A stretch of DNA of 57,301 nt from a virus. Its lineage: Duplodnaviria > Caudoviricetes. The stretch lies in the IMG/VR virus record IMGVR_UViG_3300043496_000172, positions 1-57,301 of that record. One strand, given 5' to 3'. How positions within the stretch are numbered: position 1 is the first letter of the stretch; the number at the start of each line of letters is the position of its first letter. The notes beneath the pieces were generated by a model. That model made no database searches and was not told where the DNA came from. It saw only the letters and a program-made list of their open reading frames with translations. The position numbers and the translations under genes were made by a program. Positions 1 through 57,301 of this stretch are shown here, one piece after another.

Positions 1-69
1 AGGGGTGGGGGGTACAGTAGAGGGATGAGAGAAGGAAGATTCGTACCGGCACCAGAAGGGGCGATGATC
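1..69. repeat. 69-bp perfect inverted repeat, partner at 56046-56114
   Basis: Reverse complement of 1-69 matches 56046-56114; both copies encode MREGRFVPAPEGAMI. Confidence 0.95.
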
Positions 70-273
70 GTCATCCGTCGGATGACGATCGGGCTCATCC
101 CGGCTGCGGCTGACGCCCTGGATCGGATCAAAGACCGCCACGGCTACAAGAGCGTGGACGCGGTGAACCGAGCCCTGGTCGTCTACGAGCTGGTGGACGA
201 AGCCCTCGCGGCTGGTAAGGAGATGCGGTTCGTATCTCCAGACGGAACCATCGAACTGATCAAGATCATCTAA
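25..273 (+). CDS. Ribbon-helix-helix (CopG-like) DNA-binding protein
   Basis: beta-strand RMTIGL, helix (AADALDRIK), then SVDAVNRAL, the RHH pattern. Confidence 0.55.
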   Translation: MREGRFVPAPEGAMIVIRRMTIGLIPAAADALDRIKDRHGYKSVDAVNRALVVYELVDEALAAGKEMRFVSPDGTIELIKII

Positions 274-512
274 TGGCTCAGCTGCCCCCGGATGGGGAAT
301 GGCTCATCCAGCAGATCGACGGGACAGTGATCCTCTTCCAGCGGTACACGGAGGAAGAAATCGTCCGATTCGACCCCAATGACGGCAACGCTGCTGCCAG
401 AGCCCAATCCGCCATCCATCACAGTGATCTACTCACCGACGAGCAGAAGTCGATGGCACACTTCTGGTCCGGCTACTTCTACGGCCACGCCACCGGATGG
501 AGCATGACATGA
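273..512 (+). CDS. Hypothetical protein
   Basis: TAATG overlap with upstream stop; tightly packed. Confidence 0.75.
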   Translation: MAQLPPDGEWLIQQIDGTVILFQRYTEEEIVRFDPNDGNAAARAQSAIHHSDLLTDEQKSMAHFWSGYFYGHATGWSMT

Positions 513-715
513 GAGTCGTCATCCCCGCTGGCCTCAGCGAGGAAGAAACAACCACCTACGTAGGCGTCTTCCGAGGCGCCTACCTGGATACGAAGAACCC
601 TGGTCGCCGGGAACCGGACCTTGTCCGGGCAGACTTCGAAGCTCACCCAGTTGCATACCTGGCTGGTGAGTCCGCTGCGATCAACGAACGCCCCGTACGA
701 AACCGGAGACACTGA
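509..715 (+). CDS. Hypothetical protein
   Basis: ATGA overlap with upstream stop; start moved to 509. Confidence 0.65.
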   Translation: MRVVIPAGLSEEETTTYVGVFRGAYLDTKNPGRREPDLVRADFEAHPVAYLAGESAAINERPVRNRRH

Positions 716-717
716 CG

Positions 718-948
718 ATGGCCCGCAAGCCTGCCGATCCTCGTAACGATCCGTACCGGCACATGCTGCGGGCAGCGAGGAAGCAGTCGAAGCTCAGCAT
801 CAACGACCTGGCTGAAGAACTGCGGATTTCCAAGCAGGCAGTCAGCAACTGGGAACAGGGCACACATCGCCCATCAGAACAGCACCTACGCGAAACGTGT
901 CGGATTGTCGGTCTCGATTTCGCGGTGCTTGTCCACTGGAGAGATTGA
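718..948 (+). CDS. XRE-family HTH regulator
   Basis: LRAARKQSKLSINDLAEELRISKQAVSNWEQG-P is a classic HTH_XRE motif. Confidence 0.9.
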   Translation: MARKPADPRNDPYRHMLRAARKQSKLSINDLAEELRISKQAVSNWEQGTHRPSEQHLRETCRIVGLDFAVLVHWRD

Positions 949-950
949 CC

Positions 951-1220
951 ATGAACCAGGAACCAGAAAAGGAACCGGATTCCGAAGTGATCGAATCGCA
1001 CATAGTTGTCCGGAAAGGCTGGAGTACTGGCCTTCCACGCTATGAAGTGATGCGGCACCGGTTTTATAAATCCACGAGAAGCGTCTTCGTTGTCCACCTG
1101 CGCAGCTTCTTGAAGGAGAAGAACGCGATTGCGTGTGCGCGGGGGCTGACAGACGGAACATGGATCGAAGAAGGTCCAATCGTGTATTTCAGCTTGAAGC
1201 CTGTGACTCTCGACGACTGA
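951..1220 (+). CDS. Hypothetical protein
   Basis: ATG 2 nt after upstream stop; operon packing. Confidence 0.65.
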   Translation: MNQEPEKEPDSEVIESHIVVRKGWSTGLPRYEVMRHRFYKSTRSVFVVHLRSFLKEKNAIACARGLTDGTWIEEGPIVYFSLKPVTLDD

Positions 1221-1384
1221 CGCGGACCACGGCGAGACCCAGGATTCGTCTTCCGACTCCTGGGTCTTTGTCGTGCGAATGATGGGTCATGACTCATACT
1301 TGATCAGTACGGGAGGGGAGTTCCTCCTTGTTGACGCTTTCCACCTGCAACAGCAGATCGGAAGCCTATTGAGAGGTCACTACC

Positions 1385-1729
1385 GTGAATGATTCTTGGA
1401 AGCAAGCCCTATGGGAGGCGCTTGACACCCTACCCCCCGAGCAGCAGTTCGTTGAGTCAGGTGAACTGATCACCTGGATCAGCCACACTCTCCTTGCCGA
1501 GCTGGCCCAGCGTCGCCGGGAGGCTGTCATCACGATGCGCCAGCAGCAGGGCCTGAGTAATGCCGAGGTAGCAGAAGCTCTCGGCATGCGGCGTAGCGCC
1601 GTCGTACGCCTCGTAGAAGAAGGACAGGCTGCTCGCAAGGAGCGCCGCCATGAGGTCGAACCAGATCCTGAGGACGTACAGCAGGTTTCCTACGAGGAAG
1701 GGTTGCTAACCCCCCACCCCTCCCTGTAG
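1385..1729 (+). CDS. HTH DNA-binding protein (sigma-70 region 4-like)
   Basis: GLSNAEVAEALGMRRSAVVRLV; GAGAGG RBS. Confidence 0.8.
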   Translation: MNDSWKQALWEALDTLPPEQQFVESGELITWISHTLLAELAQRRREAVITMRQQQGLSNAEVAEALGMRRSAVVRLVEEGQAARKERRHEVEPDPEDVQQVSYEEGLLTPHPSL

Positions 1730-1820
1730 GCTCCCTTATAGCTTCACACACACCACCGAGAGACCGCACCCGGCGGGTGATTACCAAATCCCCGCCGGGT
1801 GTCGGGTACGAAAGGATGCG

Positions 1821-1985
1821 ATGAAGCAACCACAGGCAGGTTCGATGATGCCAGGCTCAGATGAGCGAGAAATCACCGAAGCGATGGAACGCTTCGGTGG
1901 GGCCGCTGAAGCCAGTATCCGGGAAATCCACCGACGGTGGAAGAAGATCATGGCTGAGGTCCATTCTCCGAAGAAGTGGAAGTAG
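1821..1985 (+). CDS. Small hypothetical protein (54 aa)
   Basis: AAAGGA RBS then ATG; fills the gap before 1992. Confidence 0.5.
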   Translation: MKQPQAGSMMPGSDEREITEAMERFGGAAEASIREIHRRWKKIMAEVHSPKKWK

Positions 1986-1991
1986 CCCGGA

Positions 1992-2291
1992 GTGCATGGA
2001 CCGCTGACCGAGATCGCCATGAAGGCGTTGGAGCGGGTACAGAAAAGATGTGACCGCGACGGATTGAGCCTCTTCGAAGAACTGAATCGGCTGGGACTCA
2101 TCGCCTCCGAGCCCCGGCTCCATGAAGCCCAGGTGTTGGCTCTGGCCAACCTGCGCGACCGGCTCCATCTCATGGATCTTCATGCCCTGTCTATGACCTT
2201 CCAGGCCGGGAACTCCAACCCGGCTGCTCCTGAAGATGTCCGGAGGCTGATTCTTGACTACATAGATAGATATATTTCATTTATTCGATAG
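1992..2291 (+). CDS. Hypothetical protein
   Basis: ORF co-directional with neighbours, ends immediately before array 1. Confidence 0.7.
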   Translation: MHGPLTEIAMKALERVQKRCDRDGLSLFEELNRLGLIASEPRLHEAQVLALANLRDRLHLMDLHALSMTFQAGNSNPAAPEDVRRLILDYIDRYISFIR

Positions 2292-2548
2292 CGACGCGAC
2301 AGGTCTACACACCGCTGCCCCAACTGACGCTGCATCATCGCCTCCGGCCTGCCCACGTGACGCTTCTAGCCAGTTCCCGTCAACCCATCTCTATCGACCT
2401 TTCTCTTCGTATCGTTTCAGATCACTCACCCGACGGAGCGGCTCCGAACCGGTCAAGCCATAACTTTTCATCGCATGTGACGGATCATCTCCCCTCTGCC
2501 CTTTGAGCGACTTGGCAGCCCACCTCATCCCGACTCTTCAGTCCCGAA
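2292..2548 (+). ncRNA. Pentamer array 1: YGAC-(NNNNC)n, about 8 units; putative guide RNA precursor
   Basis: 2431-2481 reads cGAC ggagC ggctC cgaaC cggtC aagcC ataaC ttttC atcgC atg tGAC; the RNA role is inferred. Confidence 0.7.
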
Positions 2549-2562
2549 TAAAAGGAAAGCAG

Positions 2563-3111
2563 ATGCCTGAACCGAATGTCACCGTGAAACGTGACTACGT
2601 CGCTGAAATACGACGCCTGGTAGATGAATACCGCAGTCGCCAGGAATACAACGCCGCGTCGGCTGCGATCGAGATCTACAACCAACTTCTCGGCACTGAC
2701 CGGGAGCTGCTGTACGGCTTCCTGGAAGGACAAGCTGTCCTGGCCATCCGAGGTGTGATGACCGCCGCTGATGCTGCGACCCGCTCCTACGCACGGAGCA
2801 ATGGACCACAGTCCGTGTTCTCAGATGCGGCGACCAAGGCGGAAGGAGGAGACCCTGAACCGCTACGACAGGGCTTCCTGCAAGCCTGGTACGTCGTCGA
2901 CAGTAAGTACTCCCGCAAGGAACTACGGAACATGAACTCAGACGACGTCCTGTTTGTGGCCGAACGATACCGGGAACGAGCCCGGGGAGGGCTCCGGGAA
3001 GCTGCCTTCATGGCAGCGCTGGCGAAACAAATCGGACAGCGGATGGTGGGAGAAGTGTTCAACAACGTCCAGCTGGCTGAGCTGCATACCACTGTTACTG
3101 GAAAGATCTGA
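2563..3111 (+). CDS. Hypothetical protein between arrays 1 and 2; candidate RAMP partner
   Basis: AAAGGAAAG RBS before ATG 2563; the TTG at 2503 lies within the array. Confidence 0.8.
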   Translation: MPEPNVTVKRDYVAEIRRLVDEYRSRQEYNAASAAIEIYNQLLGTDRELLYGFLEGQAVLAIRGVMTAADAATRSYARSNGPQSVFSDAATKAEGGDPEPLRQGFLQAWYVVDSKYSRKELRNMNSDDVLFVAERYRERARGGLREAAFMAALAKQIGQRMVGEVFNNVQLAELHTTVTGKI

Positions 3112-3236
3112 CTGACTCGTCGAACCTTGTCCTATCTACTCATCCGACTTGTCAACCCGGTTCCATCCGACGTCTCTTGTCCTGTCCCCACTGCTCCCGA
3201 CGACTACGCAACCCCGGTCACCTCAATCACAAATCC
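3108..3236 (+). ncRNA. Pentamer array 2, about 4 units, directly upstream of the RAMP gene
   Basis: tGAC tcgtC gaacC ttgtC ctatC tactC atc cGAC ttgtC aaccC ggttC catcC GAC gtctC ttgtC ctgtC cccaC tgctC. Confidence 0.7.
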
Positions 3237-3257
3237 TATTAAAGGAGCAACAGAGAA

Positions 3258-4049
3258 ATGGTAGCGAAAAAGTCCAAGACTGAAGCCGAAACTGAAGGCG
3301 GACGAATCTTCCCGAACGGTTACAGCGTCTTCGGTGACTTCGATGCCGAGAGTTACCAGTACAACTACCTGTGCGAACTCACCATCGCCAACCTGGTTGG
3401 CGGCGTACCCACCGACTCGCAGGTGGCCACCGGCTGGTTGAAGTCCAAGCTTCAGGAGCCAGACGACATCCTGCGGGATCTGGTCGCGAAGACGATGCTT
3501 GAGCGCAACATCACCGCCGATGAAGCGACGAGAATCGTCAACGAGCTGAAGAACCTCAACGGATTCAAGCGACTTCTTCAGGATGGTCTCGGACACGAGG
3601 AGGCCGTAGAGAAGCAGCTGATGATTGAGGGTCGCCAGATCAAGGCTGCGTTGAAGGAAGCGGTGTCGGTCGCGGTTGCCGCCGACAAGCTGGACATGAC
3701 TGGTTGGGGCAAGACCCGCAAGTGGCTGTCGACGTACTTCCCGGAGCATGTGTTCGTGGTCGAGACGGAGGTGCCCCTTTTCCAGAAGGATGAGGAAGGC
3801 AACCTGGTCCCGGTGATGGCACCGACGGACACGTTGCAGCAGTTCGTCCACACGCACCGTGGATCCTCGATCCAATACCAGGAGCGCGTGGAAGACGCCG
3901 TCATCCGGTTCACGGTCGTGGCCGACCATCCCTTCAAGGAGAAGGAATGGGCGATGATTTGGACCACGGGGCAGCGTAACGGTCTCGGAGCGTCCCGGTC
4001 GCAGGGCTACGGCACCTACAAGGTGACGCGGTGGGAGCCAACCAAGTGA
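3258..4049 (+). CDS. Stand-alone Cas7/Csm3-like RAMP-superfamily protein
   Basis: N-terminal strand plus GG (ELTIANLVGGVP); IEGRQIKAALKEA resembling IPGSSLKGALR; ERVEDAVIRFTV; C-terminal Gly loop GLGASRSQGYGTYKV; AAAGGAG RBS. Confidence 0.85.
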   Translation: MVAKKSKTEAETEGGRIFPNGYSVFGDFDAESYQYNYLCELTIANLVGGVPTDSQVATGWLKSKLQEPDDILRDLVAKTMLERNITADEATRIVNELKNLNGFKRLLQDGLGHEEAVEKQLMIEGRQIKAALKEAVSVAVAADKLDMTGWGKTRKWLSTYFPEHVFVVETEVPLFQKDEEGNLVPVMAPTDTLQQFVHTHRGSSIQYQERVEDAVIRFTVVADHPFKEKEWAMIWTTGQRNGLGASRSQGYGTYKVTRWEPTK

Positions 4050-4051
4050 TC

Positions 4052-4357
4052 ATGTTTGCCAGTTTCCAGCGGCGGGTTAACCTCCGCCGCTGGAAGCGGA
4101 TCAGCAACGGCCGGCTGTGGCTTCCACGCATAGGTCACGACACCGCTCAGCACCGCGTCCTGATCATCCCCTTGTGGCTGACACCGTTTTTCCTTCAGTT
4201 CACCCTGGGAGAATGTTTCTGTATGGCCTGCGAACGTTGCCGGCTATACGTTCTGTTGGCTCAGGAGTACGGAGAGGATTTCTCGAAAGATGTTCAACAG
4301 CACCATTATCGGGTTCGTCTGCAAGCCTTGCAGGAACGCGAGACACAGAGAATGTAA
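4052..4357 (+). CDS. Hypothetical protein with CxCxxCxxC motif
   Basis: ORF immediately after the RAMP gene; CFCMACERC. Confidence 0.6.
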   Translation: MFASFQRRVNLRRWKRISNGRLWLPRIGHDTAQHRVLIIPLWLTPFFLQFTLGECFCMACERCRLYVLLAQEYGEDFSKDVQQHHYRVRLQALQERETQRM

Positions 4358-4366
4358 GGGTGGAAC

Positions 4367-4621
4367 ATGGTGCGATTGTCACCACCGCGACCAGATCCCA
4401 TCAAACCCGGAGAAGACTCCCTGATCTGTGACAACTACGTCGACTGCGGAGAATTCCTTCGTTATGGCGGGGTGCAGGGATTTGACCGGGCGCGGGCCAA
4501 AGGCTGGCACATTTTCCAGGGGCCGGAGCGGTTGTTCCTGCTCGGCCCCCAATGTGTCGGGATGCGGTTCCGGCTACCGCCGGCCCCGCCTGTACTTCCA
4601 GGCCAGGAGGAACTGTTTTGA
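4367..4621 (+). CDS. Hypothetical protein (Cys-containing)
   Basis: Packed ORF; CDNYVDC...ARAKGWH...C. Confidence 0.6.
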   Translation: MVRLSPPRPDPIKPGEDSLICDNYVDCGEFLRYGGVQGFDRARAKGWHIFQGPERLFLLGPQCVGMRFRLPPAPPVLPGQEELF

Positions 4622-4629
4622 GTGAGTGG

Positions 4630-4938
4630 ATGCTGACCAAGCAGGAGCGTTACGTCCTGCGGCTTGTCACTGAATCGATCATCGCGGCTGTCAATGATGA
4701 TTTCGATGATCAAGGAATTTTCAACTGTTCCGATGCCTGCGACCATCCGGGGTTCTGTCCTGGTCACGAAGAGGCGCTAGAGCTTGCGGTGGCTGTATCT
4801 GAGTGGATTGAGCATCACCCGAGCATGGCCAAGATCATGTTCCGGCGGGCGCTGCTCGAACACCGAGGCCGGTTGGCGCAGATGCAGAAGGGGGCCGCAC
4901 CGTTCAGCTCGAACCAGGAAACTGGCATCAACGACTAG
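4630..4938 (+). CDS. Hypothetical protein
   Basis: Packed ORF, start moved to ATG 4630. Confidence 0.6.
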   Translation: MLTKQERYVLRLVTESIIAAVNDDFDDQGIFNCSDACDHPGFCPGHEEALELAVAVSEWIEHHPSMAKIMFRRALLEHRGRLAQMQKGAAPFSSNQETGIND

Positions 4939-4955
4939 ATGACTCGGCTTCTATG

Positions 4956-4985
4956 TTGCCGTGACCCCTACCCCTGGGGTATAGC
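4956..4985 (+). promoter_or_regulatory. Putative promoter TTGCCG-18-TATAGC with CCCCTGGGG in the spacer
   Basis: Intergenic; precedes AGGAGG RBS of 5006; motif shared with other promoters. Confidence 0.55.
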
Positions 4986-5005
4986 TGGAAGCCTAGGAGG
5001 AAACA

Positions 5006-5329
5006 GTGAACACGAACGAGATAGTGCTACCCGACGTTCTCAACGGCTTCAGCACCCAGGACCTGGTGGAGCTAGGAGCCCAGCTCACCGGTACCGGATT
5101 CACCGGAGTCGAATCCCGAGCCCTCATCGGCATGATCGAGCAGACCGCGAAGCAGGTCACCCTAGCCATGGTACCGCCGCTCCTCGATCAGGTCCGGCGC
5201 ATCAATGAGGCCCGGATGATGACGGTGTTCCAGCAGCTGCGCCTGCTACCGAACCAGTTCGGCTTCATCAGCCGCGAGCGAGTGATGCAAATACTTCAAA
5301 CGGTGTATTCCACGCCACCCAACGTGTAG
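5006..5329 (+). CDS. Hypothetical protein
   Basis: Strong AGGAGG RBS before GTG. Confidence 0.75.
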   Translation: MNTNEIVLPDVLNGFSTQDLVELGAQLTGTGFTGVESRALIGMIEQTAKQVTLAMVPPLLDQVRRINEARMMTVFQQLRLLPNQFGFISRERVMQILQTVYSTPPNV

Positions 5330-5335
5330 GAGTGA

Positions 5336-5683
5336 GTGATCATGACCGAGGAACGGATGTCCGCTCCTGACATGCTCGAATCAGCTGCGGACCTCATCGA
5401 AAACGTAGGCCATGCACGGAGATCCTATAAGTCTTTTGATGCGGAAATGCGTGTCACCGGATATTGCATCACGGGTGCAATCTACTTACGAGGTAACACC
5501 TTATTTGAAACAAAAGAAGCCATAGCAGCCGTGCGAATGGAAATCCTTCGACGCTTCCCGCATCGATACGATGGTGACATCGCCGTGTGGAACGACTTTC
5601 ACGCCAGTGACGGTGCCGAAGTAGTCGATGTGCTACGTCACGCTGCCAAGAATCTGCGAAACGAAACAGGAGAACAGAAATGA
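5336..5683 (+). CDS. Hypothetical protein (DUF6197-like actinophage family)
   Basis: LESAADLIE..G...YCITGAI...IAVWND...EVVDVLRHAA pattern. Confidence 0.65.
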   Translation: MIMTEERMSAPDMLESAADLIENVGHARRSYKSFDAEMRVTGYCITGAIYLRGNTLFETKEAIAAVRMEILRRFPHRYDGDIAVWNDFHASDGAEVVDVLRHAAKNLRNETGEQK

Positions 5684-5886
5684 AGAAGACCCTACTGATC
5701 ACCGGCAGCCTCGTCGCGGTGTATGTCCTCGTCCGCAACCGCAAGCTGATCGCCGACAAGGCCGCCGACATCGTCAACGCGGCGACGGAGAAGCTTGAAC
5801 TACTGAAGAGCAAAGTCGGCGAGGATGTCAGCGCCTTCCTAGCGGATCCCTCCTCCGGAGAGGCTCGCACTCGACAGGGCTTCTAG
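5680..5886 (+). CDS. Small membrane-anchored protein
   Basis: N-terminal hydrophobic helix; ATGA overlap. Confidence 0.7.
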   Translation: MKKTLLITGSLVAVYVLVRNRKLIADKAADIVNAATEKLELLKSKVGEDVSAFLADPSSGEARTRQGF

Positions 5887-5893
5887 GTTATCC

Positions 5894-5924
5894 GACCCGG
5901 TCACTGTGTGTGGCCGGGTCTTTC
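5894..5924 (+). terminator. Hairpin, possible terminator or processing site before array 3
   Basis: GACCCGGTCAC/GTGGCCGGGTC stem followed by TTT. Confidence 0.5.
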
Positions 5925-6398
5925 GACACATCGGATCTGATCGGCACAGCCCATACCTCATGACAGGACAGGTCTACGTTGTACGGTCCCTCTCTCTTCC
6001 TATGACTCGACCCCTCTCCGCACGCCTAAACATTTCCGACACCACACCTCACGCCTATACGCTTCCGACGCCACACCCCATGTCAGTGCGACAACTCGGT
6101 ACTGATCACCCTCCCCACATCCTTCGACCTTTCATATCACGTCCCTTCGGCCCGCTGTGACTTCACGTGTCGGATCCCCTCAAGCGACGTTCCAATCCCG
6201 ATCTTCGCGACATATCGTCCCTGGTCCAACCTATTGACGTGTCGGCCCTAACATCCACCCACTCCGTCCCCCTCCGACTGACTTCTCGACGCACATACAC
6301 GCCAACCCAACCCCTCGTCGACTTCTCGACACAACTCCTCCCGCATTGACTTTTCAACTCCCCTCACGTCGACTTCCCATCCCATTTCTGTCCCCGTC
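5924..6398 (+). ncRNA. Pentamer array 3, about 15 units
   Basis: cGAC acatC ggatC tgatC ggcaC agccC atacC tca tGAC ... cGAC ctttC atatC acgtC ccttC ggccC gctg tGAC ttcaC gtgtC ggatC ccctC. Confidence 0.75.
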
Positions 6399-6409
6399 TA
6401 GGAGAAACC

Positions 6410-6793
6410 GTGAAGAAAGACCCACATGCCACCGAACCGAAGGTGGAGCTGAACCACGAAACGTACCGGCTGTATGTCGAGGCACTCGACAACAGTGTGG
6501 CCTGGAAGAAAGAGGCTGAACGGCTTCAGGGCCTGCTGAACGAGGAAATCGGGGACGCCTACGCCGGCACGATCGACGGTCACAAGGTAGTGACACATCG
6601 ACCGATACAGACCTGGCGCATCAACGAGCTGGTCCGCGACTATCCAGAGCTGACTGCGCGCTACGTCGAACAGGTCACTGTGGAGAAGCTCGATATCCAC
6701 GAATTTCGGGCACATCACAAGGAAATCGCGGACAAATACCAGTCACGAAGCTTCCGGAACCTAGGCCCAGGCGAGGAAGTAGATCTAGCATGA
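6410..6793 (+). CDS. Hypothetical protein resembling the C-terminal region of YqaJ-type phage nucleases
   Basis: AGGAG RBS; EIGDAYAGTIDGHKVVT ... KYQSRSFR pattern. Confidence 0.55.
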   Translation: MKKDPHATEPKVELNHETYRLYVEALDNSVAWKKEAERLQGLLNEEIGDAYAGTIDGHKVVTHRPIQTWRINELVRDYPELTARYVEQVTVEKLDIHEFRAHHKEIADKYQSRSFRNLGPGEEVDLA

Positions 6794-6797
6794 TCCG

Positions 6798-7286
6798 ATG
6801 GACCAGTTCACTGTCACCGTCTACGGTTTGCCGGCACCGCAGGGCTCGAAGCGTTTCATGGGCATGTCGAAGGCTGGTAAAGGGATCATCGTCAACACGA
6901 GCACTGCCCTGACACCGTGGCGTAACGAGGTAGTGTCTGTGTCAACGAGGGAGCTGGACGCAATGGGGCGTCCGGCTCCCTTTTCTTGTGCGGTGATCCT
7001 GGAGGCGCATTTCAGTTTCACGAGACCCAAGTCGGTCAAGAGATCCAACCGTCCACATATGTCGATTGCTCCGGATTTGTCGAAACTTGTACGAAGCACC
7101 GAAGACGGACTCAAGGACGCGGGCGTTTTCGTGGACGATGCACTGATTGTGGCCATCTACTGCTCCAAGCAGTACGTGGACGAAGGGGCCTACAGCCTGG
7201 ACCGGCAGGGCTGTCGCATCGTCGTACGTCCGGTAGTACCATGGGAGATGCCCCCAGGGAGGGGGAGAGTTGAGCTGGAGGCATAA
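6798..7286 (+). CDS. rusA: RusA-family Holliday junction resolvase
   Basis: PAPQGSK, PDLSKLVRSTEDGL and DDALIV motifs. Confidence 0.92.
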   Translation: MDQFTVTVYGLPAPQGSKRFMGMSKAGKGIIVNTSTALTPWRNEVVSVSTRELDAMGRPAPFSCAVILEAHFSFTRPKSVKRSNRPHMSIAPDLSKLVRSTEDGLKDAGVFVDDALIVAIYCSKQYVDEGAYSLDRQGCRIVVRPVVPWEMPPGRGRVELEA

Positions 7287-7636
7287 TGACAGCCGGCAAC
7301 GCAGTCCTCATCTTGGTGACCGCGCTCCTGAGTCATGTCAGCGGCTTCTGTATGGCCCGCTGGGACCAGTGGAAATTACAGCGCAAGATGAGACCCATCC
7401 CGCTCCCCGGCATGAGCCAGGAGGAGCACGAGACTCAAGTTTTCATCGACAAGCTACATGACACCACCCAGGACGATCTCGCCCTGGACCAGTACGAACC
7501 CAAGACAGAACGGCAACGACGGGCAAAAGTCCTGGCCAGTATCGAACCTGCACAGATCACCTCAGCTGCACACCTGCGGTACGACGCGATGCGTCGAATC
7601 CAGGACGCACTTATCGAACGTCAACTTTCGAAGTAG
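7286..7636 (+). CDS. Hypothetical membrane-anchored protein
   Basis: TAATG overlap; N-terminal hydrophobic segment. Confidence 0.65.
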   Translation: MTAGNAVLILVTALLSHVSGFCMARWDQWKLQRKMRPIPLPGMSQEEHETQVFIDKLHDTTQDDLALDQYEPKTERQRRAKVLASIEPAQITSAAHLRYDAMRRIQDALIERQLSK

Positions 7637-7649
7637 AAACGAGAAGCTT

Positions 7650-7871
7650 TTGAAGCAGAAGACATTCCGGGCATTCGGCTACTGCACGGAATGCCGGAAA
7701 TACATGTACCTGAGCCGTAGCGCGGCAAAAAAGGTCAGTGCACAGCATCATGGGGAACACAAGAGCGAATACCGTTGCCCTATCAATGACAATTTCTGGC
7801 ATGTAGGTGGCCTGGATCCCCGAGTCATAGAAGGGAAGACCAGCCGACGTCGCCGATACGATGCAGCCTGA
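7650..7871 (+). CDS. Small zinc-finger-like protein
   Basis: CTECRK...H...YRCP...WHVG; start uncertain (TTG 7650). Confidence 0.6.
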   Translation: MKQKTFRAFGYCTECRKYMYLSRSAAKKVSAQHHGEHKSEYRCPINDNFWHVGGLDPRVIEGKTSRRRRYDAA

Positions 7872-8249
7872 CGTGCCCGCCCAGCCCGCCACCTGTACGA
7901 CAATGCAGCCGCCGTTCCAGTCACATCACCCGACACATCGCGCCCGGTCACGTCGACGCACCCCTTCTTCTCGACCCTTAGCCTTACCGTCCCACACCGA
8001 CACACCTCGCCAGTTCGAAACCGATCCCTACGACTACTCGCCTTCCATCCCAACTGACTCGCCAACCCGCTCTCCACCCCCACTGACTCGCCAAGTCGGC
8101 TCCACGCCAGGCCACCCGACTATCCGACTCCCGCCTGTTCGACTACCCGCCTCCATCGCCTACTCACTTCCCACCTGTTCGACCGTCCATCGCCGTTCCG
8201 ATCCTGTTCGACCATTCTTCTCGATGCGCACTCAGGTCACTCCCCCTCA
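7869..8249 (+). ncRNA. Pentamer array 4, about 12 units, at the junction of the converging gene blocks
   Basis: cGAC acacC tcgcC agttC gaaaC cgatC cctaC GAC; tGAC tcgcC aagtC ggctC cacgC caggC caccC GAC. Confidence 0.7.
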
Positions 8250-8260
8250 CGCCGAGGCCC

Positions 8261-8557
8261 CTACCGACGGTAGCGGCCTCGGTTTGTGTGTGGTGGAAGG
8301 GTGTCCCAGATAGGAGTCGGAACAGGTTGCGGCCACAGAACCTGTTCCATCATGTCCATGGCCCGACGGTGCGCCCACCACTGATCCCGAGCAGAGACGT
8401 CGAAGGAGACTTCCAGCGTCTGGTTCGCGGGCTCTTCGACTTCGGGACTGTTGAACCACCAGTGCCGGTCACACCACAGGTACATGGCCTCCAGGATCGA
8501 GCTGGAGGCCAGATCTGAGGCCAACACGGTGAACGTGTAGCGACGGTGGCAGGTCAC
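8261..8557 (-). CDS. Hypothetical protein
   Basis: Last ORF of the minus-strand block; 4-nt overlap with 8554-8895. Confidence 0.65.
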   Translation of the reverse strand: MTCHRRYTFTVLASDLASSSILEAMYLWCDRHWWFNSPEVEEPANQTLEVSFDVSARDQWWAHRRAMDMMEQVLWPQPVPTPIWDTLPPHTNRGRYRR

Positions 8558-8895
8558 TTCGAGTCCAGGTCGACGGGCGCAGACGGGATCAGCATCGACA
8601 GCTGAGCAATCCGCTCGTGGAGCTGCTTGTTGTCTTCCCGTAGCTCAAGCAGCTGCCCGTTGGACAGCTGCTTGATCTCGGTCGAGTCACGTTTCAGGTC
8701 ATTGACCTTCGCCCAGCCAAACGCACCCGCCATCAAAAGGACAACGGGTGCGAGACCGGACATGATGCCTACAACATCCAGGCCAATGGCGGCCAACCAG
8801 ATAACTGTGGTGGCCAGGATGACGGACAGGCCGAGGATAAGGACCACCTGTGGTGGGGTCACATTTTTCATTTCGGCTGCGACCAGTGGAGACAT
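8554..8895 (-). CDS. Two-TM membrane protein, holin-like
   Basis: Two hydrophobic helices followed by a coiled-coil tail. Confidence 0.5.
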   Translation of the reverse strand: MSPLVAAEMKNVTPPQVVLILGLSVILATTVIWLAAIGLDVVGIMSGLAPVVLLMAGAFGWAKVNDLKRDSTEIKQLSNGQLLELREDNKQLHERIAQLSMLIPSAPVDLDSK

Positions 8896-8951
8896 GAAAA
8901 CGTCACACCTTTAGTATGTCAAATACATCCCTCTTGCAGGCAGTATGTCAT

Positions 8952-9266
8952 TTAGCTGGGCAAGTAGCCGATTTTGCGGTGCCGCTCGGCGATCTTCTCC
9001 GCAGTTTCCAGGATGACTTCCTCAGCCTTGAAGCCGAGGCTCTCTATCACCATCAAGGCACACATGACCACGTCGCCCAGTTCCCGGGCTACGTCAGCCT
9101 TGCTGCCGTAGTAGCCCTTCCGAGGCTTACCGCCAGTCATTCCCAGCCAGGCATCAGAGACTTCGCCGACCTCCTCGACCAACATGAGGATCCGATCCGG
9201 AATGTCTACGTTGTTATCACTGAGCCAACGGGCAGTAATCCGGGCCAGTGGATACAGATCGTTCAT
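8952..9266 (-). CDS. MazG-like nucleotide pyrophosphohydrolase
   Basis: LVEEVGEV...ELGDV motifs. Confidence 0.88.
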   Translation of the reverse strand: MNDLYPLARITARWLSDNNVDIPDRILMLVEEVGEVSDAWLGMTGGKPRKGYYGSKADVARELGDVVMCALMVIESLGFKAEEVILETAEKIAERHRKIGYLPS

Positions 9267-9416
9267 ACCGTCCTCTGGTTGCAGTCTCTCTCGTGATTGT
9301 CAGCTCTCAGTTCGAGCCGGTACTGGTCGCTGCCGGAGCATGCGTAGCAGCAGTGTTCGCATTCATACCTGAACCAGCCCTCGGATTCTTCGTAGACGAC
9401 GCCCAGAGTGGTGCCG

Positions 9417-9656
9417 TCAGGCAGATACCTTGCCATCGCCTGCCGTCCGAGCCAGTCGACGCAGCCGGATCAGTTCCTCAACTACGGCATCAATCTGTCG
9501 GTCGTCGTAGCCGTCAGTGAGTCCCTCAAGGACGATGTCTGGCATAGCCAGGAAGTCGAAGTGCGCATAGTGCTCCTCGGTTTCTTCGACCCAGTACGGT
9601 GCCCAGCTACAGTCCTGGTAGCGCTCGCAGCCACATCGACACGGTTCGGTACTCAT
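9417..9656 (-). CDS. Hypothetical protein
   Basis: ATGA overlap with the upstream glycosyltransferase (MSTEPC start). Confidence 0.5.
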   Translation of the reverse strand: MSTEPCRCGCERYQDCSWAPYWVEETEEHYAHFDFLAMPDIVLEGLTDGYDDRQIDAVVEELIRLRRLARTAGDGKVSA

Positions 9657-10267
9657 GCGTCTCCTTTTCCCGGTAGGCCACAACTGTTCTGACCATGCTG
9701 GTGGTATGTCCACGTACGCTCGGCCAGGTGCACCATCTTCAGGTCACGTTCACAGCAGAGCTTCGCGACTCCTGTGATGAATGCCCAGTCCTCGTTACTG
9801 AACGAGGGGCCGGCCGAATCAGGGAAACCAACCTGTAGCGCGATATCAGTGCGTACAAGCACGTTCATGGTCGTGTGATGCGGGTTGCAGGGATTGAAGG
9901 GAAGGCCGAAGTGACCAAGTGGATCTGGTCCATGGAACCAGGAGTAGACATATACGGCGTCTGTAGCTTCTGCTACCGAAATCAGCTTCGCCAGATGGTC
10001 GGGCTGCCATTCATCGTCCGAGTCCAGCCATGCAATCCACTGTGTTTGCACATGGTCGAGGAGCTGTTGCCGTGTCCGACCGGCACCGTGTCTCTGTTTG
10101 TCATTAACGATGATGATTTCTTCGGGTTGCTGAAACTGTGCGTACACACTGTTGAGTGCACGCCCCAGTAGCCCGCCTACCATCCTGGCCGGATGACAGG
10201 CGACTGCTACCGTAATTCCTGGCCGGAGATCCTCCAGCCGGGGATACATCGGCATTGGCTCATTCAA
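9653..10267 (-). CDS. GT2-family glycosyltransferase
   Basis: ALNSVYAQ...IIIVND...WIAWLDSDD (DxD)...EDW. Confidence 0.9.
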   Translation of the reverse strand: MNEPMPMYPRLEDLRPGITVAVACHPARMVGGLLGRALNSVYAQFQQPEEIIIVNDKQRHGAGRTRQQLLDHVQTQWIAWLDSDDEWQPDHLAKLISVAEATDAVYVYSWFHGPDPLGHFGLPFNPCNPHHTTMNVLVRTDIALQVGFPDSAGPSFSNEDWAFITGVAKLCCERDLKMVHLAERTWTYHQHGQNSCGLPGKGDA

Positions 10268-10490
10268 CGTTGCCTCGCACGTTGGCTGCTGCGTAGTGGG
10301 CGTGAGCTGCGGCGATTAGACATCGAGTCTGGGCGATCAGAGCCGTCAAGGTGGTGGAATGAACCCAGCCGTCCTTCTGTATGGCTGCGGTGATTTCCTG
10401 AGTGACAGCATCGGCCTGGACGAGGAGTGCGTCTCCGCGTCGGACCCGCATCTGGCGCCATTCGTTGCTGAAGATCACAGGGTCAGTCAC
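10260..10490 (-). CDS. Hypothetical protein
   Basis: Packed overlapping ORF. Confidence 0.55.
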   Translation of the reverse strand: MTDPVIFSNEWRQMRVRRGDALLVQADAVTQEITAAIQKDGWVHSTTLTALIAQTRCLIAAAHAHYAAANVRGNVE

Positions 10491-10740
10491 GGGCTCGGCC
10501 CCAGACTGCGCCGATACTGTCTTTCATTAGACCCAGGTCGATGACCGAGTTCCAGTATCGGAACGCGGCGACATTCTTGCCATCATCCTTGTAGAAGTAC
10601 AGGTATCCCGTCTCTTCAGCAACGCGGAAATGCTGCGCGATGACGATGGCGTCATCTGCTTTTGCGTCCATTTTTACCTGGAACCTGCGAAGCTCAGCTG
10701 GTTCCGGATATTTGTCCGTGTTCACTTTGTCAGTGTTCAT
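10483..10740 (-). CDS. Hypothetical protein
   Basis: MNTDKV start overlaps upstream stop. Confidence 0.55.
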   Translation of the reverse strand: MNTDKVNTDKYPEPAELRRFQVKMDAKADDAIVIAQHFRVAEETGYLYFYKDDGKNVAAFRYWNSVIDLGLMKDSIGAVWGRARD

Positions 10741-10970
10741 AGACCCTGTCGTCTCCGTTCCTGTTCCTGTTTCAGTGCCTGGATTTCTTTCTGTGCCATG
10801 CAGTAGTCGCAGAGGATGACGCCCCAGGGCAGTAGCCACTGCTTGTGTAACGTTCCTGGCCGGCCACACTTCAGCAGGAGCGCGTCAGTGTCTCGGCGTT
10901 CGGGGTCATCGTTGACGTACGTTCCTTCACATGGACCCGTAACCATGTTCGTGTAGTCGCCACCACTCAA
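10737..10970 (-). CDS. Hypothetical Cys-containing protein
   Basis: Packed ORF with CDYC; start uncertain. Confidence 0.45.
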   Translation of the reverse strand: MSGGDYTNMVTGPCEGTYVNDDPERRDTDALLLKCGRPGTLHKQWLLPWGVILCDYCMAQKEIQALKQEQERRRQGL

Positions 10971-11610
10971 ACCAGGGAACGTTATAGTTCCACTTCAATT
11001 CCGGATGAAGCCAGAAAAGTACCGGAAGTGACAGTTGGTCCTGATGTGACCAGTTGATGCACTCCTGCCACCATTGCTCCGACACGTCGATTACCGTGTC
11101 GGTATGACGTCTAACGTTTGCGCCTGTTGCGATGAGTCCGAGCCCCGGACCGTAGCCTATGGACCGGTAGAAGGCCGCCTGACCGAGGATGGACTCACCG
11201 TCGTAGCGCCATGTGAGTGTGGCGGAGTACTCAGCCTCTGGGTAGATACAACCTCGACTTGGATGGCGCACACAGGCCCACTCGTCCAGTTCGAGTGCCT
11301 GGAGACACCGACCGACGTAGTCATCGACCATTACCTCCATGCTGGCATCAATCCAGAGAGTGACGGAAGCATCTGGGACGGCAAGATGCGGGTGACACTT
11401 CCAGAACTTGTGCGCCAGCATGGGGCTCGTGATCTCCGGCTTACCTCTGAGGGTAGCGATACCGTGGGGCACGTAGACCACCTCCCAGCCCGGAGCGATG
11501 AGGTTGCGCTGATCAGTGAACAGGTAGGCCGCAACCCCAAGCTTCTGCGGTAACGGCTTCACCCAGTCGTAACGGCCGTACAGCGCGGAGTACAGAGCTA
11601 CCTCAGGCAA
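10927..11610 (-). CDS. Glycosyltransferase (DUF616-like)
   Basis: YSALYGRYD, LFTD, LWIDAS, HPSRGCIYPEA, DQLSLP motifs. Confidence 0.85.
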   Translation of the reverse strand: MPEVALYSALYGRYDWVKPLPQKLGVAAYLFTDQRNLIAPGWEVVYVPHGIATLRGKPEITSPMLAHKFWKCHPHLAVPDASVTLWIDASMEVMVDDYVGRCLQALELDEWACVRHPSRGCIYPEAEYSATLTWRYDGESILGQAAFYRSIGYGPGLGLIATGANVRRHTDTVIDVSEQWWQECINWSHQDQLSLPVLFWLHPELKWNYNVPWFEWWRLHEHGYGSM

Positions 11611-12436
11611 GGAGAGCAGTCAACGGCTTGTACCAGTGGATCGCGGTGCGCAACGCATCCCAGTCCATCTCCGGTTTCCAGCCTAAGAGATCCCACCCAT
11701 CACCAGTTGCAACAATCTGCGTATCCGGGACCTCTCCCATTCGCATACGGAAGTGCCGGACACCTCCGGTGGAACCGGTTTCTTTGATGACGAACTCAGC
11801 GATCTCGTTGATGGTGATGGGGATTCCAGTTCCGGCATCGAAAACCTGGTCGTCTGTCCACTCTGTGGCGTCAATCAACATACGGGCAACGTCGTAGACG
11901 TCCACTGCATCGACGGTTTGATTTCCAGATCCCCAAATGGGAATCGGAAGGTTGTTCCAGGCCATGGTGGCGAAGGTGGGAATGAACTTCTGCGGGTGAC
12001 CGGGTCCGTACTTCTGCCCGGGACCGTAGGCGTTGAAGGCTCGGACATGTGACACCCCCACTCCAAAGTTGACGTGCCATGCGGTTGCTAGCCGCATCGC
12101 ACACAGCTTCGTGGCCTGGTAGATGTTGGCCCAGTTGCTGTCCGGCATCGTGATGCCGACATAGTTGGCGTGGTTGTAGCGGCACCAGTCGAGGATGCGG
12201 ACGGTTCCTTTGATGTTCACGTCGATGGCTTCGTCAACCGACTCGAACAGCTCAGAGGTGCCCAACATCCCGGCCAGGTGGATGACCGATTCAGCTCCGT
12301 CGAGCGCACACAGGTTACCCATGATGTCGTGACCATTGGAACGGTCGAACATCATGACAGTGTCACCGTTTTGTTCAGCGACGTGCTTGACGGCGTGGCC
12401 GATGAAGCCACCGCCACCGGTTACGGCAATGTTCAT
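11603..12436 (-). CDS. NAD-dependent epimerase/dehydratase (extended SDR)
   Basis: VTGGGGFIG, HLAG, YQATK (YxxxK), FNAYGPGQ. Confidence 0.93.
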   Translation of the reverse strand: MNIAVTGGGGFIGHAVKHVAEQNGDTVMMFDRSNGHDIMGNLCALDGAESVIHLAGMLGTSELFESVDEAIDVNIKGTVRILDWCRYNHANYVGITMPDSNWANIYQATKLCAMRLATAWHVNFGVGVSHVRAFNAYGPGQKYGPGHPQKFIPTFATMAWNNLPIPIWGSGNQTVDAVDVYDVARMLIDATEWTDDQVFDAGTGIPITINEIAEFVIKETGSTGGVRHFRMRMGEVPDTQIVATGDGWDLLGWKPEMDWDALRTAIHWYKPLTALLA

Positions 12437-13110
12437 CCGATTCCCTTGAATTCCCGTAGCTCCGCGAGGATGTCGTCAGGTTCGTAGGCGTGCTCGCGCG
12501 AGATGATCGACTCGGGTACTGGTGTGTCCCAGTACTTCTTGGCCTCGGCGAAGATTCGTTTCTGATCTACTGGACCACACTCGAACCCGTAGATCACCAG
12601 GGTTCCAGTGGGTTCAGTGTTGACTTCCACGATGCGGAGGTCGGGACAGGTGTCCAGCAGGATCTCCGACACTTTCCACACGTCACCGGCCCAATCACCG
12701 GGGCACATTTCCCGGGTTGCCTCACTGGGATTGCGGGGCAGGATGTCGTCGAAGATGACGACACCGTCGTGGGCGATGTGTTCGGCGATGTTGACGAAGT
12801 CGTTCAGGGCCTGGTCGAAGTGGTGAAGTCCGTCGATGAATCCGAAGTCAATGGCGGTCGGCAACTTGTAATGGTCGGGACTTTTCGGTAGGCCCCGACC
12901 CCGCTCGACCTCCTTGAAGAAGGCATCCGACGTCATCGGGAAGATTCGCTGGTTCTTACTGGCCGAGGTGATCGGTTGCGGGTCCACGCCCCAGGCATGT
13001 TCAGCGGCGAAGGCCAACTGCAAACTGGTGCCGTACTGGACCCCGATCTCCAGGTAGAAGTCAGGGCGCACTACTCGGTGCACCTCGGCCAGGAATGTGT
13101 GCAGGTGCAT
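12433..13110 (-). CDS. Class I SAM-dependent methyltransferase (Methyltransf_24-like)
   Basis: YLEIGVQYGTS, FIDGLH, GVVIFDD, GDVWK. Confidence 0.9.
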   Translation of the reverse strand: MHLHTFLAEVHRVVRPDFYLEIGVQYGTSLQLAFAAEHAWGVDPQPITSASKNQRIFPMTSDAFFKEVERGRGLPKSPDHYKLPTAIDFGFIDGLHHFDQALNDFVNIAEHIAHDGVVIFDDILPRNPSEATREMCPGDWAGDVWKVSEILLDTCPDLRIVEVNTEPTGTLVIYGFECGPVDQKRIFAEAKKYWDTPVPESIISREHAYEPDDILAELREFKGIG

Positions 13111-13118
13111 TTAATCTC

Positions 13119-13766
13119 CTACCAGGGCATAGTGCCGTACAGGTCCTTGAACGCTTGAGCATCATGAGCGATGCGAACGTGAATCTCCGGCGTCACCTGA
13201 CCGTTCGGATACAGGTGCCGTACATGTGCCTGATCGGTCATCGCCATACCGCCAAGCTTACGTGACTCCCAATCAATATAGTCGTCGCTGAAGTACCAGT
13301 ACAGAGACTCGTTAGCACGGAGTTCCAGCTCCCCCCGGAGCATGAAGGCGAACCCTTGCATGCGCAGGTGTAGGGGTACAGGTCCGGGCTCCACCAACAG
13401 GTGTGTTGATGGTCCGGAGCAGGCAGCAGCAGCACCTGTTTCCTCCATGCGAGTCTCAACAGCTTCGAACCAGTTCGGTGACACGATCGCGTCGTCATTG
13501 AGGATGGCCACCCGCCAGGGTTGTCCCCCTGGAGAAGTCGAAGAGATACTCTTCAGCGCTACGTTCCACCAGGCGGAGATGTTCTTCTCTACGATCGTGG
13601 GAAGGTCCTCCTCGTCCATGATGTAGAACGTGTCCTGTGACCGGACCGTGAGGCCGTCGTCTCCGGTGTAGACGACGATGACCTCGTCTACCTGTGGATA
13701 GATCGCATCGAGGCATTCATATAGGCAGCCTCGTCCATTACTCGGGATGATTGCGTAGCGCCGCAA
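13119..13766 (-). CDS. GT-A fold glycosyltransferase
   Basis: AIIPS...WWNVAL...AILNDD...WYFSDD. Confidence 0.8.
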   Translation of the reverse strand: MRRYAIIPSNGRGCLYECLDAIYPQVDEVIVVYTGDDGLTVRSQDTFYIMDEEDLPTIVEKNISAWWNVALKSISSTSPGGQPWRVAILNDDAIVSPNWFEAVETRMEETGAAAACSGPSTHLLVEPGPVPLHLRMQGFAFMLRGELELRANESLYWYFSDDYIDWESRKLGGMAMTDQAHVRHLYPNGQVTPEIHVRIAHDAQAFKDLYGTMPW

Positions 13767-13992
13767 CGGTTCCCTCCAGCCACTGTGGACATTCGAATAG
13801 GTGACTTGTTGCGCACGCTTGGAACGTGGACAGATCCCAGGGACCTTCAGTCCAACCGAAGGACTTGGTGTCCGAGTTCCAGACCCCCACGCCTACTGGC
13901 ACCCCTGTTTCGCACAGGATGCACTGCATGTAGGTAGAGGAGATCACCGTGAAATTCTGGAGCCACGCTCGATTTTTAACGCTATTGTCCAT
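13738..13992 (-). CDS. Hypothetical protein
   Basis: Fills gap between glycosyltransferases; start uncertain. Confidence 0.4.
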   Translation of the reverse strand: MDNSVKNRAWLQNFTVISSTYMQCILCETGVPVGVGVWNSDTKSFGWTEGPWDLSTFQACATSHLFECPQWLEGTVAALRNHPE

Positions 13993-15017
13993 GCTTCTGC
14001 CCATCTCCAGGCGTTCGCCTGGATTGTCTGCTTCTCCATGTACTGGCGGCCCTGTTCGGCTTGTTCCTTGCGGAGGACGTCGTCTGTCAGGAGTCGCTTG
14101 ACCTGGCTGTACCAGTCTTTCGGTGTCTCCGCGAGCAGGCCGCAGCCTGACTCCCGATGGAGTCGACGATACTCCTCCCGGGGGGAGGCAACCCAAGGTA
14201 CTCCAGCAGCCATGTTTTCGATACCTTTTAGCCGGGATTTGGCAGAATTAAAACTTGACGATTCAAGTGGTACGAGACCGACGCTGTACGTCTGGCCGAT
14301 CGTCCGAATCCAGTCAGCCAGGTCCACGGTGCCCGTACAGTGCGGTGTCTCTCGCAGCCGGAGACACTCCTTCACCTTTCGGTCAGGCCCCACAATCCGG
14401 AAGGGGAAACCCTCATCGATCAGCTTCTGGGTCATGTTGCCCATGACCTGGAGATCAGTCGGATGCGACAGAGTAGTACCAGCCCAGCCAAAACCGTCTG
14501 TATCTACCGGTTCACGCACCAACGCGGCTTCTGGGACATAGTTGTCGACGACACTTCCTCGCCCATGCTTCGCGTACACCTTCTGGAGCTGAGCGGTAGA
14601 AGTGGTGACATAGGTGGCGTTACGACAACTGTCGCTGGCGTAGCGCCAGTTGTATCCGCTGGTGCTCCCGGACCGGTACGTGTCGAAAGCGACGTTGCCT
14701 GGCCGGATACACGTCATGTCGTCATCCATGTCTACGACAACGGCGATGCCGTTGCTGCGCATAATGTCGATCATTCCGGGCTGGAGCGGGTACGCCGGTC
14801 GTTGAACCACGACTACGTCGGCATCGTCAGGAACCCGGAGACTGACAATGGTCTGGTCACCGTTAGGTTCGTCTCGAACCTTGGCCTGGAGTCCCGACTT
14901 GGAACCGAACGCCATGATGGCAACATCCACGCCTTGAAGCTGAAGCGCTTGCGCAGCCCAGATAAGGCGGTAATGGCCGCAGCCGTAGTGGTCAGCTGGA
15001 TAAACGTAAACTTTCAC
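13944..15017 (-). CDS. GT-B glycosyltransferase
   Basis: GCGHYRL, VVDMDDD, GWAG..SH, PLESSSFNSAKSRLKGIE..AAGVP. Confidence 0.9.
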   Translation of the reverse strand: MKVYVYPADHYGCGHYRLIWAAQALQLQGVDVAIMAFGSKSGLQAKVRDEPNGDQTIVSLRVPDDADVVVVQRPAYPLQPGMIDIMRSNGIAVVVDMDDDMTCIRPGNVAFDTYRSGSTSGYNWRYASDSCRNATYVTTSTAQLQKVYAKHGRGSVVDNYVPEAALVREPVDTDGFGWAGTTLSHPTDLQVMGNMTQKLIDEGFPFRIVGPDRKVKECLRLRETPHCTGTVDLADWIRTIGQTYSVGLVPLESSSFNSAKSRLKGIENMAAGVPWVASPREEYRRLHRESGCGLLAETPKDWYSQVKRLLTDDVLRKEQAEQGRQYMEKQTIQANAWRWAEAWTIALKIERGSRISR

Positions 15018-15820
15018 GTGATGCCTTCCGCGCCTGGAAAAGCAGTAGCGGGACCTACGTCGGTGACGTCGAGCTGGCGAGGTTCAGTGGGATCAGAGAT
15101 ACCTGTTACCGTGCCGGCGTTGGCCTGCAAGGTAAGGGACATGGCCGTGGTTTTATCCGCTGGATTGGTGACGATGACACTCCCCTCACCATGTACAAAA
15201 GTGAGAAGGGTGGGGAAGTAGAAACCCTGATCCAGGGTCTGTCCAGCAGTTGTGGTTCCCACGTGAATTCGGTAAATGGCCTGCGTGGTAACGCTTGTGC
15301 TTATCGCACCCCGATAATGAGCCCGGTAGGCACGACCAGCCTTGAGCTGCATTGTCGGCGTCGTCATGATGACAGTCTCAGCGCTGATAGCAGCAGTGTT
15401 CGCGGAGGAGCTGACGAAACCCACCACCCCACGCCCCGGGTCACTGGGTTCCAGGCTCGCGGAGACGGGGCTCATCACATAGTTTCCGGATGGTGGAATC
15501 ACCAGGACATAAACCCGGGTGCCGATGAAAAGAACCTGCCCCGACATATTGAATGTGGTGATGAATCCGTTTCCGTTGCTCTGATCTCCGTCGAACAGAA
15601 CCTGCGGGTTTCCGTCACGGTCAAAGGAGCTGATCGTACCCCGAGTAAGGGTCCAGGTCAGTCCCAGACGGCGGGCATTAGCCATGATCGCCTGCGCCCC
15701 GACACCGACCAAGCTGGGGGCCAGGGTGTTCTGATCGGTCACAGCGGATACGCCTTCCGGAGTGAATGATTCATTTCTCCACCCTCGGTTAGGGCCATAC
15801 TCCAGGCCAGCTCCAACCAC
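15014..15820 (-). CDS. Minor tail protein (start may lie further downstream)
   Basis: Follows tail genes; beta-rich. Confidence 0.6.
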   Translation of the reverse strand: MVGAGLEYGPNRGWRNESFTPEGVSAVTDQNTLAPSLVGVGAQAIMANARRLGLTWTLTRGTISSFDRDGNPQVLFDGDQSNGNGFITTFNMSGQVLFIGTRVYVLVIPPSGNYVMSPVSASLEPSDPGRGVVGFVSSSANTAAISAETVIMTTPTMQLKAGRAYRAHYRGAISTSVTTQAIYRIHVGTTTAGQTLDQGFYFPTLLTFVHGEGSVIVTNPADKTTAMSLTLQANAGTVTGISDPTEPRQLDVTDVGPATAFPGAEGIT

Positions 15821-16788
15821 AGGTCCCCTTGCCAGCGGATCACGTTGTACGAGTCGTGACGAGGGTCGGGGGGGGTGCTCAGGATTGTACGTTCGAAGAC
15901 GGTTTGCCGGTTGGCAAGGTTTGCCGCCACCGCTTCGGCCTGAGAAATGGTGGATAGCTGTAGGTTCACAGTTTCCAGGATTTCGAATCCCCGATTGACT
16001 GCCGAGTGGGGGGCTGTAGGCGGGACTGTTGCGACGCCGAAGATGGGTAGATCACTGGTCCCCGAGTTTGATGTGACGATGAATTTGTTGGGGGCAGTGA
16101 GTAGGTCATCTGATTCTGTGATGGCGTCTCGGAGTACCTGCTTGTTGGCATCCCAGTCAAAGTCAGGGATCTTGGTGACGGGGTCGAAGCTTCGGATGAA
16201 TCGCAGTATCCCCAGGTTGTCGAACCAGGGACTGAAATAGTCCCCAGTAACGGCCAGAGATTCTAGAATCTGCCCCCGATGTGTCCCCACACTCCAGGCT
16301 TCGGCGCAGACGAAGGGGGACGCTTCGATTTCAACGGTTATTGGCAGGGGTTCTACGACATCCAGGATTACCGATGTGGTGGATTTCAGGTATCCATTAA
16401 GCCCTGAAGATATCTGTTGATCAACAAGGAACATCTCATCGTTCAGCGTTGATGTTGATATCTTGCCCGATGTGTACACCTGACGCGAGGCATCGGTGAA
16501 CAGGTACCGACCTAGCGGCCACTCTTGATCTCCGATGACCATCGTCACGGACACACGGTCCTGTATCGGGTTGATGGCAGCGGTATCAGTCACCCCCAAG
16601 GCCAGGTTTAGCTGACGTTTGATGGTTCGCGTGGTGTCATGCGTCAATGAGGCCCCCCGCAGGGGAGTGATCTCTCCAAGATTCATACCCACCTGATCGG
16701 TGACATTGAACCGGAAAGTACATTGCCGTTGACCCTGCCATGGAGGCAGGTCCAGCAGTGGATCAAATGCGATCAGCGTGTACGTCAT
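15739..16788 (-). CDS. Minor tail protein (hub/baseplate-like)
   Basis: Position; WPLGRY and PDPRH motifs seen in actinophage tail proteins. Confidence 0.7.
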   Translation of the reverse strand: MTYTLIAFDPLLDLPPWQGQRQCTFRFNVTDQVGMNLGEITPLRGASLTHDTTRTIKRQLNLALGVTDTAAINPIQDRVSVTMVIGDQEWPLGRYLFTDASRQVYTSGKISTSTLNDEMFLVDQQISSGLNGYLKSTTSVILDVVEPLPITVEIEASPFVCAEAWSVGTHRGQILESLAVTGDYFSPWFDNLGILRFIRSFDPVTKIPDFDWDANKQVLRDAITESDDLLTAPNKFIVTSNSGTSDLPIFGVATVPPTAPHSAVNRGFEILETVNLQLSTISQAEAVAANLANRQTVFERTILSTPPDPRHDSYNVIRWQGDLWLELAWSMALTEGGEMNHSLRKAYPL

Positions 16789-19454
16789 GAGCTGGGGTCC
16801 ACGGGCGCAGCAGTTTCGGTGACCTGCACGATGGCGATACTGGCGAGGTACAGAGAACGGAAGTGGACAACCTTCCCGGCCGGGACGCTGACATTGGCGA
16901 ACCAGCGGTTGCCTTCCTCATCCCGGACACAGATGTAGGGAACATCATCCCAGGCCATATCGCGGATACTGGTGAAGTCCTCCAGCGTAGGCGGACTGAT
17001 CGCTGCCGCCTGGATAAGCAATGTTCGAGTGAAGTTGGTGCCGCCCCGCTCCAGAGGCCGGAAAGCAACGACGAAGTCTCTGTTGTACATGGTCTGGTAT
17101 GCCTGACCGGATGCCTCAGGGAAGTTGAAGTCCTCAACCACCTCCCCTTCCCAGCCCAGACAGTAGGCCAGGTTACTGCCACCGTCCTGGCGCGCGTTGG
17201 TAGTGAACGCCAGGAGCTGCGAGTCAGAGGTGATAGATGTACCCGAGACCCCAGGCGAGGGAGTGATGGTGGTTACGGTGCTAGACCAGGGTCCAGGGAA
17301 GTCGTAGACGTCCACACTTCGCATGCGGTATGAGGTACTGATACCGATACGGGCCTCAAAGTCCGCGAAGCCCGAGGTAGCCGGAGACGAGGCTGTCATG
17401 ATCGTCTGCCAGTCAGTCAACGTATCCATACGTTGAAGTTCATAGGAACCGAACCCGGAAACTGGGATGCCGCTAGAGGTAGGAGTCCAGGAGATCCAGT
17501 TGTATCCGATCCCATCAGGTACAAACTCTGGCGTATCCAGGCAGTCCAGCCCGATACCCGTCAAGGTCTGGGTTCGAGAAGCAACGGAGAATCCAGTAAC
17601 CGTGGGCATATCCTGCGCAAACAGCAGTACCGCATCCGAGGTGGCATCATCGGACGCCGCAGACACAGGTGGCGCATATTGAGGCAGCCAGCCCATGTTC
17701 ACCGTAGAACCAGCTGAAGGTTGACCGTAGGTGGCCACAGAAAGTTGGTTCGGACTGGGGACGAGGTTCAACCAGTTGCCTGGAACTCCAGACACAGCCG
17801 GTGCGGTAGCCCCGAGCACCTCCCAGCGGTTCCCCTTCAGCTCACCGGTTGCTGACCAGGTGAACTGAGGTGTGGTACCTGCCCCCATGACGGGTACCGA
17901 GATGAACCTCAGCGTTACTTCCTTCCACCCGTCCACGAGTTCATCCAGGGCATCGAACTGGCTGGCGGTAACAGAAATAGTGTTCGCTGGAGTAAGAGTT
18001 TGAGTGAGCGTCAACGGGATCGTCGTGGTACCGAACCGGCGTGCATAGAACCGAACCCAGGGGAACGATGCGGAACCGCCAGCAGCAGAATCAAGAATCT
18101 CCTGAGTAACTGTGTTCGAACCATAGACCTGGCCAACAGCCTGCTGTCCGTAGACATGTACCTCGGTCAGCGGACCACCAGAGGCATGCAGCGTGACCTG
18201 GGGCAGTGTCACAATCTGCTCGCTGGAGAACACCTCGCCCGGAATGTTAGTGACGTTCACCTGAACACCGATATGCGAAGTCAATGGATACAGCTCACGA
18301 AGCGAGTTCAGCGTGGGGTAGGTGTTTGAATCAGCTGGACGAGAAGTGTCACTAATCGTCAGCGGACCGTTCAGGTCTCCGATGTCGGCGGACGAAATGG
18401 CCACCGTGTATTCACCAGCGGGAAGAACCGGATTTACCGTCAGGGTAGCCGGGTCACGAAGCTGGAGAACGTTCGCTCCATAGTTGTATTCGCTGGCGAG
18501 TAGGCGCGAAGTAGCGAAGCCGAAGCCACCCCCGCCATAGGCAACCCGCTGCTCTTCGCAGTAGATCACCTCCAGTGCCGCGTAGCCGATCTCGTAGATG
18601 CCAGCCCAGTCTGTTCCGTTGGTGGCACCGAACTCGATGTGCATTCGATACCGGTTAGCTCCAGCGGTGGCCTCGAACCGGGCCAGCTCCTCGTACCGCC
18701 ACGGCATCTTGATAGAGGTCTGAGTAACGGAAGGATTGGCCCAGACGTGGTTAACCTCGCCCAGCTCACGTTTCGCAATCTGGGTGACAGCGGCCAGCCG
18801 ACCAATCGGCGGGTTCAGCGTAAGGAGAGCGGCGCCTGCTGAATCAACCCGGGAACAGAACGGAACGTTGATGACATTGCTTGGGTCAGTTCCCGTCTCC
18901 AACGACAGGGACTGGTCGAATGTGTAGTCCACGTTTGGTGATGCCGGCGCGTTGGTGGCATTGCTGGGATCCCAGGCCAGCTGGTACAGGAAATTGACTG
19001 CGAGAATCCGTTTGCCTGTAAGCAGCTGCGCATAGGCCGAAGTGTTGAAGAACATGTCCAGCGTCTTCGGACTGGAGTTCCCGTTGGGGGCCGCACTGAG
19101 ACCATATCCATCGCCAGGCGAGGCAAGCGACTGAACCAGAGAGCTGCCTCCAGTGATGACGCTGCCGCTCGTGGAGCCGTTGTTGCAGGGGATGACGACA
19201 GAGTTAATGGGACCTGTTTTGTCTTCCAGGCCAGTGGGATACACGGTGGCCAGGTAAACCTGATTCCCGACATATCCCGGGGGCAACTCCTTGACGTAGA
19301 AGCGTGCGTCGGTAACCTGTCTCGGCTGGGACAGCCGGAACCGGTGTCCTTGCTCTACAAGGTTCACGGAGGGGGAGAATGTGGCGCCCTCATTGCGGAT
19401 CGGCACGAACTCCTGGCCAAGAATGCGCGGAGCGTGCGGGTTGTATACGCCCAT
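16785..19454 (-). CDS. Large minor tail protein
   Basis: Directly after tape measure; 889 aa, beta-rich, FN3-like segment. Confidence 0.7.
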   Translation of the reverse strand: MGVYNPHAPRILGQEFVPIRNEGATFSPSVNLVEQGHRFRLSQPRQVTDARFYVKELPPGYVGNQVYLATVYPTGLEDKTGPINSVVIPCNNGSTSGSVITGGSSLVQSLASPGDGYGLSAAPNGNSSPKTLDMFFNTSAYAQLLTGKRILAVNFLYQLAWDPSNATNAPASPNVDYTFDQSLSLETGTDPSNVINVPFCSRVDSAGAALLTLNPPIGRLAAVTQIAKRELGEVNHVWANPSVTQTSIKMPWRYEELARFEATAGANRYRMHIEFGATNGTDWAGIYEIGYAALEVIYCEEQRVAYGGGGFGFATSRLLASEYNYGANVLQLRDPATLTVNPVLPAGEYTVAISSADIGDLNGPLTISDTSRPADSNTYPTLNSLRELYPLTSHIGVQVNVTNIPGEVFSSEQIVTLPQVTLHASGGPLTEVHVYGQQAVGQVYGSNTVTQEILDSAAGGSASFPWVRFYARRFGTTTIPLTLTQTLTPANTISVTASQFDALDELVDGWKEVTLRFISVPVMGAGTTPQFTWSATGELKGNRWEVLGATAPAVSGVPGNWLNLVPSPNQLSVATYGQPSAGSTVNMGWLPQYAPPVSAASDDATSDAVLLFAQDMPTVTGFSVASRTQTLTGIGLDCLDTPEFVPDGIGYNWISWTPTSSGIPVSGFGSYELQRMDTLTDWQTIMTASSPATSGFADFEARIGISTSYRMRSVDVYDFPGPWSSTVTTITPSPGVSGTSITSDSQLLAFTTNARQDGGSNLAYCLGWEGEVVEDFNFPEASGQAYQTMYNRDFVVAFRPLERGGTNFTRTLLIQAAAISPPTLEDFTSIRDMAWDDVPYICVRDEEGNRWFANVSVPAGKVVHFRSLYLASIAIVQVTETAAPVDPSS

Positions 19455-21454
19455 TACAGAGTCCTCACCGCGATACGGGTACTGCGTGCTGCCAACTGAT
19501 CCATTACTCCGGCTCCCACAGCAGAGCCGGCTGCGTTCATCTGAGCCTGAGTGGGTACCGACCCGGTGAAGTTCACGTTGATCGCGTTGGCTCCGAAGTT
19601 CACCGTGCTGGTATTGCTGTTCATGGCCAGGCCGCCAATACCATCAGTGAAGTCTCCGAGCAGGTTTCGGATGTCGTAGGCGCCGTTGACAAGTCCTTGA
19701 CCGAATCCTTCCATGACTGCTTCGCCGGCCGGGACAAGGATCTTGCGGTCCTTATCTTCCGGGCCTTTCCAGTCGGGCAGCATGTTTGTAATGCTGGACA
19801 GGGCATTGCGGAGATTCGGAATCGCCTGCTTGATTCCGTTGATGAGGCCCTGAATCAGGTTCTTGCCGGCGTTCAACAGTAGAGTTCCTAGATCCCCGAT
19901 CGCATCTCGGATCGTTGAGGGCAGTGATGTAGCAAATGCCCTCACCTCATCCTTGGATGAGGTGAACCAACCTTTGATTTTCTCAACAAGTCCGAGGATC
20001 TTGTCCCCTACCCAGGTGAAGAAGTCGCCTACCGCAGGTAGCGCTGTACCTGTTAGCCATACGACAAAAGCCTGAACCGAGGCGATTAGGAAGAGGACTG
20101 CTTCTACGGAGAAAATGAAGACATAGAGACTGTTGATCAGAATCTCAACGATTGCCACCATCGCCCGGAAGCCGGCCTCTGTCGCGAGGAAGGCGGCGAA
20201 CTGGTTCAGGATCGCGGTGATGGTCTTGATCAGTTCAACGCCGCCCGCGTTATTTAGCGTAGCCAGGAAGGATGCGATGACCTTGAAGGTGGCTGCTAGC
20301 AGTGGACCCAAGGACTTCAAGGTATCCAGCATTGAGTTAAGCCAGTCATTGAACCCGCCGCTGGCCGTTACCTCTAGCAGTTTATCGCCGAGATAGGTAA
20401 GACCAGAGGTGAGCAGGTCGCCCAGCTTTGACAGGAAGGGGATCGAGGCATCTGCAACCTGGATCAGTCCTTCCAGCACGCGGGCCAGGGCTGGGCCGAA
20501 GCTGTTGATCCAATGCAGCGTCGCTGGGATGATGCGGTTAATGAAATGATCAAACTCAGGTCCGGCGAAGACTCCCAAGACTGTGGCTGCCGCTCGACCC
20601 AGAGCAAAGGCAATGTCATCAACACTGGTACGTAACTGCCACTCAACATTGTCAAAGACTTTGGTAACCGCGTTGCCAAGACCGAGAAAGAAACCCTGCT
20701 GCGAAGAACGCTTCAGGTCCCGGAACAGGTCCCGGAGCGGGATTAACGACTTTACGAAGCTCTGGGCAGCTGGAGTGAGGCCCTTCAGTGCTTCGTTGAA
20801 CTCCTTAACGTTGGTGGCGGCAAAGACCCCGGAGATAGCTTCACCGATGCCATCGAAGGCAAGCAGTAATACGCCGACCTGAAGACCTACGGCCCCGATA
20901 ACGGCGGGGAGGGTGGCGAACGCTGCCGCGAGACCATTTACCGCCTGGATTGCTGCACCAATAGCGGCGGCAATGGAGCCAAATAAAGGGATCAGGAGGG
21001 CGATAAGGGGGGAGCGACCTGAAATATTGAAGGAGGCCCCGATGGCATCACTGAATCCCTGGCCGATCTTACTGAAGATGCCTCCACCACCGCTGGCGGC
21101 GGAGCGGGTGAAAGCATCTTCGACTTCTTCTTGAATGCTATCCACGGCACGGGAGATGAACTGCCCATTTTTCCCGCGAAGGTTCCACCGTAGCTTTGGC
21201 TTGATGTCTAGGGATTCTTTTTCTACGCCATCGACCAGGGAGCGGGCGATCCGGGGACCAGCTCGTCCGACCTCTTTCTCAACCCCGTCGCCTAGGCGTC
21301 CGCCAACCTTTTCTCCGGTTTTTTCGGCTTCGGGAAGGTTGGCTGTCGTCGCTGAATCCAGGCCCCGGCGAAGGTCCCCCTCGACCTGGTCGGTGTTTGC
21401 GTGCACGTTGATGTACGCGTCACCGAGGCTGCCAGCACCGAGGGGTCCAGTCAC
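19454..21454 (-). CDS. Tape measure protein
   Basis: LGDAYINVHA start; Ala/Gly/Leu helical repeats; AGKNLIQGLING. Confidence 0.85.
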   Translation of the reverse strand: MTGPLGAGSLGDAYINVHANTDQVEGDLRRGLDSATTANLPEAEKTGEKVGGRLGDGVEKEVGRAGPRIARSLVDGVEKESLDIKPKLRWNLRGKNGQFISRAVDSIQEEVEDAFTRSAASGGGGIFSKIGQGFSDAIGASFNISGRSPLIALLIPLFGSIAAAIGAAIQAVNGLAAAFATLPAVIGAVGLQVGVLLLAFDGIGEAISGVFAATNVKEFNEALKGLTPAAQSFVKSLIPLRDLFRDLKRSSQQGFFLGLGNAVTKVFDNVEWQLRTSVDDIAFALGRAAATVLGVFAGPEFDHFINRIIPATLHWINSFGPALARVLEGLIQVADASIPFLSKLGDLLTSGLTYLGDKLLEVTASGGFNDWLNSMLDTLKSLGPLLAATFKVIASFLATLNNAGGVELIKTITAILNQFAAFLATEAGFRAMVAIVEILINSLYVFIFSVEAVLFLIASVQAFVVWLTGTALPAVGDFFTWVGDKILGLVEKIKGWFTSSKDEVRAFATSLPSTIRDAIGDLGTLLLNAGKNLIQGLINGIKQAIPNLRNALSSITNMLPDWKGPEDKDRKILVPAGEAVMEGFGQGLVNGAYDIRNLLGDFTDGIGGLAMNSNTSTVNFGANAINVNFTGSVPTQAQMNAAGSAVGAGVMDQLAARSTRIAVRTL

Positions 21455-21496
21455 ATCATCATCATACGAAACAAAACGGGCGAGATGGTACTACTC

Positions 21497-22090
21497 CTAT
21501 CCGGCCATGGCCATGAAGGCGTCCACCGACATTTCCTGATCTGACTCATCTCCCCAACCCGGGGGAGGGAGTTCTAGCTTCAACAGGAACATCTGTCTCT
21601 TGGACTCTTCCATTGCCAGCAAGATGTTGCGGTACAAGACATCCAGCCAGGCACCGAGAGGCATGACGGTGGAGTCGTGTCCCGCCATTTCAGATGCCAG
21701 CGCATCCCAGTTCGCTTTGGCGATGTAACACAGTCGCAGTGCCACCCAGAATTCCCGGCCAGCGGCCTGAGTCAGAACCTCGAAGCCAGCCTCATTGACG
21801 TCGACCCAATCAACCTGCCCCTGATGAAGGAGACGCTCCACCTCCAGTCTGTCTGGCTCGGGGAGCAGGCCAGGGAAGAAGTCATCCCCGAGAAGATTGG
21901 GTTTCCAGATCACCTGGATCCAGTCCGAGGCCGGCAATGCCGGGATGGTGAACTCCTGGCCGCAACAGGTAACGACCATCGGCCAGGTAGCCAACGAGGC
22001 CAGCGGATCGGTGATGAGCTTGGGCAGTGCGGGGGTAGAACTTGACCCCGGGCTAGGAAGCGATTGCGGCCTTGCGCGGCGGCCGGCCAC
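21497..22090 (-). CDS. Tail assembly chaperone (downstream)
   Basis: Position just before tape measure. Confidence 0.6.
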   Translation of the reverse strand: MAGRRARPQSLPSPGSSSTPALPKLITDPLASLATWPMVVTCCGQEFTIPALPASDWIQVIWKPNLLGDDFFPGLLPEPDRLEVERLLHQGQVDWVDVNEAGFEVLTQAAGREFWVALRLCYIAKANWDALASEMAGHDSTVMPLGAWLDVLYRNILLAMEESKRQMFLLKLELPPPGWGDESDQEMSVDAFMAMAG

Positions 22091-22412
22091 GCTTCACCGT
22101 CACCTTCGGTGCGTCAGCTTCCTGGAAGGAAGTCAGGAAACCAAGAAATGTTGCTAGCTCCGTTCGACCAGCCCGAGTTTCGGCTAGAACAAAATCCTTG
22201 TCCTGCTGCTGAACGATGACCGACTCAAACATGTCCATGATCCCGCCAGCCAGGGAAAGCTTGTCGCGGTTGGATACGGTGACGTCTTCCAATCGAGCGG
22301 CGTCTCTTGCCAGGAGTACCAGCTGGGCATCCTTCAGTTCACGGACGACGATCGTTCGTCCGTTAATTTCCACAAGTCGCGTGTCGTTTTCTTTTGCCAT
22401 GCTAGAGATCAT
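22053..22412 (-). CDS. Tail assembly chaperone
   Basis: Position and size. Confidence 0.6.
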   Translation of the reverse strand: MISSMAKENDTRLVEINGRTIVVRELKDAQLVLLARDAARLEDVTVSNRDKLSLAGGIMDMFESVIVQQQDKDFVLAETRAGRTELATFLGFLTSFQEADAPKVTVKRGRPPRKAAIAS

Positions 22413-22851
22413 AGTTCCGGAGTTGGAAGTTGTACCTCCGGGTCACAACCAGAAGGGGAATCCGGAGATACGCCTTCCCGGTCTGCCCTGGGTGCCGCAC
22501 CTCTTTCAGGGAAACTACGTGGCTCACCTTGCGCCAGTAGAAGATCAGTCGGCCACCAACCTGTCGTGGGCGGATGGGATGCGCCGTGGCCCCCTTCTCC
22601 ACGCTTGCCGCGTACGGAAAACGGCGTCCGCTGATACCGATGCGGGCCGTCACAATGTAAGGCCCGTACTGGATTTGGTGTTGGAGTCCTCGAACCAGGT
22701 TGCCATGAGTGTAGGGACCGAAGGCCAGGATGTTTCTGGCTCCGTCTTCGATCTCGTCAACTACACGAGTCACGAGACGACGGGCACCTTCGATGGACTG
22801 GGTCCGAACCTGGAACTGATCTATTTGGACTCGGTAGGTAGTGTCTGCCAT
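22402..22851 (-). CDS. HK97 gp10-like tail completion protein
   Basis: YAASVEKGATAHPIRP...VRHPG. Confidence 0.75.
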   Translation of the reverse strand: MADTTYRVQIDQFQVRTQSIEGARRLVTRVVDEIEDGARNILAFGPYTHGNLVRGLQHQIQYGPYIVTARIGISGRRFPYAASVEKGATAHPIRPRQVGGRLIFYWRKVSHVVSLKEVRHPGQTGKAYLRIPLLVVTRRYNFQLRNYDL

Positions 22852-22988
22852 CTGCCCACGATCCTCATGTAGTCGCTGGCCACGAGATGAGCCCAGCGTT
22901 CATCCAGGATCGCATCAATCCTGTCTCCGACGGCGAACTGGTCGAAGTTCTTCAACGCTTCCAGGCGGACGTAGTCAGACTCAGCCAC
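22821..22988 (-). CDS. Small hypothetical protein (55 aa)
   Basis: GTG-start ORF filling the gap; not in the ORF track. Confidence 0.4.
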   Translation of the reverse strand: MAESDYVRLEALKNFDQFAVGDRIDAILDERWAHLVASDYMRIVGRWQTLPTESK

Positions 22989-24198
22989 AGGTGCATTCTA
23001 GGTTCGGGAACTGAACGGTGACGTTGACGTAACGTTCGACGCAGCCACCTTGGGGATTTGCCTGGACTTGTCGGTTAATGACAACAGACATTCCGTCAAA
23101 AATGGTGCCCTGTAGCGTCGTGACGACGTAGGTGCGGAAGCAGCATGAAGCCAGTCGCAGAGCATGGGCGTCGATCAGATTCTGTTCAGCGGCAGCGAGC
23201 CAGTCCGCATCAGTAGGCGGCTCGCCATCAGGTTGCCCGGTCGGAGAGCAACGGACAATGCCCATCTTGAAGTCCTGAGCCCAGGAACCAGGCGCACATG
23301 AGCCATGGATCTGACGGATGACGTCCTGATCCGGGAATGAGCTGTCCGATATCCACGTATCCCCGAGCAGCGTGTACGCGAGACCTTCACAGCACAGGTC
23401 GGTGTACTGCCCCAAGTCGTAGACGACTTCCGTGCCCACGCGAGGAGCGATATGTCCGGGCGGGTTCGGCAGGCTGTTGACTGCTCCTCGCAGGCAGTCC
23501 AGAAGACCGGCATACAGCAACGGGACCAGGTCCAGCGAACCTGGTCCTGGTGCTCCGGAAACAGTGGGGGCACCGAACGTCACCGGGATAGTGATGCCGT
23601 CCGGGACGATAGTCATAGAGGTGTCGGTGACGCTGGGAGCACCCAGGTTGATCGTGACTGTGATGCCGTCAGGACTGACCGCGTTGCCGCCGGCCTCTTC
23701 GAATACGACGTCAACAAAGAAGCAGTTGCCGTTAAAGAAGCTGGTGGGATACGCCAATCCAGGCGCGGACTGGAGGAATTTACCGTTGCGTCGTGGCGTG
23801 ACAGTGTCGTCGGCGGGTGCCGTCAGGGTGCCGTTGGTAACCGAGGTGCCGTTGAAGAAACCGCCAGTTGCTACATACCGGTCTTGAGTGAAGACGACGG
23901 CAACGTAGAAAGTGCCGGCGGTGATAGGCACCGCAGAAGGCAGAGCGGTCGTGTTCCAGGTTCCGGCCACCGGGGCAACGAAGTTGGCCTGGGAGATCAG
24001 GGTGCCGAGACCATCGCTGGTCCAGCTGTAGAGGGCACCGATGACTGTGCCGGTCGGTAGGACGGTGGGAAAAAACCAGCGGATGTGGGTGACGTTCCCG
24101 TTGGCTGATGAGGAGAAAACAGTGCCGATGTTCTGTGTTACGGCATCGTTCTGATTCCCCAGGACCGGGGTCTGTGAGGTGAAGATACTGGTTGCCAT
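22981..24198 (-). CDS. DUF4082-like domain fused to a Cys-rich tail-terminator-like domain
   Basis: IGTVFSSSANGNVTHIRW...NCFFVDVVF; C-terminal CCEGLAY...GIVRC...PQGGC. Confidence 0.65.
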   Translation of the reverse strand: MATSIFTSQTPVLGNQNDAVTQNIGTVFSSSANGNVTHIRWFFPTVLPTGTVIGALYSWTSDGLGTLISQANFVAPVAGTWNTTALPSAVPITAGTFYVAVVFTQDRYVATGGFFNGTSVTNGTLTAPADDTVTPRRNGKFLQSAPGLAYPTSFFNGNCFFVDVVFEEAGGNAVSPDGITVTINLGAPSVTDTSMTIVPDGITIPVTFGAPTVSGAPGPGSLDLVPLLYAGLLDCLRGAVNSLPNPPGHIAPRVGTEVVYDLGQYTDLCCEGLAYTLLGDTWISDSSFPDQDVIRQIHGSCAPGSWAQDFKMGIVRCSPTGQPDGEPPTDADWLAAAEQNLIDAHALRLASCCFRTYVVTTLQGTIFDGMSVVINRQVQANPQGGCVERYVNVTVQFPNLECTCG

Positions 24199-24201
24199 CG
24201 G

Positions 24202-24630
24202 CTACACCAGCGCAAAAATCTTCGCCGCTCCCGCAGACCAGGTGATACTGACTGCCCCTGTCCCTGGCTGGATCGGAAGCCCGGTCCCAGTGTCGTAGTA
24301 CGCGATCAGAAGCTGCTGGTTGGCCGGTAGGTCCGCGCCACCTGTGACAGCTGACGTCTGAGCCACGATCAAAACGTGGTTCGAGCCGGACGCGGTAGCG
24401 GACACTGAGCTGTCGTCAGCATCGAAGACACCACCAGTCACGCTCGGGTTGACCAACGCTGCTGAAGTCCCGTTGATGACACCGCCCGCACCAGTTACAT
24501 CCGCCACCGTGGTGTGAGCAGCGCTGAAGGTGTATCCACGCACCAGCATCGCCTTCACAGAGGCAACAGTCAGGTCAAAATCAGCGAGCAGTGCACCGGA
24601 CTTGAAGTTCGTGTAGGCAGCGTTAGCCAT
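24202..24630 (-). CDS. Virion structural protein
   Basis: MANAAY...GVFDADD...LIAYYD family; position. Confidence 0.6.
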   Translation of the reverse strand: MANAAYTNFKSGALLADFDLTVASVKAMLVRGYTFSAAHTTVADVTGAGGVINGTSAALVNPSVTGGVFDADDSSVSATASGSNHVLIVAQTSAVTGGADLPANQQLLIAYYDTGTGLPIQPGTGAVSITWSAGAAKIFALV

Positions 24631-25511
24631 CAGCCTTGCCCCCAGGTTGTTTCACGGATAACAGGAAGGTCAGGGGACGCAATCGACATCCGGGATGGCA
24701 ACCGGCCCGGATTGATGTGTTGGATGATGCTGTCCACTGTCGTCAAGCCAGTCAGCCCGTTCTGTAACAACTGGTCCACATCGGCAAGACTGACAGTTAC
24801 ACCTTGTCGGGCGATGGAGGTAACCCGCTGCGGCAAACGACAGGCGGCCCCAATGCAGTTCTTGATCCATTCGCACGCCAGCTCCCCCGCTGCTCGTTGC
24901 AGGATGCCGGGGACAGCCCTTCCCCACAGGTAGGACACCTCCCAGACGTGATCATTGTCGGTAGGTGCGAGAGATCCGGAGACCGGAAAGTCGTAGTCGT
25001 TGTGCCAGGGCAGGCCACCGTCGGTAGCAGTGATCGGAGTGGTAGCCAGGTTGGGACCTTGTCGAACCAGCCACTCGTAGTTGTCTACCCGGTACGTTGA
25101 CGGGTCCACAATGACGCCGTTACTGAATTTGACCTCAACGATTCCGGATACCGGCGGAGTCAACCACACCTGATCTGTGGGCCGGCAGCGGTGACAGCCC
25201 GCCCCGTTGCCGCACCAACAGTTACGCCACACACCGTTGAGGATGTATGGGAACCAGACCCCATCGCCCCAGTAGTAACCGGAGCCCCAGCCGAAGTTGT
25301 CCTCGCAGTCTTTACCGCAGGGACGCACAGTCCGCAGGCAGGCCCCATACCGGCGACCGGTCGCCGCCCAAATCGAGAGGGCGGCATACTCTGCTGCCGC
25401 TGTCTGAAGTGCCAGTGTCTGATCGGCCCAGATGTCACAGCATCCGGCATCTACGGTCCAGTTGCAGGGCAGCCCGGGGACTGAGTCGGTGAACACGGTG
25501 ATTGTGGCCAA
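24630..25511 (-). CDS. Head-to-tail adaptor
   Basis: ATGRRYG.C...AAGELACE...CRLPQRVTSIARQGV...TGL..VD. Confidence 0.8.
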   Translation of the reverse strand: MATITVFTDSVPGLPCNWTVDAGCCDIWADQTLALQTAAAEYAALSIWAATGRRYGACLRTVRPCGKDCEDNFGWGSGYYWGDGVWFPYILNGVWRNCWCGNGAGCHRCRPTDQVWLTPPVSGIVEVKFSNGVIVDPSTYRVDNYEWLVRQGPNLATTPITATDGGLPWHNDYDFPVSGSLAPTDNDHVWEVSYLWGRAVPGILQRAAGELACEWIKNCIGAACRLPQRVTSIARQGVTVSLADVDQLLQNGLTGLTTVDSIIQHINPGRLPSRMSIASPDLPVIRETTWGQG

Positions 25512-25547
25512 CTCAGCCCCCCTTCAGTATCTGTCGTCTAGATCAGG

Positions 25548-25865
25548 TTACGGGGTCGGCGGCGGGTTGTCGGACCCGTCTGCGTCCCCGACTTCAGCGT
25601 CGAATGCGTCAACCTTCGCGGTCAAGGCATCGAGCGCTGCCTGGCCAGCTGCTCCCAGGTTGTCTCGGTCGGCTTCCAGTGCCGCAAGTGCGGCCCGGAC
25701 ATCGGCGATGAGGTCGGTTACCTTGACGTCCAGGGCTCCGATTGCCTCGGCTTCATTCATGGTCAACTCCTTCAGTGGTAGTAGCTGCTCTGCCATAATC
25801 TGGCGGATCTCATTGGCCGTGGGGCCGTTGATGTTGATAGTTACCAGTCCGGCCAGGTCTGCCAT
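25548..25865 (-). CDS. Hypothetical coiled-coil protein
   Basis: Packed ORF in structural operon. Confidence 0.6.
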   Translation of the reverse strand: MADLAGLVTININGPTANEIRQIMAEQLLPLKELTMNEAEAIGALDVKVTDLIADVRAALAALEADRDNLGAAGQAALDALTAKVDAFDAEVGDADGSDNPPPTP

Positions 25866-25868
25866 GTA

Positions 25869-26588
25869 CTAGCCCGGAGTCAGACTGGAAAGAGTGCTAC
25901 ATCCACATGCCGACGTGGGTGGTGCCAGTCGGGTAAGGAACATCCGGTGATGCTGTGTCGACAGGATCGGCGTCAACAGCGGAATCGGAGTGTTGAGGTT
26001 GGCGGTCGCATCGGACAGGTCGATGTTGTATGGACCGGTGCCCCAGTTGGAATTTGCCTGCGTCCGGGCGTTGACAACAAAGTTGGCCGCACCGTTTTCG
26101 AAGGTGATGTCACCGACGGTTCCCTCAATGACCCAGGGGAACAGGGCATAGCCGTATTCCACGCCACCGGTACAGGCCGGACCACCCACCACGGAGGCGA
26201 GTCGGGTCCAGCCTTCCAGGGCGAAGGAGGCTGAAGCAGCCGACCCTTCCTGGGTACTGAAACCGGTAGCGCGTGGCGAAGGAGCGTTGTCCAGAACCAG
26301 CGGCTCAGACGTCATGATGTTCACGAGTTCCGGGTCCACGTTGCACAACGTGATCACCAGGTTGATCCACTTCAGGATCGGCGGGTTCGTCTGCTTGACG
26401 CAGAACACACCGTCACCGTTCTTGATGAAGAACTCCTCGCGGTCCTCGTACTCCTTCGTCATCTCAATGGAGATGATTCCGTCGGAGACCACGGTGGAAC
26501 AGCCGGTAACCGGAACACCACAGTTGACGTCAACCTTCGTCGCCCGGATGCGTGGAACCTTGAAGGGGGTATAGCAAATCGAGGTCAC
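25869..26588 (-). CDS. Major tail protein
   Basis: RATKVD..CG.P...NGDG.FC...FALEGW...YALFPW...NWGTGPY. Confidence 0.8.
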   Translation of the reverse strand: MTSICYTPFKVPRIRATKVDVNCGVPVTGCSTVVSDGIISIEMTKEYEDREEFFIKNGDGVFCVKQTNPPILKWINLVITLCNVDPELVNIMTSEPLVLDNAPSPRATGFSTQEGSAASASFALEGWTRLASVVGGPACTGGVEYGYALFPWVIEGTVGDITFENGAANFVVNARTQANSNWGTGPYNIDLSDATANLNTPIPLLTPILSTQHHRMFLTRLAPPTSACGCSTLSSLTPG

Positions 26589-26800
26589 TTCTGACTCCGC
26601 TTCTTTCGGACAGGCAGCGAAGGCTGTTCGGTTTCCAGATCCATGTAGCGCAGGAACCGGTCATACAGGTATTCGGGAATCACCAGGCCGAGACCCGGTG
26701 TGTCCGTTGTGGTAGCGACATCGTTGATGTCGTTCGCGAGGCTGAACAGAATTCGGGCATGGACCGGAAACTGTTCAGTTGTCGGCGTCAGCGTGATCAT
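26585..26800 (-). CDS. Small hypothetical structural-region protein
   Basis: ATGA overlap (MITLTP start). Confidence 0.6.
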   Translation of the reverse strand: MITLTPTTEQFPVHARILFSLANDINDVATTTDTPGLGLVIPEYLYDRFLRYMDLETEQPSLPVRKKRSQK

Positions 26801-27633
26801 GTGGTGGTGCAGTCCCTGGTAACAGCGACCGACCACTTGCCGCATTCGATGGTCATGGCGAACACCTGCTCGGCAACCAGGGACAGCGTGTTGTCGGAAC
26901 GGTTCAGCACCGATTCCGGTGGCACGAAGATCTCCGAGTCCTGCCAGATAACTACCCGGCCAGTTGCATACATGTACTCGACCGTGGTCGTGACCGCTTC
27001 TCCGGCCGGACCGGTGCCGTCGTAACCCTGACCGAACACCACCGGAGTGCCGGCATATGTCTGCCATCCACGCCCACGCGGAAGCAGGAGATGGTTGTTG
27101 GCGAGGAACGGCATCATGTACGGACGGGCGTGAATGATTCCACCGACGATGGTGTTATCGGCCAGCCCTTGTTCCAGAATTGCCAGCGCTGTAACGGGGC
27201 ACGAGGCGGCGGTGAGCGGCGTAGCGCCTCGAAGTAGTCCGGTAATACCTGGCAGGCCGGGTGCGTTTCCACCACTCCATAGCCGCTTCTCCACTGCTCG
27301 CTGTGCCCGGAGTTGCATGCGGGTGAGGACCCGACGGCGAGCTTCGTCGTAGTCGACGCCCACGATGGAGCAGGTGTAGGACGTGTACACCGCGAACGGG
27401 GCACCCGAAACCGGGGTAGCTAGTACCTGGAAGGTCTTTGAACCAGAGACCGGGGGGCACTGCATGTCCCAGATGTAGACATCCCCGCACGAGTCTGGGA
27501 TGTACTGAACACCGCCGCCTACCGCAGGCGGTGCCGGGAAGGGTGTGGGTCCGACGGCAGCATCGAACAGCCCAGGCTGAACCTGTGGCGGTGGCGGTGG
27601 CTCCGCATAAAACGGACCGTTGAAGACTGGCAT
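26797..27633 (-). CDS. Minor capsid / capsid pentamer-like protein
   Basis: Follows major capsid; AAAGGAGG RBS before ATG 27633; PF.VY...C, GTPVVFGQGY, YATG.V. Confidence 0.7.
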   Translation of the reverse strand: MPVFNGPFYAEPPPPPQVQPGLFDAAVGPTPFPAPPAVGGGVQYIPDSCGDVYIWDMQCPPVSGSKTFQVLATPVSGAPFAVYTSYTCSIVGVDYDEARRRVLTRMQLRAQRAVEKRLWSGGNAPGLPGITGLLRGATPLTAASCPVTALAILEQGLADNTIVGGIIHARPYMMPFLANNHLLLPRGRGWQTYAGTPVVFGQGYDGTGPAGEAVTTTVEYMYATGRVVIWQDSEIFVPPESVLNRSDNTLSLVAEQVFAMTIECGKWSVAVTRDCTTT

Positions 27634-27657
27634 CAGACCTCCTTTGTCATGACAGTC

Positions 27658-27682
27658 AAAGGGGGCCGGAGAAACCGGCCCC
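27658..27682 (-). terminator. Intrinsic terminator-like hairpin after major capsid gene
   Basis: Minus strand GGGGCCGG-TTTCT-CCGGCCCC-CTTT. Confidence 0.65.
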
Positions 27683-27690
27683 GTCACGAC

Positions 27691-29412
27691 TTACGGGCAG
27701 GTCAGGGTGCCAAGACTGGTGGTCTTACCACTCGGGCAAACAGGCACCGTGTACACACGAGACAGCGGGCACATACGGATCATCTTCCAGCCGGTTTCCG
27801 TGAACAGGTGAGTCACCTGGTTCGTGGCCAGCTTGGTCGAGTCGTAGACGCTGTTCAAGGTGATGACATCGTTGACGGCGCGGACCCAGGTACCGGCCGG
27901 GTAGATGAGGAACTGAAGCGAAGACGGCAGGCTCGTGATCGGCGTCGAAGCACCTGGCGAACCAGAAACCGCACCGGTCGCGAAAGAGTCCTGCCAGTCG
28001 TAGACGAACTGTGCCCGGACACCACGAGCCGACAGGGCACCCGTGATGGCCGAATCGGCCAGCGTCAGCGTGTTCGCGTAGTCGCCACCGTTACGACGGA
28101 TCCAGTCGGCCCGCATCTGGGCGAGGATCCAGAACGGCAGGACTACTTCCAGCGTCGCGGTGCGCTGAAGACGCAGCCGGTACTTGATGTCGACCGTGGC
28201 CATCTCGATCGCAGACAGCACCTGCGACACGGTTGAACCGTCCGTGGCCCACGGTGCAAATGCGGTCAGGCTGACTGCAGTAGAGCCGGCAACCATGGCC
28301 GCGATCTGCTCACGGTTGACCTGGTGCGCAGACGCAGCCATCGCGCCACGGGTGAAGGTGGCCGTGAACTCCGGGTAACCCCGGATCGACAGGATGTTGC
28401 CGGTCAGGCAGATGCCGGTGACACCGAGACGGTCATCCACGAAGTCGGGGCAGGGGATCTCCAGGCACGTCTTCGTCGTCCCGGCTGCAACTTGAGCCTC
28501 AGTCAAGTTGAAGAAGCCGGTACCCGAACCGAAGATGTAAGAGAAGTCGATACCGGTGTTGTGTCGGATACCGCCACGACGAGCCTGAACCTCAGGCGCG
28601 TCGAGGAGACCATCACTGGTGATCTGGAGGCAGATGTCGTAGTCGGTTTCCGACGGTGCACACCAACCAGCAGCTGCAACCAAAGAGTCGCGACCGGGTT
28701 GCGTTGCCTCAATCTCCTTGCGGCGGATCTCGGTAGAAGCAATCAGCGAACCACCCGGCAGGCGTTCCTCGTTGATGAGCTTCATCAGCTTCGGGTAGTC
28801 GTTGTCGTCCATGAAAACGGAGTACTCGTCCGGGTAGTCACGGACCATCTTCGCGACACCGTAGTGGATCGGACCCTGACCCACCGGGCCAGAGGCACCA
28901 GCGTGACCGGCACTCCGGGCGATGAACGCCTTAGCCACATCCACCATGTCGGTGAACTTGTGACCAGCTTCGTAGTCTGGGACGCCAGCTGCCGCGATCA
29001 GCGTGGAGTAAGCCTCCCGCTTCACGGCATGGGTCTGGACCTGGTTGCCGTTACGGTCGATGATGTCGGATACCCGAACGCTGACCACGCCAGAGTCATC
29101 CGTGGTGGCGGTGACGGTGGTGGAAGCAGTGACTGCCGCTTCGTCTACGTCGTCCTTCTCGGCTTCCTCGTCCTCATCGTTGGCGAGGGCGGAGAAGCGG
29201 TTCGAGCGTTCCTGGCGTTCCTGAATCTCGGCCGGGATGTCGTACTTGTAGAACTGCTTCAGTCCGGCAAGTTCATCGAGCTCATCTGCGGTGATCGTCT
29301 CGGCAGAAACCGACGACATCATGGTGGAGTATTCGGTTTCTGCCTCGGCACGCTTCGCCTTGAGGGCAGAGACCGTGAAGACAGTCAGGTCTTCGGGGAT
29401 TTCGAAAGCCAT
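27691..29412 (-). CDS. Major capsid protein with N-terminal scaffold-like region
   Basis: LVAAAGWCAPSETDYD, RGGI, KTCLEIPCPDF, LTGNIL..RGYPE, LFTE motifs. Confidence 0.9.
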   Translation of the reverse strand: MAFEIPEDLTVFTVSALKAKRAEAETEYSTMMSSVSAETITADELDELAGLKQFYKYDIPAEIQERQERSNRFSALANDEDEEAEKDDVDEAAVTASTTVTATTDDSGVVSVRVSDIIDRNGNQVQTHAVKREAYSTLIAAAGVPDYEAGHKFTDMVDVAKAFIARSAGHAGASGPVGQGPIHYGVAKMVRDYPDEYSVFMDDNDYPKLMKLINEERLPGGSLIASTEIRRKEIEATQPGRDSLVAAAGWCAPSETDYDICLQITSDGLLDAPEVQARRGGIRHNTGIDFSYIFGSGTGFFNLTEAQVAAGTTKTCLEIPCPDFVDDRLGVTGICLTGNILSIRGYPEFTATFTRGAMAASAHQVNREQIAAMVAGSTAVSLTAFAPWATDGSTVSQVLSAIEMATVDIKYRLRLQRTATLEVVLPFWILAQMRADWIRRNGGDYANTLTLADSAITGALSARGVRAQFVYDWQDSFATGAVSGSPGASTPITSLPSSLQFLIYPAGTWVRAVNDVITLNSVYDSTKLATNQVTHLFTETGWKMIRMCPLSRVYTVPVCPSGKTTSLGTLTCP

Positions 29413-29490
29413 TGTGGGCCTCTCATCGGAAGGGTGAACTTCCGGTGCAGGCCCACAGCTACAGCCACCGATCTATCCTGGATAGTAACA

Positions 29491-29646
29491 CTAGATCTTG
29501 CTATACGAAGTACCTACCGGTCCGAGGATTGCGGCAGCTTTTGCCTCATGAAGACCGGTTACGACCTTCTTCTCCCCGTTTGGGTACTTCACCTCATACA
29601 TGGGCTCTGGCTCCTTCGCCTGTCCCTCATTGCATGCGCAACCCAT
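29491..29646 (-). CDS. Small MGCAC-type protein (51 aa)
   Basis: GGAGGGAGG RBS; MGCACNEG...YEVKYPNGEKK; not in the ORF track. Confidence 0.65.
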   Translation of the reverse strand: MGCACNEGQAKEPEPMYEVKYPNGEKKVVTGLHEAKAAAILGPVGTSYSKI

Positions 29647-29677
29647 TCAGATCGCCTCCCTCCATGTTCACGGTAAA

Positions 29678-32600
29678 TCAGCTGGCCCGTGTAAGAGCCA
29701 CTTTCTCAGCTTTTCGGCTCGGATTCCGGCGGATGTCGTTCAGTTCCTTGATCGCCGCAGCGACAACTCGGTCCAGTTCGACTTTGCCTTCCTGGCTTTC
29801 ATGACGCCGGTTCAACAACTTGGTCAGTGCTGCATCGAGACGCAGCGGACTGGCGACCTCAGGGTCACCATTCTTCAGCTTGCGCAGGATCGTTTCCAGC
29901 ATGTCCGCCTCGCCTGGATCGCCGTGACTGAGCGGACCCCGGGCCAGCGGGATCGACTGAATTTCTCTGGCCAGTTTTTCCAGGAACGGTGGCGCACCAA
30001 AGGTTTGAATCTGCACCTTAGGCGTGTCAACTTTCTTGACGATATCTTCCAGCTCACTGCGTGCCTTCGACCCAGCTGGCATCCGGGCAGCCAGTTTCTT
30101 TACCTGGTCTACGAACTCATCGCCGGTGATTTCGCCTGACACTTGCCGGGTGGCGATTTTCCCGAGCACGTTCTCCAGCCGGTCGCCGTCGACTTCGAGG
30201 TCTCGGTCTTTGCCCATGCCGGACAGAGCCTGGCCAACGTTCCCGCTGGCGTGGAAGTACACCGGCCCCGGTGCACCGCCCCAACCGTTCTTCAGGACCG
30301 GCTTGTCGGAGTAGACACCGGCACGAACCTCATCGTTACGGAAGCCACCTTGGGCAACTTTCCGGATACCAGCGGCAGTTTGCTCATTCGCGGCTTCCTG
30401 CGCTGCTGCCTTGGCAGCTTTCTTCGTCACCTTCTTGGCTGGAGAAGGAGCTGGGGCTGGTGGTGTCGCTGCCTTGACGGCTGCCTTCACTGCCTTCTTG
30501 GCCGGAGCCGGTGCCCCCGCCTGTTCCTGCTGGGCCAGGATGCTGGCGATGCGGTCCTTCCGGGCCATGCTGGTGAACTTGATGCCGCGTTCATCTTCGA
30601 TGCCTTTGATGTCGGGCACCGTCATCTCCTGAAGCTCCGCTTCGGTGTACCGGTGTGCGCCGGCTGGGAGTTTCGCCTCAGGTGCTGCCACCTTCTTGAC
30701 TGCCTTCGCTGGTGACAGATCCCGGGCAACTTCAGCCTGGGCGGCTTTCGCTACCCGACGTGTTTCCACTGCCTGCTCCACTGATTTCTTTGGCAGTTCG
30801 TCTTCGCGAATGGAGATTTGAGTCTTGTTCTGGTTGCCCAGAATGATTCCAGCAGCCCGATCAGCGTCGGTGAGAGTGTGCTGACCTGGCGTCGTGGTGA
30901 CGTACGTACCAGGTTTCACATTCATTCGCGCCAGTGCTGCGTCTACTTCCTCGCGATTGAAACCGGCGGGGATTTCGTTACGGAAGTCGGCAATGTAAAC
31001 AGAGTCAGTCTTATCCGTTTTGCCAGCTTTTTTATGTGCCCGCTTGAATGCCTGAACGATGGCAGCTTCAACTTCAGCCTGCCGTTCAGGCGTACCAGCG
31101 TGAGCCTGGTCCGGGACCGTTCCTTCGAATCCGGGCCGGACAACAACTCTGGCTGGCGGACCTTCAACCTGACTGGCCAATGCCTTGGTTCGAGCCAGTT
31201 CCTGGTCGAACTGAGCCTTTGTCATGTTCTGCGGTGCGGGTGTTCTCGGCGCCAGCTCTGCCTCATTGGCAAGTGCTTTGGTACGGGCCAACTGCTCGTC
31301 AAGCTGCCCCTTTGACATGTTCTGCGGTAGCGCAGCCTTCGCAGGAGCCGCCTTCTTCGCTGCCCGTGCCAGGGTCGCTTTAACCGGCGCAGCCTTTTTG
31401 GCTGGCGGTGCCACCTTCTGCGCTACTTCGGCCAGGACTTCTTGCACCACAGCCTGTTTGGCTACTGGCTTGCGGGTACGAACTTCCTTCGCTTCGGCAT
31501 CATATTGCTTCGCGATCCCATCAAACCGAGCGGCTTGTTCCGCGCGGGCTTCTGGCGACAGGGTCTTGTCACGTTTCGCTGCATCCCGCTTACTGCGCCA
31601 GTCTCGGGCATGAGTTCGGAGCTGAACCCCGGCTGCCTGTGGAGTGATCTCACCAGCTTCGAGAGACGTGATCGTGTCCCGGAGGCCGGCTCCCTCCATC
31701 GTGTCGCCTTTGATGTCGGCGGAAGGTTTCGGTGCTGTTGGCTCTGGTTTCGCTGCTGGTGCTTCTGGCAGTTTCGGGGTGACGTCTTCACCGGCCAGGT
31801 GCCGGCGAGCCATGTCGCGCACCATTTCGGTAGCGATCTGGTCTTTCGTCAGCGGACCCTCAGGCAGTTTGATGCCCTGGAGTTCAGCTGCCTTCCGGAG
31901 ATCGTCTTCCGTGGAAGACTTCCACGTCTCCCATTCATGGGCGTCCAGGGCAATAGCCTGGACTTCTTGCATGACTTCTTTCCGGGACACAGTGGATGGA
32001 CCCTTGCCGCCGAGTCCTTCGATCGCTGTGCGCTGCCACCCAACCGACTCCAGGTCCAGTTCCCGGTTGCGGGTGAGATTGGTGCGTTCGGCCTGTGTCA
32101 GGTTGGGGTCTTTCAGCTCCTTTTCTGCTCGGGCGATGCCGGATTCGCTGGTGCGAATCATGGTGGTCAGGCGACGCTTCGCATCGGCGACCTTGTTCTC
32201 GGACAGCAGTTTCCGGATGCCGTCCGCTTGTGCCTTGTTGCCGAAGTCGCCTGGAACAGTGATGCCTTTTTCGTCCAGGATCTGATCGAGGTCGACGCCG
32301 GAGGTCTTGACTCGGGTCTTTTCTTGAGCGACTCGTTCGGCTACCTCAACGACATGGGTCCGGTCTTTCTCCGGCATGTCAGCGAGGACCCGCTCCTGCA
32401 TCTTCGGATCAATTTCACCGATCCGGGCGAGGAGTCGAGCGGCGACCCGGTCTTCGACCGAGACTTTGGCCGGTCCCTTGGTTGCCTCTACTTCCTGGCG
32501 TACTTCAGCTACCGCAGCCGGAGTGATCTTCTTCGCTGCCTTCTTGGCCACCTTTACCGGAGCAGCCTCAGCCAACGTCTTGACTTGACGGAACCGATCC

Positions 32601-35600
32601 AACGCCTCCCGTGCGTTGTCCTCACCATCGCGGGCAGCATCCAACTGCTGCTGGACGTCGTCGAAGTCCTGGCTTTCTGGATCAGTGTCGTTGAGACGCT
32701 GCTCCAGTCGTCGAACCTCTTCAGCAGCGTCCTGGACATCACCCCGAAGCGACTCTTCGTGGGCAACATTTTCATGGAGAGCCGGACCGGTGGCAGCTTT
32801 CTTGGCTTCCGCCACAGACTTGGTAGCCGGAGTCCGGAGACGGTCAGTGGATACCACACTGTCAGAGGTATGGATCGCATCGGCAAGCGTCTGGAACTGG
32901 CCAGAGTTGTGCTGGGCTCGGTCAGCTGCCGCACCGTCACCGGCCTTGATTGCCTTGGTGACCTCCATCTGCCATTTACGCTCGGCTCGTTTCGCTGCCT
33001 GCCGGGCCTGGAGTTTGCTCCAGGTCCCGGCCCGAACCTTGTCCGCGATTTCATTGAATTCAGCGGCAGTGTCACCACCGCCAGTCTGGGACTGATGCTC
33101 GGCGATAACAGCTTCCAGCGACTCCCGCTTAACCTGTGCAGCGGTCTTCTTGGCCGGTGCAGCAGCAGCAGCCTTCTTCGCTGCCTTTTTCAGGACAGCT
33201 GGGACCCCTGGCATTTCGGCAACTGTTGCCAGTGCCTTAGCTTGCGGAGTTGCAGGCTCTTCAGGTGCAGGCTGCGCTGCCTTCTTCGCAACCTTGACTG
33301 CCTTGGCGGCAGCGGCCTTCTTCACCGGTGCTTCGATCGCCTGGTCGATGGCCTTTTCACGGTCGACGCCCTGAGCCCGCAGTTGCTTGTAGACCTTCAG
33401 GTCTTCTGGTGCCAGCTCTGGTGTGCCGGCTTGAGCCAGCGCTTCCTCGGCGGTAGCCGGCGCCTTCGGGTTGGCCTTGTCCTCTTCCTCGCCCCGGATC
33501 CGGCCGAGGATTTGACGCTTCAACAGGCCAGGAGAGAGGGCAACACCGTTTGCTTTGGCATGCTCCTTCAGTTGGGCAATGGTCATCTTGTCCAGGTCGA
33601 CAGCCGGGGCGCCTTCAACCTTCTTCTGAAGGTCCGGATTCGCTTTCCAGTGTGCGGCCAATTCCTTGGCCAGGACTGACTTCAGCTTCAGCTTCTTGTC
33701 GGCCCGGGTTTCGACACCCCACTTGTCAGCGAGACCACGCATGTCACCGACCGACAGGGCGTTGACGCCGGTGAGGATGTTCTTCTCCGTGCGACCAGCC
33801 AGCGAAGTTTCGGCCTGCTCCACGTTCGGAGCGGCCTTCGCCACCTTCTTGACCGGAACCCGCTTCGGCAGCTTCTCCTCGTTAGCCTCAATCGCGTCGG
33901 CTACCTTGCGCAGGTAGTTAGCCTCTGGGGTGTCATCTTGACGGGCTTGGTCCCGTAGCCGGGCAGCAGCTTTCGGCTTGGTGGTGCGACCGTTGCGAAG
34001 CAGATCGGCCTGCTCGTCGAGGAGAACATCTCCAGCCGTCATCTTGGCTGGTTCAGGTCCAACCTCGTCCGACCACTGTTTGCGTTGTTCTGCGTTTAGG
34101 CGGTCATCTTCGAGGTCCTGCTGCCGCTGGGTGGCAAGCTTCTGCTGCCGCTCTGCCTGTGGCTCGGTTCGGGGGGCGGCGTCTTTTGCCAGCCGACCAG
34201 CGCCACCGTTGGGTTTCGCTGCTTCAGTGACGGCAGAAGGTTCACCAGGTAGCCGGTCCTGGCCACCGCCGGGGCGGGTGCGCTCCTTGATCTTTTTGAC
34301 TGCGGCCGCGTCCAGCTCACGGATGACGTCGGCTTTGGCCTTGCGGTTCTTCTCACCAAGGGAGAAGTGGCTTCGGATCAGGTCGGCCAGCTTTTCCTGG
34401 CGTTCAACGTCAGTGGCTAGGTGCCGGTCGGCTAGCCCTTCCTGGCTGCCCTGATGCAGCTTGTTGCGTTCGATGTCTGCTTCAAGGTCACGCAACGCAT
34501 CCTGTGGAGTGACCTTGCCGCTACTGATGGCATTCATGGCGCTGTTGAATTCCCGGCGGCGGGCCGGGTCCAGCGGCGCTGGAAGGTCTGCGTTGGCTAC
34601 AGCTTCCCGGAAGCTGACAGCGGGGTTTCCGGTGACGAGTGCAGTGGCACCGTTTGGTGGTTCAACTCCACTCGGTGCAGGAGCCTCCACGGGGGTGGGG
34701 GTTTCTGGTACGCTCGGCGTAGTCGCTGGTGGAGCGGCAGGTTCTGCCGGAACCTGCGCTCGGGAAGGCTGCTCCACCGGCGCAGGCGTAGGTGCGGTCC
34801 CAGGGGTGGATGGCTGCGCCTGCCGGGGCGCAGGCTCCTGGGTTACCGCTGCTGGTCGGCCCAGGACCTGCGCCCGCCGCGTTGCCCGCTCCGTAGCCGC
34901 ATCCCGGTTGATGGTCCCGTTCGGATTCTCCGGCAGGCCACCCGCTGCCTGGCCGCCTGGAAGTTGGCTGGCTCCCTGCTCACCCATCAAGCGCTGAGTC
35001 TGAGCATTGCGGAGGGCAGTGATCGCAGCCTCACGGTCGGCTGGCTTTCCTGGCCCAGCGTGACCAGTTTCCGGTGCCGGGTTCTCCCCCGCCGTCTTCG
35101 GGGTTGCTACCGCCCACATGAAGTACCCACCGCGACCATCAGGCTTGACCTTGGTGACGGTCATTTCCTGATCCCGGTCAAAGAACATGCGCCGGTCGCT
35201 GGGCGTCTGGCCAGGAATGGCCATCCGAGTGCCTTTAGGCGTAGCGATGGACAGCGTGATGTTGCCGTTTCCACCACCCAGTGGCGTACCCATGTTGACG
35301 GCACCATAGCCACGGTTGGCGATGATGTTGCCGGTCATTTCCTCCAGCTCCGGCAGCCGGTCAGGAGTCAGACCGAAGGCAGACGGTGGAACCACCTGCG
35401 ACACGATGATGTCGTCCGGGATGTCCTGCATCTCCGAGTCCATCATGCTGACGAATTTCTTCGTCGATGGCTCGTCCGGGTTGCCGTCTAACAGGTCCTC
35501 GTTGGCGTTGAAGAAATCAGCCTGTAGCCGTTCATAGCCACCGTTGGTGAACCGGCCAGGCTTACGCTGGGCCAGGTTCTGGGTGTACTGCGTTGCCTGA

Positions 35601-35761
35601 CTGTCTGACTGGAAGGTGCGCGGACGGAAGTTTTCCGTGATCTTCAGTACCGCAGCCAGGACAGCTGGACCCATTTTCCATTTCGTGCGGAAACGTCCAT
35701 GACTGTCACGCGGGTGAAGGAGTTCTTCCCGCGTGCCCCAGCTGTCACCAATCCCAGCCAT
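29678..35761 (-). CDS. Giant Ala/Lys-rich head-region protein with degenerate VIP2-like ADP-ribosyltransferase domain and HeH/SAP-like motifs
   Basis: 2027-aa ORF; HPRDSHGRF; IANRGY..., IATPKGT; LDKMTIAQLKEHAKANGV-type motifs; AKKA repeats. Confidence 0.6.
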   Translation of the reverse strand: MAGIGDSWGTREELLHPRDSHGRFRTKWKMGPAVLAAVLKITENFRPRTFQSDSQATQYTQNLAQRKPGRFTNGGYERLQADFFNANEDLLDGNPDEPSTKKFVSMMDSEMQDIPDDIIVSQVVPPSAFGLTPDRLPELEEMTGNIIANRGYGAVNMGTPLGGGNGNITLSIATPKGTRMAIPGQTPSDRRMFFDRDQEMTVTKVKPDGRGGYFMWAVATPKTAGENPAPETGHAGPGKPADREAAITALRNAQTQRLMGEQGASQLPGGQAAGGLPENPNGTINRDAATERATRRAQVLGRPAAVTQEPAPRQAQPSTPGTAPTPAPVEQPSRAQVPAEPAAPPATTPSVPETPTPVEAPAPSGVEPPNGATALVTGNPAVSFREAVANADLPAPLDPARRREFNSAMNAISSGKVTPQDALRDLEADIERNKLHQGSQEGLADRHLATDVERQEKLADLIRSHFSLGEKNRKAKADVIRELDAAAVKKIKERTRPGGGQDRLPGEPSAVTEAAKPNGGAGRLAKDAAPRTEPQAERQQKLATQRQQDLEDDRLNAEQRKQWSDEVGPEPAKMTAGDVLLDEQADLLRNGRTTKPKAAARLRDQARQDDTPEANYLRKVADAIEANEEKLPKRVPVKKVAKAAPNVEQAETSLAGRTEKNILTGVNALSVGDMRGLADKWGVETRADKKLKLKSVLAKELAAHWKANPDLQKKVEGAPAVDLDKMTIAQLKEHAKANGVALSPGLLKRQILGRIRGEEEDKANPKAPATAEEALAQAGTPELAPEDLKVYKQLRAQGVDREKAIDQAIEAPVKKAAAAKAVKVAKKAAQPAPEEPATPQAKALATVAEMPGVPAVLKKAAKKAAAAAPAKKTAAQVKRESLEAVIAEHQSQTGGGDTAAEFNEIADKVRAGTWSKLQARQAAKRAERKWQMEVTKAIKAGDGAAADRAQHNSGQFQTLADAIHTSDSVVSTDRLRTPATKSVAEAKKAATGPALHENVAHEESLRGDVQDAAEEVRRLEQRLNDTDPESQDFDDVQQQLDAARDGEDNAREALDRFRQVKTLAEAAPVKVAKKAAKKITPAAVAEVRQEVEATKGPAKVSVEDRVAARLLARIGEIDPKMQERVLADMPEKDRTHVVEVAERVAQEKTRVKTSGVDLDQILDEKGITVPGDFGNKAQADGIRKLLSENKVADAKRRLTTMIRTSESGIARAEKELKDPNLTQAERTNLTRNRELDLESVGWQRTAIEGLGGKGPSTVSRKEVMQEVQAIALDAHEWETWKSSTEDDLRKAAELQGIKLPEGPLTKDQIATEMVRDMARRHLAGEDVTPKLPEAPAAKPEPTAPKPSADIKGDTMEGAGLRDTITSLEAGEITPQAAGVQLRTHARDWRSKRDAAKRDKTLSPEARAEQAARFDGIAKQYDAEAKEVRTRKPVAKQAVVQEVLAEVAQKVAPPAKKAAPVKATLARAAKKAAPAKAALPQNMSKGQLDEQLARTKALANEAELAPRTPAPQNMTKAQFDQELARTKALASQVEGPPARVVVRPGFEGTVPDQAHAGTPERQAEVEAAIVQAFKRAHKKAGKTDKTDSVYIADFRNEIPAGFNREEVDAALARMNVKPGTYVTTTPGQHTLTDADRAAGIILGNQNKTQISIREDELPKKSVEQAVETRRVAKAAQAEVARDLSPAKAVKKVAAPEAKLPAGAHRYTEAELQEMTVPDIKGIEDERGIKFTSMARKDRIASILAQQEQAGAPAPAKKAVKAAVKAATPPAPAPSPAKKVTKKAAKAAAQEAANEQTAAGIRKVAQGGFRNDEVRAGVYSDKPVLKNGWGGAPGPVYFHASGNVGQALSGMGKDRDLEVDGDRLENVLGKIATRQVSGEITGDEFVDQVKKLAARMPAGSKARSELEDIVKKVDTPKVQIQTFGAPPFLEKLAREIQSIPLARGPLSHGDPGEADMLETILRKLKNGDPEVASPLRLDAALTKLLNRRHESQEGKVELDRVVAAAIKELNDIRRNPSRKAEKVALTRAS

Positions 35762-35767
35762 GTTCGC

Positions 35768-36097
35768 CTATCCGCTCGTTGGAGGTAGTGTCTGAGTCTG
35801 TGCAGCCACTGGGGTTGTAGCCGGTGGCGCTGCCGGGGGAACCTCTGCTGGGCCTGGTGGGGTTCCTCCGGATTCTTCCCCTTCGGTCCGCTTCACGATC
35901 GAGTAGCGGGCACCCATCTGCATAGCAAGGAGTTCCTGATCAGAGCCTGGGACAGCCTCCGTCGCGCCCGCCTCCGGAGCCGGGATCATCTCGGCTGGAC
36001 CCGGAACTACTGGAGCTGCCGCCGGGGCTGGTGCTGGTACTCCGGCCGGTGCCGGTGCTCCGGCGACAGCGGGTGCGACTGCTGGTACGGGTTGCAT
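35768..36097 (-). CDS. Pro/Ala-rich hypothetical protein
   Basis: Packed ORF. Confidence 0.55.
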   Translation of the reverse strand: MQPVPAVAPAVAGAPAPAGVPAPAPAAAPVVPGPAEMIPAPEAGATEAVPGSDQELLAMQMGARYSIVKRTEGEESGGTPPGPAEVPPAAPPATTPVAAQTQTLPPTSG

Positions 36098-36099
36098 CT

Positions 36100-38451
36100 T
36101 TAGTCCTCCATCAATTCGGCGAGCCGCAAGCCCCGGTCTTCCTGAGCCTGCATTTCTCGCAGCTTTGATAGAACGCCTACCGCCAGCGCATCCATATCCA
36201 CGATCGGTACGTCATCCCGGCCGGTGATACCGAAGTTCGGCATCTCGTATGCGGGTGGAATGTCATCCTCTGGATAGACGACGCCGGCTGCTACGAGCGC
36301 GAACTGTTCGTCACCGTCCATCGCGTAGACGGGGAACGCCGGGACGTTAACCGCGAGTGCGGCCGTAAGTTCCAGGTGACCGTCAACTCCTCGCCAGTCG
36401 CCGGAAATGGGAGAACGACGAAGCTTTGCAACTTTTCGGGGGGTGGCATCTGGGACGACAGCTCCGGCAACCCAAATACCGAAAGCATCTTCACCCGCCC
36501 GGACAACCGCCACCTCGTCCCCGGTGTCGTCGTAATGAATCGCTGCTGACGCATATCCCATTCGAATGTCAGCATGCCGGGTGTCCTGGACAATTTTTCC
36601 TACCTTCACCGTGTCACCTTCGGCGGTCACCACGGAGCCTAGGTGGAACGGGGCATACTCCTTGAAACTCTTCGGAGCCAGGACACACGCCTTGTTCGTG
36701 ACATCGCGGTGGCATTCATTCCAGGCAGCGAGGTGGCCGTACACCTGCCCGGCGGCAGTGATTGTCAGCGCTGTCTTCTCTGGCAGCTGGGGGTCCTCGA
36801 ACCAGGTTTTCGACGGCGCCAACGGGAAGTAGGTTTCCGGCTCGGCTCCGTCAGCGTTGTATTCCAGGCTGTGTTCACTCTTCGGGCGCAGGTCAGCTTT
36901 CACTGTTTCATCACTAGGGCCACCGATGCCGAATTTCTTCATGGCCTGCTGGATCCGTTCCTTGATGATCTTCAGCTGCTCCGGGGTGTACTCGGAGGCG
37001 TTGTCGGCGACATTGATATATCCCCATGCAGCTCGGACACGTTCCGCAGTGTCAATGGGATAGCGCTTCTTGTTGTCTCGGTAGCCGGGGTCTGCGTACT
37101 TCACATCCCCATACGGCTCCTGCTTTCCTGCCATAGCGAACTGCTGCCCTTCATTTTCTGGACGATCCCACGGAGCCCGCAGGCTGGAGTCGTTGAACTC
37201 CGCAGCCATCACCTTGTACATGTCACTGATGACGTTACGGATCTTGTTCTTATCGTCTTCAGACACAGAAGGCAGACCACCATGGGCACCAGAAATCAGA
37301 GCAGCCGCCGCATAAATGGCGTGGAAGACGAGGGTCAATTCGCCGTTGACGATGTCGCCTACCGGCATCCGATACGACTGGGTCTGCGTTTCCGGGAGGC
37401 GGGGATCCCGCCAGAGGAACGCTCGGTGGAGCTTAGCGAGATCAGCACCCTCGGCGTTGACCTGAGCCCAGGCTGCGATTCTTTTGACCGCGTCGTCATT
37501 ATCGAAAACGAGATCACGAGGTGCGAGGGCGAGACCCTCCCACCCGGATGGGTTAACCGTGTAAGTTTCGCCTTCGCCCACTGTCGCTGAATGCCCGCAG
37601 CCGCAGCCACCGTTACCACTGATGGCTTCGGGGGTTCCGATGGTGATGGACATGGGATCCATGTCGGGGTCGTCATCGTCCCAGTCTTCATCACCCATGT
37701 TCTTCAACTGCATCCCCTCAAAGGCTGCTGTTGAGACCAAGGTGACGCCGCCGATGACGTACTGGCTGGTGTATTCCCCGCCGTTGGCCGGGTTTACGGA
37801 AGCAACAACGCGACCGCCGGGATCCACGCTGGCCCCGACGATTCCCTGGTCCACCATGTACTGGGCGATCTTCGACTCGGGCACCATGTCTTCGTCGAGC
37901 CAGTCACCCCAACCCCAGGCGTAATCACTGTTGTTGTGATCAGGACCGTAGGTCAGTCCGAGGATCCGGCCGACAGTTACGGCACCTTCGTGGGCTTGGG
38001 CGTCAGCCTTCCGCCACTTCAACGGCAGCGGCAGCGGGCGGTGACTGAACGCTCCGGGTTCGAATACCCGCATGCGTCGAGGCTCGGCAGTGGGAACACC
38101 GATAGGTGCAACAGGTCCCATCCACAGTCGTTTCCCAAGTTGCGGCTGTGATGCGAGGAGCTGAGCAGCAGCTACCAGCGACAGCTCCAACCCAGAGTCG
38201 TGGTCCAGGTCCGCAGAGTGTCCATGCTTCTTCGGTTCCAGCGAGCCGTGACCAGGGGGACCACCGGTCGCCTTCGTATGGAGGATGTTGCATAGTCCCT
38301 CCGGGTTCGTCGGAAAGTACTTGGTGAGCGCACGGACACAGCGCTTGAAGTCGCCAGGTACGTTCCAGCGAATCTTCACCGCGCCCTTACCGGCTAGCCA
38401 GTACCGCTGAAGCGCAATCGGCATCCCGCGTTCCGGGTTCGGGTCCACCAT
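36100..38451 (-). CDS. Capsid maturation protease (multi-domain)
   Basis: RPLPLPL...HEGAVTVGRI, GASVD, TLVSTAAF; C-terminal GHLAAW..CH, GEDAFGIWVAG, SGDWR. Confidence 0.8.
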   Translation of the reverse strand: MVDPNPERGMPIALQRYWLAGKGAVKIRWNVPGDFKRCVRALTKYFPTNPEGLCNILHTKATGGPPGHGSLEPKKHGHSADLDHDSGLELSLVAAAQLLASQPQLGKRLWMGPVAPIGVPTAEPRRMRVFEPGAFSHRPLPLPLKWRKADAQAHEGAVTVGRILGLTYGPDHNNSDYAWGWGDWLDEDMVPESKIAQYMVDQGIVGASVDPGGRVVASVNPANGGEYTSQYVIGGVTLVSTAAFEGMQLKNMGDEDWDDDDPDMDPMSITIGTPEAISGNGGCGCGHSATVGEGETYTVNPSGWEGLALAPRDLVFDNDDAVKRIAAWAQVNAEGADLAKLHRAFLWRDPRLPETQTQSYRMPVGDIVNGELTLVFHAIYAAAALISGAHGGLPSVSEDDKNKIRNVISDMYKVMAAEFNDSSLRAPWDRPENEGQQFAMAGKQEPYGDVKYADPGYRDNKKRYPIDTAERVRAAWGYINVADNASEYTPEQLKIIKERIQQAMKKFGIGGPSDETVKADLRPKSEHSLEYNADGAEPETYFPLAPSKTWFEDPQLPEKTALTITAAGQVYGHLAAWNECHRDVTNKACVLAPKSFKEYAPFHLGSVVTAEGDTVKVGKIVQDTRHADIRMGYASAAIHYDDTGDEVAVVRAGEDAFGIWVAGAVVPDATPRKVAKLRRSPISGDWRGVDGHLELTAALAVNVPAFPVYAMDGDEQFALVAAGVVYPEDDIPPAYEMPNFGITGRDDVPIVDMDALAVGVLSKLREMQAQEDRGLRLAELMED

Positions 38452-39173
38452 TACCGTCCCCCTTCGTTCACGATGACCAGATCACATCGACAGTTGATGA
38501 CTTCGTCAGCGGAGCCCGTCGGGTCACCCGGAAACATGAGCATGTCGTTGCCGACCCGGAATGGCTGGTACAACGGAACAGTGGTGCCGTCTACCGCTCG
38601 GTGCTCGGCTCGGACCCGGTCGTCATGTTCGGTGCGCCAACGCTTCTGTAGAAGTCGGCCAGTGACCCGAGACTGTTCCAAGCCCGCAGCAGTAGTTCCA
38701 GCTCCATAAGCACGGGTGGTCTCGGTGACTGCGATAACTCGTGCGCGATTTGTCCAGCGTTCAGATCCACTCGTTGCAAGAACGGAATCAACGCGTTCTG
38801 CAATGCGAGGCACGTTCTCACCTGAGTTGACTCCATCAGCGATCTCCGCAAAGACGAGGTTGTATACCTCGTCCGGGATTCGCACGAGGAAATTCTGAGT
38901 CTGCGCCAACTGAGCCATAACGAAAGAGTGCCGGGATACCGGTGGCACATCTGTCGCCTCACTCCAGGCGCCCATCGCAATCTGGCCGATGGTGCTCAGA
39001 ATCGTGTCAGTGTCCCAGCTGTCCTGCGCCTGGTACACGCCCGTTGCATCAGGCATGCCGCCCCAGTCCCGGAACGGGGCCAGGACTTTGTCGCGGGCAG
39101 CGTTGATGAACCGGTCGAGCGCTCGCTTCACTACACCGAAAAGGTTCTTCTCATTTTGATCACGGGTCGGCAT
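38451..39173 (-). CDS. MuF/gp7-like minor head protein
   Basis: RARVIAVTE, KRW...DDRVRAEH...DG, FPGDP...EVINCRC. Confidence 0.9.
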   Translation of the reverse strand: MPTRDQNEKNLFGVVKRALDRFINAARDKVLAPFRDWGGMPDATGVYQAQDSWDTDTILSTIGQIAMGAWSEATDVPPVSRHSFVMAQLAQTQNFLVRIPDEVYNLVFAEIADGVNSGENVPRIAERVDSVLATSGSERWTNRARVIAVTETTRAYGAGTTAAGLEQSRVTGRLLQKRWRTEHDDRVRAEHRAVDGTTVPLYQPFRVGNDMLMFPGDPTGSADEVINCRCDLVIVNEGGR

Positions 39174-41070
39174 GAGTGAACCCTCGGTGTAGCGCGGCCA
39201 GGAGTAGGCGAGGCTCATGCTCCAGGCCACGTTCCAGCAGCATGGAGCAGTAGCGGTGCAAGGTAACGGCTAGCTCCTCGTTTTCCTCTGCTTCACCGAG
39301 GTACACGGTCAGGTGATCCCAGGCCCCTTGAAGCAGCTTCGAGGCACCACCGACCGGAATAGCGACCTTGGTGTGCAAGGAATACACCGGAACGTCCGAA
39401 TGGGTTCGGTGATGATTGCCCACCAGCCTCTTCCCGGCCACTTCCAGTGCCCGGATGACAGCAACGTTGAGTACCCGGAACGTGGCATCGTCTACCCCTG
39501 GGCCAGCAGCTGCGGTGATACCCGGTGGCTGGCTGGCGTTACTGGTGATCGGACCACCTGGTGTGGAGATGGCGGAACTATCCTGCGGCATGGGCTCGGG
39601 ACCGGTTGGCTGGATCCCGGTCGGGGGTGCTGGCGGTGGAGGCGGACCCGCTCCAGGTTGCCCGGGCTGGGCAATGACAGTGTTCGCCGGCAGGATCGAC
39701 TCGGAGATACCGGCGGCCTTGCGTACGGCCGGGTTCTGGAACAGGTTCGGGTCCCGCTCCATGAGGGTCCGGATGAATTTCCGGGTGTCTTCTTCCTCGC
39801 TGGGCTTGTCGGTGAGAGCGAAGTCGCCGGCAAGAATGACCGCTTCGTCGGAGATGATGCCTTTCTCGTTCAGGTTGAGGGCATCTTTCAACCGTTCCGG
39901 GCGTACCGTCAGCGGTGCTGTGTCGTACCAGAAGACGTACCGTTCCGGGTCTTCCTTGATGGCCTTCAGCGCTGGACCGAGATACGCATGCGTGAGGGCG
40001 TCACAGATCCGAGTCATGAGAGGCTCGATATGGATCTTGATGTTCGCTTCCTCGACGTGCCAGGCGCTCCAGTGGTTACTGTCCCCCGTGCCGGTAAGGA
40101 TCTCTGGAGCTATATCCATGGCCAGGGCGAACCGTCGGATTGCTTCTGCCCGAAGCTCAAGTGCCTGCTTACTGAGTTCGGAACCGAAGCTGATCAGCTC
40201 GATCTTCCCGAGGGCATCTGCTGGCATCTCTACGAACATGGGCACTACCCCGGCCGCTGTTCCCTCACCCTTGAGGCTTCGGGAACCTGCCTTCATCATC
40301 GCCTGGGTAAGACCCTCGGCTCCGGGGATGGAGACTTCGTTCCCGTCATCTGGAAAAGAAGCTTCCTTCGGAATCGGGACCATGCCAGCGGAAACCAGGC
40401 GGCTGTCAATCTGAGCGAAAACGTAGCGGGTTAGCCGCTCGATCTCCCACAGCATCGGCATCGCAGCCCGGGTCGGGGAATCAGCCCAGAGGCTTCGGCG
40501 AGGATGTGGTGTCCAGACCCGGATGACGATGTCCTTATCAAGATCCAGAACATCCTGCGTTCCATCCGGATACAGCTGATACACATTGCCACGCCAACGT
40601 TTCAGCTCCGAACAGCTGACCACATACCACTGGTCAGCATCCTGATCCCGGACTGCTCCACGCCCCACGATGTAGCAGTCCCCGGCCACCGTCAGGTTGA
40701 TGGCGAGCATCCGCATCGCCTCAGACATCGCCGCCGGGGAACCGAACAGGTTCTCCGCGATCGCAGCGACCTTCGCCTTCTTGGTCTCCTGCTGTACGCG
40801 CCCGTTCTTGTCAACATCAGCGACATATACGCGCACCCGAGAACACGCCGACCCGACCCAGTTCGTCGCGAACCGAAGCTCACCGATGATGTCGTACAGC
40901 CGCCACACTTCCTGCTGCCAGGAATCGTCACCGAACTTGTACGTCTGCCAGCCGAGCCCCTCCAGGTTTCGGATACGGGCAGCAGAAGCAATCAACGGTT
41001 CCAGAATCGACTCGTGGTTTTCCGGCTCCGGTTCGGCAACTGGTGGCTTCGGCCGGCGGAATCCTGCCAT
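39160..41070 (-). CDS. Portal protein
   Basis: WQQEVWRLYDIIGELRF, RVWTPHP, ADSP, LAMDIAPEIL.G, NHWSAW. Confidence 0.9.
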   Translation of the reverse strand: MAGFRRPKPPVAEPEPENHESILEPLIASAARIRNLEGLGWQTYKFGDDSWQQEVWRLYDIIGELRFATNWVGSACSRVRVYVADVDKNGRVQQETKKAKVAAIAENLFGSPAAMSEAMRMLAINLTVAGDCYIVGRGAVRDQDADQWYVVSCSELKRWRGNVYQLYPDGTQDVLDLDKDIVIRVWTPHPRRSLWADSPTRAAMPMLWEIERLTRYVFAQIDSRLVSAGMVPIPKEASFPDDGNEVSIPGAEGLTQAMMKAGSRSLKGEGTAAGVVPMFVEMPADALGKIELISFGSELSKQALELRAEAIRRFALAMDIAPEILTGTGDSNHWSAWHVEEANIKIHIEPLMTRICDALTHAYLGPALKAIKEDPERYVFWYDTAPLTVRPERLKDALNLNEKGIISDEAVILAGDFALTDKPSEEEDTRKFIRTLMERDPNLFQNPAVRKAAGISESILPANTVIAQPGQPGAGPPPPPAPPTGIQPTGPEPMPQDSSAISTPGGPITSNASQPPGITAAAGPGVDDATFRVLNVAVIRALEVAGKRLVGNHHRTHSDVPVYSLHTKVAIPVGGASKLLQGAWDHLTVYLGEAEENEELAVTLHRYCSMLLERGLEHEPRLLLAALHRGFTHADP

Positions 41071-41075
41071 GTGCG

Positions 41076-41366
41076 CTACTCCCTGTCAGCCGCTCGAAGA
41101 ATCAATGCGCACGCCATTGACCCGGCCGGGATAGAGAGCACAGCCAGGAACCAGACGGGGTGCCAGTAATAAACGACAGGAAGCAGGATCGAAAACCACA
41201 TCGACAGGCACCACGGCGCACAGAGAATGAGTTTCGAAATCCAGGCGGAGGTTCCGAAGCGGTTCAGGATGGCGCGACGGAACGGAAGAGTGAGGGCGTC
41301 CTCAGCGATGAGACGGCTCATGCGCGCTGCTGCGAGCGTGGCCGTGATCAAAGCGAGTATAAGCAC
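41076..41366 (-). CDS. DUF1360-like membrane protein
   Basis: ARMSRLIAED...PFR...CAPWCLSMW; typical position before portal. Confidence 0.75.
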   Translation of the reverse strand: MLILALITATLAAARMSRLIAEDALTLPFRRAILNRFGTSAWISKLILCAPWCLSMWFSILLPVVYYWHPVWFLAVLSIPAGSMACALILRAADRE

Positions 41367-41424
41367 GTCTCATACTCTAATGGTTCTTACTGCGCAAGGG
41401 ATACATGCGGAACAGTTTGGACAG

Positions 41425-41454
41425 TTGCCACCGTCTCCGCCCCAGGGGTAGGGT
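41425..41454 (+). promoter_or_regulatory. Putative SigA-type promoter TTGCCA-18-TAGGGT with CCCCAGGGG, pointing into array 5
   Basis: Matches TTGNNN/TANNNT; array starts about 10 nt downstream. Confidence 0.65.
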
Positions 41455-41463
41455 GCAGAGGTT

Positions 41464-42319
41464 CGACCTGACCCTTCTTCTCAGCGTCTACCCGACCCCG
41501 GTCACACCGACTCACCTACCCAGCACACCCCATCCGACCCTGTCAGTCGACTCGCCGGCCCTCCTTCACCTCTGACTAGCCCTCTCTGCTCCAGTCCGAT
41601 CCGTTCGACTCTCCTTTTCCCTGCCATTTCCAACCGCTTCCTACGACTGCCTCTTCCAGTTCGGATCGACCCTGTCAGTCGACACTGTGGCCCATACCCG
41701 CTCGTTGTCCTCTCGCATCTTCCGACCGAGCACTCCACCTCACCACCGTCTCCTCTCACCTATCGATCGACTGCCCTCTTCGCCCCCTTTCCTTCTGACG
41801 ACACGTCTCAACCCCCTCCATGCACACGCCGACTACACCCAGCCTCTCGTATCCCATCTATGCCTATCGACAAATCAGCTCGTATCCATACCCATCCCAT
41901 CGACGAATCAGATCGCCTCGCAGCTGCCCAACCGACACGCCGTGCCGTTCTCCGACCGCTCCGCACTGACATTCCACTTCATCCTCATCTCGGCGCGGTC
42001 CCGATCCGACGGAGCGCATCACCTCGCAACCGTTTCTGACCCGTCCCACCTCTGCTGACTTCCCCGGTCACCCCTGAGCACTTCCATTGACAAACCCGCA
42101 CGTATCAGTCCTCCTCGACTTCGCACGTCATGCTCGCCTCTCGTCACTTCAGCTGACTCTTCTGCCGGCCACTTCCCACGCCAGCTCTCCCGACCTGCCG
42201 TTACGCAACTTCCCTGCCCAGTCCAGCATCCCTGCCGACTTCCCACCGACCTCTCACCTCCGACGACGATGCGATCCCGGTCATCAACTTCCCGCATCGC
42301 CTCGACCACCCAGTCCCTC
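41464..42319 (+). ncRNA. Pentamer array 5, about 28-30 units, antisense to the structural operon
   Basis: 41830-41904: cGAC tacaC ccagC ctctC gtatC ccatC tatgC ctatC GAC aaatC agctC gtatC cataC ccatC ccatC GAC. Confidence 0.8.
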
Positions 42320-44584
42320 TCAACCCAGTCCCCCCCACTGTGGTTGAAGATTCGACAGGTCGTAGTACGACTGATCCAGGTTCCACTCTTGCGAGGAAGG
42401 GCTAGCGATTCTCATGATGCGACGTTCACCGGCCATCAGATGCAGTACGCCGTGAACCATGGCATCCATGCGGTCTGGCGACTCCCGAGTGGACTCGGGA
42501 GCGAAGATGACCATTTCATTTTCGAGTTCATCCCACTCGCCGACGAGGTGGAGTTTTCCTTGCTCACAACGCATGGCAACTGGTTCGGCTCTTGTCCGTT
42601 TGCCATGTTTCGCATGCACAGCTTTCATTGAAGGAGTGCTATGTTCAGGGAACAGTCCGAGGTTCATCGATTCTTTGAAGGCATCCTCCAGAACCTCAGC
42701 CAGATACCGTTTACCAAGGTTCTCTTCATAAACCAGAATGTCAGCGTTCCACTTGGCTACTGCCCGCCACGCTGCAAGAGCTGCTGTTCGACCACTCTGC
42801 TCAACGGAGGCGTCTTCAAGTACATAAATGTCGTTGTTCACGGTCCGCGCGACTACCACGATGCCGAACAGGTCGTCTTCTCCTGTCAGGTTCGGGTCAA
42901 CACCAACCACGGTCGAGATGATGTCCTCGGGGATCACGGTCACCCGGCCTCGGATTATGTCCATCCGTTTGAATAGGCCACCGACACCAAGCTCCAACAG
43001 TTTCCCGTACAGCTCCTGCTGGCCAAGGTCCGTGTCCGCATACCGGATCTTCAGTTCCCGCAGGACATGCGAGGACAGGTTCATCGCGTTGTCGAACGTG
43101 GAACCACCCATCACGTGGATCGTCCCGTCGTCCCGCTTCACCCACTCCTGCAACAGCTTGATCGGTTTCGGGGTAGTGGTGGCGAAGCAGCGAGGATGGT
43201 CGTCGATCAGGTCGGTACGCAAGGAAGGAAGGATCCCCTCATACCAGCTCTCATACGACTTCGGCCATTTGCAGTTATGTACCAGGAGACCGCCCGCGAA
43301 GAACTGCGGAACTCCCTGCACAGTCAGGTCATAGACCGGAACTGGATGGCAGCCCTTGTGCACGGCGACGACGCGCGTCGGCTTGCCGACGTCCGGCGAA
43401 TCGGCCTGCACACAGAGGGGTGCAGTACTTTGCTCGCATACCTGTGCTGAAAAATGTTTCGCCACATTCTGCGCACACCACTGCCCGGGGTTGTCGCTGT
43501 GTCCACATGTTTCGCAGCCCCCGACTCGTTCGATCAGATCGGTCAGCCACCCAGGCAGCGTCGGTTCTACTGATGGCAGTGAGTCTGCGGTGCTCTGAGA
43601 CGGTGAGGCATTCGAGGTTGTCCGGCCGGTTGTCCCAGCGCTTCCCGTTGATGTGGTTGATCTCGTGGTCTGCTGGGATTTCTCCGTAGAGCTTGGCCCA
43701 GAGACTTCGGTGGAGCAGGGATCCGCTGCGGTTGAGGTGGTATCCCATGCGTTTGTTGAAGTACCAGCGTTCGCCGTCCCAGTCGTAGAAGGCTGGCGCT
43801 TCGCTGGGTACTGGTTCTTTTGCGGAAGCCATGTCACCATGGTATCGCCAGGTTGTACCTGATCTGCGCGGATCCAGCCGTGCTCCTCGGTCCATACACG
43901 ATGATTCGGCGTGACTGTGACGGCGGCATCTTCGGTCAGGAGAACCAGAACTTCGGCTGACTTCTCAGTGAGTCCAGCGGATTGGACCCGACGGTAGCCA
44001 TGGAGAGTCGTAACGTAATCCTGCGTAGTAACGCATTCGATCGGAACAACGCCTCGGTCGGTGGCGATAGCGGATCCGTAGGCGATGCAGATCTCGTCTA
44101 CCCAAGCACCCGCAGCGTTGTATCCACGCCCTACGTCTTCGTCATCCGCGCCCTCGGCGTAGATCCTGGAGCCGTTCGGGAACAAGACCATCGGCCTCGG
44201 GGACTGCTTGTACCGGAAGTCGACCCCACGACGGGTAAGTACACGCAGGAGCCCAGCTGGTCCCTCCATACAGATGGTGCGTGTATCCGCGAGCGTTTCC
44301 CCAATCAAGAGCCATTCCGTTGGTTGCTGGTTTCGGTCGAATGGGTGCTGAAGAACTTTCTCTACGAGCCATTCGGCTCCAGCTCGACTCTTTCCCCATC
44401 CTCGGCCGGCGAGTGCGAGTGCAACGAGCCAGTTTCCCGGTGGTGGCACCTGCTCGGGACGTGACACCCACCACCATTCACCTCGGTTGATTTCTTCAAC
44501 GAGTTGGAGGGGCAAGGATTCCAGCCAGTCCAAGCGCTCGCGCTCTGGAAGCAGGGCTACTCGTTGCGCGGCAGATAGGGACAT
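42320..44584 (-). CDS. terL: Terminase large subunit (intein-containing)
   Basis: Walker A AGRGWGKSR, Walker B WVDE, TTTPKP, QELYG, VGVDP, SPDRMDA. Confidence 0.95.
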   Translation of the reverse strand: MSLSAAQRVALLPERERLDWLESLPLQLVEEINRGEWWWVSRPEQVPPPGNWLVALALAGRGWGKSRAGAEWLVEKVLQHPFDRNQQPTEWLLIGETLADTRTICMEGPAGLLRVLTRRGVDFRYKQSPRPMVLFPNGSRIYAEGADDEDVGRGYNAAGAWVDEICIAYGSAIATDRGVVPIECVTTQDYVTTLHGYRRVQSAGLTEKSAEVLVLLTEDAAVTVTPNHRVWTEEHGWIRADQVQPGDTMVTWLPQKNQYPAKRQPSTTGTANAGTSTNAWDTTSTAADPCSTEVSGPSSTEKSQQTTRSTTSTGSAGTTGRTTSNASPSQSTADSLPSVEPTLPGWLTDLIERVGGCETCGHSDNPGQWCAQNVAKHFSAQVCEQSTAPLCVQADSPDVGKPTRVVAVHKGCHPVPVYDLTVQGVPQFFAGGLLVHNCKWPKSYESWYEGILPSLRTDLIDDHPRCFATTTPKPIKLLQEWVKRDDGTIHVMGGSTFDNAMNLSSHVLRELKIRYADTDLGQQELYGKLLELGVGGLFKRMDIIRGRVTVIPEDIISTVVGVDPNLTGEDDLFGIVVVARTVNNDIYVLEDASVEQSGRTAALAAWRAVAKWNADILVYEENLGKRYLAEVLEDAFKESMNLGLFPEHSTPSMKAVHAKHGKRTRAEPVAMRCEQGKLHLVGEWDELENEMVIFAPESTRESPDRMDAMVHGVLHLMAGERRIMRIASPSSQEWNLDQSYYDLSNLQPQWGGLG
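43274..44089 (-). mobile_element. Intein (272 aa) inserted just after Walker B
   Basis: Starts CIAYGSAIAT; block B VTPNHRVW; ends VYDLTV...FFAGGLLVHN followed by +1 Cys. Confidence 0.93.
43329..43832 (-). CDS. HNH homing endonuclease nested out of frame within the intein
   Basis: LLHRSLW...GEIP...EINHINGKRWDNRPDNLECL...H; C-terminal CAEC...YCTPLC. Confidence 0.85.
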   Translation of the reverse strand: MASAKEPVPSEAPAFYDWDGERWYFNKRMGYHLNRSGSLLHRSLWAKLYGEIPADHEINHINGKRWDNRPDNLECLTVSEHRRLTAISRTDAAWVADRSDRTSRGLRNMWTQRQPRAVVCAECGETFFSTGMRAKYCTPLCAGRFAGRRQADARRRRAQGLPSSSGL

Positions 44585-44623
44585 GTGTCCACATTAGGAC
44601 TACCTGGTCCGTAAAAGAATCAC

Positions 44624-44652
44624 TTGCAATTTACCCCAGGGGTGGGTACGGT
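44624..44652 (+). promoter_or_regulatory. Putative promoter TTGCAA-17-TACGGT with CCCCAGGGG
   Basis: Divergent intergenic region between terL and L28. Confidence 0.65.
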
Positions 44653-44684
44653 GGAGCTACCACGGAAACCGAAGGGATCCCTTG

Positions 44685-44900
44685 ATGTCAGGAACCTGCG
44701 ACACCTGCAATAAAGGACCAGGTTTCGGCAACCGCGTCTCCCGACTCGGACGCAACGCACTGAAGCGCAAGGTAAAGAAGCGAGCGCCCCGAATGTTCCG
44801 AGCCAACATCCAGACGGTTCACACCGTCGTCAACGGAGCCCGTAAGCGTCTGCGTATCTGCACCTCCTGCCTCAAGAAGGGAGTCCACAGCGGTGCCTGA
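44685..44900 (+). CDS. rpmB: Ribosomal protein bL28 (Zn-binding type)
   Basis: CDTCNKGPGFGNRVS...RMFRANIQTV...RLRICTSCLKKG matches actinobacterial L28 motifs. Confidence 0.88.
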   Translation: MSGTCDTCNKGPGFGNRVSRLGRNALKRKVKKRAPRMFRANIQTVHTVVNGARKRLRICTSCLKKGVHSGA

Positions 44901-45112
44901 ACCAGACCGTAAGTCAGATCTGGATCGGATCAAAAAGGAACAGGACGCTGACAAGGCGAAGGCAGAAAAGGACCGCAAGAAGGACAAGTAGACGTGCACC
45001 TGGTGCGAATTGTTACGGTTACTTCATTTTGCGAATAAACCCGTAACTGATCTGATCTCAGGTGCCGGACCAGACCGAGCTTGACTTCCAACATGCTCGG
45101 TCTGGTCCACCC

Positions 45113-45186
45113 GGGTCTATAGCTCAATGGGAACGAGCCCGGAACTTTTTTGACCGGAGATGTGGGTTCAAATCCCACTGGATCCA
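45113..45186 (+). tRNA. tRNA-Lys(TTT)-like with atypical anticodon arm
   Basis: Acceptor GGGTCTA/TGGATCC; D-stem GCTC/GAGC; T-arm GTGGG-TTCAAAT-CCCAC; anticodon loop CTTTTTT; no encoded CCA. Confidence 0.75.
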
Positions 45187-45302
45187 CGAGGCAGGGCGGC
45201 ATGGCCACGAAGAAACTGTGATAAGTCGCAGCATCTTCGACCGATCCGCGAGCGTGTCCCCCGTATACCGGAGCCGCCCTGCTTCACCAGGAAAGGGAAC
45301 CC

Positions 45303-45596
45303 ATGAAAAAGGTGACACTCCTCGTGTTTACGGTGTTGCTGCTGTTTGGGTGCAGCGCCCCGGAGTCGGGGACGGTGATGAACAAGCACTACAGCGAACC
45401 GTATGACTGGGTTGGTTCCCAGTGCTACGCCTATGGCAAAAACGGTGCCTGCACGCTGACGATGCCGGTGGTTCATCACGTCTCGGCGTCATGGAGCTTG
45501 TGTCTGCGCAACGGTGAGGATGAAGGCTGCCGCAGCGTGGATGAGCGCACCTGGCATGAGTACGAGGTCGGTGACGACTATCCCCGCCATCATTGA
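45303..45596 (+). CDS. Lipoprotein
   Basis: MKK, hydrophobic stretch, LFGC lipobox. Confidence 0.8.
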   Translation: MKKVTLLVFTVLLLFGCSAPESGTVMNKHYSEPYDWVGSQCYAYGKNGACTLTMPVVHHVSASWSLCLRNGEDEGCRSVDERTWHEYEVGDDYPRHH

Positions 45597-45611
45597 AATT
45601 TCACAAACCAG

Positions 45612-45647
45612 ACAGGCCCTCTGCTTCGGCAGGGGGCCTGTTTTTTG
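45612..45647 (+). terminator. Rho-independent terminator
   Basis: ACAGGCCCTCTGC-TTCG-GCAGGGGGCCTGT-TTTTT. Confidence 0.85.
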
Positions 45648-45697
45648 TCACACCCTTCCGCTAGCATGATCCATCACCAAGGGGAGGGGTTGACGCC

Positions 45698-46141
45698 GTG
45701 ACCGATACGATCAGCCGGATGAAGTCACCTGAAGAACACGAGGAATACGGCCGGGCGCTCATTGTCGGCGCCAAGCTGGCACCCCTGAGACAGGTGCTTG
45801 GCCTGACTCGGACTGCGATGGCTGAGATGCTGCGCGTAGCCCCGATCACGTACTACCGATGCGAGGATGATCCATCTCTTGGTGGCCGGATCTGGGGCAC
45901 TACGGCTCAGCGGGTGGGCCGGCTTGCCTGGCTGGCTCAGGTGACACTGGATCAGCTTGATGACCTCGGTATCGAGATCCGGAAGCTGACTCCGTTTCAC
46001 CGGCTGGCCCAGACAACTGGTTGGCCGCAGGAGGTTCTCCTGAAGTGGTACCGGGCCGGGATGATCGAGGCCGAGGACCTTGGCATCCTCGGCCTCTGGG
46101 TGCACGATGATGACCTCCATCTGATCGCGGAGGCTCACTAG
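45698..46141 (+). CDS. HTH DNA-binding protein
   Basis: LRQVLGLTRTAMAEMLRVAPITYYRCE. Confidence 0.7.
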   Translation: MTDTISRMKSPEEHEEYGRALIVGAKLAPLRQVLGLTRTAMAEMLRVAPITYYRCEDDPSLGGRIWGTTAQRVGRLAWLAQVTLDQLDDLGIEIRKLTPFHRLAQTTGWPQEVLLKWYRAGMIEAEDLGILGLWVHDDDLHLIAEAH

Positions 46142-46992
46142 TGCCAGCTCGGAAGTGTGTGGTCTGTCAGAAGCCGTTGGCCGCCGTCATCAAGGAAGCC
46201 GCACATCCTGCGTGCATTTTCTTGGACGACACCGAGTCCTATGATCCACTGGCGCTGAAACTCAAGAAACAGATCATTGAGATAGTCAAATGGGCGGATC
46301 GAAACAGTGCGCGTTCCCAGCAGAAAACTATCGGCCCTTCTGAGATCGGTGACCCCTGCGACCGTCGTATTGGTTACCGTATCGCCGACGTCCCTGAGGT
46401 CAACGATGGCTTTGATCCATGGGCAGCGATCGTGGGTACATCCATACATTCGTGGCTGGATGAAGCTTTCCGTGCTCGAATCCGCCTATCACCCGATGAT
46501 GCGAAGACGTGGCTCACGGAAACTCGTCTTCCGATCGCAGGGTTCATCAAAGGGCGAAGTGATCTGTTCAATGTGGACGAAGCCTGCGTCATAGATCACA
46601 AGGGCGCCGGCCCTTCGGTCATGCGTAAGGTGAAGGCGCAGGGGCCGGGGCCGGGCTACGTTGTTCAGGTTCAGCTCTACGGCTACGGCTACCGACAGAT
46701 GGGCTACGAGGTGAAGAAGGTAGCCCTGGCTTTCTATCCTCGCGCTGGTTGGCTTCGTGACGTCTACGTGTGGACAGACGATTACAAGGAGGAGGTCGCT
46801 CTCGGTGCACTGGAGCGCCTTTCTCAGATAGCGCAAAAAGTCTCAAATCTGGACATGTTGAACAAGAGCTATGAGCATCGGTGGGAGCAGATCGCTGCTC
46901 AACCATCCGACTCCTGTGGCTTTTGTCCTTGGTACGTCCCTGATCGTGACCTCGAAGTCGGAGCGAACCTTTCCGGCTGTCCTGGTCGCTGA
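46141..46992 (+). CDS. Cas4-like PD-(D/E)XK exonuclease
   Basis: GPSEIGDPCDR, GTSIH, D...DHK, QVQLYG, CGFCPW...C. Confidence 0.85.
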   Translation: MPARKCVVCQKPLAAVIKEAAHPACIFLDDTESYDPLALKLKKQIIEIVKWADRNSARSQQKTIGPSEIGDPCDRRIGYRIADVPEVNDGFDPWAAIVGTSIHSWLDEAFRARIRLSPDDAKTWLTETRLPIAGFIKGRSDLFNVDEACVIDHKGAGPSVMRKVKAQGPGPGYVVQVQLYGYGYRQMGYEVKKVALAFYPRAGWLRDVYVWTDDYKEEVALGALERLSQIAQKVSNLDMLNKSYEHRWEQIAAQPSDSCGFCPWYVPDRDLEVGANLSGCPGR

Positions 46993-47030
46993 AACACACT
47001 CCAGAAACAGAACAGAGCAAGGAGCAGAAC

Positions 47031-47633
47031 ATGGATCAGATGCTCGACGACGAAGCCGCCACCGGGCGGCTGAATCCAGCCGACTGTGTCGGTCACCTGG
47101 TGATGGTCTGGGCCATCGACTACATCGACCACAGTCCGACCAAGTTTTCCGTCCCGGGCAAGAACTCAGACGTGATCGTTGTTGATGCGGTAGACCTCGA
47201 CCAAGCCGATCACGAGGGCTATCAGGGTCAGATATTCCGGAACGTATGGTGGCGTAACGGTCGCCTGATCGCCTTCATGAAGACTCGGATCGGACGCCCG
47301 AAACCTGTCCTGGCCCGGATGGCTATCGGGGTGAACACCATGGGTAAGCCGCCGTTCGAGCTGGAACTGATGACCCACGACGAGCAGGCGGTGGAACGGG
47401 CAGCAGCCTGGTTCGCTGGGCACCGAGACTTCCGACCGGGAGCACCACAGGGCCGTTCCGATGATGAACGTATTACTGCCGAGGCGCCGGTTGCGCAGCA
47501 GAAGTCTCAACTTCAACAGTTGGCGGAGCAGAAGTTGACTGGTGGAAATTTGCATCAGCAATCACTTCGAGAGTTGCCGCCAGCTAGGCCGCCGGCTCGA
47601 CCAGATCCATACGGGGAAGAGGCACCGTTTTAG
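47031..47633 (+). CDS. Putative ssDNA-binding protein
   Basis: Between exonuclease and primase; acidic C-terminus ending EEAPF. Confidence 0.55.
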   Translation: MDQMLDDEAATGRLNPADCVGHLVMVWAIDYIDHSPTKFSVPGKNSDVIVVDAVDLDQADHEGYQGQIFRNVWWRNGRLIAFMKTRIGRPKPVLARMAIGVNTMGKPPFELELMTHDEQAVERAAAWFAGHRDFRPGAPQGRSDDERITAEAPVAQQKSQLQQLAEQKLTGGNLHQQSLRELPPARPPARPDPYGEEAPF

Positions 47634-47654
47634 GCGTAGCGTCACTAGCCTGAG

Positions 47655-47686
47655 GAGGCGGCACCACGTGAGTAGTGCCGCCTCCG
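47655..47686 (+). terminator. GC-rich hairpin
   Basis: GGAGGCGGCAC/GTGCCGCCTCC stem. Confidence 0.5.
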
Positions 47687-47839
47687 TCCGGCTGAACCAG
47701 GAACCAGGACAGTCCTAGTCTAGCTAGACCACGTACACGTACATGATCATCGAACAGGAAACGGAAACGGAATCAGCTCCAGCCACAGAACCCATGAAAC
47801 CAGAACCTAATTTCCCCACCCCTACGGCTCCGAAGGGAC

Positions 47840-50317
47840 GTGATGGTGACACTACCAGAGGTAGCCGAGCAGTGGAGGGCAGCTGGCGTCTCAGTTGTAC
47901 CAATTGTGGCAAAGAACCAGCCGGCTATCCGATGGAAGCAGTATCAGCTGCGGGTACCGAACCTGGACGAAGTACACGACTGGTGGGGTAACGGTCACCG
48001 GTACGGACTGGCCATCATCTGCGGAAACGTGTCCGGCAACCTGGAAATGACCGAGCTTGAGGCTCGTGCCCTGACTTCTACCGCTTTGACCGATATTGCA
48101 AATGCTGCGGATTCGCTCGGGTGTGGCGAAACCTGGGATCAGCTTCTGGCCGGGTATGTACAACAGAGCCCCACCGGGGGCATGCACCTGGTCTACCGGA
48201 TCGCGGATCATGAAGTTCCCGGCAATGAGAAAGTTGCCATGGACCGGTCCGCTGTCAACGACCAGGGCGATCTTCAGCCGCTGGTGCTGTCGGAGACGCG
48301 AGGAGATGGCGGATACTTCGTCGGTGCCCCGTCTCCTGGGTTCTGCCATCCGAGCGGGGAACCGTGGCTGTTGACCTGTGGCACTCCGGGCGTGGTTCCG
48401 ACGATCAGCTGGGACCAGCGTTGTCTGATCCACGAGGCGATCAAACGTGCCCTCGACATCCCGTCTCCCATCACCTCTGAACCAGTCAATCCCCTTCCTG
48501 CTAGGCTTTCGACAGCGGCGCCCGGTACCGTCCCGCCTCCCCAGGCATCGGTTCCCCTTACGGGCGCCGCTTCCATTTCTCCAGGCGATCACTGGGCCAG
48601 CGAAACGGACTGGGCCGAGATTCTGGAACCCGCTGGCTGGACACTGATGCAGCGGATGAACGACGGTGAACGCCTGTGGGTGCGACCAGGTAAAAACCGC
48701 CGGGATGGACACAGTGCGTCAACGGATTACCAGGGAAAGCCTGGTTTGTACGTTTGGTCGACCTCCACCGGGCTCGATACAGAAATCCCGCTCACCAAGC
48801 TATTTATACATGCCCATTATTCGTTTAATGGTGACATGTCCGCTGCCGCGAGAGACCTGGTACGCCAAGGGTTCGGGAGCCGGCAGGTACGGCTTCAGGA
48901 CCTGACCAAGGGTGAACTTGTCATTGCGGAACCGGGTGCACCTCGGGTACACAGACCTGTGCCCTACTCAGACTTCGGAAACGCGCAACGGCTATGGAAA
49001 CGGGTAGGTGACCGGTTCCGTTGGGTTCACGACGCAAACGTGTTCTACAGCTACGTCGACGGTCGCTGGGATCCTGAACACAAGAACGCGGTCATCGCGG
49101 AGTGGAACTACGAAACTGCGCAGATGTACGACGAAGGTGTAGCAGCCGACAGTGTCAAGGACGTGAAATGGGCAACGTCAAGCGCTAACGCCGGACGAAC
49201 CAATGCCGCCGTCGGGATGATGAAATCCATCTCTGGTGTCAGTGTCGGGGTCGACGACTTCGACCAGCTGGATCATCTGGTTAATTTGGTCAATGGCGAA
49301 CTGAACCTCACGTCTGGGGAACTGGGACCTCACGATCCCACTCACCTCATGAGTCGACGGCTCAACGCTAAATTCGATCCGAGCGCAACCGCACCACACT
49401 GGGACTCTTTCCTGGCCCAGGTCCTCCCCGACGAACAGACACGCAAATACGTCCAGCGAGCGGTTGCCTACACCTTGCTCGGGCGAGCTGACCATCGCTC
49501 CTTCTTTATCGTGTATGGCCCCACTGGTACCGGAAAGTCCCAGTTCCTGTCCACATTGGAGCATGTTTTCGGTGACTACGGTGGCTCTGCCGCTGAGGGT
49601 ACCTTCCATCCTGGCCAAGGATCCCTCACCAATGACCTGCACGGACTGCGCAACAAACGACTGATCACGACGTCGGAAACCGCCGACGGCACCAGCTTCA
49701 ACGAAAACCTGATGAAGCGGCTCACCGGCCGGGATCAGATCGTGTCGCGGGAATTGTACCAGTCGAACGTGACGTGGACGCCTGAGTGCACAATCTGGAT
49801 TGCGACAAATCATCCGCCTCGGTTTAATTCTGACGATAATGCGATTTGGCGCCGGGCGAAGCTGATTCCGTTTATGACCGAGTTCGGCACGGATTCGGCA
49901 GACATTCCAGACTATGCCCGGAAGTACTTGTACGCCGAGGCCGACGGGATCCTGAACTGGATCCTGGAAGGTCTCCGTGACTTCCTGGCCAATGGCCTTC
50001 AGGAACCCAGTGACGTGGTCCAGGCTCAGGTGACGCACCGGGAGCAGAGCGACAGTGTGGTTCGGTTCCTCGACGATCAGTTTGAGGAAGAGGTTCTGGT
50101 CGCACACAAGGATGGTCAGGTCCGGACGCAGGAGCTGTATCTGTTGTATGAGGACTGGTGTCGGGCGCAGGGGGAGAAGCGTCTGGGTTCGCGTCGGTTC
50201 CTGAACCGGATGACCGCTTCTGGTCGGGCTACGTATAGCCGGACCAGTACGCAGCGGGTCTGGAAGGGGATCTACCGGCCGGGGTCGCACCTGGTCCCGC
50301 AGCTTCTGGATCGATAG
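47840..50317 (+). CDS. Prim-Pol primase fused to SF3 (D5/P4-type) helicase
   Basis: PAIRWKQYQ, SPTGGMH, ETRGDGGY; GPTGTGKS; MKRLTGRD, IATNHPP, AIWRR. Confidence 0.92.
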   Translation: MMVTLPEVAEQWRAAGVSVVPIVAKNQPAIRWKQYQLRVPNLDEVHDWWGNGHRYGLAIICGNVSGNLEMTELEARALTSTALTDIANAADSLGCGETWDQLLAGYVQQSPTGGMHLVYRIADHEVPGNEKVAMDRSAVNDQGDLQPLVLSETRGDGGYFVGAPSPGFCHPSGEPWLLTCGTPGVVPTISWDQRCLIHEAIKRALDIPSPITSEPVNPLPARLSTAAPGTVPPPQASVPLTGAASISPGDHWASETDWAEILEPAGWTLMQRMNDGERLWVRPGKNRRDGHSASTDYQGKPGLYVWSTSTGLDTEIPLTKLFIHAHYSFNGDMSAAARDLVRQGFGSRQVRLQDLTKGELVIAEPGAPRVHRPVPYSDFGNAQRLWKRVGDRFRWVHDANVFYSYVDGRWDPEHKNAVIAEWNYETAQMYDEGVAADSVKDVKWATSSANAGRTNAAVGMMKSISGVSVGVDDFDQLDHLVNLVNGELNLTSGELGPHDPTHLMSRRLNAKFDPSATAPHWDSFLAQVLPDEQTRKYVQRAVAYTLLGRADHRSFFIVYGPTGTGKSQFLSTLEHVFGDYGGSAAEGTFHPGQGSLTNDLHGLRNKRLITTSETADGTSFNENLMKRLTGRDQIVSRELYQSNVTWTPECTIWIATNHPPRFNSDDNAIWRRAKLIPFMTEFGTDSADIPDYARKYLYAEADGILNWILEGLRDFLANGLQEPSDVVQAQVTHREQSDSVVRFLDDQFEEEVLVAHKDGQVRTQELYLLYEDWCRAQGEKRLGSRRFLNRMTASGRATYSRTSTQRVWKGIYRPGSHLVPQLLDR

Positions 50318-50330
50318 AACTAGCTAGTAG

Positions 50331-50378
50331 TTGCCATCGGTATCAACAGGCGCTACAGTTGACCTCACACCCCTGGGG
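50331..50378 (+). promoter_or_regulatory. Putative promoter TTGCCA-17-TACAGT with downstream CCCCTGGGG
   Basis: Intergenic, ahead of ParB-like genes. Confidence 0.65.
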
Positions 50379-50396
50379 AGGTGAAAGGAAGACTGC

Positions 50397-51230
50397 ATGA
50401 AGAACCCCTACAAGGTCCCGCTCCATGTTCTGGTTTTTCATGGTGATGGGATCCCTGACGATCAGTCCCTGATAGACCTTCAGGGCGACATCCAGGAGAA
50501 CGGGCTCAAGGTTCCCGTCCTCATCGACCGGACCACCAACACGGTCCTCGACGGCTCCCGGCGTATCCGGGCAATGATCAACCTGGGCTGGACACATTGC
50601 CTAGTGTATGGAGTAGAAACCTTTGACGAGGGAGTTCAATACCTCGACAAGGTAAGGAAGAACCCTCGGCTACCGGCGGGACTTTCTGTTACTACAGGAA
50701 GGATCTGGCGCTACTACTGCGACTTCCAGAACCTGATCGACCTGCGCCAGAAGCAATTGAAGAATCGACGTATAGGCGTTTCTCGTGATGTACACCTGGA
50801 ACGGCTGGCCCCGTCTCGTCGCCTGCTAGCGGAAGCTATCGGCACGAGCGAAGGTCAGATGGTTGCCCTGATCAGCACCTACAAGACCGCACAGTTCCAC
50901 GAGAACCCGGATATCCGGGCATTCGCGGCAGGTCTCACAGAGGAACTGGACCAGGGGAAGATCACCTGCTACTCGGCTCGGCATCGACTCCAGAAGGCCC
51001 TCCATGAAAAGCCGGAGGGATCCATCGCCACCGCGTCTGCGCAACGAGAAACATTGGGCATGATCATTTCTCAGCTCAATGGTGTTGCTCGGGGCATTGC
51101 CGCATTCAACGGAATCAGTGACGGATTGAGCGCGGAAGAGCTGGCGGAATACGTCAATTCCCTCCGTAAGCCACTCGCCGCTATCCGCAGTCACCGTAAC
51201 CAGATACAGAAAAGGATCAATACCGGATGA
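50397..51230 (+). CDS. ParB/Srx-like N-terminal domain protein
   Basis: LQGDIQENGLKVPVLID...VLDGSRRIRA. Confidence 0.8.
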   Translation: MKNPYKVPLHVLVFHGDGIPDDQSLIDLQGDIQENGLKVPVLIDRTTNTVLDGSRRIRAMINLGWTHCLVYGVETFDEGVQYLDKVRKNPRLPAGLSVTTGRIWRYYCDFQNLIDLRQKQLKNRRIGVSRDVHLERLAPSRRLLAEAIGTSEGQMVALISTYKTAQFHENPDIRAFAAGLTEELDQGKITCYSARHRLQKALHEKPEGSIATASAQRETLGMIISQLNGVARGIAAFNGISDGLSAEELAEYVNSLRKPLAAIRSHRNQIQKRINTG

Positions 51231-52087
51231 ACCAGGAACAGGAAACAGTGAACAGCAACGCTGCCTTCGAAAGGTGGGCGAAGAGCCACCCCTTCATCAC
51301 CGAAGAGGTACTGGTCTCCAACCTGACCATCGACCGGCGAGTGCAGCGCACCGGCCTTAACCTGCCCAAGGTTGAACGCATGGTGAAGAAGTTCAACCCC
51401 AGCTCGCTGGGTGTCGTGACCGTGTCACGACGCAAGGATAAGTCGATGATTGTGATCGACGGTCAGCACCGCTGGGAAGCCACCCGGCGAGTCACTGACA
51501 ATGAAGGCTTGCTGCTGTGTCACGTGTTCGAAGGCTTGGAACTGGCCGAGGAAGCGCAGATGTTTCTCGACCTTAACGACACGTCCAAGCCCCCCGTGAT
51601 CGACCAGTTCAAGGTGAGCCTTCAGGCCGATTCACCAGGTGGCGAAGAGGCCCGGGAGATCTCCCGGATACTGCTCCAATATGGCTGGAAGGTCAGTGCT
51701 ACGGCGGCGGATGGCAACGTGAACGCCGTCCAGGCAATCTCCAAGATCTATCGGCTGTCGCTCGAAAAGGAAGCTGACCCCAACCTGCTGGCGATGACAT
51801 TCCTTGTCGTCACCCGCGCCTGGGGAACTAACCGGATGGCGGGTCAGGCCCCCATGGTGGAAGGTATCGGCCGCATGTTCGCCGAATACGGCTCCCGGAT
51901 CGACACCGACCGCCTGATCAGTGTCATGAAGAGCTACAAGGGCGGGGCGCAGTCCCTGCTGAGTGAAACGTCGCAGCTGGCCCGCCTGTCTCACTCGCGG
52001 CATTCAATGGCCCTGGCAACTGCCCTGGTCAACGAATACAACCGAGGTCTGCGGACCCGGACGCTGGAAGCCTGGCGTCAACGGTAA
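51227..52087 (+). CDS. ParB-like (DUF6551-type) protein
   Basis: IDRRVQR...LGVVTVSRR...VIDGQHR...EEAQMFLDLN. Confidence 0.8.
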   Translation: MNQEQETVNSNAAFERWAKSHPFITEEVLVSNLTIDRRVQRTGLNLPKVERMVKKFNPSSLGVVTVSRRKDKSMIVIDGQHRWEATRRVTDNEGLLLCHVFEGLELAEEAQMFLDLNDTSKPPVIDQFKVSLQADSPGGEEAREISRILLQYGWKVSATAADGNVNAVQAISKIYRLSLEKEADPNLLAMTFLVVTRAWGTNRMAGQAPMVEGIGRMFAEYGSRIDTDRLISVMKSYKGGAQSLLSETSQLARLSHSRHSMALATALVNEYNRGLRTRTLEAWRQR

Positions 52088-52094
52088 CGACAGG

Positions 52095-52130
52095 AAAGGC
52101 CCCCATTCGGTAACGGATGGGGGCCTTTTT
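52095..52130 (+). terminator. Rho-independent terminator
   Basis: AAAGGCCCCCAT...ATGGGGGCCTTTTT. Confidence 0.8.
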
Positions 52131-52146
52131 CGTTTACAGTTCAAAC

Positions 52147-53028
52147 GTGGCAGAAGGTGTGGACTACTCATTCGCACATCCCAGCCCCTCTTCCTTGAAG
52201 ACGGCCGGGAAAACGTTCGCGCTGCGCTACATCGGGCCAGGATCCGCCGGGAAGCTGCTCACAGCTTCAGAGCGGGACCAGTTGTGGGCGCAGGACATCT
52301 CCATCGGGTTTCTGGCTGAAGGAGCCGCAGGAGACATGTTGCGGGGCGCAGCGCTCGGCAAGGCTCATGCCCAGCTGGCCGAAACGCACCGGATGGCTCT
52401 CGGTGCGCCCGCGCTTCCCATCTACTTCGCCGCCGACGTGGACATGGTCGCCGGCAACCTCCCCGCCATCACTGCCTACTGCAACGCTGCTGCCGGTGTC
52501 CTCGGACGGGGACGGGTTGGCGTGTACGGCGAGTACGACGTGATGGGCTGGCTCAAGGAACGCGGCATCGCCACCTGGTTCTTCCAAACATATGCCTGGA
52601 GTGCCGGCAAATGGTTCAGCGGCAACCATATAGAGCAGTACCGCAACAATCAGGCACTTGGTGGCGGAACTGTCGATCTATGTCGCAGTAAAATGGATAA
52701 CTTTGGACAATGGGTACGTCCCGGATCTTTGCAGCCAGGAGTTGATGAAATGGTCATGTATGTGTGGTGTGACGGAGACCTGTGGGGCAGCACGGGAGCT
52801 GAACGATTCAAGGTGGCCAACCCCACCCAGGCCGAGGCCATCAAGCGAGTCTGGGGCGAATATGGCTGGGCCTGGAAGGACAACCAGGTGACACCAGACG
52901 AACTGGGCGGGTTCGGTGTCGTCGTTCCGCCGCCGGCAGGACTGCCATCTTCTGACGCTGAAACACTTGCGATGTTGGAGCAACTGGCGGATGGTTTGGA
53001 AGCCCTTGCCGCTGCTATACGCGGCTAA
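52147..53028 (+). CDS. Endolysin, DUF1906 (GH25-like) glycoside hydrolase
   Basis: GVDYS, FALRY, PIYFAAD, GVYG, FQTYAWS. Confidence 0.85.
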   Translation: MAEGVDYSFAHPSPSSLKTAGKTFALRYIGPGSAGKLLTASERDQLWAQDISIGFLAEGAAGDMLRGAALGKAHAQLAETHRMALGAPALPIYFAADVDMVAGNLPAITAYCNAAAGVLGRGRVGVYGEYDVMGWLKERGIATWFFQTYAWSAGKWFSGNHIEQYRNNQALGGGTVDLCRSKMDNFGQWVRPGSLQPGVDEMVMYVWCDGDLWGSTGAERFKVANPTQAEAIKRVWGEYGWAWKDNQVTPDELGGFGVVVPPPAGLPSSDAETLAMLEQLADGLEALAAAIRG

Positions 53029-53044
53029 GCAGAGAAAAGGAATC

Positions 53045-54193
53045 ATGTACATGAACCCACGAAAACGTATCGTGCTGTCCACTGCCGCTGTTTCAGCGGC
53101 AGCCCTGATTCTGGGGGCCTGTTTCCTCACGCCAGCCAACGCCAGCGTCACGACACAGACTCAGGTGGCACGAGACAATCTGGCGAACTGTCAACTCCTG
53201 GCCTCGAACTCCACCGGTTCGCAGCTCACCAGAGCTAACCAGTGCATCACTGATCAGAACAAGATCCTGCGACTTCTCGGCGGGTCACCTTCACCTACCC
53301 CTACGCCTCCGGCGACCACTCCCCCCACTGCCAGCCCCACCGCGACCGTGACTCCGACCCCGACCGCGACGACTACTCCTCCTCCGTCCGGTGACTTTCC
53401 GAACGCGGACAACACAGGCGTTCCCGCTGGTACGGTCCTGACTCCATGGGATGGCACGTGCAGCGGTGGCGTTGTGGCGATCACGACCCCGAACCTGCTG
53501 GTAGATGCCCGCAGTTTTCCCTGCAATGTGTCCATCCGGGCCAGCGGTGTTCGGATCACCCGCAGCCGGATCAACGGCTGGATCGACAACACCGACCGGT
53601 CGGGAACCTCGTTCGCGCTGGTCGACTCCGAGGTATCGATCTCCACAGTGGTGGAGCTGACGGTGGTGGGAAACCACGACTTCAGCATGTTGCGGGTTGA
53701 AGTCACCGGCGGAAACCGGGGCGTGTACTGCCAGTGGTCCTGTGACATCCGGGACTCCTGGATTCACGGCCAGCGCATCCAAAGCGTCTGGCACGCTTCA
53801 GCTGTTCGCATGGAACAGCAGCTCACCCTGGTGCACAACACTCTGGTCTGTGACGCACAGCCGGCCAGCGAGGAAGGGACGTGCTCGGCCTCGTTGACGG
53901 GGTACGGCGACTTCGCTCCGGTGCGGGACAACCTGATCCAGGGCAACTACTTCGCTCCGACAGTGTTCGCGGCGTACTGCGCCTACGGCGGTTCCTCGCG
54001 GAACAAGCCGTTCTCGGACGGTGCCATGAACAACCGGTTCATCGATAACGTGTTCGGACGAGGTGACACCACGGTTAGCCAGGACTGTGCAAAATACGGT
54101 CCGGTTGGTGACTATGACCGCTCGAAGCCAGGCAATGTCTGGTCAGGTAACAAGTTCACTGACGGGGTTGTGATCCCGGTACCTGCGTTCTAG
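53045..54193 (+). CDS. Secreted protein with Pro/Thr linker and parallel beta-helix domain
   Basis: Signal peptide ending ANA; PTPT linker; FPNADNTGVP; IRDSWIH, IQGNYF repeats. Confidence 0.75.
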   Translation: MYMNPRKRIVLSTAAVSAAALILGACFLTPANASVTTQTQVARDNLANCQLLASNSTGSQLTRANQCITDQNKILRLLGGSPSPTPTPPATTPPTASPTATVTPTPTATTTPPPSGDFPNADNTGVPAGTVLTPWDGTCSGGVVAITTPNLLVDARSFPCNVSIRASGVRITRSRINGWIDNTDRSGTSFALVDSEVSISTVVELTVVGNHDFSMLRVEVTGGNRGVYCQWSCDIRDSWIHGQRIQSVWHASAVRMEQQLTLVHNTLVCDAQPASEEGTCSASLTGYGDFAPVRDNLIQGNYFAPTVFAAYCAYGGSSRNKPFSDGAMNNRFIDNVFGRGDTTVSQDCAKYGPVGDYDRSKPGNVWSGNKFTDGVVIPVPAF

Positions 54194-54235
54194 CATCAAA
54201 ACCGGTACTCCTCGTTTGTCGGTTCCCGCAGATAA

Positions 54236-54271
54236 AGAAACAGCCCCCCAGGAAACTGGGGGGCTGTTTCG
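54236..54271. terminator. Bidirectional terminator between converging genes
   Basis: GAAACAGCCCCCCAG/CTGGGGGGCTGTTTC. Confidence 0.8.
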
Positions 54272-54303
54272 TAAAACCGGTCATCATGTCCGGCACTGGG
54301 TAT

Positions 54304-54996
54304 TTAAGCGAACGCGGGCTCCAGCTGCGGTGTTTCCTCCTCGGCAGGAACTGTACTGAGGGCTCGGCGGACGGAGTACACGTAATTGAGCGAGGAATTG
54401 GTGAGGTCACCGATTTCCTGGTTGGTCAGTTCCGGGCTACGGCTCAGTATCGCGGCGATACGTTCCTTCTTCGACGGTTCGCGTTCGTCTTTCGGCTTCA
54501 CGAGGATCGGTTCTTCGGGTTTCTTGTAGGTGGAGACCTTGCCTGCTTCGATGAACGCTTCGATCTGTTCGATGCGCGCGTTCAGGACCATCAACGTGAC
54601 CGAGGCAACGATCATCATGCCGTCGATCGAGAGGGGGAGCAGGATTGCGGTCTGGTCGTCTGCGTACCGGTGAAAGGCTGTGCTCTGGTTGCGGTAGCTC
54701 AGATACGCGGAAATTCCTGCGATAATGAGCGTACCGAATCCACGAGACAGTTTCCAGTACCAGCGGTCTTCCTTGCGGAAGGGAACCCGAGAGGTGATTT
54801 CGAGGGCTGCGAAGAAGAACAGCGGCGGGAAGACGTGAATCGCGATGGCCGCTGCATTGTGGCCAGCGTTCAGCATGTTCGCCCAGATACTTGCGGCGGT
54901 GACTGCAACGACGATGGCGCGGCAGACCCACCGGAGTCGCCGGAAGCGACTTAGTTTCTTGTTCATGGGTACTCCTGACTCTGTGTAGTTTTCCAT
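54304..54996 (-). CDS. DUF2637-like membrane protein with C-terminal HTH
   Basis: Four TM helices; AYLSY...LLPLSIDGM; LTNQEIGDLTNSSLNYV. Confidence 0.75.
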   Translation of the reverse strand: MENYTESGVPMNKKLSRFRRLRWVCRAIVVAVTAASIWANMLNAGHNAAAIAIHVFPPLFFFAALEITSRVPFRKEDRWYWKLSRGFGTLIIAGISAYLSYRNQSTAFHRYADDQTAILLPLSIDGMMIVASVTLMVLNARIEQIEAFIEAGKVSTYKKPEEPILVKPKDEREPSKKERIAAILSRSPELTNQEIGDLTNSSLNYVYSVRRALSTVPAEEETPQLEPAFA

Positions 54997-55023
54997 GAGC
55001 CTGCAAATAGCAGTGCACCCCCC

Positions 55024-55052
55024 ACTGTACTACCCAGGTGGGGGGTGCACAA
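55024..55052 (-). promoter_or_regulatory. Putative promoter TTGTGC-17-TACAGT within an inverted repeat
   Basis: GTGCACCCCCCAC/GTGGGGGGTGCAC arms (about 55013-55050) overlap the promoter. Confidence 0.55.
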
Positions 55053-55067
55053 CTGTTTCTGTTTTAT

Positions 55068-55295
55068 TCAGTCAGAGAAAGGCCATCCATCAACAGCGCC
55101 AAAGGGATCCTGGTGCTGCCGTTTGTAGTGGTCTCGGTCAGCCTTGACCTCACTCAGCTCCTCTTCCAGAAGCTGGATCCTGGCCAGAGCCTCGATCAAC
55201 ATCCGCCTGGAGTCAAGGGCTTGAGTCCGCCAGAACCCTCTGGTCCGCCAGACACTGTGCTCGGTCTCAGGTTCAGACTGGTACAAGGGATTCAT
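55068..55295 (-). CDS. Hypothetical coiled-coil protein
   Basis: AGGAAGGAG RBS before MNPLYQ. Confidence 0.55.
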   Translation of the reverse strand: MNPLYQSEPETEHSVWRTRGFWRTQALDSRRMLIEALARIQLLEEELSEVKADRDHYKRQHQDPFGAVDGWPFSD

Positions 55296-55578
55296 CTCCT
55301 TCCTGACAGCAACCGTCGCAGCTGTGGATCCCGCGCGCAGCCTCATTCTTTTCCTGGCCCGGAAGGCAACGCATCAGCCGGTACGCGGCATCGTCGGGGT
55401 CTGGATGTCCGATACCGTGCGGACACAGGCGTTCCATGATTCCGAGGTCGTTGCGCCAATACTTCGGCCAGTGCTTCATGTGGTGGTCGCTGGGATTGTG
55501 GATGCAGCAGGTACGTCCTTCGCAGGCGGCGGAGGAATGTGTCCCGAGGCGACGTGGACCATGGGACTCAGAAATCAT
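55273..55578 (-). CDS. Cys/His-rich phage protein
   Basis: CCIHNPSDHHM...ERLCPHGIGHPDPD...HSCDGCC. Confidence 0.7.
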   Translation of the reverse strand: MISESHGPRRLGTHSSAACEGRTCCIHNPSDHHMKHWPKYWRNDLGIMERLCPHGIGHPDPDDAAYRLMRCLPGQEKNEAARGIHSCDGCCQEGDESLVPV

Positions 55579-55792
55579 GGATGCCAACTTCCTTGCCGTC
55601 CTTGTAGCAGTGATACAGCCGGCTGTTGCTGGGCACGCGGACGGTGTCGATCCGGCCACCCTGATCCAGGCACCAGTGCTTCCACCTGTTGATGGAAACG
55701 ACCCCGTGCCACAGGAGTAGGCCAATGACGATCACGGTGGCCAGGGACATGTACAGGGCCAGGCCACCGACCTTCCTGTCAGGTTTCGCCAT
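55568..55792 (-). CDS. Small membrane protein
   Basis: One TM helix; packed overlap. Confidence 0.6.
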   Translation of the reverse strand: MAKPDRKVGGLALYMSLATVIVIGLLLWHGVVSINRWKHWCLDQGGRIDTVRVPSNSRLYHCYKDGKEVGIHDF

Positions 55793-56090
55793 CCTGGCCG
55801 TCCTTCATCGTGAACACGACGCCGAGGTTCAGGATCTTCTGCTTGATCTGGAACGGCTGCTGGCGCAATGCCCGGAGTTGCTGCTCTTCAGCGAGGCTGA
55901 GCTTCAGTGCCCGGGAAACCTCCGCCAGGATCTCCTGTGAGGCTCGGGAGTGTCCTCGTTCGATGAGGCTGAAGTAGCTCTTGCTCCGGCCGATGAGTCG
56001 GGCCAGCGCGTCCTGGGTCAGGTCGGCCCGGATGCGGAGGCATCGGATCATCGCCCCTTCTGGTGCCGGTACGAATCTTCCTTCTCTCAT
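55779..56090 (-). CDS. XRE-family HTH regulator
   Basis: LRIRADLTQDALARLIGRSKSYFSLIERG. Confidence 0.88.
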   Translation of the reverse strand: MREGRFVPAPEGAMIRCLRIRADLTQDALARLIGRSKSYFSLIERGHSRASQEILAEVSRALKLSLAEEQQLRALRQQPFQIKQKILNLGVVFTMKDGQDGET

Positions 56091-56114
56091 CCCTCTACTG
56101 TACCCCCCACCCCT
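56046..56114. repeat. Inverted copy of positions 1-69
   Basis: Exact reverse complement. Confidence 0.95.
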
Positions 56115-56125
56115 ACCCTCCACAA
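56097..56125 (-). promoter_or_regulatory. Putative promoter TTGTGG-17-TACAGT
   Basis: Directly upstream of the XRE gene. Confidence 0.6.
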
Positions 56126-56460
56126 GGACTCAGGACACAGGCAGCCAGGACTCAGGACACAGCGCACCTGGCCTGGAATCAAGATCATGACGCGAACATG
56201 ACGCGAATGCTGTCATGAAACCGAAAGTTCTTCCTTTACCGTATACATACTTGATCTTGATTCCTCTTTTCTATACCCCTTTTTCCTAACTCTCAGAGAC
56301 ACAACTGTCATAAATACTAAAAAAAAAACATCAAACCTGGACAAATTGGTACAGGATTCGGACATTTCGAGTGACACTTCGATGACACTTAAACTGTCAC
56401 TGTCCTGGCGAGTGACGCGAACCAGTGACACTTCAGGGTCAAGTAGCCGCGAAACCGTCG
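56126..56460. other. Candidate replication origin: AT-rich tract with short direct repeats
   Basis: GGACTCAGGACACAG x2, CATGACGCGAA x2, TGACACTT x3, AT-rich 56220-56340. Confidence 0.45.
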
Positions 56461-56470
56461 CGAACTTTGT

Positions 56471-56788
56471 CTACTGCTCCGACATCCGGGCCTCGAACTC
56501 GGCCAAAGCTGTCATCGCCTGCGTAACCGCGTGACGTTTCGGGTCTTCCGGCGACAGTTCAGCACTCGTGAGAGATTGATCGAGGCGATACAGCTTCGCG
56601 AGCCGGTCGAGGACGCGGATTCCGGCTTCGATGAACCGGGGGTCAGGTTTCACACTGCCGTCAACATGAGGTTGACACTGGTTCCAGATCTGCTCCAGCC
56701 GCTGAACCAGCAGCGCCCGGACCATCGGCTGAGACCGGGTGACTTCTTCCTCGCCGATTCCGAGGTCGGTCTGCTCCAGGTCTCGCAT
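56471..56788 (-). CDS. Possible terminase small subunit-like protein
   Basis: RLEQIW...DPRFIEAGIRVLDRLAKLYRLD pattern. Confidence 0.5.
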   Translation of the reverse strand: MRDLEQTDLGIGEEEVTRSQPMVRALLVQRLEQIWNQCQPHVDGSVKPDPRFIEAGIRVLDRLAKLYRLDQSLTSAELSPEDPKRHAVTQAMTALAEFEARMSEQ

Positions 56789-57039
56789 CAGGACTCCTGT
56801 AGAAGATGCATATCAACATGCAGTCGTATCCGGGGATGCTCCAGGATTCATGAATCCTGATTCAGGCTAACGGTTAGCCTGTCCCTGAATCAAGACATCG
56901 AAGGGGAGCACTGATACAGGTTAGGTTCACGCACCAGGGCTACAGCTATGCGGTTGCTTGGATCGGTTTCGGTTCGGTTTGCCTGTTGCCTGCGGCTTTT
57001 CCTGTTTCAGGGCTCTTGTGAGCTTTGTCCGTTTCAGGA

Positions 57040-57145
57040 GACATGACTCATAGGTGGGGGATCATGACTCATGATCGTTGATCTTGATGATCAAGATCGT
57101 TGATCATGGATGAGTGATCATGAGTAGTTGATCATGATCATGAGC
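57040..57145. repeat. Low-complexity TCATGA/TGATCA palindrome cluster
   Basis: Dense overlapping GATC and CATG words. Confidence 0.7.
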
Positions 57146-57301
57146 CTGAATGGAGCGCTCGCTCCAGGATTCAGGGCAGGGTGCGGCCTCGGAATCCATG
57201 CTACACCCCCCCCTGGGGATGTGCCAGGAGGGGGGAGAGGTGGTGGGGAGGTTGATTGGGGCTACCTGAGGGGACGGGGGCGGATGGGTCAACGGTTCTG
57301 C

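Follow-up and report, generated by a model that had tools for sequence, protein, structure and literature searches.

The locus analysed here, from an actinobacterial soil phage, very probably encodes an RNA-guided DNA-binding system of the VIPR family, in which five non-coding tracts serve as arrays of short guide units. The sequence is that of a viral record (IMGVR_UViG_3300043496_000172, positions 1-57,301), and this whole stretch of 57,301 nt is referred to as the window. The identification follows from observations made directly, namely a periodic code in the tracts, a RAMP fold in the protein encoded beside them, remote homology of this protein to Vipr, the co-occurrence of gene and arrays among its homologues and, for two guides of relatives, target matches under a rule by which two letters per step (N1N2) are read and one target base is skipped. 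The branch is a variant of VIPR on three counts: the fixed letters on the gene strand are N-Y-C rather than G-G-Y, the guides have 3-8 steps, and GAC serves as punctuation. An earlier note on this DNA had mentioned phage RAMP systems with GGY-NN pentamer RNAs (VIPR) and suggested that a new variant might be at hand. Such systems do exist and the motif here does differ from GGY/NN, but the kind itself has already been published (2026 preprints), so that the locus adds a variant to it rather than a class of its own.

A five-base code in five non-coding tracts

The tracts (T1 to T5, all given on the + strand) are rich in C (37-47%) and poor in G (16-20%); as the earlier note had described, four lie around the RAMP gene and a fifth at 41.5 kb. 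T1 (2292-2563), characterized by parse, composition, lag-5 signal and shuffle test, contains 9 GAC-headed units of NNNYC pentamers, and T2 (3112-3257) contains 5 GAC-headed units and reaches the ribosome-binding site of the vipr-like gene. T3 (5887-6409), with 21 GAC sites, begins with a terminator-like hairpin (5894-5920) followed by TTT and includes a near-duplicate pair of 29-nt units at 6021-6077. T4 (7872-8249; 13 GAC sites) lies beyond the final + strand gene in the left arm. The longest tract, T5 (about 41440-42340, with its array at 41465-42340; ~900 nt, 33 GAC sites), is C-rich on the + strand, although both flanking genes (41076-41366 and 42320-44584) lie on the - strand. The rest of the window yielded no further array.

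A unit consists of GAC followed by 3-8 five-base steps, in each of which the first two letters (N1N2) are free, the penultimate base is usually a pyrimidine and the last base is C. The frequencies of the N1N2 dinucleotides are near-uniform (0.040-0.087). The canonical fixed motif GGY is absent; in its place stands N-Y-C on the gene strand, which is G-R-N on the other strand. Within the tracts C is found at +5, +10, +15 and +20 after GAC at 88, 87, 75 and 80% of sites, respectively (n=73, 69, 63 and 59), and the base preceding the fixed C is a pyrimidine at 74-81% of sites, A being rare there. The earlier note had described a fifth pentamer base that is nearly always C and a fourth that is often a pyrimidine, and both descriptions hold.

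We compared these values with those from 1000 dinucleotide-preserving shuffles of the tracts, and the signal lay far above the shuffled controls. C occupied 194 of the 243 tested +5/+10/+15 offsets (79.8%, compared to 43.2 +/- 3.8% in the shuffles, with a maximum of 57%), and all three offsets were C at 48 of 81 GAC sites (4.7 +/- 2.1 in the shuffles, maximum 15). GAC itself was enriched (81 sites compared to 57 +/- 4), and at the same offsets from same-strand sites outside the tracts C was found at only 29% of 1063 sites. Note that a composition of 37-47% C and a parse anchored on a chosen trinucleotide might in principle produce a period of five as a by-product. We nevertheless reject such an artefact, to which we assign next to no probability, since the observed values were never approached in the shuffles, since the anchor-free lag-5 signal (0.533) likewise exceeded that of the shuffles (0.428 +/- 0.012), and since an identical grammar is found at 54 other loci. 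Moreover, the lag-5 C-C autocorrelation was positive in all five tracts. The number of GAC-headed units is ~81, somewhat above the 65-70 of the hand count reported earlier. At least four flawless in-phase pentamers are present in 37 of these, and many are degenerate: of 76 GAC-to-GAC distances, only 30 equal 3 mod 5.

The vipr-like gene, its partner and its homologues

The vipr-like gene (P0001, 3258-4049, + strand) encodes a 263-aa protein whose assignment to the Cas7-type RAMPs rests on its translation, a structural model and profile comparisons. In the AlphaFold2 model (pLDDT 88.6, pTM 0.83) we recognize strand beta-1 (35-47), a helix (125-141), a thumb-like long beta-hairpin (191-222) and a glycine-rich loop (242-252). 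A Foldseek search with this model returned 94 PDB matches at E <= 0.001 (best E 4.3e-7), and the chains among the matches listed are from CRISPR effector-complex entries (type VII, Csm, Cmr and Craspase). VIA-align found 30 chains at Z >= 8, rows 1-29 all being CRISPR RAMP chains, with Csm3 (9g9a_D) as the best match (Z 11.9, rmsd 3.6, 156 residues aligned). (The fold library covered entries to 2026-04-08, and the Vipr entry 36pp was absent from its matches.) A search with the sequence gave weak matches to the G-loops of Cmr6 and Cas6 (E 0.012 and 0.028). The RAMP or Cas7-like fold proposed earlier is thus borne out by AlphaFold2, Foldseek and VIA-align.

SUSP1 is an Escherichia phage with a type II VIPR system made up of Vipr, vap1 and four vrRNAs (bioRxiv 10.64898/2026.04.26.720920 and 10.64898/2026.04.26.720927, as described in the text available to us). 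Comparison of profile A3, built on the family of the 263-aa protein (75 sequences), with the SUSP1 Vipr profile A4 (34 sequences) gave a probability of 93.9% and an E-value of 1.6e-7 over 138 columns, the alignment spanning RRM helix 1 to the G-loop; a local rerun gave 93.7% over 181 columns. A4 represents the true Vipr family, matching PDB entry 36pp_D ('SUSP1 Vipr protein') at E 1e-81, and P0271 has the residues H17, R138, D177, W178 and R179 named in the structure preprint. The sequence profile of the 263-aa protein's family alone did not reach the Vipr PDB entry, and the Vipr HMM scored only 10-23 bits on members of the family. Judged by these profile comparisons, the 263-aa protein and SUSP1 Vipr are remotely homologous.

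Similar arrays are indeed found beside the homologues, as had been anticipated. Clusters of GAC-(NNNNC)n are present at 54 of 56 non-redundant homologue loci, where on the gene strand they are located directly upstream (45 loci) or directly downstream (9 loci) of the gene, and on both sides in 4 loci. The array-bearing homologues range from those of actinophages to that of a Microcystis phage, and the genome-borne copies all have arrays (8/8) and are all in Actinomycetota (8/8). A position weight matrix of the family (1206 GAC sites) reads CC-GAC followed by NNN(C/Y)C, and family-wide the guides have 4-12 steps with a mode of 5-6.

Immediately upstream of T2 lies the partner gene (P0393, 2563-3111, + strand), whose 182-aa product matched no Pfam, PHROG, NCBIfam or PADLOC family. 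In 28 of 58 loci a homologue of this gene precedes the array and the vipr-like gene in the same orientation, and no other neighbour is common to more than 9 of the 58. The RAMP gene had been described as solo; it is indeed a single RAMP gene without cas genes, but one with a partner kept in those 28 loci. The viral record thus contains a minimal VIPR-type locus of vipr-like gene and partner gene, without cas genes and without a CRISPR array. No CRISPR-like repeat was found with Tandem Repeats Finder or Rfam and no Cas family among 13 neighbouring proteins with Pfam and PHROG scans; a class 1 CRISPR-Cas locus was rejected, there being no repeat-spacer array, no cas genes in the neighbourhood and no adaptation genes.

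Target reading and the strand of the guide RNA

We asked which letters of a unit are read by scoring perfect full-length matches under 24 combinations of position pair and skip, each with a reversed-order control. Among units of at least 8 steps (n=69), the rule that reads N1N2 and skips one base gave 2 perfect matches, the other 23 combinations gave none, and the reversed-order controls gave none in 24 of 24; a single match turned up in 21 of 1559 order-shuffles, and two matches in none of them. One guide (from L017) has a 16 of 16 match in 11 other loci, where its target is the antisense of the codons for K-V-A-E-G-W-L-K in the vipr-like gene; it also matches the gene of its own phage at 14 of 16. 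The other (from L011) matches, at 18 of 18 positions, the Walker A codons of the terminase large subunit in L018 (phrog_2, E 3e-39). For both guides the base passed over falls at the wobble position of the codon, as is reported in the VIPR preprint (bioRxiv 10.64898/2026.04.26.720920, in the text available to us). The perfect match of the L017 guide corresponds to exactly one unit, from GAC to the next GAC, a single case that is consistent with the earlier proposal of (Y)GAC as a guide boundary. Gapped target reading, also proposed earlier, is supported by these two guides of relatives, but in a narrower form in which only N1N2, and not all of the variable bases, are read with a skip of 1 nt.

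At lower stringency (at least 7 steps, at most 1 mismatch) there was no excess (8 real units compared to 11.5 +/- 2.8 shuffled), and among units of at least 7 steps 2 real perfect matches compare with a shuffle mean of 0.28, other rules also giving 0-3. When the phage's own 32 longer units were compared with ~0.58 Mb of related loci and with the window itself, none matched better than shuffled controls, and one scan of IMG/VR with its longest unit returned only chance-like matches, in low-GC contigs. Four long guides from related phages were scanned against IMG/VR; three lacked a perfect match there, and the remaining one matches a single element of uncertain meaning. Units of 4-6 steps offer 8-12 read bases, and a single such guide has little specificity.

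The model that we infer covers the transcription of the arrays and its strand, the processing at GAC, the formation of filaments, silencing, and all targets of the phage's own guides. The arrays would be transcribed, rather probably as the C-rich strand together with early genes, and the transcripts would be cut or bounded at GAC. The 263-aa Vipr-like RAMP would form a filament along each guide, with one protomer per five-base step, each protomer sequestering the fixed letters and exposing N1N2; that one subunit may hold each fixed C is suggested by the published SUSP1 structure. The filament would bind double-stranded DNA that agrees with the N1N2 pairs when a single base is passed over between one pair and the next (for coding targets, the wobble base of the codon), and binding would silence competing phage or prophage genes. 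The 182-aa neighbour is a candidate accessory protein.

The strand of the RNA is the main point on which a different reading has to be weighed. A system of the same family might use the G-rich strand, antisense to the vipr-like gene, as (G-R-N-n-n)n with a short constant 3' GTC, in which case the locus would join the published alternative classes (NNNGG/NNNNG repeats, staggered arrays) instead of being a C-anchored variant. On the - strand the register keeps three more-or-less fixed letters followed by two that are read, starting with G as in GGY/NN, and the fixed CC of relatives becomes GG. The available text of the preprints lists NNNGG, YNNNG and NNNNG repeats and abutting 'staggered' vrRNAs, and describes vrRNAs as repeats first with a constant 3' tail, an order that only the G-strand reading gives. 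T5 lies within a - strand gene block and T4 just past the end of that block, with no - strand terminator, so that read-through would yield the G-rich strand; arrays are inverted relative to the gene in L043 and L050, and the target matches do not discriminate between strands. However, the C-rich strand is the sense strand of the gene in 52 of 56 loci, and in 45 loci the array abuts the ribosome-binding site with no room for a divergent promoter, which argues that C-rich RNA is made at least as an mRNA leader. The YNNGG runs of SUSP1 share the strand of vipr, and an equal layout here would give C-rich RNA. T1-T3 lie between + strand genes, and after T4 a terminator-like hairpin found on the + strand only (8251-8291, -29.9 kcal/mol, followed by a T-run) is predicted to close the transcription unit that holds T1-T4. 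Just before T5, on the + strand, is a promoter-like motif (41425-41454; TTGCCA, 18 nt ending in CCCCAGGGG, then TAGGGT). Two further copies stand ahead of gene-block starts, one before the 5006 gene (+) and one before the 44632 block (-), and with three copies in all the promoter role is putative. Finally, R138, D177 and W178, which hold guanine in SUSP1, align to Q208, A245 and S246, whereas R179 of the pyrimidine pocket aligns to the invariant R247. We consider the G-rich strand less likely than not, though a serious candidate.

Far less probable still, and in our view a very slim chance, is that the tracts work at the level of DNA, or as leaders of mRNAs, and that the RAMP-like protein has an unrelated role; the tracts might then be iterated sites for protein binding, signals for replication or packaging, or untranslated spacers rich in C. 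The units are short, no target was found for the phage's own units, and no RNA run containing the phage sequence was found. However, binding-site iterons would not be expected to show a 5-nt period in which N1N2 is near-uniform and the flanking letters are fixed, arrays accompany the Vipr homologue at 54 of 56 loci, in phages as far apart as actinophages and a Microcystis phage, and two relatives' guides match foreign phage genes perfectly by the published VIPR rule and, among units of at least 8 steps, by no other.

To the reading in which the guides are C-rich sense-strand RNAs we give an even chance in its full form, namely that this large actinophage branch of Vipr has switched its gripped letters from two guanines to cytosine/pyrimidine, that a 5' GAC is the sole punctuation, and that a single phage can carry ~80 very short guides cut from leader and intergenic transcripts. 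If so, the pyrimidine pocket would have been kept and the guanine contacts lost, and nature would have produced an orthogonal VIPR chemistry that has a repeat alphabet of its own and follows a strategy of 'many short guides', and which might work beside GGY systems without cross-talk.

Relation to known systems

The protein resembles the Cas7 backbone of class 1 CRISPR systems (Csm3, Cmr4, type VII Cas7 and Csf2) in its RRM core, thumb-like beta-hairpin and glycine-rich loop (Z 10-12), and by analogy one subunit would be expected to act per fixed step of guide RNA. Unlike those systems, the locus has no CRISPR array, cas genes, repeat-spacer structure or adaptation genes, it moves in steps of 5 nt where theirs are 6 nt, and each step carries its information in two bases, in contrast to a contiguous spacer.

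A genomic language model has yielded 21 clusters of non-canonical VIPR-like arrays (with motifs such as GAC/NN, CAC/NN, WGT/NN and TGH/NN; bioRxiv 10.64898/2026.10.21.760802), and the text available to us names no C-anchored motif among them. As described there, these arrays share with ours a five-base period, fixed letters other than GGY and a position beside Vipr-like folds, whereas theirs have three fixed letters plus NN repeated 10 times, and the GAC that is their repeated unit in GAC/NN is here punctuation between NNNYC runs.

Published VIPR comprises 670 Vipr proteins of seven types (I-VII), with alternative repeats NNNGG, YNNNG and NNNNG and 'staggered' abutting vrRNA arrays (bioRxiv 10.64898/2026.04.26.720920, in the text available to us). 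That preprint admits 'a related consensus' of this sort, and it is the canonical form alone from which the motif here departs. As in these alternative types, the guides here abut and the looser consensus fixes one or two letters, and the G-rich strand would read as NNNGG-like or NNNNG-like repeats. Compared by published consensus strings only, the locus differs in that the fixed letter is C on the sense strand and that a Y stands beside it (R on the other strand), with no exact fit to the three strings.

Set against SUSP1 VIPR as described in the available text, the fixed letters are N-Y-C here (C-C-C or N-C-C in relatives) instead of G-G-Y, there are 3-8 steps per guide instead of 9-16, a bare GAC stands between abutting units where SUSP1 has a long structured 3' tail, and this phage has ~80 units instead of four vrRNAs. 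The protein has 263 aa with a helical insertion (~56-98) instead of 195 aa, its guanine-contacting residues are replaced, and the partner gene is upstream and without detectable similarity to any family searched. The likenesses to the SUSP1 system so described are a lone small phage RAMP gene with flanking non-coding arrays of 5-nt period on the gene strand, a step made of fixed letters followed by two that are read, a second small conserved gene alongside and, in the guides of two relatives, targets read with one base skipped at the wobble position and located in competing phages, other VIPR genes included.

Periodic arrays around a vipr-like gene

In the window, a 57.3-kb viral record of soil origin with an estimated completeness of 87%, genes run rightward from 1 to 8.3 kb (the left arm), leftward from 8.5 to 44.6 kb (a long block) and rightward beyond. 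The left arm holds the vipr-like gene (3258-4049), whose product of 263 aa we call P0001, and among its genes lie four C-rich, G-poor, non-coding array tracts, T1 (2292-2563), T2 (3112-3257), T3 (5887-6409) and T4 (7872-8249). The longest tract, T5 (about 41440-42340), is also C-rich and G-poor and lies 38 kb off, within the leftward block. Early neighbour genes encode a sigma-70 region 4/HTH protein (1385-1729), a DUF6197 protein (5336-5683) and a RusA-like Holliday junction resolvase (6798-7286). Between T1 and T2 is a gene for a protein of 182 aa without known family (2563-3111); this partner gene is the sole other conserved neighbour, and in 28 of 58 collected loci it stands 5' of the array and the vipr-like gene. 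(Note that a tRNA-Lys gene with anticodon TTT, at 45113-45187 on the plus strand, lies directly past the divergent region at 44.6 kb, and that a C-skew peak at 53290-53390 was rejected as an array, being a Pro/Thr-rich linker within the ORF at 52916-54193.) A nucleotide search with positions 2292-8249 against the phage collection returned no match. Contigs of four soil DNA runs showed a relative that is 98% identical over 1500-9000, arrays included (135 letters differ); it was uninformative as to strand or turnover.

The earlier note had described each tract as units opened by (C/T)GAC and filled with pentamers whose fifth base is nearly always C. This description agrees with our counts: C occurs at +5, +10, +15 and +20 after the GACs of the tracts in 88, 87, 75 and 80% of sites, respectively, with a pyrimidine immediately 5' of the fixed C in 74-81% of sites. 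When compared to 1000 dinucleotide-preserving shuffles, in which 43.2 +/- 3.8% of offsets (maximum 57%) were C, 194 of the 243 observed offsets were C, and C was present at all three offsets of 48 of the 81 GAC sites (4.7 +/- 2.1 in shuffles). The tracts also contain more GACs than the shuffles do (81 occurrences versus 57 +/- 4), and outside the tracts C is found at the same offsets in 29% of sites. The tracts parse into about 81 units, more than the 65-70 counted by hand before, although the proposed size of about 3-8 pentamers per unit holds, as does the C or T that mostly precedes GAC. Many units contain slips; of 76 GAC-to-GAC distances, 30 are 3 mod 5. The fixed letters in the window are N-Y-C, and the read bases per unit are few (8-16). 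No family was found by an Rfam scan of the arrays. In T3, the adjacent units at 6021-6077 are copies with 85% identity and a 29-nt period, a pair which suggests that arrays grow by local unit duplication followed by divergence.

The P0001 family and its kinship with Vipr

P0001 was assigned to no family in Pfam, PHROGs or NCBIfam (the sole matches being PF20754, E 0.073, and one PHROG, E 0.21), PADLOC gave weak matches only (to Cmr6 and a Cas6 G-loop), and the ESM Atlas returned viral hypothetical proteins alone. The AlphaFold2 model, built on an alignment of 75 sequences, is confident (pLDDT 88.6, pTM 0.83). Foldseek matched it to 94 PDB chains at E <= 0.001, and the matches listed were chains of CRISPR effector complexes (type VII, Csm3, Cmr and Craspase). 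VIA-align, which is independent of Foldseek, gave Csm3 a Z of 11.9 (rmsd 3.6 over 156 residues), and its best 29 rows were all CRISPR RAMP chains. The RAMP-like fold proposed in the earlier note is thus borne out by both comparisons.

As a reference for Vipr we used phage phiSUSP1, in which YNNGG runs share a strand with the two small genes that they adjoin; the 195-aa gene was translated to give SUSP1 Vipr. This protein has the residues named in the main text of the structure preprint (bioRxiv 10.64898/2026.04.26.720927), and the profile of its family reached the PDB entry 'SUSP1 Vipr protein' with E 1e-81. Profile-profile comparison of the P0001 family (75 sequences) with the SUSP1 Vipr family (34 sequences) gave a probability of 93.9% (E 1.6e-7); the 138 aligned columns begin at RRM helix 1 and reach the G-loop. 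A rerun gave 93.7% over 181 columns. Two profiles of the P0001 family found nothing significant among PDB sequences (Csm4 at E about 0.7) and did not reach the SUSP1 Vipr entry; likewise, hhalign gave no match between the shallower profile and the single SUSP1 sequence, and only the two deeper profiles matched. The kinship is too remote for profile-to-sequence methods. We conclude that P0001 is a RAMP of the Cas7 type, with Vipr as a remote homologue.

Of 1778 candidates clustered at 90%, 1204 proteins fall within the family at E <= 0.001, with 363 representatives at 50% identity. The family is wholly unannotated, its glycine-rich C-terminal loop is nearly invariant throughout, and its members occur in actinobacterial phages and one cyanophage; the single tblastn match in the phage collection was Microcystis phage Mae-JY09. 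We collected 49 loci from IMG/VR, that of Mae-JY09 and 8 in bacterial genomes, all 8 of them Actinomycetota (Nocardiopsis, Streptomyces, Streptacidiphilus, Pedococcus and others). With two duplicates (L031 and L051) and a weak 26-residue match (L002) left out, 56 loci were counted. A GAC-(NNNNC)n cluster lies on the same strand directly 5' of the homologue in 45 of these and directly 3' in 9 (4 have both); in two more the array is farther off on the same strand, and in two (L043 and L050) it is on the opposite strand. The array is absent from L023 and from L042, where the gene is at the contig edge. Arrays beside homologues, as the earlier note's interpretation would have it, are therefore present in 54 of 56 loci.

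Taken over 1206 GAC sites, arrays of the family follow the pattern CC-GAC, then NNN(C/Y)C. Because the preceding unit stays in phase up to CC, GAC is a three-base insert between pentamer runs. Many relatives, among them L040 with its 1.8-kb array, have CCC or NCC as the fixed part, of which the N-Y-C of the window is a relaxed form. Strict parsing yielded 536 family units, 529 of them on the gene strand, with 4-12 steps (that is, pentamers) and a mode of 5-6. In the two most distant viral relatives (L050, 5480-5680; L043, 5320-5657) the array is inverted, so that its C-rich strand points away from the gene, and the interval between the two holds a separate promoter-like site. After GAC, the first step opens with T-A in many relatives (for example L040, 4150-5950), and the header on the other strand therefore reads TAGTC. 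This is also the fixed pentamer of an unrelated array with an 8-nt period (cluster 8,581) in the main text of a language-model survey (bioRxiv 10.64898/2026.10.21.760802), a likeness that may be coincidence.

Guide matches and the reading rule

With arrays masked, every unit was compared with about 0.58 Mb of collected loci under 24 rules (six pentamer position pairs, each with 0-3 skipped bases). For units of at least 8 steps (n=69), perfect full-length matches were found under the published VIPR rule alone, for 2 units; by this rule, as given in the main text of the VIPR preprint (bioRxiv 10.64898/2026.04.26.720920), the pair of bases that follows the fixed letters is read and one base is skipped. 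The other 23 rules gave zero perfect matches for these units, all 24 reversed-order controls gave zero, and a single match arose in 21 of 1559 order-shuffles, two matches in none.

One of the two, an 8-step unit of L017, agrees at 16 of 16 read bases with the antisense strand of the codons for K-V-A-E-G-W-L-K in the vipr-like genes of 11 other loci, and at 15 of 16 with those of two further loci; the match extends over exactly one unit, from GAC to GAC. L017's own vipr-like gene reads N-V-A-E-G-W-L-R and matches its guide at 14 of 16, which could reflect autoregulation, or a single codon change by which the phage avoids its own guide. (At L017 5925-5967 and 6094-6120, the own gene departs at the last read pair only, Lys to Arg.) At 3426-3449 of the window, P0001 and its closest relative read Q-V-A-T-G-W-L-K where most of the family has K-V-A-E-G-W-L-K, and by our count the window agrees with the L017 guide at 12 of 16 letters there; this is possibly an escape from L017-like guides. 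The second, a 9-step unit of L011, matches at 18 of 18 the Walker A codons of the terminase large subunit of L018. In both matches it is the wobble base of each codon that is skipped; wobble-base skipping and guides aimed at other VIPR systems are both described in the main text of the VIPR preprint (bioRxiv 10.64898/2026.04.26.720920).

Among the collected loci, units of 7 steps gave no excess of matches over chance, nor did units of at least 7 steps when up to 1 mismatch was allowed. The 32 longer units of the window, compared with all loci and the window itself, gave best matches no better than shuffled controls. A scan of IMG/VR with the 8-step unit at 2432 found 5 matches, three of them one element, which were judged chance since they lie in contigs of 40-46% GC without an open frame; when four long guides from other loci were scanned for perfect matches, they found 0, 0, 0 and 2 contigs, the last two being one element of uncertain meaning. 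At the protein level, 289 guides gave 7 matches to 270 family proteins, with about 2 expected, and only the L017 guide was distinct. The composition of the first two pentamer bases had no useful correlation with codon usage.

The earlier proposal that variable bases read a gapped target thus gains two guides of related phages that match with a one-base skip, but no unit of the window itself. The two-read, one-skipped code appears conserved in the P0001 branch, and these natural guide-target pairs suggest that it holds across very deep protein divergence. The targets, a rival's vipr-like gene and the terminase Walker A motif, both hit at conserved codons and with the wobble base left unread, fit the proposed role in phage-phage warfare. 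Fold, Vipr homology, array co-occurrence and the two guide matches together support the earlier interpretation of RAMP and arrays as an RNA-guided system.

The RNA strand and published VIPR systems

On the question of which strand forms the guide RNA the target matches are neutral, since either reading leads to one and the same double-stranded site. We consider it probable that the guide RNA is the C-rich strand. Arrays are on the sense strand of the gene in 52 of 56 loci, usually against its ribosome-binding site, and the SUSP1 layout is the same; in the window, T1-T3 lie between rightward genes, and T4 is followed by a stable hairpin whose T-run is on the plus strand only. Generic sigma-70 and terminator scans gave nothing above shuffles. 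A promoter-like motif (a hexamer resembling TTGCC, then TA after a spacer that ends in CCCCWGGGG) precedes T5 (41425-41454, plus strand), the gene at 5006 (4955-4985, plus strand) and the start of the leftward block (44613-44660, minus strand); a fourth, weaker copy lies inside a gene (39493, minus strand). We also counted in favour of a C-rich RNA the loss of the guanine contacts: R138, D177 and W178 of SUSP1, said in the main text of the structure preprint (bioRxiv 10.64898/2026.04.26.720927) to hold two guanines, align with Q208, A245 and S246 of P0001, and the pyrimidine-pocket arginine R179 aligns with R247, which is invariant in the P0001 family.

These same observations argue against a less probable alternative, in which the system is the same and the functional RNA is the G-rich strand. 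That strand would accord with the position of T5 within the leftward block and of T4 directly past its end. Its units would consist of repeats that end in a brief constant tail, the order of the vrRNAs described in the main text of the VIPR preprints, and would match the NNNGG or NNNNG classes given there, whose 'staggered' guides abut one another. Should the RNA be the C-rich strand, recognition of the repeats and reading of the target would be separable modules, and the branch would give an orthogonal scaffold for multiplexed use.

VIPR is known from 2026 preprints only, two from April (bioRxiv 10.64898/2026.04.26.720920 and 10.64898/2026.04.26.720927) and a third from October, and has been proposed as a CRISPR effector ancestor and a minimal programmable DNA binder. 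In their main texts, the April preprints give the repeats as GGY/NN, YNNGG, NNNGG, YNNNG or NNNNG, and the survey (bioRxiv 10.64898/2026.10.21.760802) reports VIPR-like arrays with motifs other than GGY in 21 clusters; no C-anchored or GAC-punctuated form was found in the passages of these texts that were covered, and the P0001 branch may already be one of the seven published VIPR types. The kind is already known: this actinophage carries a VIPR-family system, one that belongs to a large unannotated VIPR branch and departs from published VIPR in the letters that are fixed, in how long and how numerous its guides are, and in their punctuation.

Follow-up and report, generated by a model that had tools for sequence, protein, structure and literature searches.

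VIPR systems, which are related to CRISPR, combine a RAMP protein (Vipr) with 5-nt repeats and were described in preprints of 2026 (10.64898/2026.04.26.720920, 10.64898/2026.04.26.720927 and 10.64898/2026.10.15.759431). According to the portions of these preprints available to us, the genes for Vipr, a minimal RAMP, are found mostly in phages and prophages, and the guide of the protein, the vrRNA, is a run of 5-nt repeats in which GGY is fixed and NN variable, followed by a structured tail (10.64898/2026.04.26.720920). The same preprints state that each repeat is bound by one protomer, with GGY buried and NN paired with DNA, every third target base being skipped; in the SUSP1 Vipr both G1 and G2 are recognized via specific contacts (10.64898/2026.04.26.720927). 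The natural targets are given as satellites and rival phages, binding silencing these rival mobile elements, and seven VIPR types are distinguished, with NNNGG, YNNNG and NNNNG as alternative repeats and with staggered tail-less arrays, vap genes and orphan arrays (10.64898/2026.04.26.720920). A use of vrRNAs as decoys has been described as well (10.64898/2026.10.15.759431). So far as this material extends, the characterized examples are Gram-negative systems with GGY-NN guides.

Here we consider a C-rich intergenic tract, positions 5924-6398, in an uncultured phage that is represented by an IMG/VR record, complete as deposited (57,301 nt; the window) and with an estimated completeness of 87%. 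DNA similarity of the record to cultured phages was not found. We conclude that the tract is very probably one of five guide-RNA (vrRNA) arrays of a VIPR system in which the product of gene 3279-4049 serves as Vipr. The locus is filed as VIPR because of the fold of this protein, its G-rich loop motif, a chain of profile matches, the type of array and synteny. VIPR is an already known kind of system, in print since April 2026, and the record adds to it a member from an uncultured phage whose closest Vipr relatives are found in genomes of Actinomycetes.

The repeat tract and its counterparts

The tract lies within the intergenic region 5887-6409, between a small gene (stop at 5886, then a hairpin) and gene 6410-6793, the gene downstream of which is a RusA resolvase. 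Its base content is 41% C and 17% G, with a strongly negative GC skew, and GAC splits it into units that are mostly of 20-42 nt, with a few of 4-8 nt. All statistics for the tract were compared with a null of 1000 dinucleotide-preserving shuffles, none of which reached the observed lag-5 autocorrelation of C (0.236, against -0.002 ± 0.045; for the value of 0.24, z is 4.9 against mononucleotide shuffles), the number of GAC followed by three in-phase C (13, with 1.07 ± 1.0 expected) or by four (12, with 0.42 ± 0.64 expected, at +5, +10, +15 and +20 from the C of GAC), or the number of YGAC (19, against 11.3 ± 2.1). Plain GAC occurs 20 times, 19 of them after C or T, against 14.3 in the shuffles, 6 of the 1000 reaching that count. 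The five-base rhythm and the YGAC punctuation that an earlier, sequence-only reading of this DNA had pointed to are therefore real. Direct repeats of the CRISPR type, longer than 20 nt, were found neither by TRF nor by direct reading of the stretch, and a CRISPR array was rejected as a candidate given that no identical direct repeats >20 nt are present and that cas1, cas2 and other cas genes are absent from the neighbors and the larger genes annotated in the record. One near-duplicate pair occurs at 6021-6077 (period 29, 85% matches; n=1 pair). A search of Rfam with positions 5000-9500 gave two matches, both at chance level.

A sliding scan of skew and period, together with a count of the pattern, establishes that the record holds five tracts of the same architecture, all C-rich on the + strand (Table 1). 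The coordinates of the earlier reading cover one of the five tracts only, T2. Combined, the tracts span 2216 nt (3.9% of the record) and comprise 83 GAC anchors; 64 of their units are 18 nt or longer. On the + strand of the record there are 50 occurrences of GAC with four phased C, 39 of them in the four large tracts and 4 in T1b; the - strand has 8, all outside the tracts. The largest tract takes up most of the 1.2-kb gap between the genes for the terminase large subunit (42320-44584, - strand) and the portal (39160-41070, - strand). The promoter-like pair ahead of it, TTGCCA-18-TAGGGT, received no call in a consensus promoter scan.

Table 1. Arrays, genes and signals of the putative VIPR locus, in order of position
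Feature	Position	Strand	Description
Array T1	2293..2540	+	9 GAC anchors; after divergent intergenic region, before accessory-like gene
Candidate accessory (vap-like) gene	2563..3111	+	182 aa, mostly alpha-helical (predicted)
Array T1b	3110..3230	+	6 GAC anchors; between accessory-like gene and vipr
3' end of T1b	3110..3230	+	CCGGTCAC motif, then ribosome-binding site of vipr
vipr-like gene	3279..4049	+	256-aa RAMP protein, predicted Cas7-like fold, C-terminal G-rich loop; sole copy in the record
Hairpin	4059..4099	+	-31.7 kcal/mol; 3' of the vipr stop codon; without U tract
Hairpin	5894..5920	+	-23 kcal/mol, then TTT; after the stop of gene 5680-5886; CCGGTCAC inside; head of T2
Array T2	5925..6400	+	20 GAC anchors; 4-7 pentamers per unit, ~15 units; reaches as far as the ribosome-binding site of gene 6410-6793
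Array T3	7870..8251	+	14 GAC anchors; 3' of the final + strand early gene (end 7871)
Terminator-like hairpin	8251..8292	+	-27.4 kcal/mol; U-rich run on + strand only; downstream of T3
Promoter-like pair	41425..41454	+	TTGCCA, 18 nt, TAGGGT; found by eye; 10 nt before first GAC of T4
Array T4	41465..42336	+	33 GAC anchors; largest tract

When 78 GAC anchors of the four large tracts are aligned on their G, C is found at +7 in 85%, at +12 in 85%, at +17 in 69% and at +22 in 73% of cases; immediately 5' of GAC stands C (73%) or T (26%), and 5' of the periodic C mostly a pyrimidine. The arrays of the record have a single near-invariant base per pentamer, those of most relatives two. GAC appears once per unit, in phase with the pentamers that follow, and slips of phase fall just 5' of each GAC. 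The tracts are without 3-nt periodicity and are therefore non-coding. As for the variable positions, 60 units of at least 23 nt from the five tracts were compared at 16 non-scaffold positions, giving a mean pairwise match of 4.60/16 that equals the column-shuffled value of 4.60, with 11/16 for the best pair of units (shuffled maxima 10-14), so that the description of the units as mostly unique is borne out. Pentamers within a unit share position-specific composition to a greater extent than with other units of the same locus (z 3.1-5.1; 0/300 shuffles), which hints at a constraint on the variable bases; since local duplication could also cause such coherence, we do not count it in favor of a code.

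Several other sites in the record deserve mention. The motif CCGGTCAC is present in 10 copies, with 3.9 ± 1.9 expected (0/100 shuffles), those on the + strand being at 3214, 5897, 7944, 8465, 41498 and 42064, of which five are at the edges of arrays or inside them; a similar motif, CCAGGTCAC, is located 5' of the vipr ribosome-binding site in two related loci (L047 and L127). Among ORFs of at least 110 aa there is no gene in the ~400 nt from the start of the portal gene to T4 (41071-41464), and a small - strand ORF may be present at ~41100-41340. Two adjacent ParB-like genes (50397-52087) are found beside an endolysin-like gene and a primase-helicase. Toward the right end a short repeat cluster at 56120-56210 contains duplicated GGACTCAGGACACAG-type and duplicated CATGACGCGAA motifs (~56130-56205), and at 57040-57160 dense GATCATGA-like words (~57040-57150) are followed by a very G-rich terminal 100 nt. 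These two clusters may be regulatory, attachment or end sequences.

The RAMP gene, its relatives and their arrays

Searches of Pfam and PHROGs with the protein encoded by 3279-4049 returned nothing significant, and a relative gave a sub-threshold match to the Cas6 C-terminal part. The AF2 model of the protein (pLDDT 77.7, pTM 0.74) was compared with the PDB by Foldseek, and the top matches are all Cas7-type RAMPs, 65 of them at E<=1e-3, with type VII Cas7 as the best (E 4e-6) and Csm3 and Cmr4 among the others. A RAMP-type C-terminal glycine-rich loop is visible in the alignment of the family, and matches of the family to PDB sequences are weak, 7 of the 10 among those listed corresponding to the Csm4/Cas6 loop. 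Comparison of profiles connects the family to the SUSP1 Vipr in two steps, from the 3279-4049 family to a second protein family (family 2; 91% probability, E 1e-6) and from there to SUSP1 Vipr (YP_009199429.1; 97.6%, E 5e-12). Direct comparison of the 3279-4049 family profile with SUSP1 Vipr was not significant (1.3-1.6%, E 0.03-0.04), and the predicted homology between the two rests on this two-step chain together with the modeled fold.

The family is large (2272 representatives at E<=1e-3; 503 at E<=1e-30), and its sole homologue in a cultured phage is that of Microcystis phage Mae-JY09, with 28% identity. In that genome (PP395641.1; L131, 3700-4090) a C-rich, CGAC-rich tract lies directly 3' of the vipr-like gene, at the right end, and gene and tract are annotated as hypothetical only or are unannotated. 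The accessory-like protein (2563-3111) had no fold match at E<=1e-3. Scans of viral contigs with single proteins of the two downstream genes, tblastn of gene 6410-6793, and tblastn of a family 2 protein against cultured phages all gave no match.

Viral contigs were also scanned for the array itself, using three successive GAC units as the pattern, and at least 119 loci were obtained and sorted by their largest tract. Among the matches listed, 27 loci have long C-rich GAC(NNNCC)n tracts like those of the record (C-type) and ~21 have (GACNN)n runs; repeats with periods of 15 or 30 nt among the remaining listed loci are probably coding. In the 815 units of the 27 C-type loci listed, C is found at +7 in 87%, at +6 in 63% and at +12 in 85%, and the distances between successive GAC, taken modulo 5, are 3 in 250, 4 in 254 and 0 in 177 of 783 cases. 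The scaffold is thus kept while the remainder varies, in agreement with the earlier view that the tract does not look like a decayed microsatellite. Clustering of ORFs from the listed loci places the 3279-4049 family beside C-type arrays in 17 of 28 sources, the record included, and two other families, 1 and 2, adjoin (GACNN)n arrays. SUSP1 Vipr matches these two families with probabilities of 97.0% and 97.6%, and they match each other with 98.4%.

The array is on the strand of the gene in 17 of the 17 viral loci that have the gene, its start usually being no more than ~100 nt away. With the closest subgroup as query, species-representative genomes yielded 8 bacterial loci, 7 of them in Actinomycetes (Nocardiopsis, Streptosporangium, Pedococcus, Streptacidiphilus, Streptomyces, Kineosporiaceae) and one in a Burkholderiaceae MAG, and in 8/8 the array is directly upstream of the vipr-like gene and on its strand. 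A homologue of 2563-3111 is found directly upstream of array and vipr in 9 of 12 close relatives, so that the order accessory-like gene, array, RAMP gene is conserved, as in the record. In the Streptacidiphilus locus (L127, ~7500-7790) a run of N interrupts the array and the count of units is incomplete.

Pairs of related loci were compared with regard to turnover of units, the absence of which had been named in the sequence-only reading as an outcome that would speak against a library of guides. Between L047 (a viral contig) and L128 (a locus in a Streptomyces genome) vipr is 88.5% and the accessory-like gene 85.8% identical, whereas the arrays align with 51% identity and 131 gap columns, one unit appearing to be common to both. 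In a second pair (L022 and L046) the flanks are 86-87% identical and the megablast alignment breaks at the array. These alignments show that the arrays of relatives turn over, but they do not amount to evidence of directed acquisition, since genes generally diverge more slowly than non-coding DNA.

The (GACNN)n loci have features of their own. Long runs with short conserved tails between them are found in L013, L039, L042, L048, L054, L062 and others, and the runs adjoin proteins of 186-280 aa that belong to phrog_4652 ("unknown function") and are clear homologues of SUSP1 Vipr (97% probability). On the basis of sequence, phrog_4652 is thus a family of Vipr proteins whose scaffold is GAC where that of SUSP1 is GGY. 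In loci of family 1, which include L006, L039, L045, L085, L088, L096, L097 and L107, GAC and the vipr-like gene lie on opposite strands in 9 of 11 cases, the gene's strand reading GTCNN; either the second base of the scaffold is free in this family (G, A or T) or its arrays are antisense.

Predicted guides, strand and alternative explanations

By analogy with SUSP1, the transcript of an array would be bound by one Vipr protomer per 5-nt repeat, with the fixed base or bases held in pockets of the protein and the variable bases presented, and the resulting filament would use a gapped code to read a rival mobile element's double-stranded DNA, silencing that element. Each unit, from one GAC to the next (4-8 pentamers), would then be one short guide, giving ~64 usable units in the five arrays. 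Transcription and processing of the arrays, the strand concerned, the pairing code and the targets are matters that we infer.

A search for targets covered the record outside of the arrays and all fetched loci, ~1.1 Mb on both strands, with shuffled guides as controls. Of 42 units parsed from the record, the 30 guides with 5 or more pentamers were used with 3-4 informative bases per pentamer and skips of 0-3. Their best identities are the same as those of shuffled guides. In the local ~1.1 Mb set neither a sample of 150 C-type guides nor 43 guides of the (GACNN)n type exceeded shuffled ones either; the latter, linked to proteins close to SUSP1 Vipr, were a presumed control on the assumption that the published 1-nt-skip code applies to them, and their blank leaves the power of the search undemonstrated. 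The one match of 100%, obtained with a skip of 2, is probably due to a duplicate array that had escaped masking. An exact scan of viral contigs with one guide and a no-skip code gave 0 matches. Because the presumed control was also blank, the local ~1.1 Mb set is uninformative and the blank result is not evidence against targeting. The sequence-only reading had proposed a spacer-like library with gapped targets and a comparison with shuffled units under several codes. The library fits the VIPR family, given the adjacent Vipr-like RAMP gene, the 5-nt scaffold and synteny, and no target was found for it; the comparison, run locally, produced no code that outperforms shuffled units. Of the kinds of target that it had suggested, "host defence genes" and "this genome" have no support from this search, which included the record and whose power was undemonstrated.

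With respect to the strand, we lean toward transcription of the gene's strand, reading GAC-NN and then (N-Y-C-N-N)n. In the published register this reading puts the invariant C at the published Y3 place. In all 25 loci (17 viral and 8 bacterial) array and vipr point the same way, and in relatives the arrays often take up, to within a few nt, the space between the accessory-like gene and vipr, which are themselves co-directional; T1 directly follows the divergent intergenic region, and T3 is located between the last + strand gene and a terminator-like hairpin that is specific to the + strand. The opposite possibility, which concerns the strand only and which we hold to be appreciable though rather less than probable, is that the VIPR system is the same and functional vrRNAs are made from the - strand, antisense to vipr. 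Read in this way the arrays become (G-R-N-N-N)n ending in GTC, with G in 85% of cases followed by a purine, like GG or GA; the fixed G would sit in the published G1 pocket and the type would be that of the NNNNG/NNNGG repeats. All scaffolds given in the available preprint text are indeed G-based (GGY, NNNGG, YNNNG, NNNNG), and SUSP1 Vipr is reported there to make specific contacts with G1 and G2. Moreover, T4 is within the - strand late operon (terminase/portal) and could be transcribed in the antisense direction without a promoter of its own, and in family 1 loci the GAC strand is the one opposite to the gene in 9/11. Weighing against an antisense RNA are the promoter inside vipr that it would need and the collision with the operon, the co-orientation in 25/25 loci, the terminator-like hairpin after T3 that would act on the + strand only, and the arrays of SUSP1 and family 2, which are read in the sense of the gene. 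TANNNT promoter-like hexamers upstream of 42 arrays, scored in both orientations, are not enriched and favor neither strand. With C on the gene's strand and G-based scaffolds in the published text, either the chemistry differs here or the RNA comes from the other strand.

Readings in which the tracts are not guides at all fare less well. The variable positions look random among units and the search of ~1.1 Mb gave no targets, as might be expected if the tracts were RNA or DNA scaffolds that bind Vipr or another protein and do not guide it (a regulatory sponge, a C-rich leader that loads Rho, or decoy arrays), their variable bases being unconstrained. Rho-utilization sites resemble C-rich, G-poor RNA with YC dinucleotides, which counts for such a scaffold, although a Rho site requires neither a 5-nt phase nor punctuation by GAC. 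Decoy use of vrRNAs, too, appears in the preprint text, where however the variable bases are the guide in characterized VIPR members. Arrays turn over while relatives keep the flanking genes, and pentamers cohere within units (z 3.1-5.1, with the reservation about local duplication), and we regard a scaffold without guide function as improbable. Lower still is the probability of repeats that act at the level of DNA, as origin iterons, ParB centromere sites or primase sites (GTC on the - strand). The phage does encode ParB-like proteins (50397-52087) and a primase-helicase, and the tracts share one DNA orientation whatever the direction of neighboring genes. The unit spacings of 23, 28, 33 and 38 nt, on the other hand, follow a 5-nt linear register with no helical face, the arrays travel with the RAMP gene across 25 loci, and ParB or primase genes do not figure among the 25 most widely shared neighbor families in a general survey of neighbors. 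Least credible, and in our estimate close to negligible, is a decayed microsatellite or a low-complexity coding sequence. Long open frames do cross the tracts, for example 7861-8313, because A- and G-rich stop codons are lacking, but there is no 3-nt periodicity in them, and the scaffold persists in 815 units of 27 other loci as the rest varies. A Rho-utilization site, a TRAP-like RNA ring, primase clusters, G-quadruplex or i-motif structures and origin iterons had been candidates as well and were dropped once the RAMP gene was found.

Returning to guides read from the gene's strand, we put forward, tentatively, a VIPR branch of actinomycete phages in which guides are co-transcribed with the vipr operon and anchored by an invariant C (N-Y-C-N-N), GAC marks the start of each guide, and the guides are short and tail-less (4-8 protomers), ~64 of them in five arrays, one of which would have its own promoter directed against the late operon.

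Comparison with described systems

In this phage 3.9% of the genome is given over to ~64 short predicted guides, whose five arrays have a reduced scaffold and use GAC as delimiter. If the gene's strand is indeed the one transcribed, scaffold chemistry is not fixed to G, recognition would be unlike that by the published GGY pockets, and callers of G-based arrays would miss or mis-orient such arrays. The scaffold code of Vipr would itself evolve and much shorter filaments would suffice for targeting, with relevance for the engineering of shorter guides. Microcystis phage Mae-JY09, a cultured relative with an array of the same kind 3' of its vipr-like gene, is a possible bench model.

The closest characterized counterpart is the SUSP1 system, which the record resembles in having a lone phage-encoded RAMP gene with a candidate accessory gene and 5-nt repeat arrays on the gene's strand, both up- and downstream of the genes; the arrays of the SUSP1 locus read GGYNN on that strand. 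The "solo" vrRNAs of the preprints, as there described, are comparable to the arrays of the record that are remote from vipr. Differences are found in the repeats (GGY-NN in SUSP1; here, on the gene's strand, N-Y-C-N-N and a single GAC in each unit), in the guides (9-16 repeats and a ~40-nt structured tail for SUSP1 vrRNAs as given in the available text, against units of 4-8 repeats and no tail), and in the repertoire, which is 4 vrRNAs for SUSP1; here there are five dispersed arrays, three of which lie well away from vipr, with ~64 units of 18 nt or more. Repeat runs in the record are not followed by a conserved structured 3' tail; the units abut with only GAC between them. The proteins are remotely related, 256 aa for that of the record and 195 aa for SUSP1 Vipr, and the accessory-like protein is apparently unrelated in sequence to that of SUSP1 as far as tested.

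The staggered, tail-less NNNGG/NNNNG variants of the preprints are similar in their 5-nt repeat, their one or two fixed bases and their abutting guides, and the reverse complement of the arrays in the record, GRNNN, fits the NNNNG variants. The GAC/GTC delimiter is a feature of the record that goes unmentioned in the available text on these variants. The (GACNN)n arrays linked to phrog_4652 share with those of the record a homologous protein superfamily, the 5-nt period and the GAC motif; they differ in that every pentamer consists of GAC and two variable bases and that tails separate the runs, whereas in the record GAC comes once per unit. Finally, the backbone of class 1 CRISPR-Cas effectors (Csm3/Cmr4 and type VII Cas7) has in common with the predicted Vipr of this phage the fold of the protein and a filament that kinks its guide at a fixed period, which is 6 in those effectors and 5 here, where long direct repeats are missing and the system is borne by a phage.

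Follow-up and report, generated by a model that had tools for sequence, protein, structure and literature searches.

What is a long, C-rich, non-coding tract doing between two genes of the virion operon of a tailed phage? The window, i.e., the whole stretch of DNA analysed here (57.3 kb), is an IMG/VR virus record with an estimated completeness of 87%. Six runs are listed with its sequence, all of them DNA from soil metagenomes, and no close DNA relative of the window was found among cultured phages. An earlier note on this DNA described the tract as the largest of several arrays and associated it with a distant RAMP gene. It missed what defines the tract, a periodicity of 5 nt, and also the match to the architecture of VIPR and its RNA (vrRNA).

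The remote tract and its five-base grammar

The tract occupies positions 41,460-42,320. It is bordered by terL (42,320-44,584, minus strand; Terminase_6N 9.6e-16, Terminase_6C 4e-10), which carries an intein-like insert, and by the DUF1360 gene (41,076-41,366, minus strand; 26.5 bits against a cutoff of 21). The portal gene (39,160-41,070, minus strand) follows, with a Phage_portal score of 29.2 bits, which is under the gathering score of 39.1. The interval between terL and the DUF1360 gene is 953 bp. The plus strand of the tract is non-coding, consists of 45% C and 16% G, and contains 33 GAC. Base counts in 41,460-42,330 are A 145, C 392, G 139, and T 195, with 25 CGAC and 8 TGAC, and the GC skew in 41,601-42,400 is -0.48 and -0.39. 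The 860 bases found here agree with the earlier description of an array of about 850 bp between terL and the DUF1360 and portal genes. As that description also had it, this is the largest array and is oriented as the others are while its flanking genes run the opposite way: it is the longest of five tracts, all of them C-rich on the plus strand.

A coding tract is ruled out, since neither the GAC spacing nor the indels found in relatives are multiples of 3. Tandem Repeats Finder reports within the tract only an 11-nt row of 2.2 copies. Rfam gives nothing at the gathering score; at E<=1 the tract has only a chance miRNA match, and no ribozyme is found. In folding, neither strand beats its shuffles (z -0.44 and -0.93).

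The order in the tract lies in its pentads. After each YGAC, the sequence continues in pentads ending in C with the pattern NNYYC, so that a unit is written (NNYYC)k and then GAC. The remote array has about 30 such units closed by YGAC. When positions are counted from GAC, C is found at 102 of its 140 fifth positions, compared with 243 of 603 (40%) elsewhere (z 7.1), and none of 2,000 within-unit shuffles reaches the observed value. Autocorrelation of C summed over lags 5, 10, and 15 has a z of 4.0, which is as high in none of 500 dinucleotide shuffles. The surplus of GAC alone is modest under a first-order Markov model (25 CGAC against 13.4 expected, and 33 GAC against 24.1). In logos of the window aligned on YGAC, C is found at +7, +12, +17, and +22 in 86, 87, 72, and 76%, usually after a pyrimidine, and four other genomes have the same period-5 C (five-genome logos, including the window). 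The first two positions of the pentad are near-uniform among 1,072 pentads (A.30, C.22, G.21, T.27 at the first, and A.25, C.29, G.23, T.23 at the second).

The four other arrays of the window, all on the plus strand, follow the same grammar. Array 1 (2,285-2,550; C at 34 of 40 fifth positions) lies upstream of an accessory gene. Array 1b (3,110-3,257; 14 of 14) fills the gap from the stop codon of this accessory gene to the ribosome-binding site of the RAMP gene. Array 2 (5,990-6,400; 48 of 59) comes after a hairpin with a T-run (about 5,893-5,925) and extends to the ribosome-binding site of a gene that starts at 6,410. Array 3 (7,900-8,262; 35 of 47) is closed by a plus strand hairpin with a T-run (about 8,251-8,292). 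The motif YGACnnnnCnnnnC occurs 61 times in the 2,049 nt of these arrays and the remote one, a density of about 30 per kb, and 57 times in the other 55,252 nt of the plus strand. A sixth C-rich stretch, near 53,300 (53,200-53,400), is a Pro/Thr linker within a gene and was therefore rejected as an array.

Note that the grammar is noisy. Among 359 units of five genomes, only 79 are perfectly in phase; 113 units have a length of 3 modulo 5, and 112 a length of 4 modulo 5. Runs that stay in phase are mostly of no more than eight pentads, and a typical unit has five to seven. The units have in common only YGAC and the period-5 C; no near-identical direct repeats of at least 20 nt with spacers are found. 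The first pentad after GAC is biased, as seen from 125 cases of CGACTACCC in 37 of 57 sources, which suggests a short tag at the start of the unit. Comparison of the NN dinucleotides with codon positions is uninformative, giving at best a correlation of 0.45, with the reverse complement of positions 1-2, and equal or higher values in other registers.

The RAMP gene and its linkage to the arrays

The RAMP gene that the earlier note placed 37 kb away is real. It lies at 3,258-4,049 on the plus strand and encodes a Vipr-like solo protein of 263 aa (P0001). The P0001 sequence has no Pfam, PHROG, or PDB match. Homologues at E<=1e-3 number 1,204 among 1,778 candidates scored, and none of them has a Pfam family. 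An AlphaFold2 model built from 39 sequences (pLDDT 78.2, pTM 0.73) matches Cas7-type chains. A Foldseek search of PDB with this model yields 58 matches at E<=1e-3, with a best E of 4.3e-7 and moderate TM scores of 0.37-0.54; the matches listed are Cas7-family proteins (type VII Cas7, Csm3, Cmr/Cmr4, and gRAMP). In BFVD there are three significant matches (E 3e-10 to 1e-7), all viral, one of which is named a RAMP superfamily protein. Near the C-terminus, P0001 contains GLGASRSQGYG, in which G242, G244, R247, and G252 are invariant in the family and which we take to be a RAMP glycine-rich loop (G-loop). From the model, P0001 is identified as a RAMP protein with a predicted Cas7-like fold.

Upstream of the RAMP gene on the same strand, the accessory gene (2,563-3,111) encodes an all-helical protein of 182 aa (AlphaFold2 pLDDT 86.7). 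A homologue is found in this position, on the strand of the RAMP gene, in 27 of 56 loci. The protein has no fold match in PDB (best E 1.6) and no Pfam or PHROG match, and is a candidate vap-like partner. A scan of 19 ORFs of the window gave no Cas6, Cas5, Cas10, or Cas1.

The arrays go together with this gene far beyond the window. In 56 IMG/VR loci with a RAMP homologue, gathered by protein alignment, YGACnnnnCnnnnC was counted within 1.5 kb of the gene: 1,187 matches share the strand of the gene, and 166 are on the opposite one. At least five sense matches are present in 55 of the 56 loci. In three (L094, L096, and L101) the antisense matches equal or exceed the sense ones, and two (L077 and L100) have few on either strand. 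The background of the motif is about 0.8-1.0 per kb per strand (17 array-free loci, the genome G003, and the rest of the window). A start codon was obtained for 47 of the 48 loci whose upstream sequence is 2.5 kb or longer; in 39 of the 47, no more than 60 nt separate the end of the array from the RAMP start codon, and such arrays leave no room for a separate antisense promoter.

Arrays flank the RAMP gene on its own strand in G000, in three complete close relatives (G006, G007, and G008), and in G002 (45% identity, 97% complete). In G002 the gene and its flanking arrays are on the minus strand, and one further array (376-1,350) has the opposite orientation. Neither a RAMP homologue nor such an array was found in G003 (89% complete). 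The cultured Microcystis phage Mae-JY09 has a RAMP homologue of 28% identity with an array directly after the gene. Its 33-nt units, six pentads plus GAC, follow the grammar cleanly.

Likeness to VIPR and to other RNA systems

VIPR was first described in 2026, and its protein, Vipr, is a solo and mostly viral RAMP (bioRxiv 10.64898/2026.04.26.720920). As the text of that report describes it, a vrRNA consists of 9-16 YNNGG repeats and a structured tail, and the repeats, with three constrained and two variable positions, occupy long flanking intergenic regions. The NN positions pair with double-stranded DNA with a one-base skip, and the targets are competing mobile elements. The same text distinguishes seven types, gives NNNGG, YNNNG, and NNNNG as alternative repeats, and mentions staggered (tail-less) or ribozyme-separated arrays in some types; it states that RAMPs share little sequence similarity and proposes VIPR as the ancestor of CRISPR RAMP effectors (bioRxiv 10.64898/2026.04.26.720920). 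In the Vipr structure, as its report describes it, one protomer binds one repeat and the helical period is six subunits, and G-loop residues D177, W178, and R179 of SUSP1 Vipr read GGY, with D177 and W178 reading G1 and G2 (bioRxiv 10.64898/2026.04.26.720927). Solo or orphan vrRNAs are described in satellites and SUSP1-family phages, away from vipr or without it, and act in trans (bioRxiv 10.64898/2026.10.15.759431). By period-5 entropy, 21 clusters with non-canonical cores (e.g., GAC/NN, CAC/NN, WGT/NN, and TGH/NN) are described, and these arrays adjoin a Vipr-like fold (bioRxiv 10.64898/2026.10.21.760802). In the texts of these reports, VIPR function is tested for SUSP1 only.

The system of the window resembles type II VIPR, as published for SUSP1 and a P. 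fulva prophage, in many respects. In both, the phage encodes a solo RAMP that has a G-loop and is not part of a CRISPR locus, a small gene lies nearby (vap in VIPR, the candidate partner here), and pentanucleotide repeats make up the flanking intergenic regions. Both also have the arrays on the gene's strand; in Escherichia phage SUSP1, YNNGG repeats flank the 195-aa vipr gene on its own strand. The core, however, is YYC on the gene's strand here and GGY in the published type, and only the opposite strand carries G (GRRNN). Units of five to seven pentads closed by YGAC stand in place of 9-16 repeats with a structured, pseudoknotted tail. The accessory gene here, a candidate counterpart of vap1-6, lies upstream and has a helical fold without a match.

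The proteins differ as well. P0001 has 263 aa against about 195 aa in SUSP1-type Vipr, tblastn finds no SUSP1 match to P0001, and hhalign of the P0001 family against SUSP1-type Vipr is not significant (probability 2.4%, E 0.02, 130 columns). In this non-significant alignment the G-loops align, and A245-S246-R247 stand opposite D177-W178-R179, so that the G-reading residues of SUSP1 Vipr would not be conserved in P0001. The substitution would fit a loss of G reading with the pyrimidine pocket retained, if the non-significant alignment is correct. Because the profile comparison is not significant, kinship to Vipr rests on fold and architecture. On these grounds the system appears to be VIPR-like, with the architecture of published VIPR and a non-canonical pyrimidine core. 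It shares with the published non-canonical arrays a period of five, a core other than GGY, and a place beside a Vipr-like fold (bioRxiv 10.64898/2026.10.21.760802). Neither a YYC core nor GAC-punctuated units occur in the texts of the two VIPR reports searched (bioRxiv 10.64898/2026.04.26.720920 and 10.64898/2026.10.21.760802), whose figures and supplements, outside this search, may list such a clade. The remote array is like the orphan vrRNAs, as described in text, in being placed away from the RAMP gene; it is unlike them in that the RAMP gene is in the same genome and in that about 30 units lie antisense inside a virion operon (bioRxiv 10.64898/2026.10.15.759431).

Other systems offer partial likenesses. 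Class 1 CRISPR effectors (Csm3/Cmr4 and type VII Cas7) are the best structural matches and assign one protomer to a fixed number of nucleotides, as is proposed here. Unlike them, the arrays here have no direct repeats and spacers, and the period is five rather than six. The CGACTACCC tag at the start of units may be compared to the 8-nt 5' handle of crRNA. In the ToxI arrays of type III toxin-antitoxin systems and in CsrB-type sponges, short RNA units follow one another in tandem and take up many copies of a single protein; those units are near-identical repeats or GGA motifs in hairpins. In contrast, the units here are all different, unstructured, and 5-nt periodic.

Promoter-like site, functional strand, and meaning of the remote array

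A promoter-like site on the plus strand (41,417-41,454) precedes the remote array. The -10 hexamer is TAGGGT (41,449-41,454), and the -35 is either TTGCCA (41,425-41,430) or TTGGAC (41,417-41,422). The TTGCCA-TAGGGT spacer is 18 nt and contains CCCCAGGGG (41,440-41,448), and the first GAC (41,465-41,467) is 10 nt past TAGGGT. These coordinates, given already in the earlier note, are exact in the sequence. TAGGGT fits the form TANNNT, which we take to be that of actinobacterial -10 hexamers. In seven relatives (L002, L003, L004, L006, L007, L008, and L015) and also in L016, TTGGAC-N16/17-TAGGGT-N6-GAC is kept. This junction upstream of the array is conserved although the array sequences are otherwise unalignable between clades. 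In the window, an insertion displaces the ancestral TTGGAC, and TTGCCA occupies the -35 position instead. Conservation of the promoter-like -35/-10 pair supports the claim that the array has its own promoter. The palindrome CCCCAGGGG is not conserved, as relatives carry GGGGAGGGG in its place; the conserved block is AGGGGTAGGGTG. A scan with the E. coli-type consensus did not call the TTGCCA/TAGGGT site and found no promoter at arrays 1-3. In the relatives the first GAC is 6 nt after the -10 hexamer, and so GAC may mark the 5' start of a unit and not, as the earlier note expected, the end of a product. On the minus strand, TAGAGT (41,374-41,379) precedes the GTG start of the DUF1360 gene by 7 nt, and TACTCTAA is invariant in 8 of 8 aligned sequences. 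Judging from its position, TAGAGT may be a leaderless-type promoter from which transcription of the virion operon would resume past the remote array.

The array is also kept in relatives. A portal-protein search gave 31 loci, and seven of them (L002, L003, L004, L006, L008, L015, and L016) have a C-rich array between terL and the DUF1360 gene; their portal identity is about 80% and the interval is about 370-610 bp, compared with 953 bp in the window. The array is present in L007 too, where the locus is cut before terL. The interval is about 210 bp in L012 and L013 and 30-100 bp in relatives at no more than 70% portal identity, and in G002 it is filled with unrelated ORFs. The near-identical L002, L003, and L016 differ by indels of whole units that are not multiples of 3, which argues for a non-coding, fast-turning-over array. 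Three complete genomes have the remote array, and each of them has the RAMP gene as well. Two fragments (69% and 50% complete) have the remote array with no RAMP gene seen; in G006, however, the RAMP gene is at about 10.6 kb and the terL-DUF1360 interval at about 51 kb, some 40 kb apart, so that in these fragments the gene may lie off the contig. Hence the comparison of the terL-portal interval with RAMP presence, which the earlier note had called for, gives no relative that has the tract and demonstrably lacks the gene.

We consider the remote array to be, with a probability of about 0.7, a vrRNA-like guide array of a VIPR-like system that is transcribed on the plus strand from its own promoter and acts in trans. 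The parts of the system would be the solo Cas7-like RAMP (3,258-4,049), the helical accessory gene (2,563-3,111), and the five C-rich arrays. In each unit, typically of five to seven pentads, a free NN alternates with the constrained pyrimidine trinucleotide YYC until YGAC closes the unit, and the transcript may be processed at GAC. By analogy with published VIPR, one RAMP protomer would bind one pentad and sequester the constrained trinucleotide. The NN dinucleotides would be left exposed to pair, with gaps, to target DNA of a competing mobile element, which would thereby be silenced. Transcription of the C-rich strand, with its -10 at TAGGGT (41,449-41,454), would run antisense to the virion operon and add about 30 units to those available to the RAMP protein.

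The strand assignment in this proposal has a rival, in which the G-rich minus strand is functional, with GRRNN pentads and GTC punctuation, and the remote array is expressed by late read-through from terL to portal. It has some appeal, as an array inside a minus-strand operon would be made without a dedicated promoter, and the complement of the logo has G as its first constrained base and a purine as its second. The cores given in the text of the VIPR report (GGY, NNNGG, YNNNG, and NNNNG) also all carry G (bioRxiv 10.64898/2026.04.26.720920). Against it, the C-rich version is co-oriented with the RAMP gene (the 1,187 to 166 matches of the 56 loci) and abuts its start codon (the 39 of 47 loci). 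The vrRNAs of SUSP1 are co-directional with vipr, the conserved -35/-10 pair at the remote array points into the C-rich strand, and the terminator-like hairpin with a T-run that closes array 3 is on the plus strand. In addition, the residues that read G1 and G2 (D177 and W178) align with A245 and S246 in the non-significant hhalign result. The C-rich strand is therefore favoured as the functional one, and a functional G-rich strand seems unlikely.

Two further readings deny the remote array a role in a guide system. The terL-DUF1360 interval may be an insertion hot spot, its length and content being as variable as described above, and the remote array has the lowest phase fidelity of the five (73% versus 74-100%); it could then be a non-functional, decaying copy or a DNA-level feature without a role of its own. 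Yet this array is the largest of the genome, it is kept with intact grammar in every one of the seven relatives at about 80% portal identity in which the locus spans the interval, its promoter-like site is conserved, and its turnover is by whole units and not by random decay, all of which makes decay quite improbable. Less probable still is a C-rich, G-poor RNA that works independently of RAMP, whether by loading Rho on a YC-rich, rut-like region or by titrating an RNase or RNA-binding protein of the host as a decoy or sponge. Rho prefers unstructured C-rich RNA, and the plus strand does have YC every 5 nt and folds weakly (-53.9 kcal/mol per 300 nt, z -0.44). Such an RNA leaves unexplained the strict 5-nt phase reset at GAC, the near-uniform NN positions, and the close association with a Cas7-like gene in the 56 loci, and we give it very little weight. 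T7-type primase sites (GTC), Chi-like sites, an R-loop zone, and an anti-Shine-Dalgarno sponge were considered and dropped on the basis of the period-5 phase and the RAMP linkage.

With the vrRNA-like guide array as the preferred reading, one can also ask what it would target. In a gapped-target search of 531 kb of DNA from related phages, allowing skips of 0-2 nt, 77 guides gave no excess over NN-shuffled guides; a database of this size is much too small for a decision. Even the longest clean guides have only 14 specified bases, and we estimate that a collection-wide scan with 14-base guides would return hundreds of chance matches.

A bolder, tentative proposal is that these phages represent a separate and abundant VIPR-like lineage with a pyrimidine code (NN/YYC), tagged six-pentad units, combinatorial guides, and timing by convergent transcription. 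The family extends over more than 1,200 metagenome proteins and one cultured cyanophage. Each unit would be opened by a short tag, GAC and a first pentad such as TACCC, and its six or so pentads would span one turn of the helical filament of SUSP1 Vipr, which has six subunits. Short guides specify only 10-14 bases and so would have to act combinatorially. At the remote array, early guides from the plus strand would be neutralised late by their G-rich complement in the late mRNA.

The recognition code of VIPR makes it interesting as a programmable platform for DNA binding. If there is indeed a second, large lineage whose constrained trinucleotide differs, whose short units are tagged, and which lacks a tail, the half of the code in which protein decodes RNA would be evolvable. 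Such a lineage would allow the contacts that determine repeat specificity to be tested in a natural system and would widen the design space. Microcystis phage Mae-JY09, a cultured system carrying both gene and array, offers an experimental entry point. As for the remote array, it would imply that guide arrays can be scattered in a phage genome under their own promoters, even within a structural operon, and that annotation pipelines looking only beside the effector gene would miss them.

Promoter-like elements and the right end of the window

Exact matches to CCCC[AT]GGGG occur five times in the window (positions 4971, 41440, 44634, 50370, and 57210), and all five are intergenic. Several of them lie within the spacer of a promoter-like site of the form TTGnnn-N17/18-TAnnnT, one example being the site ahead of the gene at 5006. 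When one mismatch is allowed, the motif is not enriched in the window (23 matches vs. 28 expected). A role as a common promoter or operator element is possible for this motif.

The right end (56100-57301) is AT-poorer and rich in repeats. It carries AGGACAC repeats (56125-56162), GACACTTCGAGT repeats (56361-56390), an array based on GATCAT (57060-57143), and also a G-rich terminal stretch. This part of the window possibly serves as an origin, a regulatory region, or a genome end. A single tRNA gene, tRNA-Lys with anticodon TTT, is found at 45113-45187, just downstream of the divergent region that adjoins terL.

terL and its junction with DUF1360

The terL gene (42320-44584, minus strand) encodes a 754-aa protein with an intein-like insert at residues 206-437 (Intein_splicing, 1.3e-6, which is below Pfam's cutoff). 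In the relative L004, the terL ORF is 494 aa long and has no such insert. In the distant relative G002 (L024 4390-5655), ORFs on the opposite strand (153 and 136 aa) fill the terL-DUF1360 interval in place of an array, which suggests an insertion hot spot at this junction. On the DUF1360 side (41366-41379, minus strand), TAGAGT precedes the GTG start codon by 7 nt and does not vary among eight aligned relatives. It resembles a promoter for leaderless mRNA, at which transcription of the virion operon would begin anew downstream of array 5, the C-rich tract next to terL.

The RAMP gene neighborhood and arrays with recurring units

Upstream of the RAMP gene, a 182-aa all-helical protein (2563-3111) is encoded, which is conserved in 27 of 56 loci. 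Its predicted model is confident (pLDDT 86.7), and structural and family comparison returned no match.

A homologue of the RAMP protein (28% identity), annotated as a hypothetical protein, is found in a cultured cyanophage, Microcystis phage Mae-JY09 (PP395641.1 37713-38976, corresponding to locus L112 2953-4216, for gene and array together). Directly after this gene is a C-rich array of about 400 nt closed by a GC-rich hairpin. Many of its units are exactly 33 nt long (six NNNNC pentads plus GAC). In array 5, the two-pentad unit CCTGTCAGTCGAC is present twice (41539-41551 and 41671-41683), and in array 3 the short two-pentad unit CCTGTTCGAC is present three times (8133-8212). Similar units, CCTGTCCGAC and CCTGGCCGAC, exist in Mae-JY09. 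These recurring two-pentad units may represent a conserved spacer or processing element inside the arrays.
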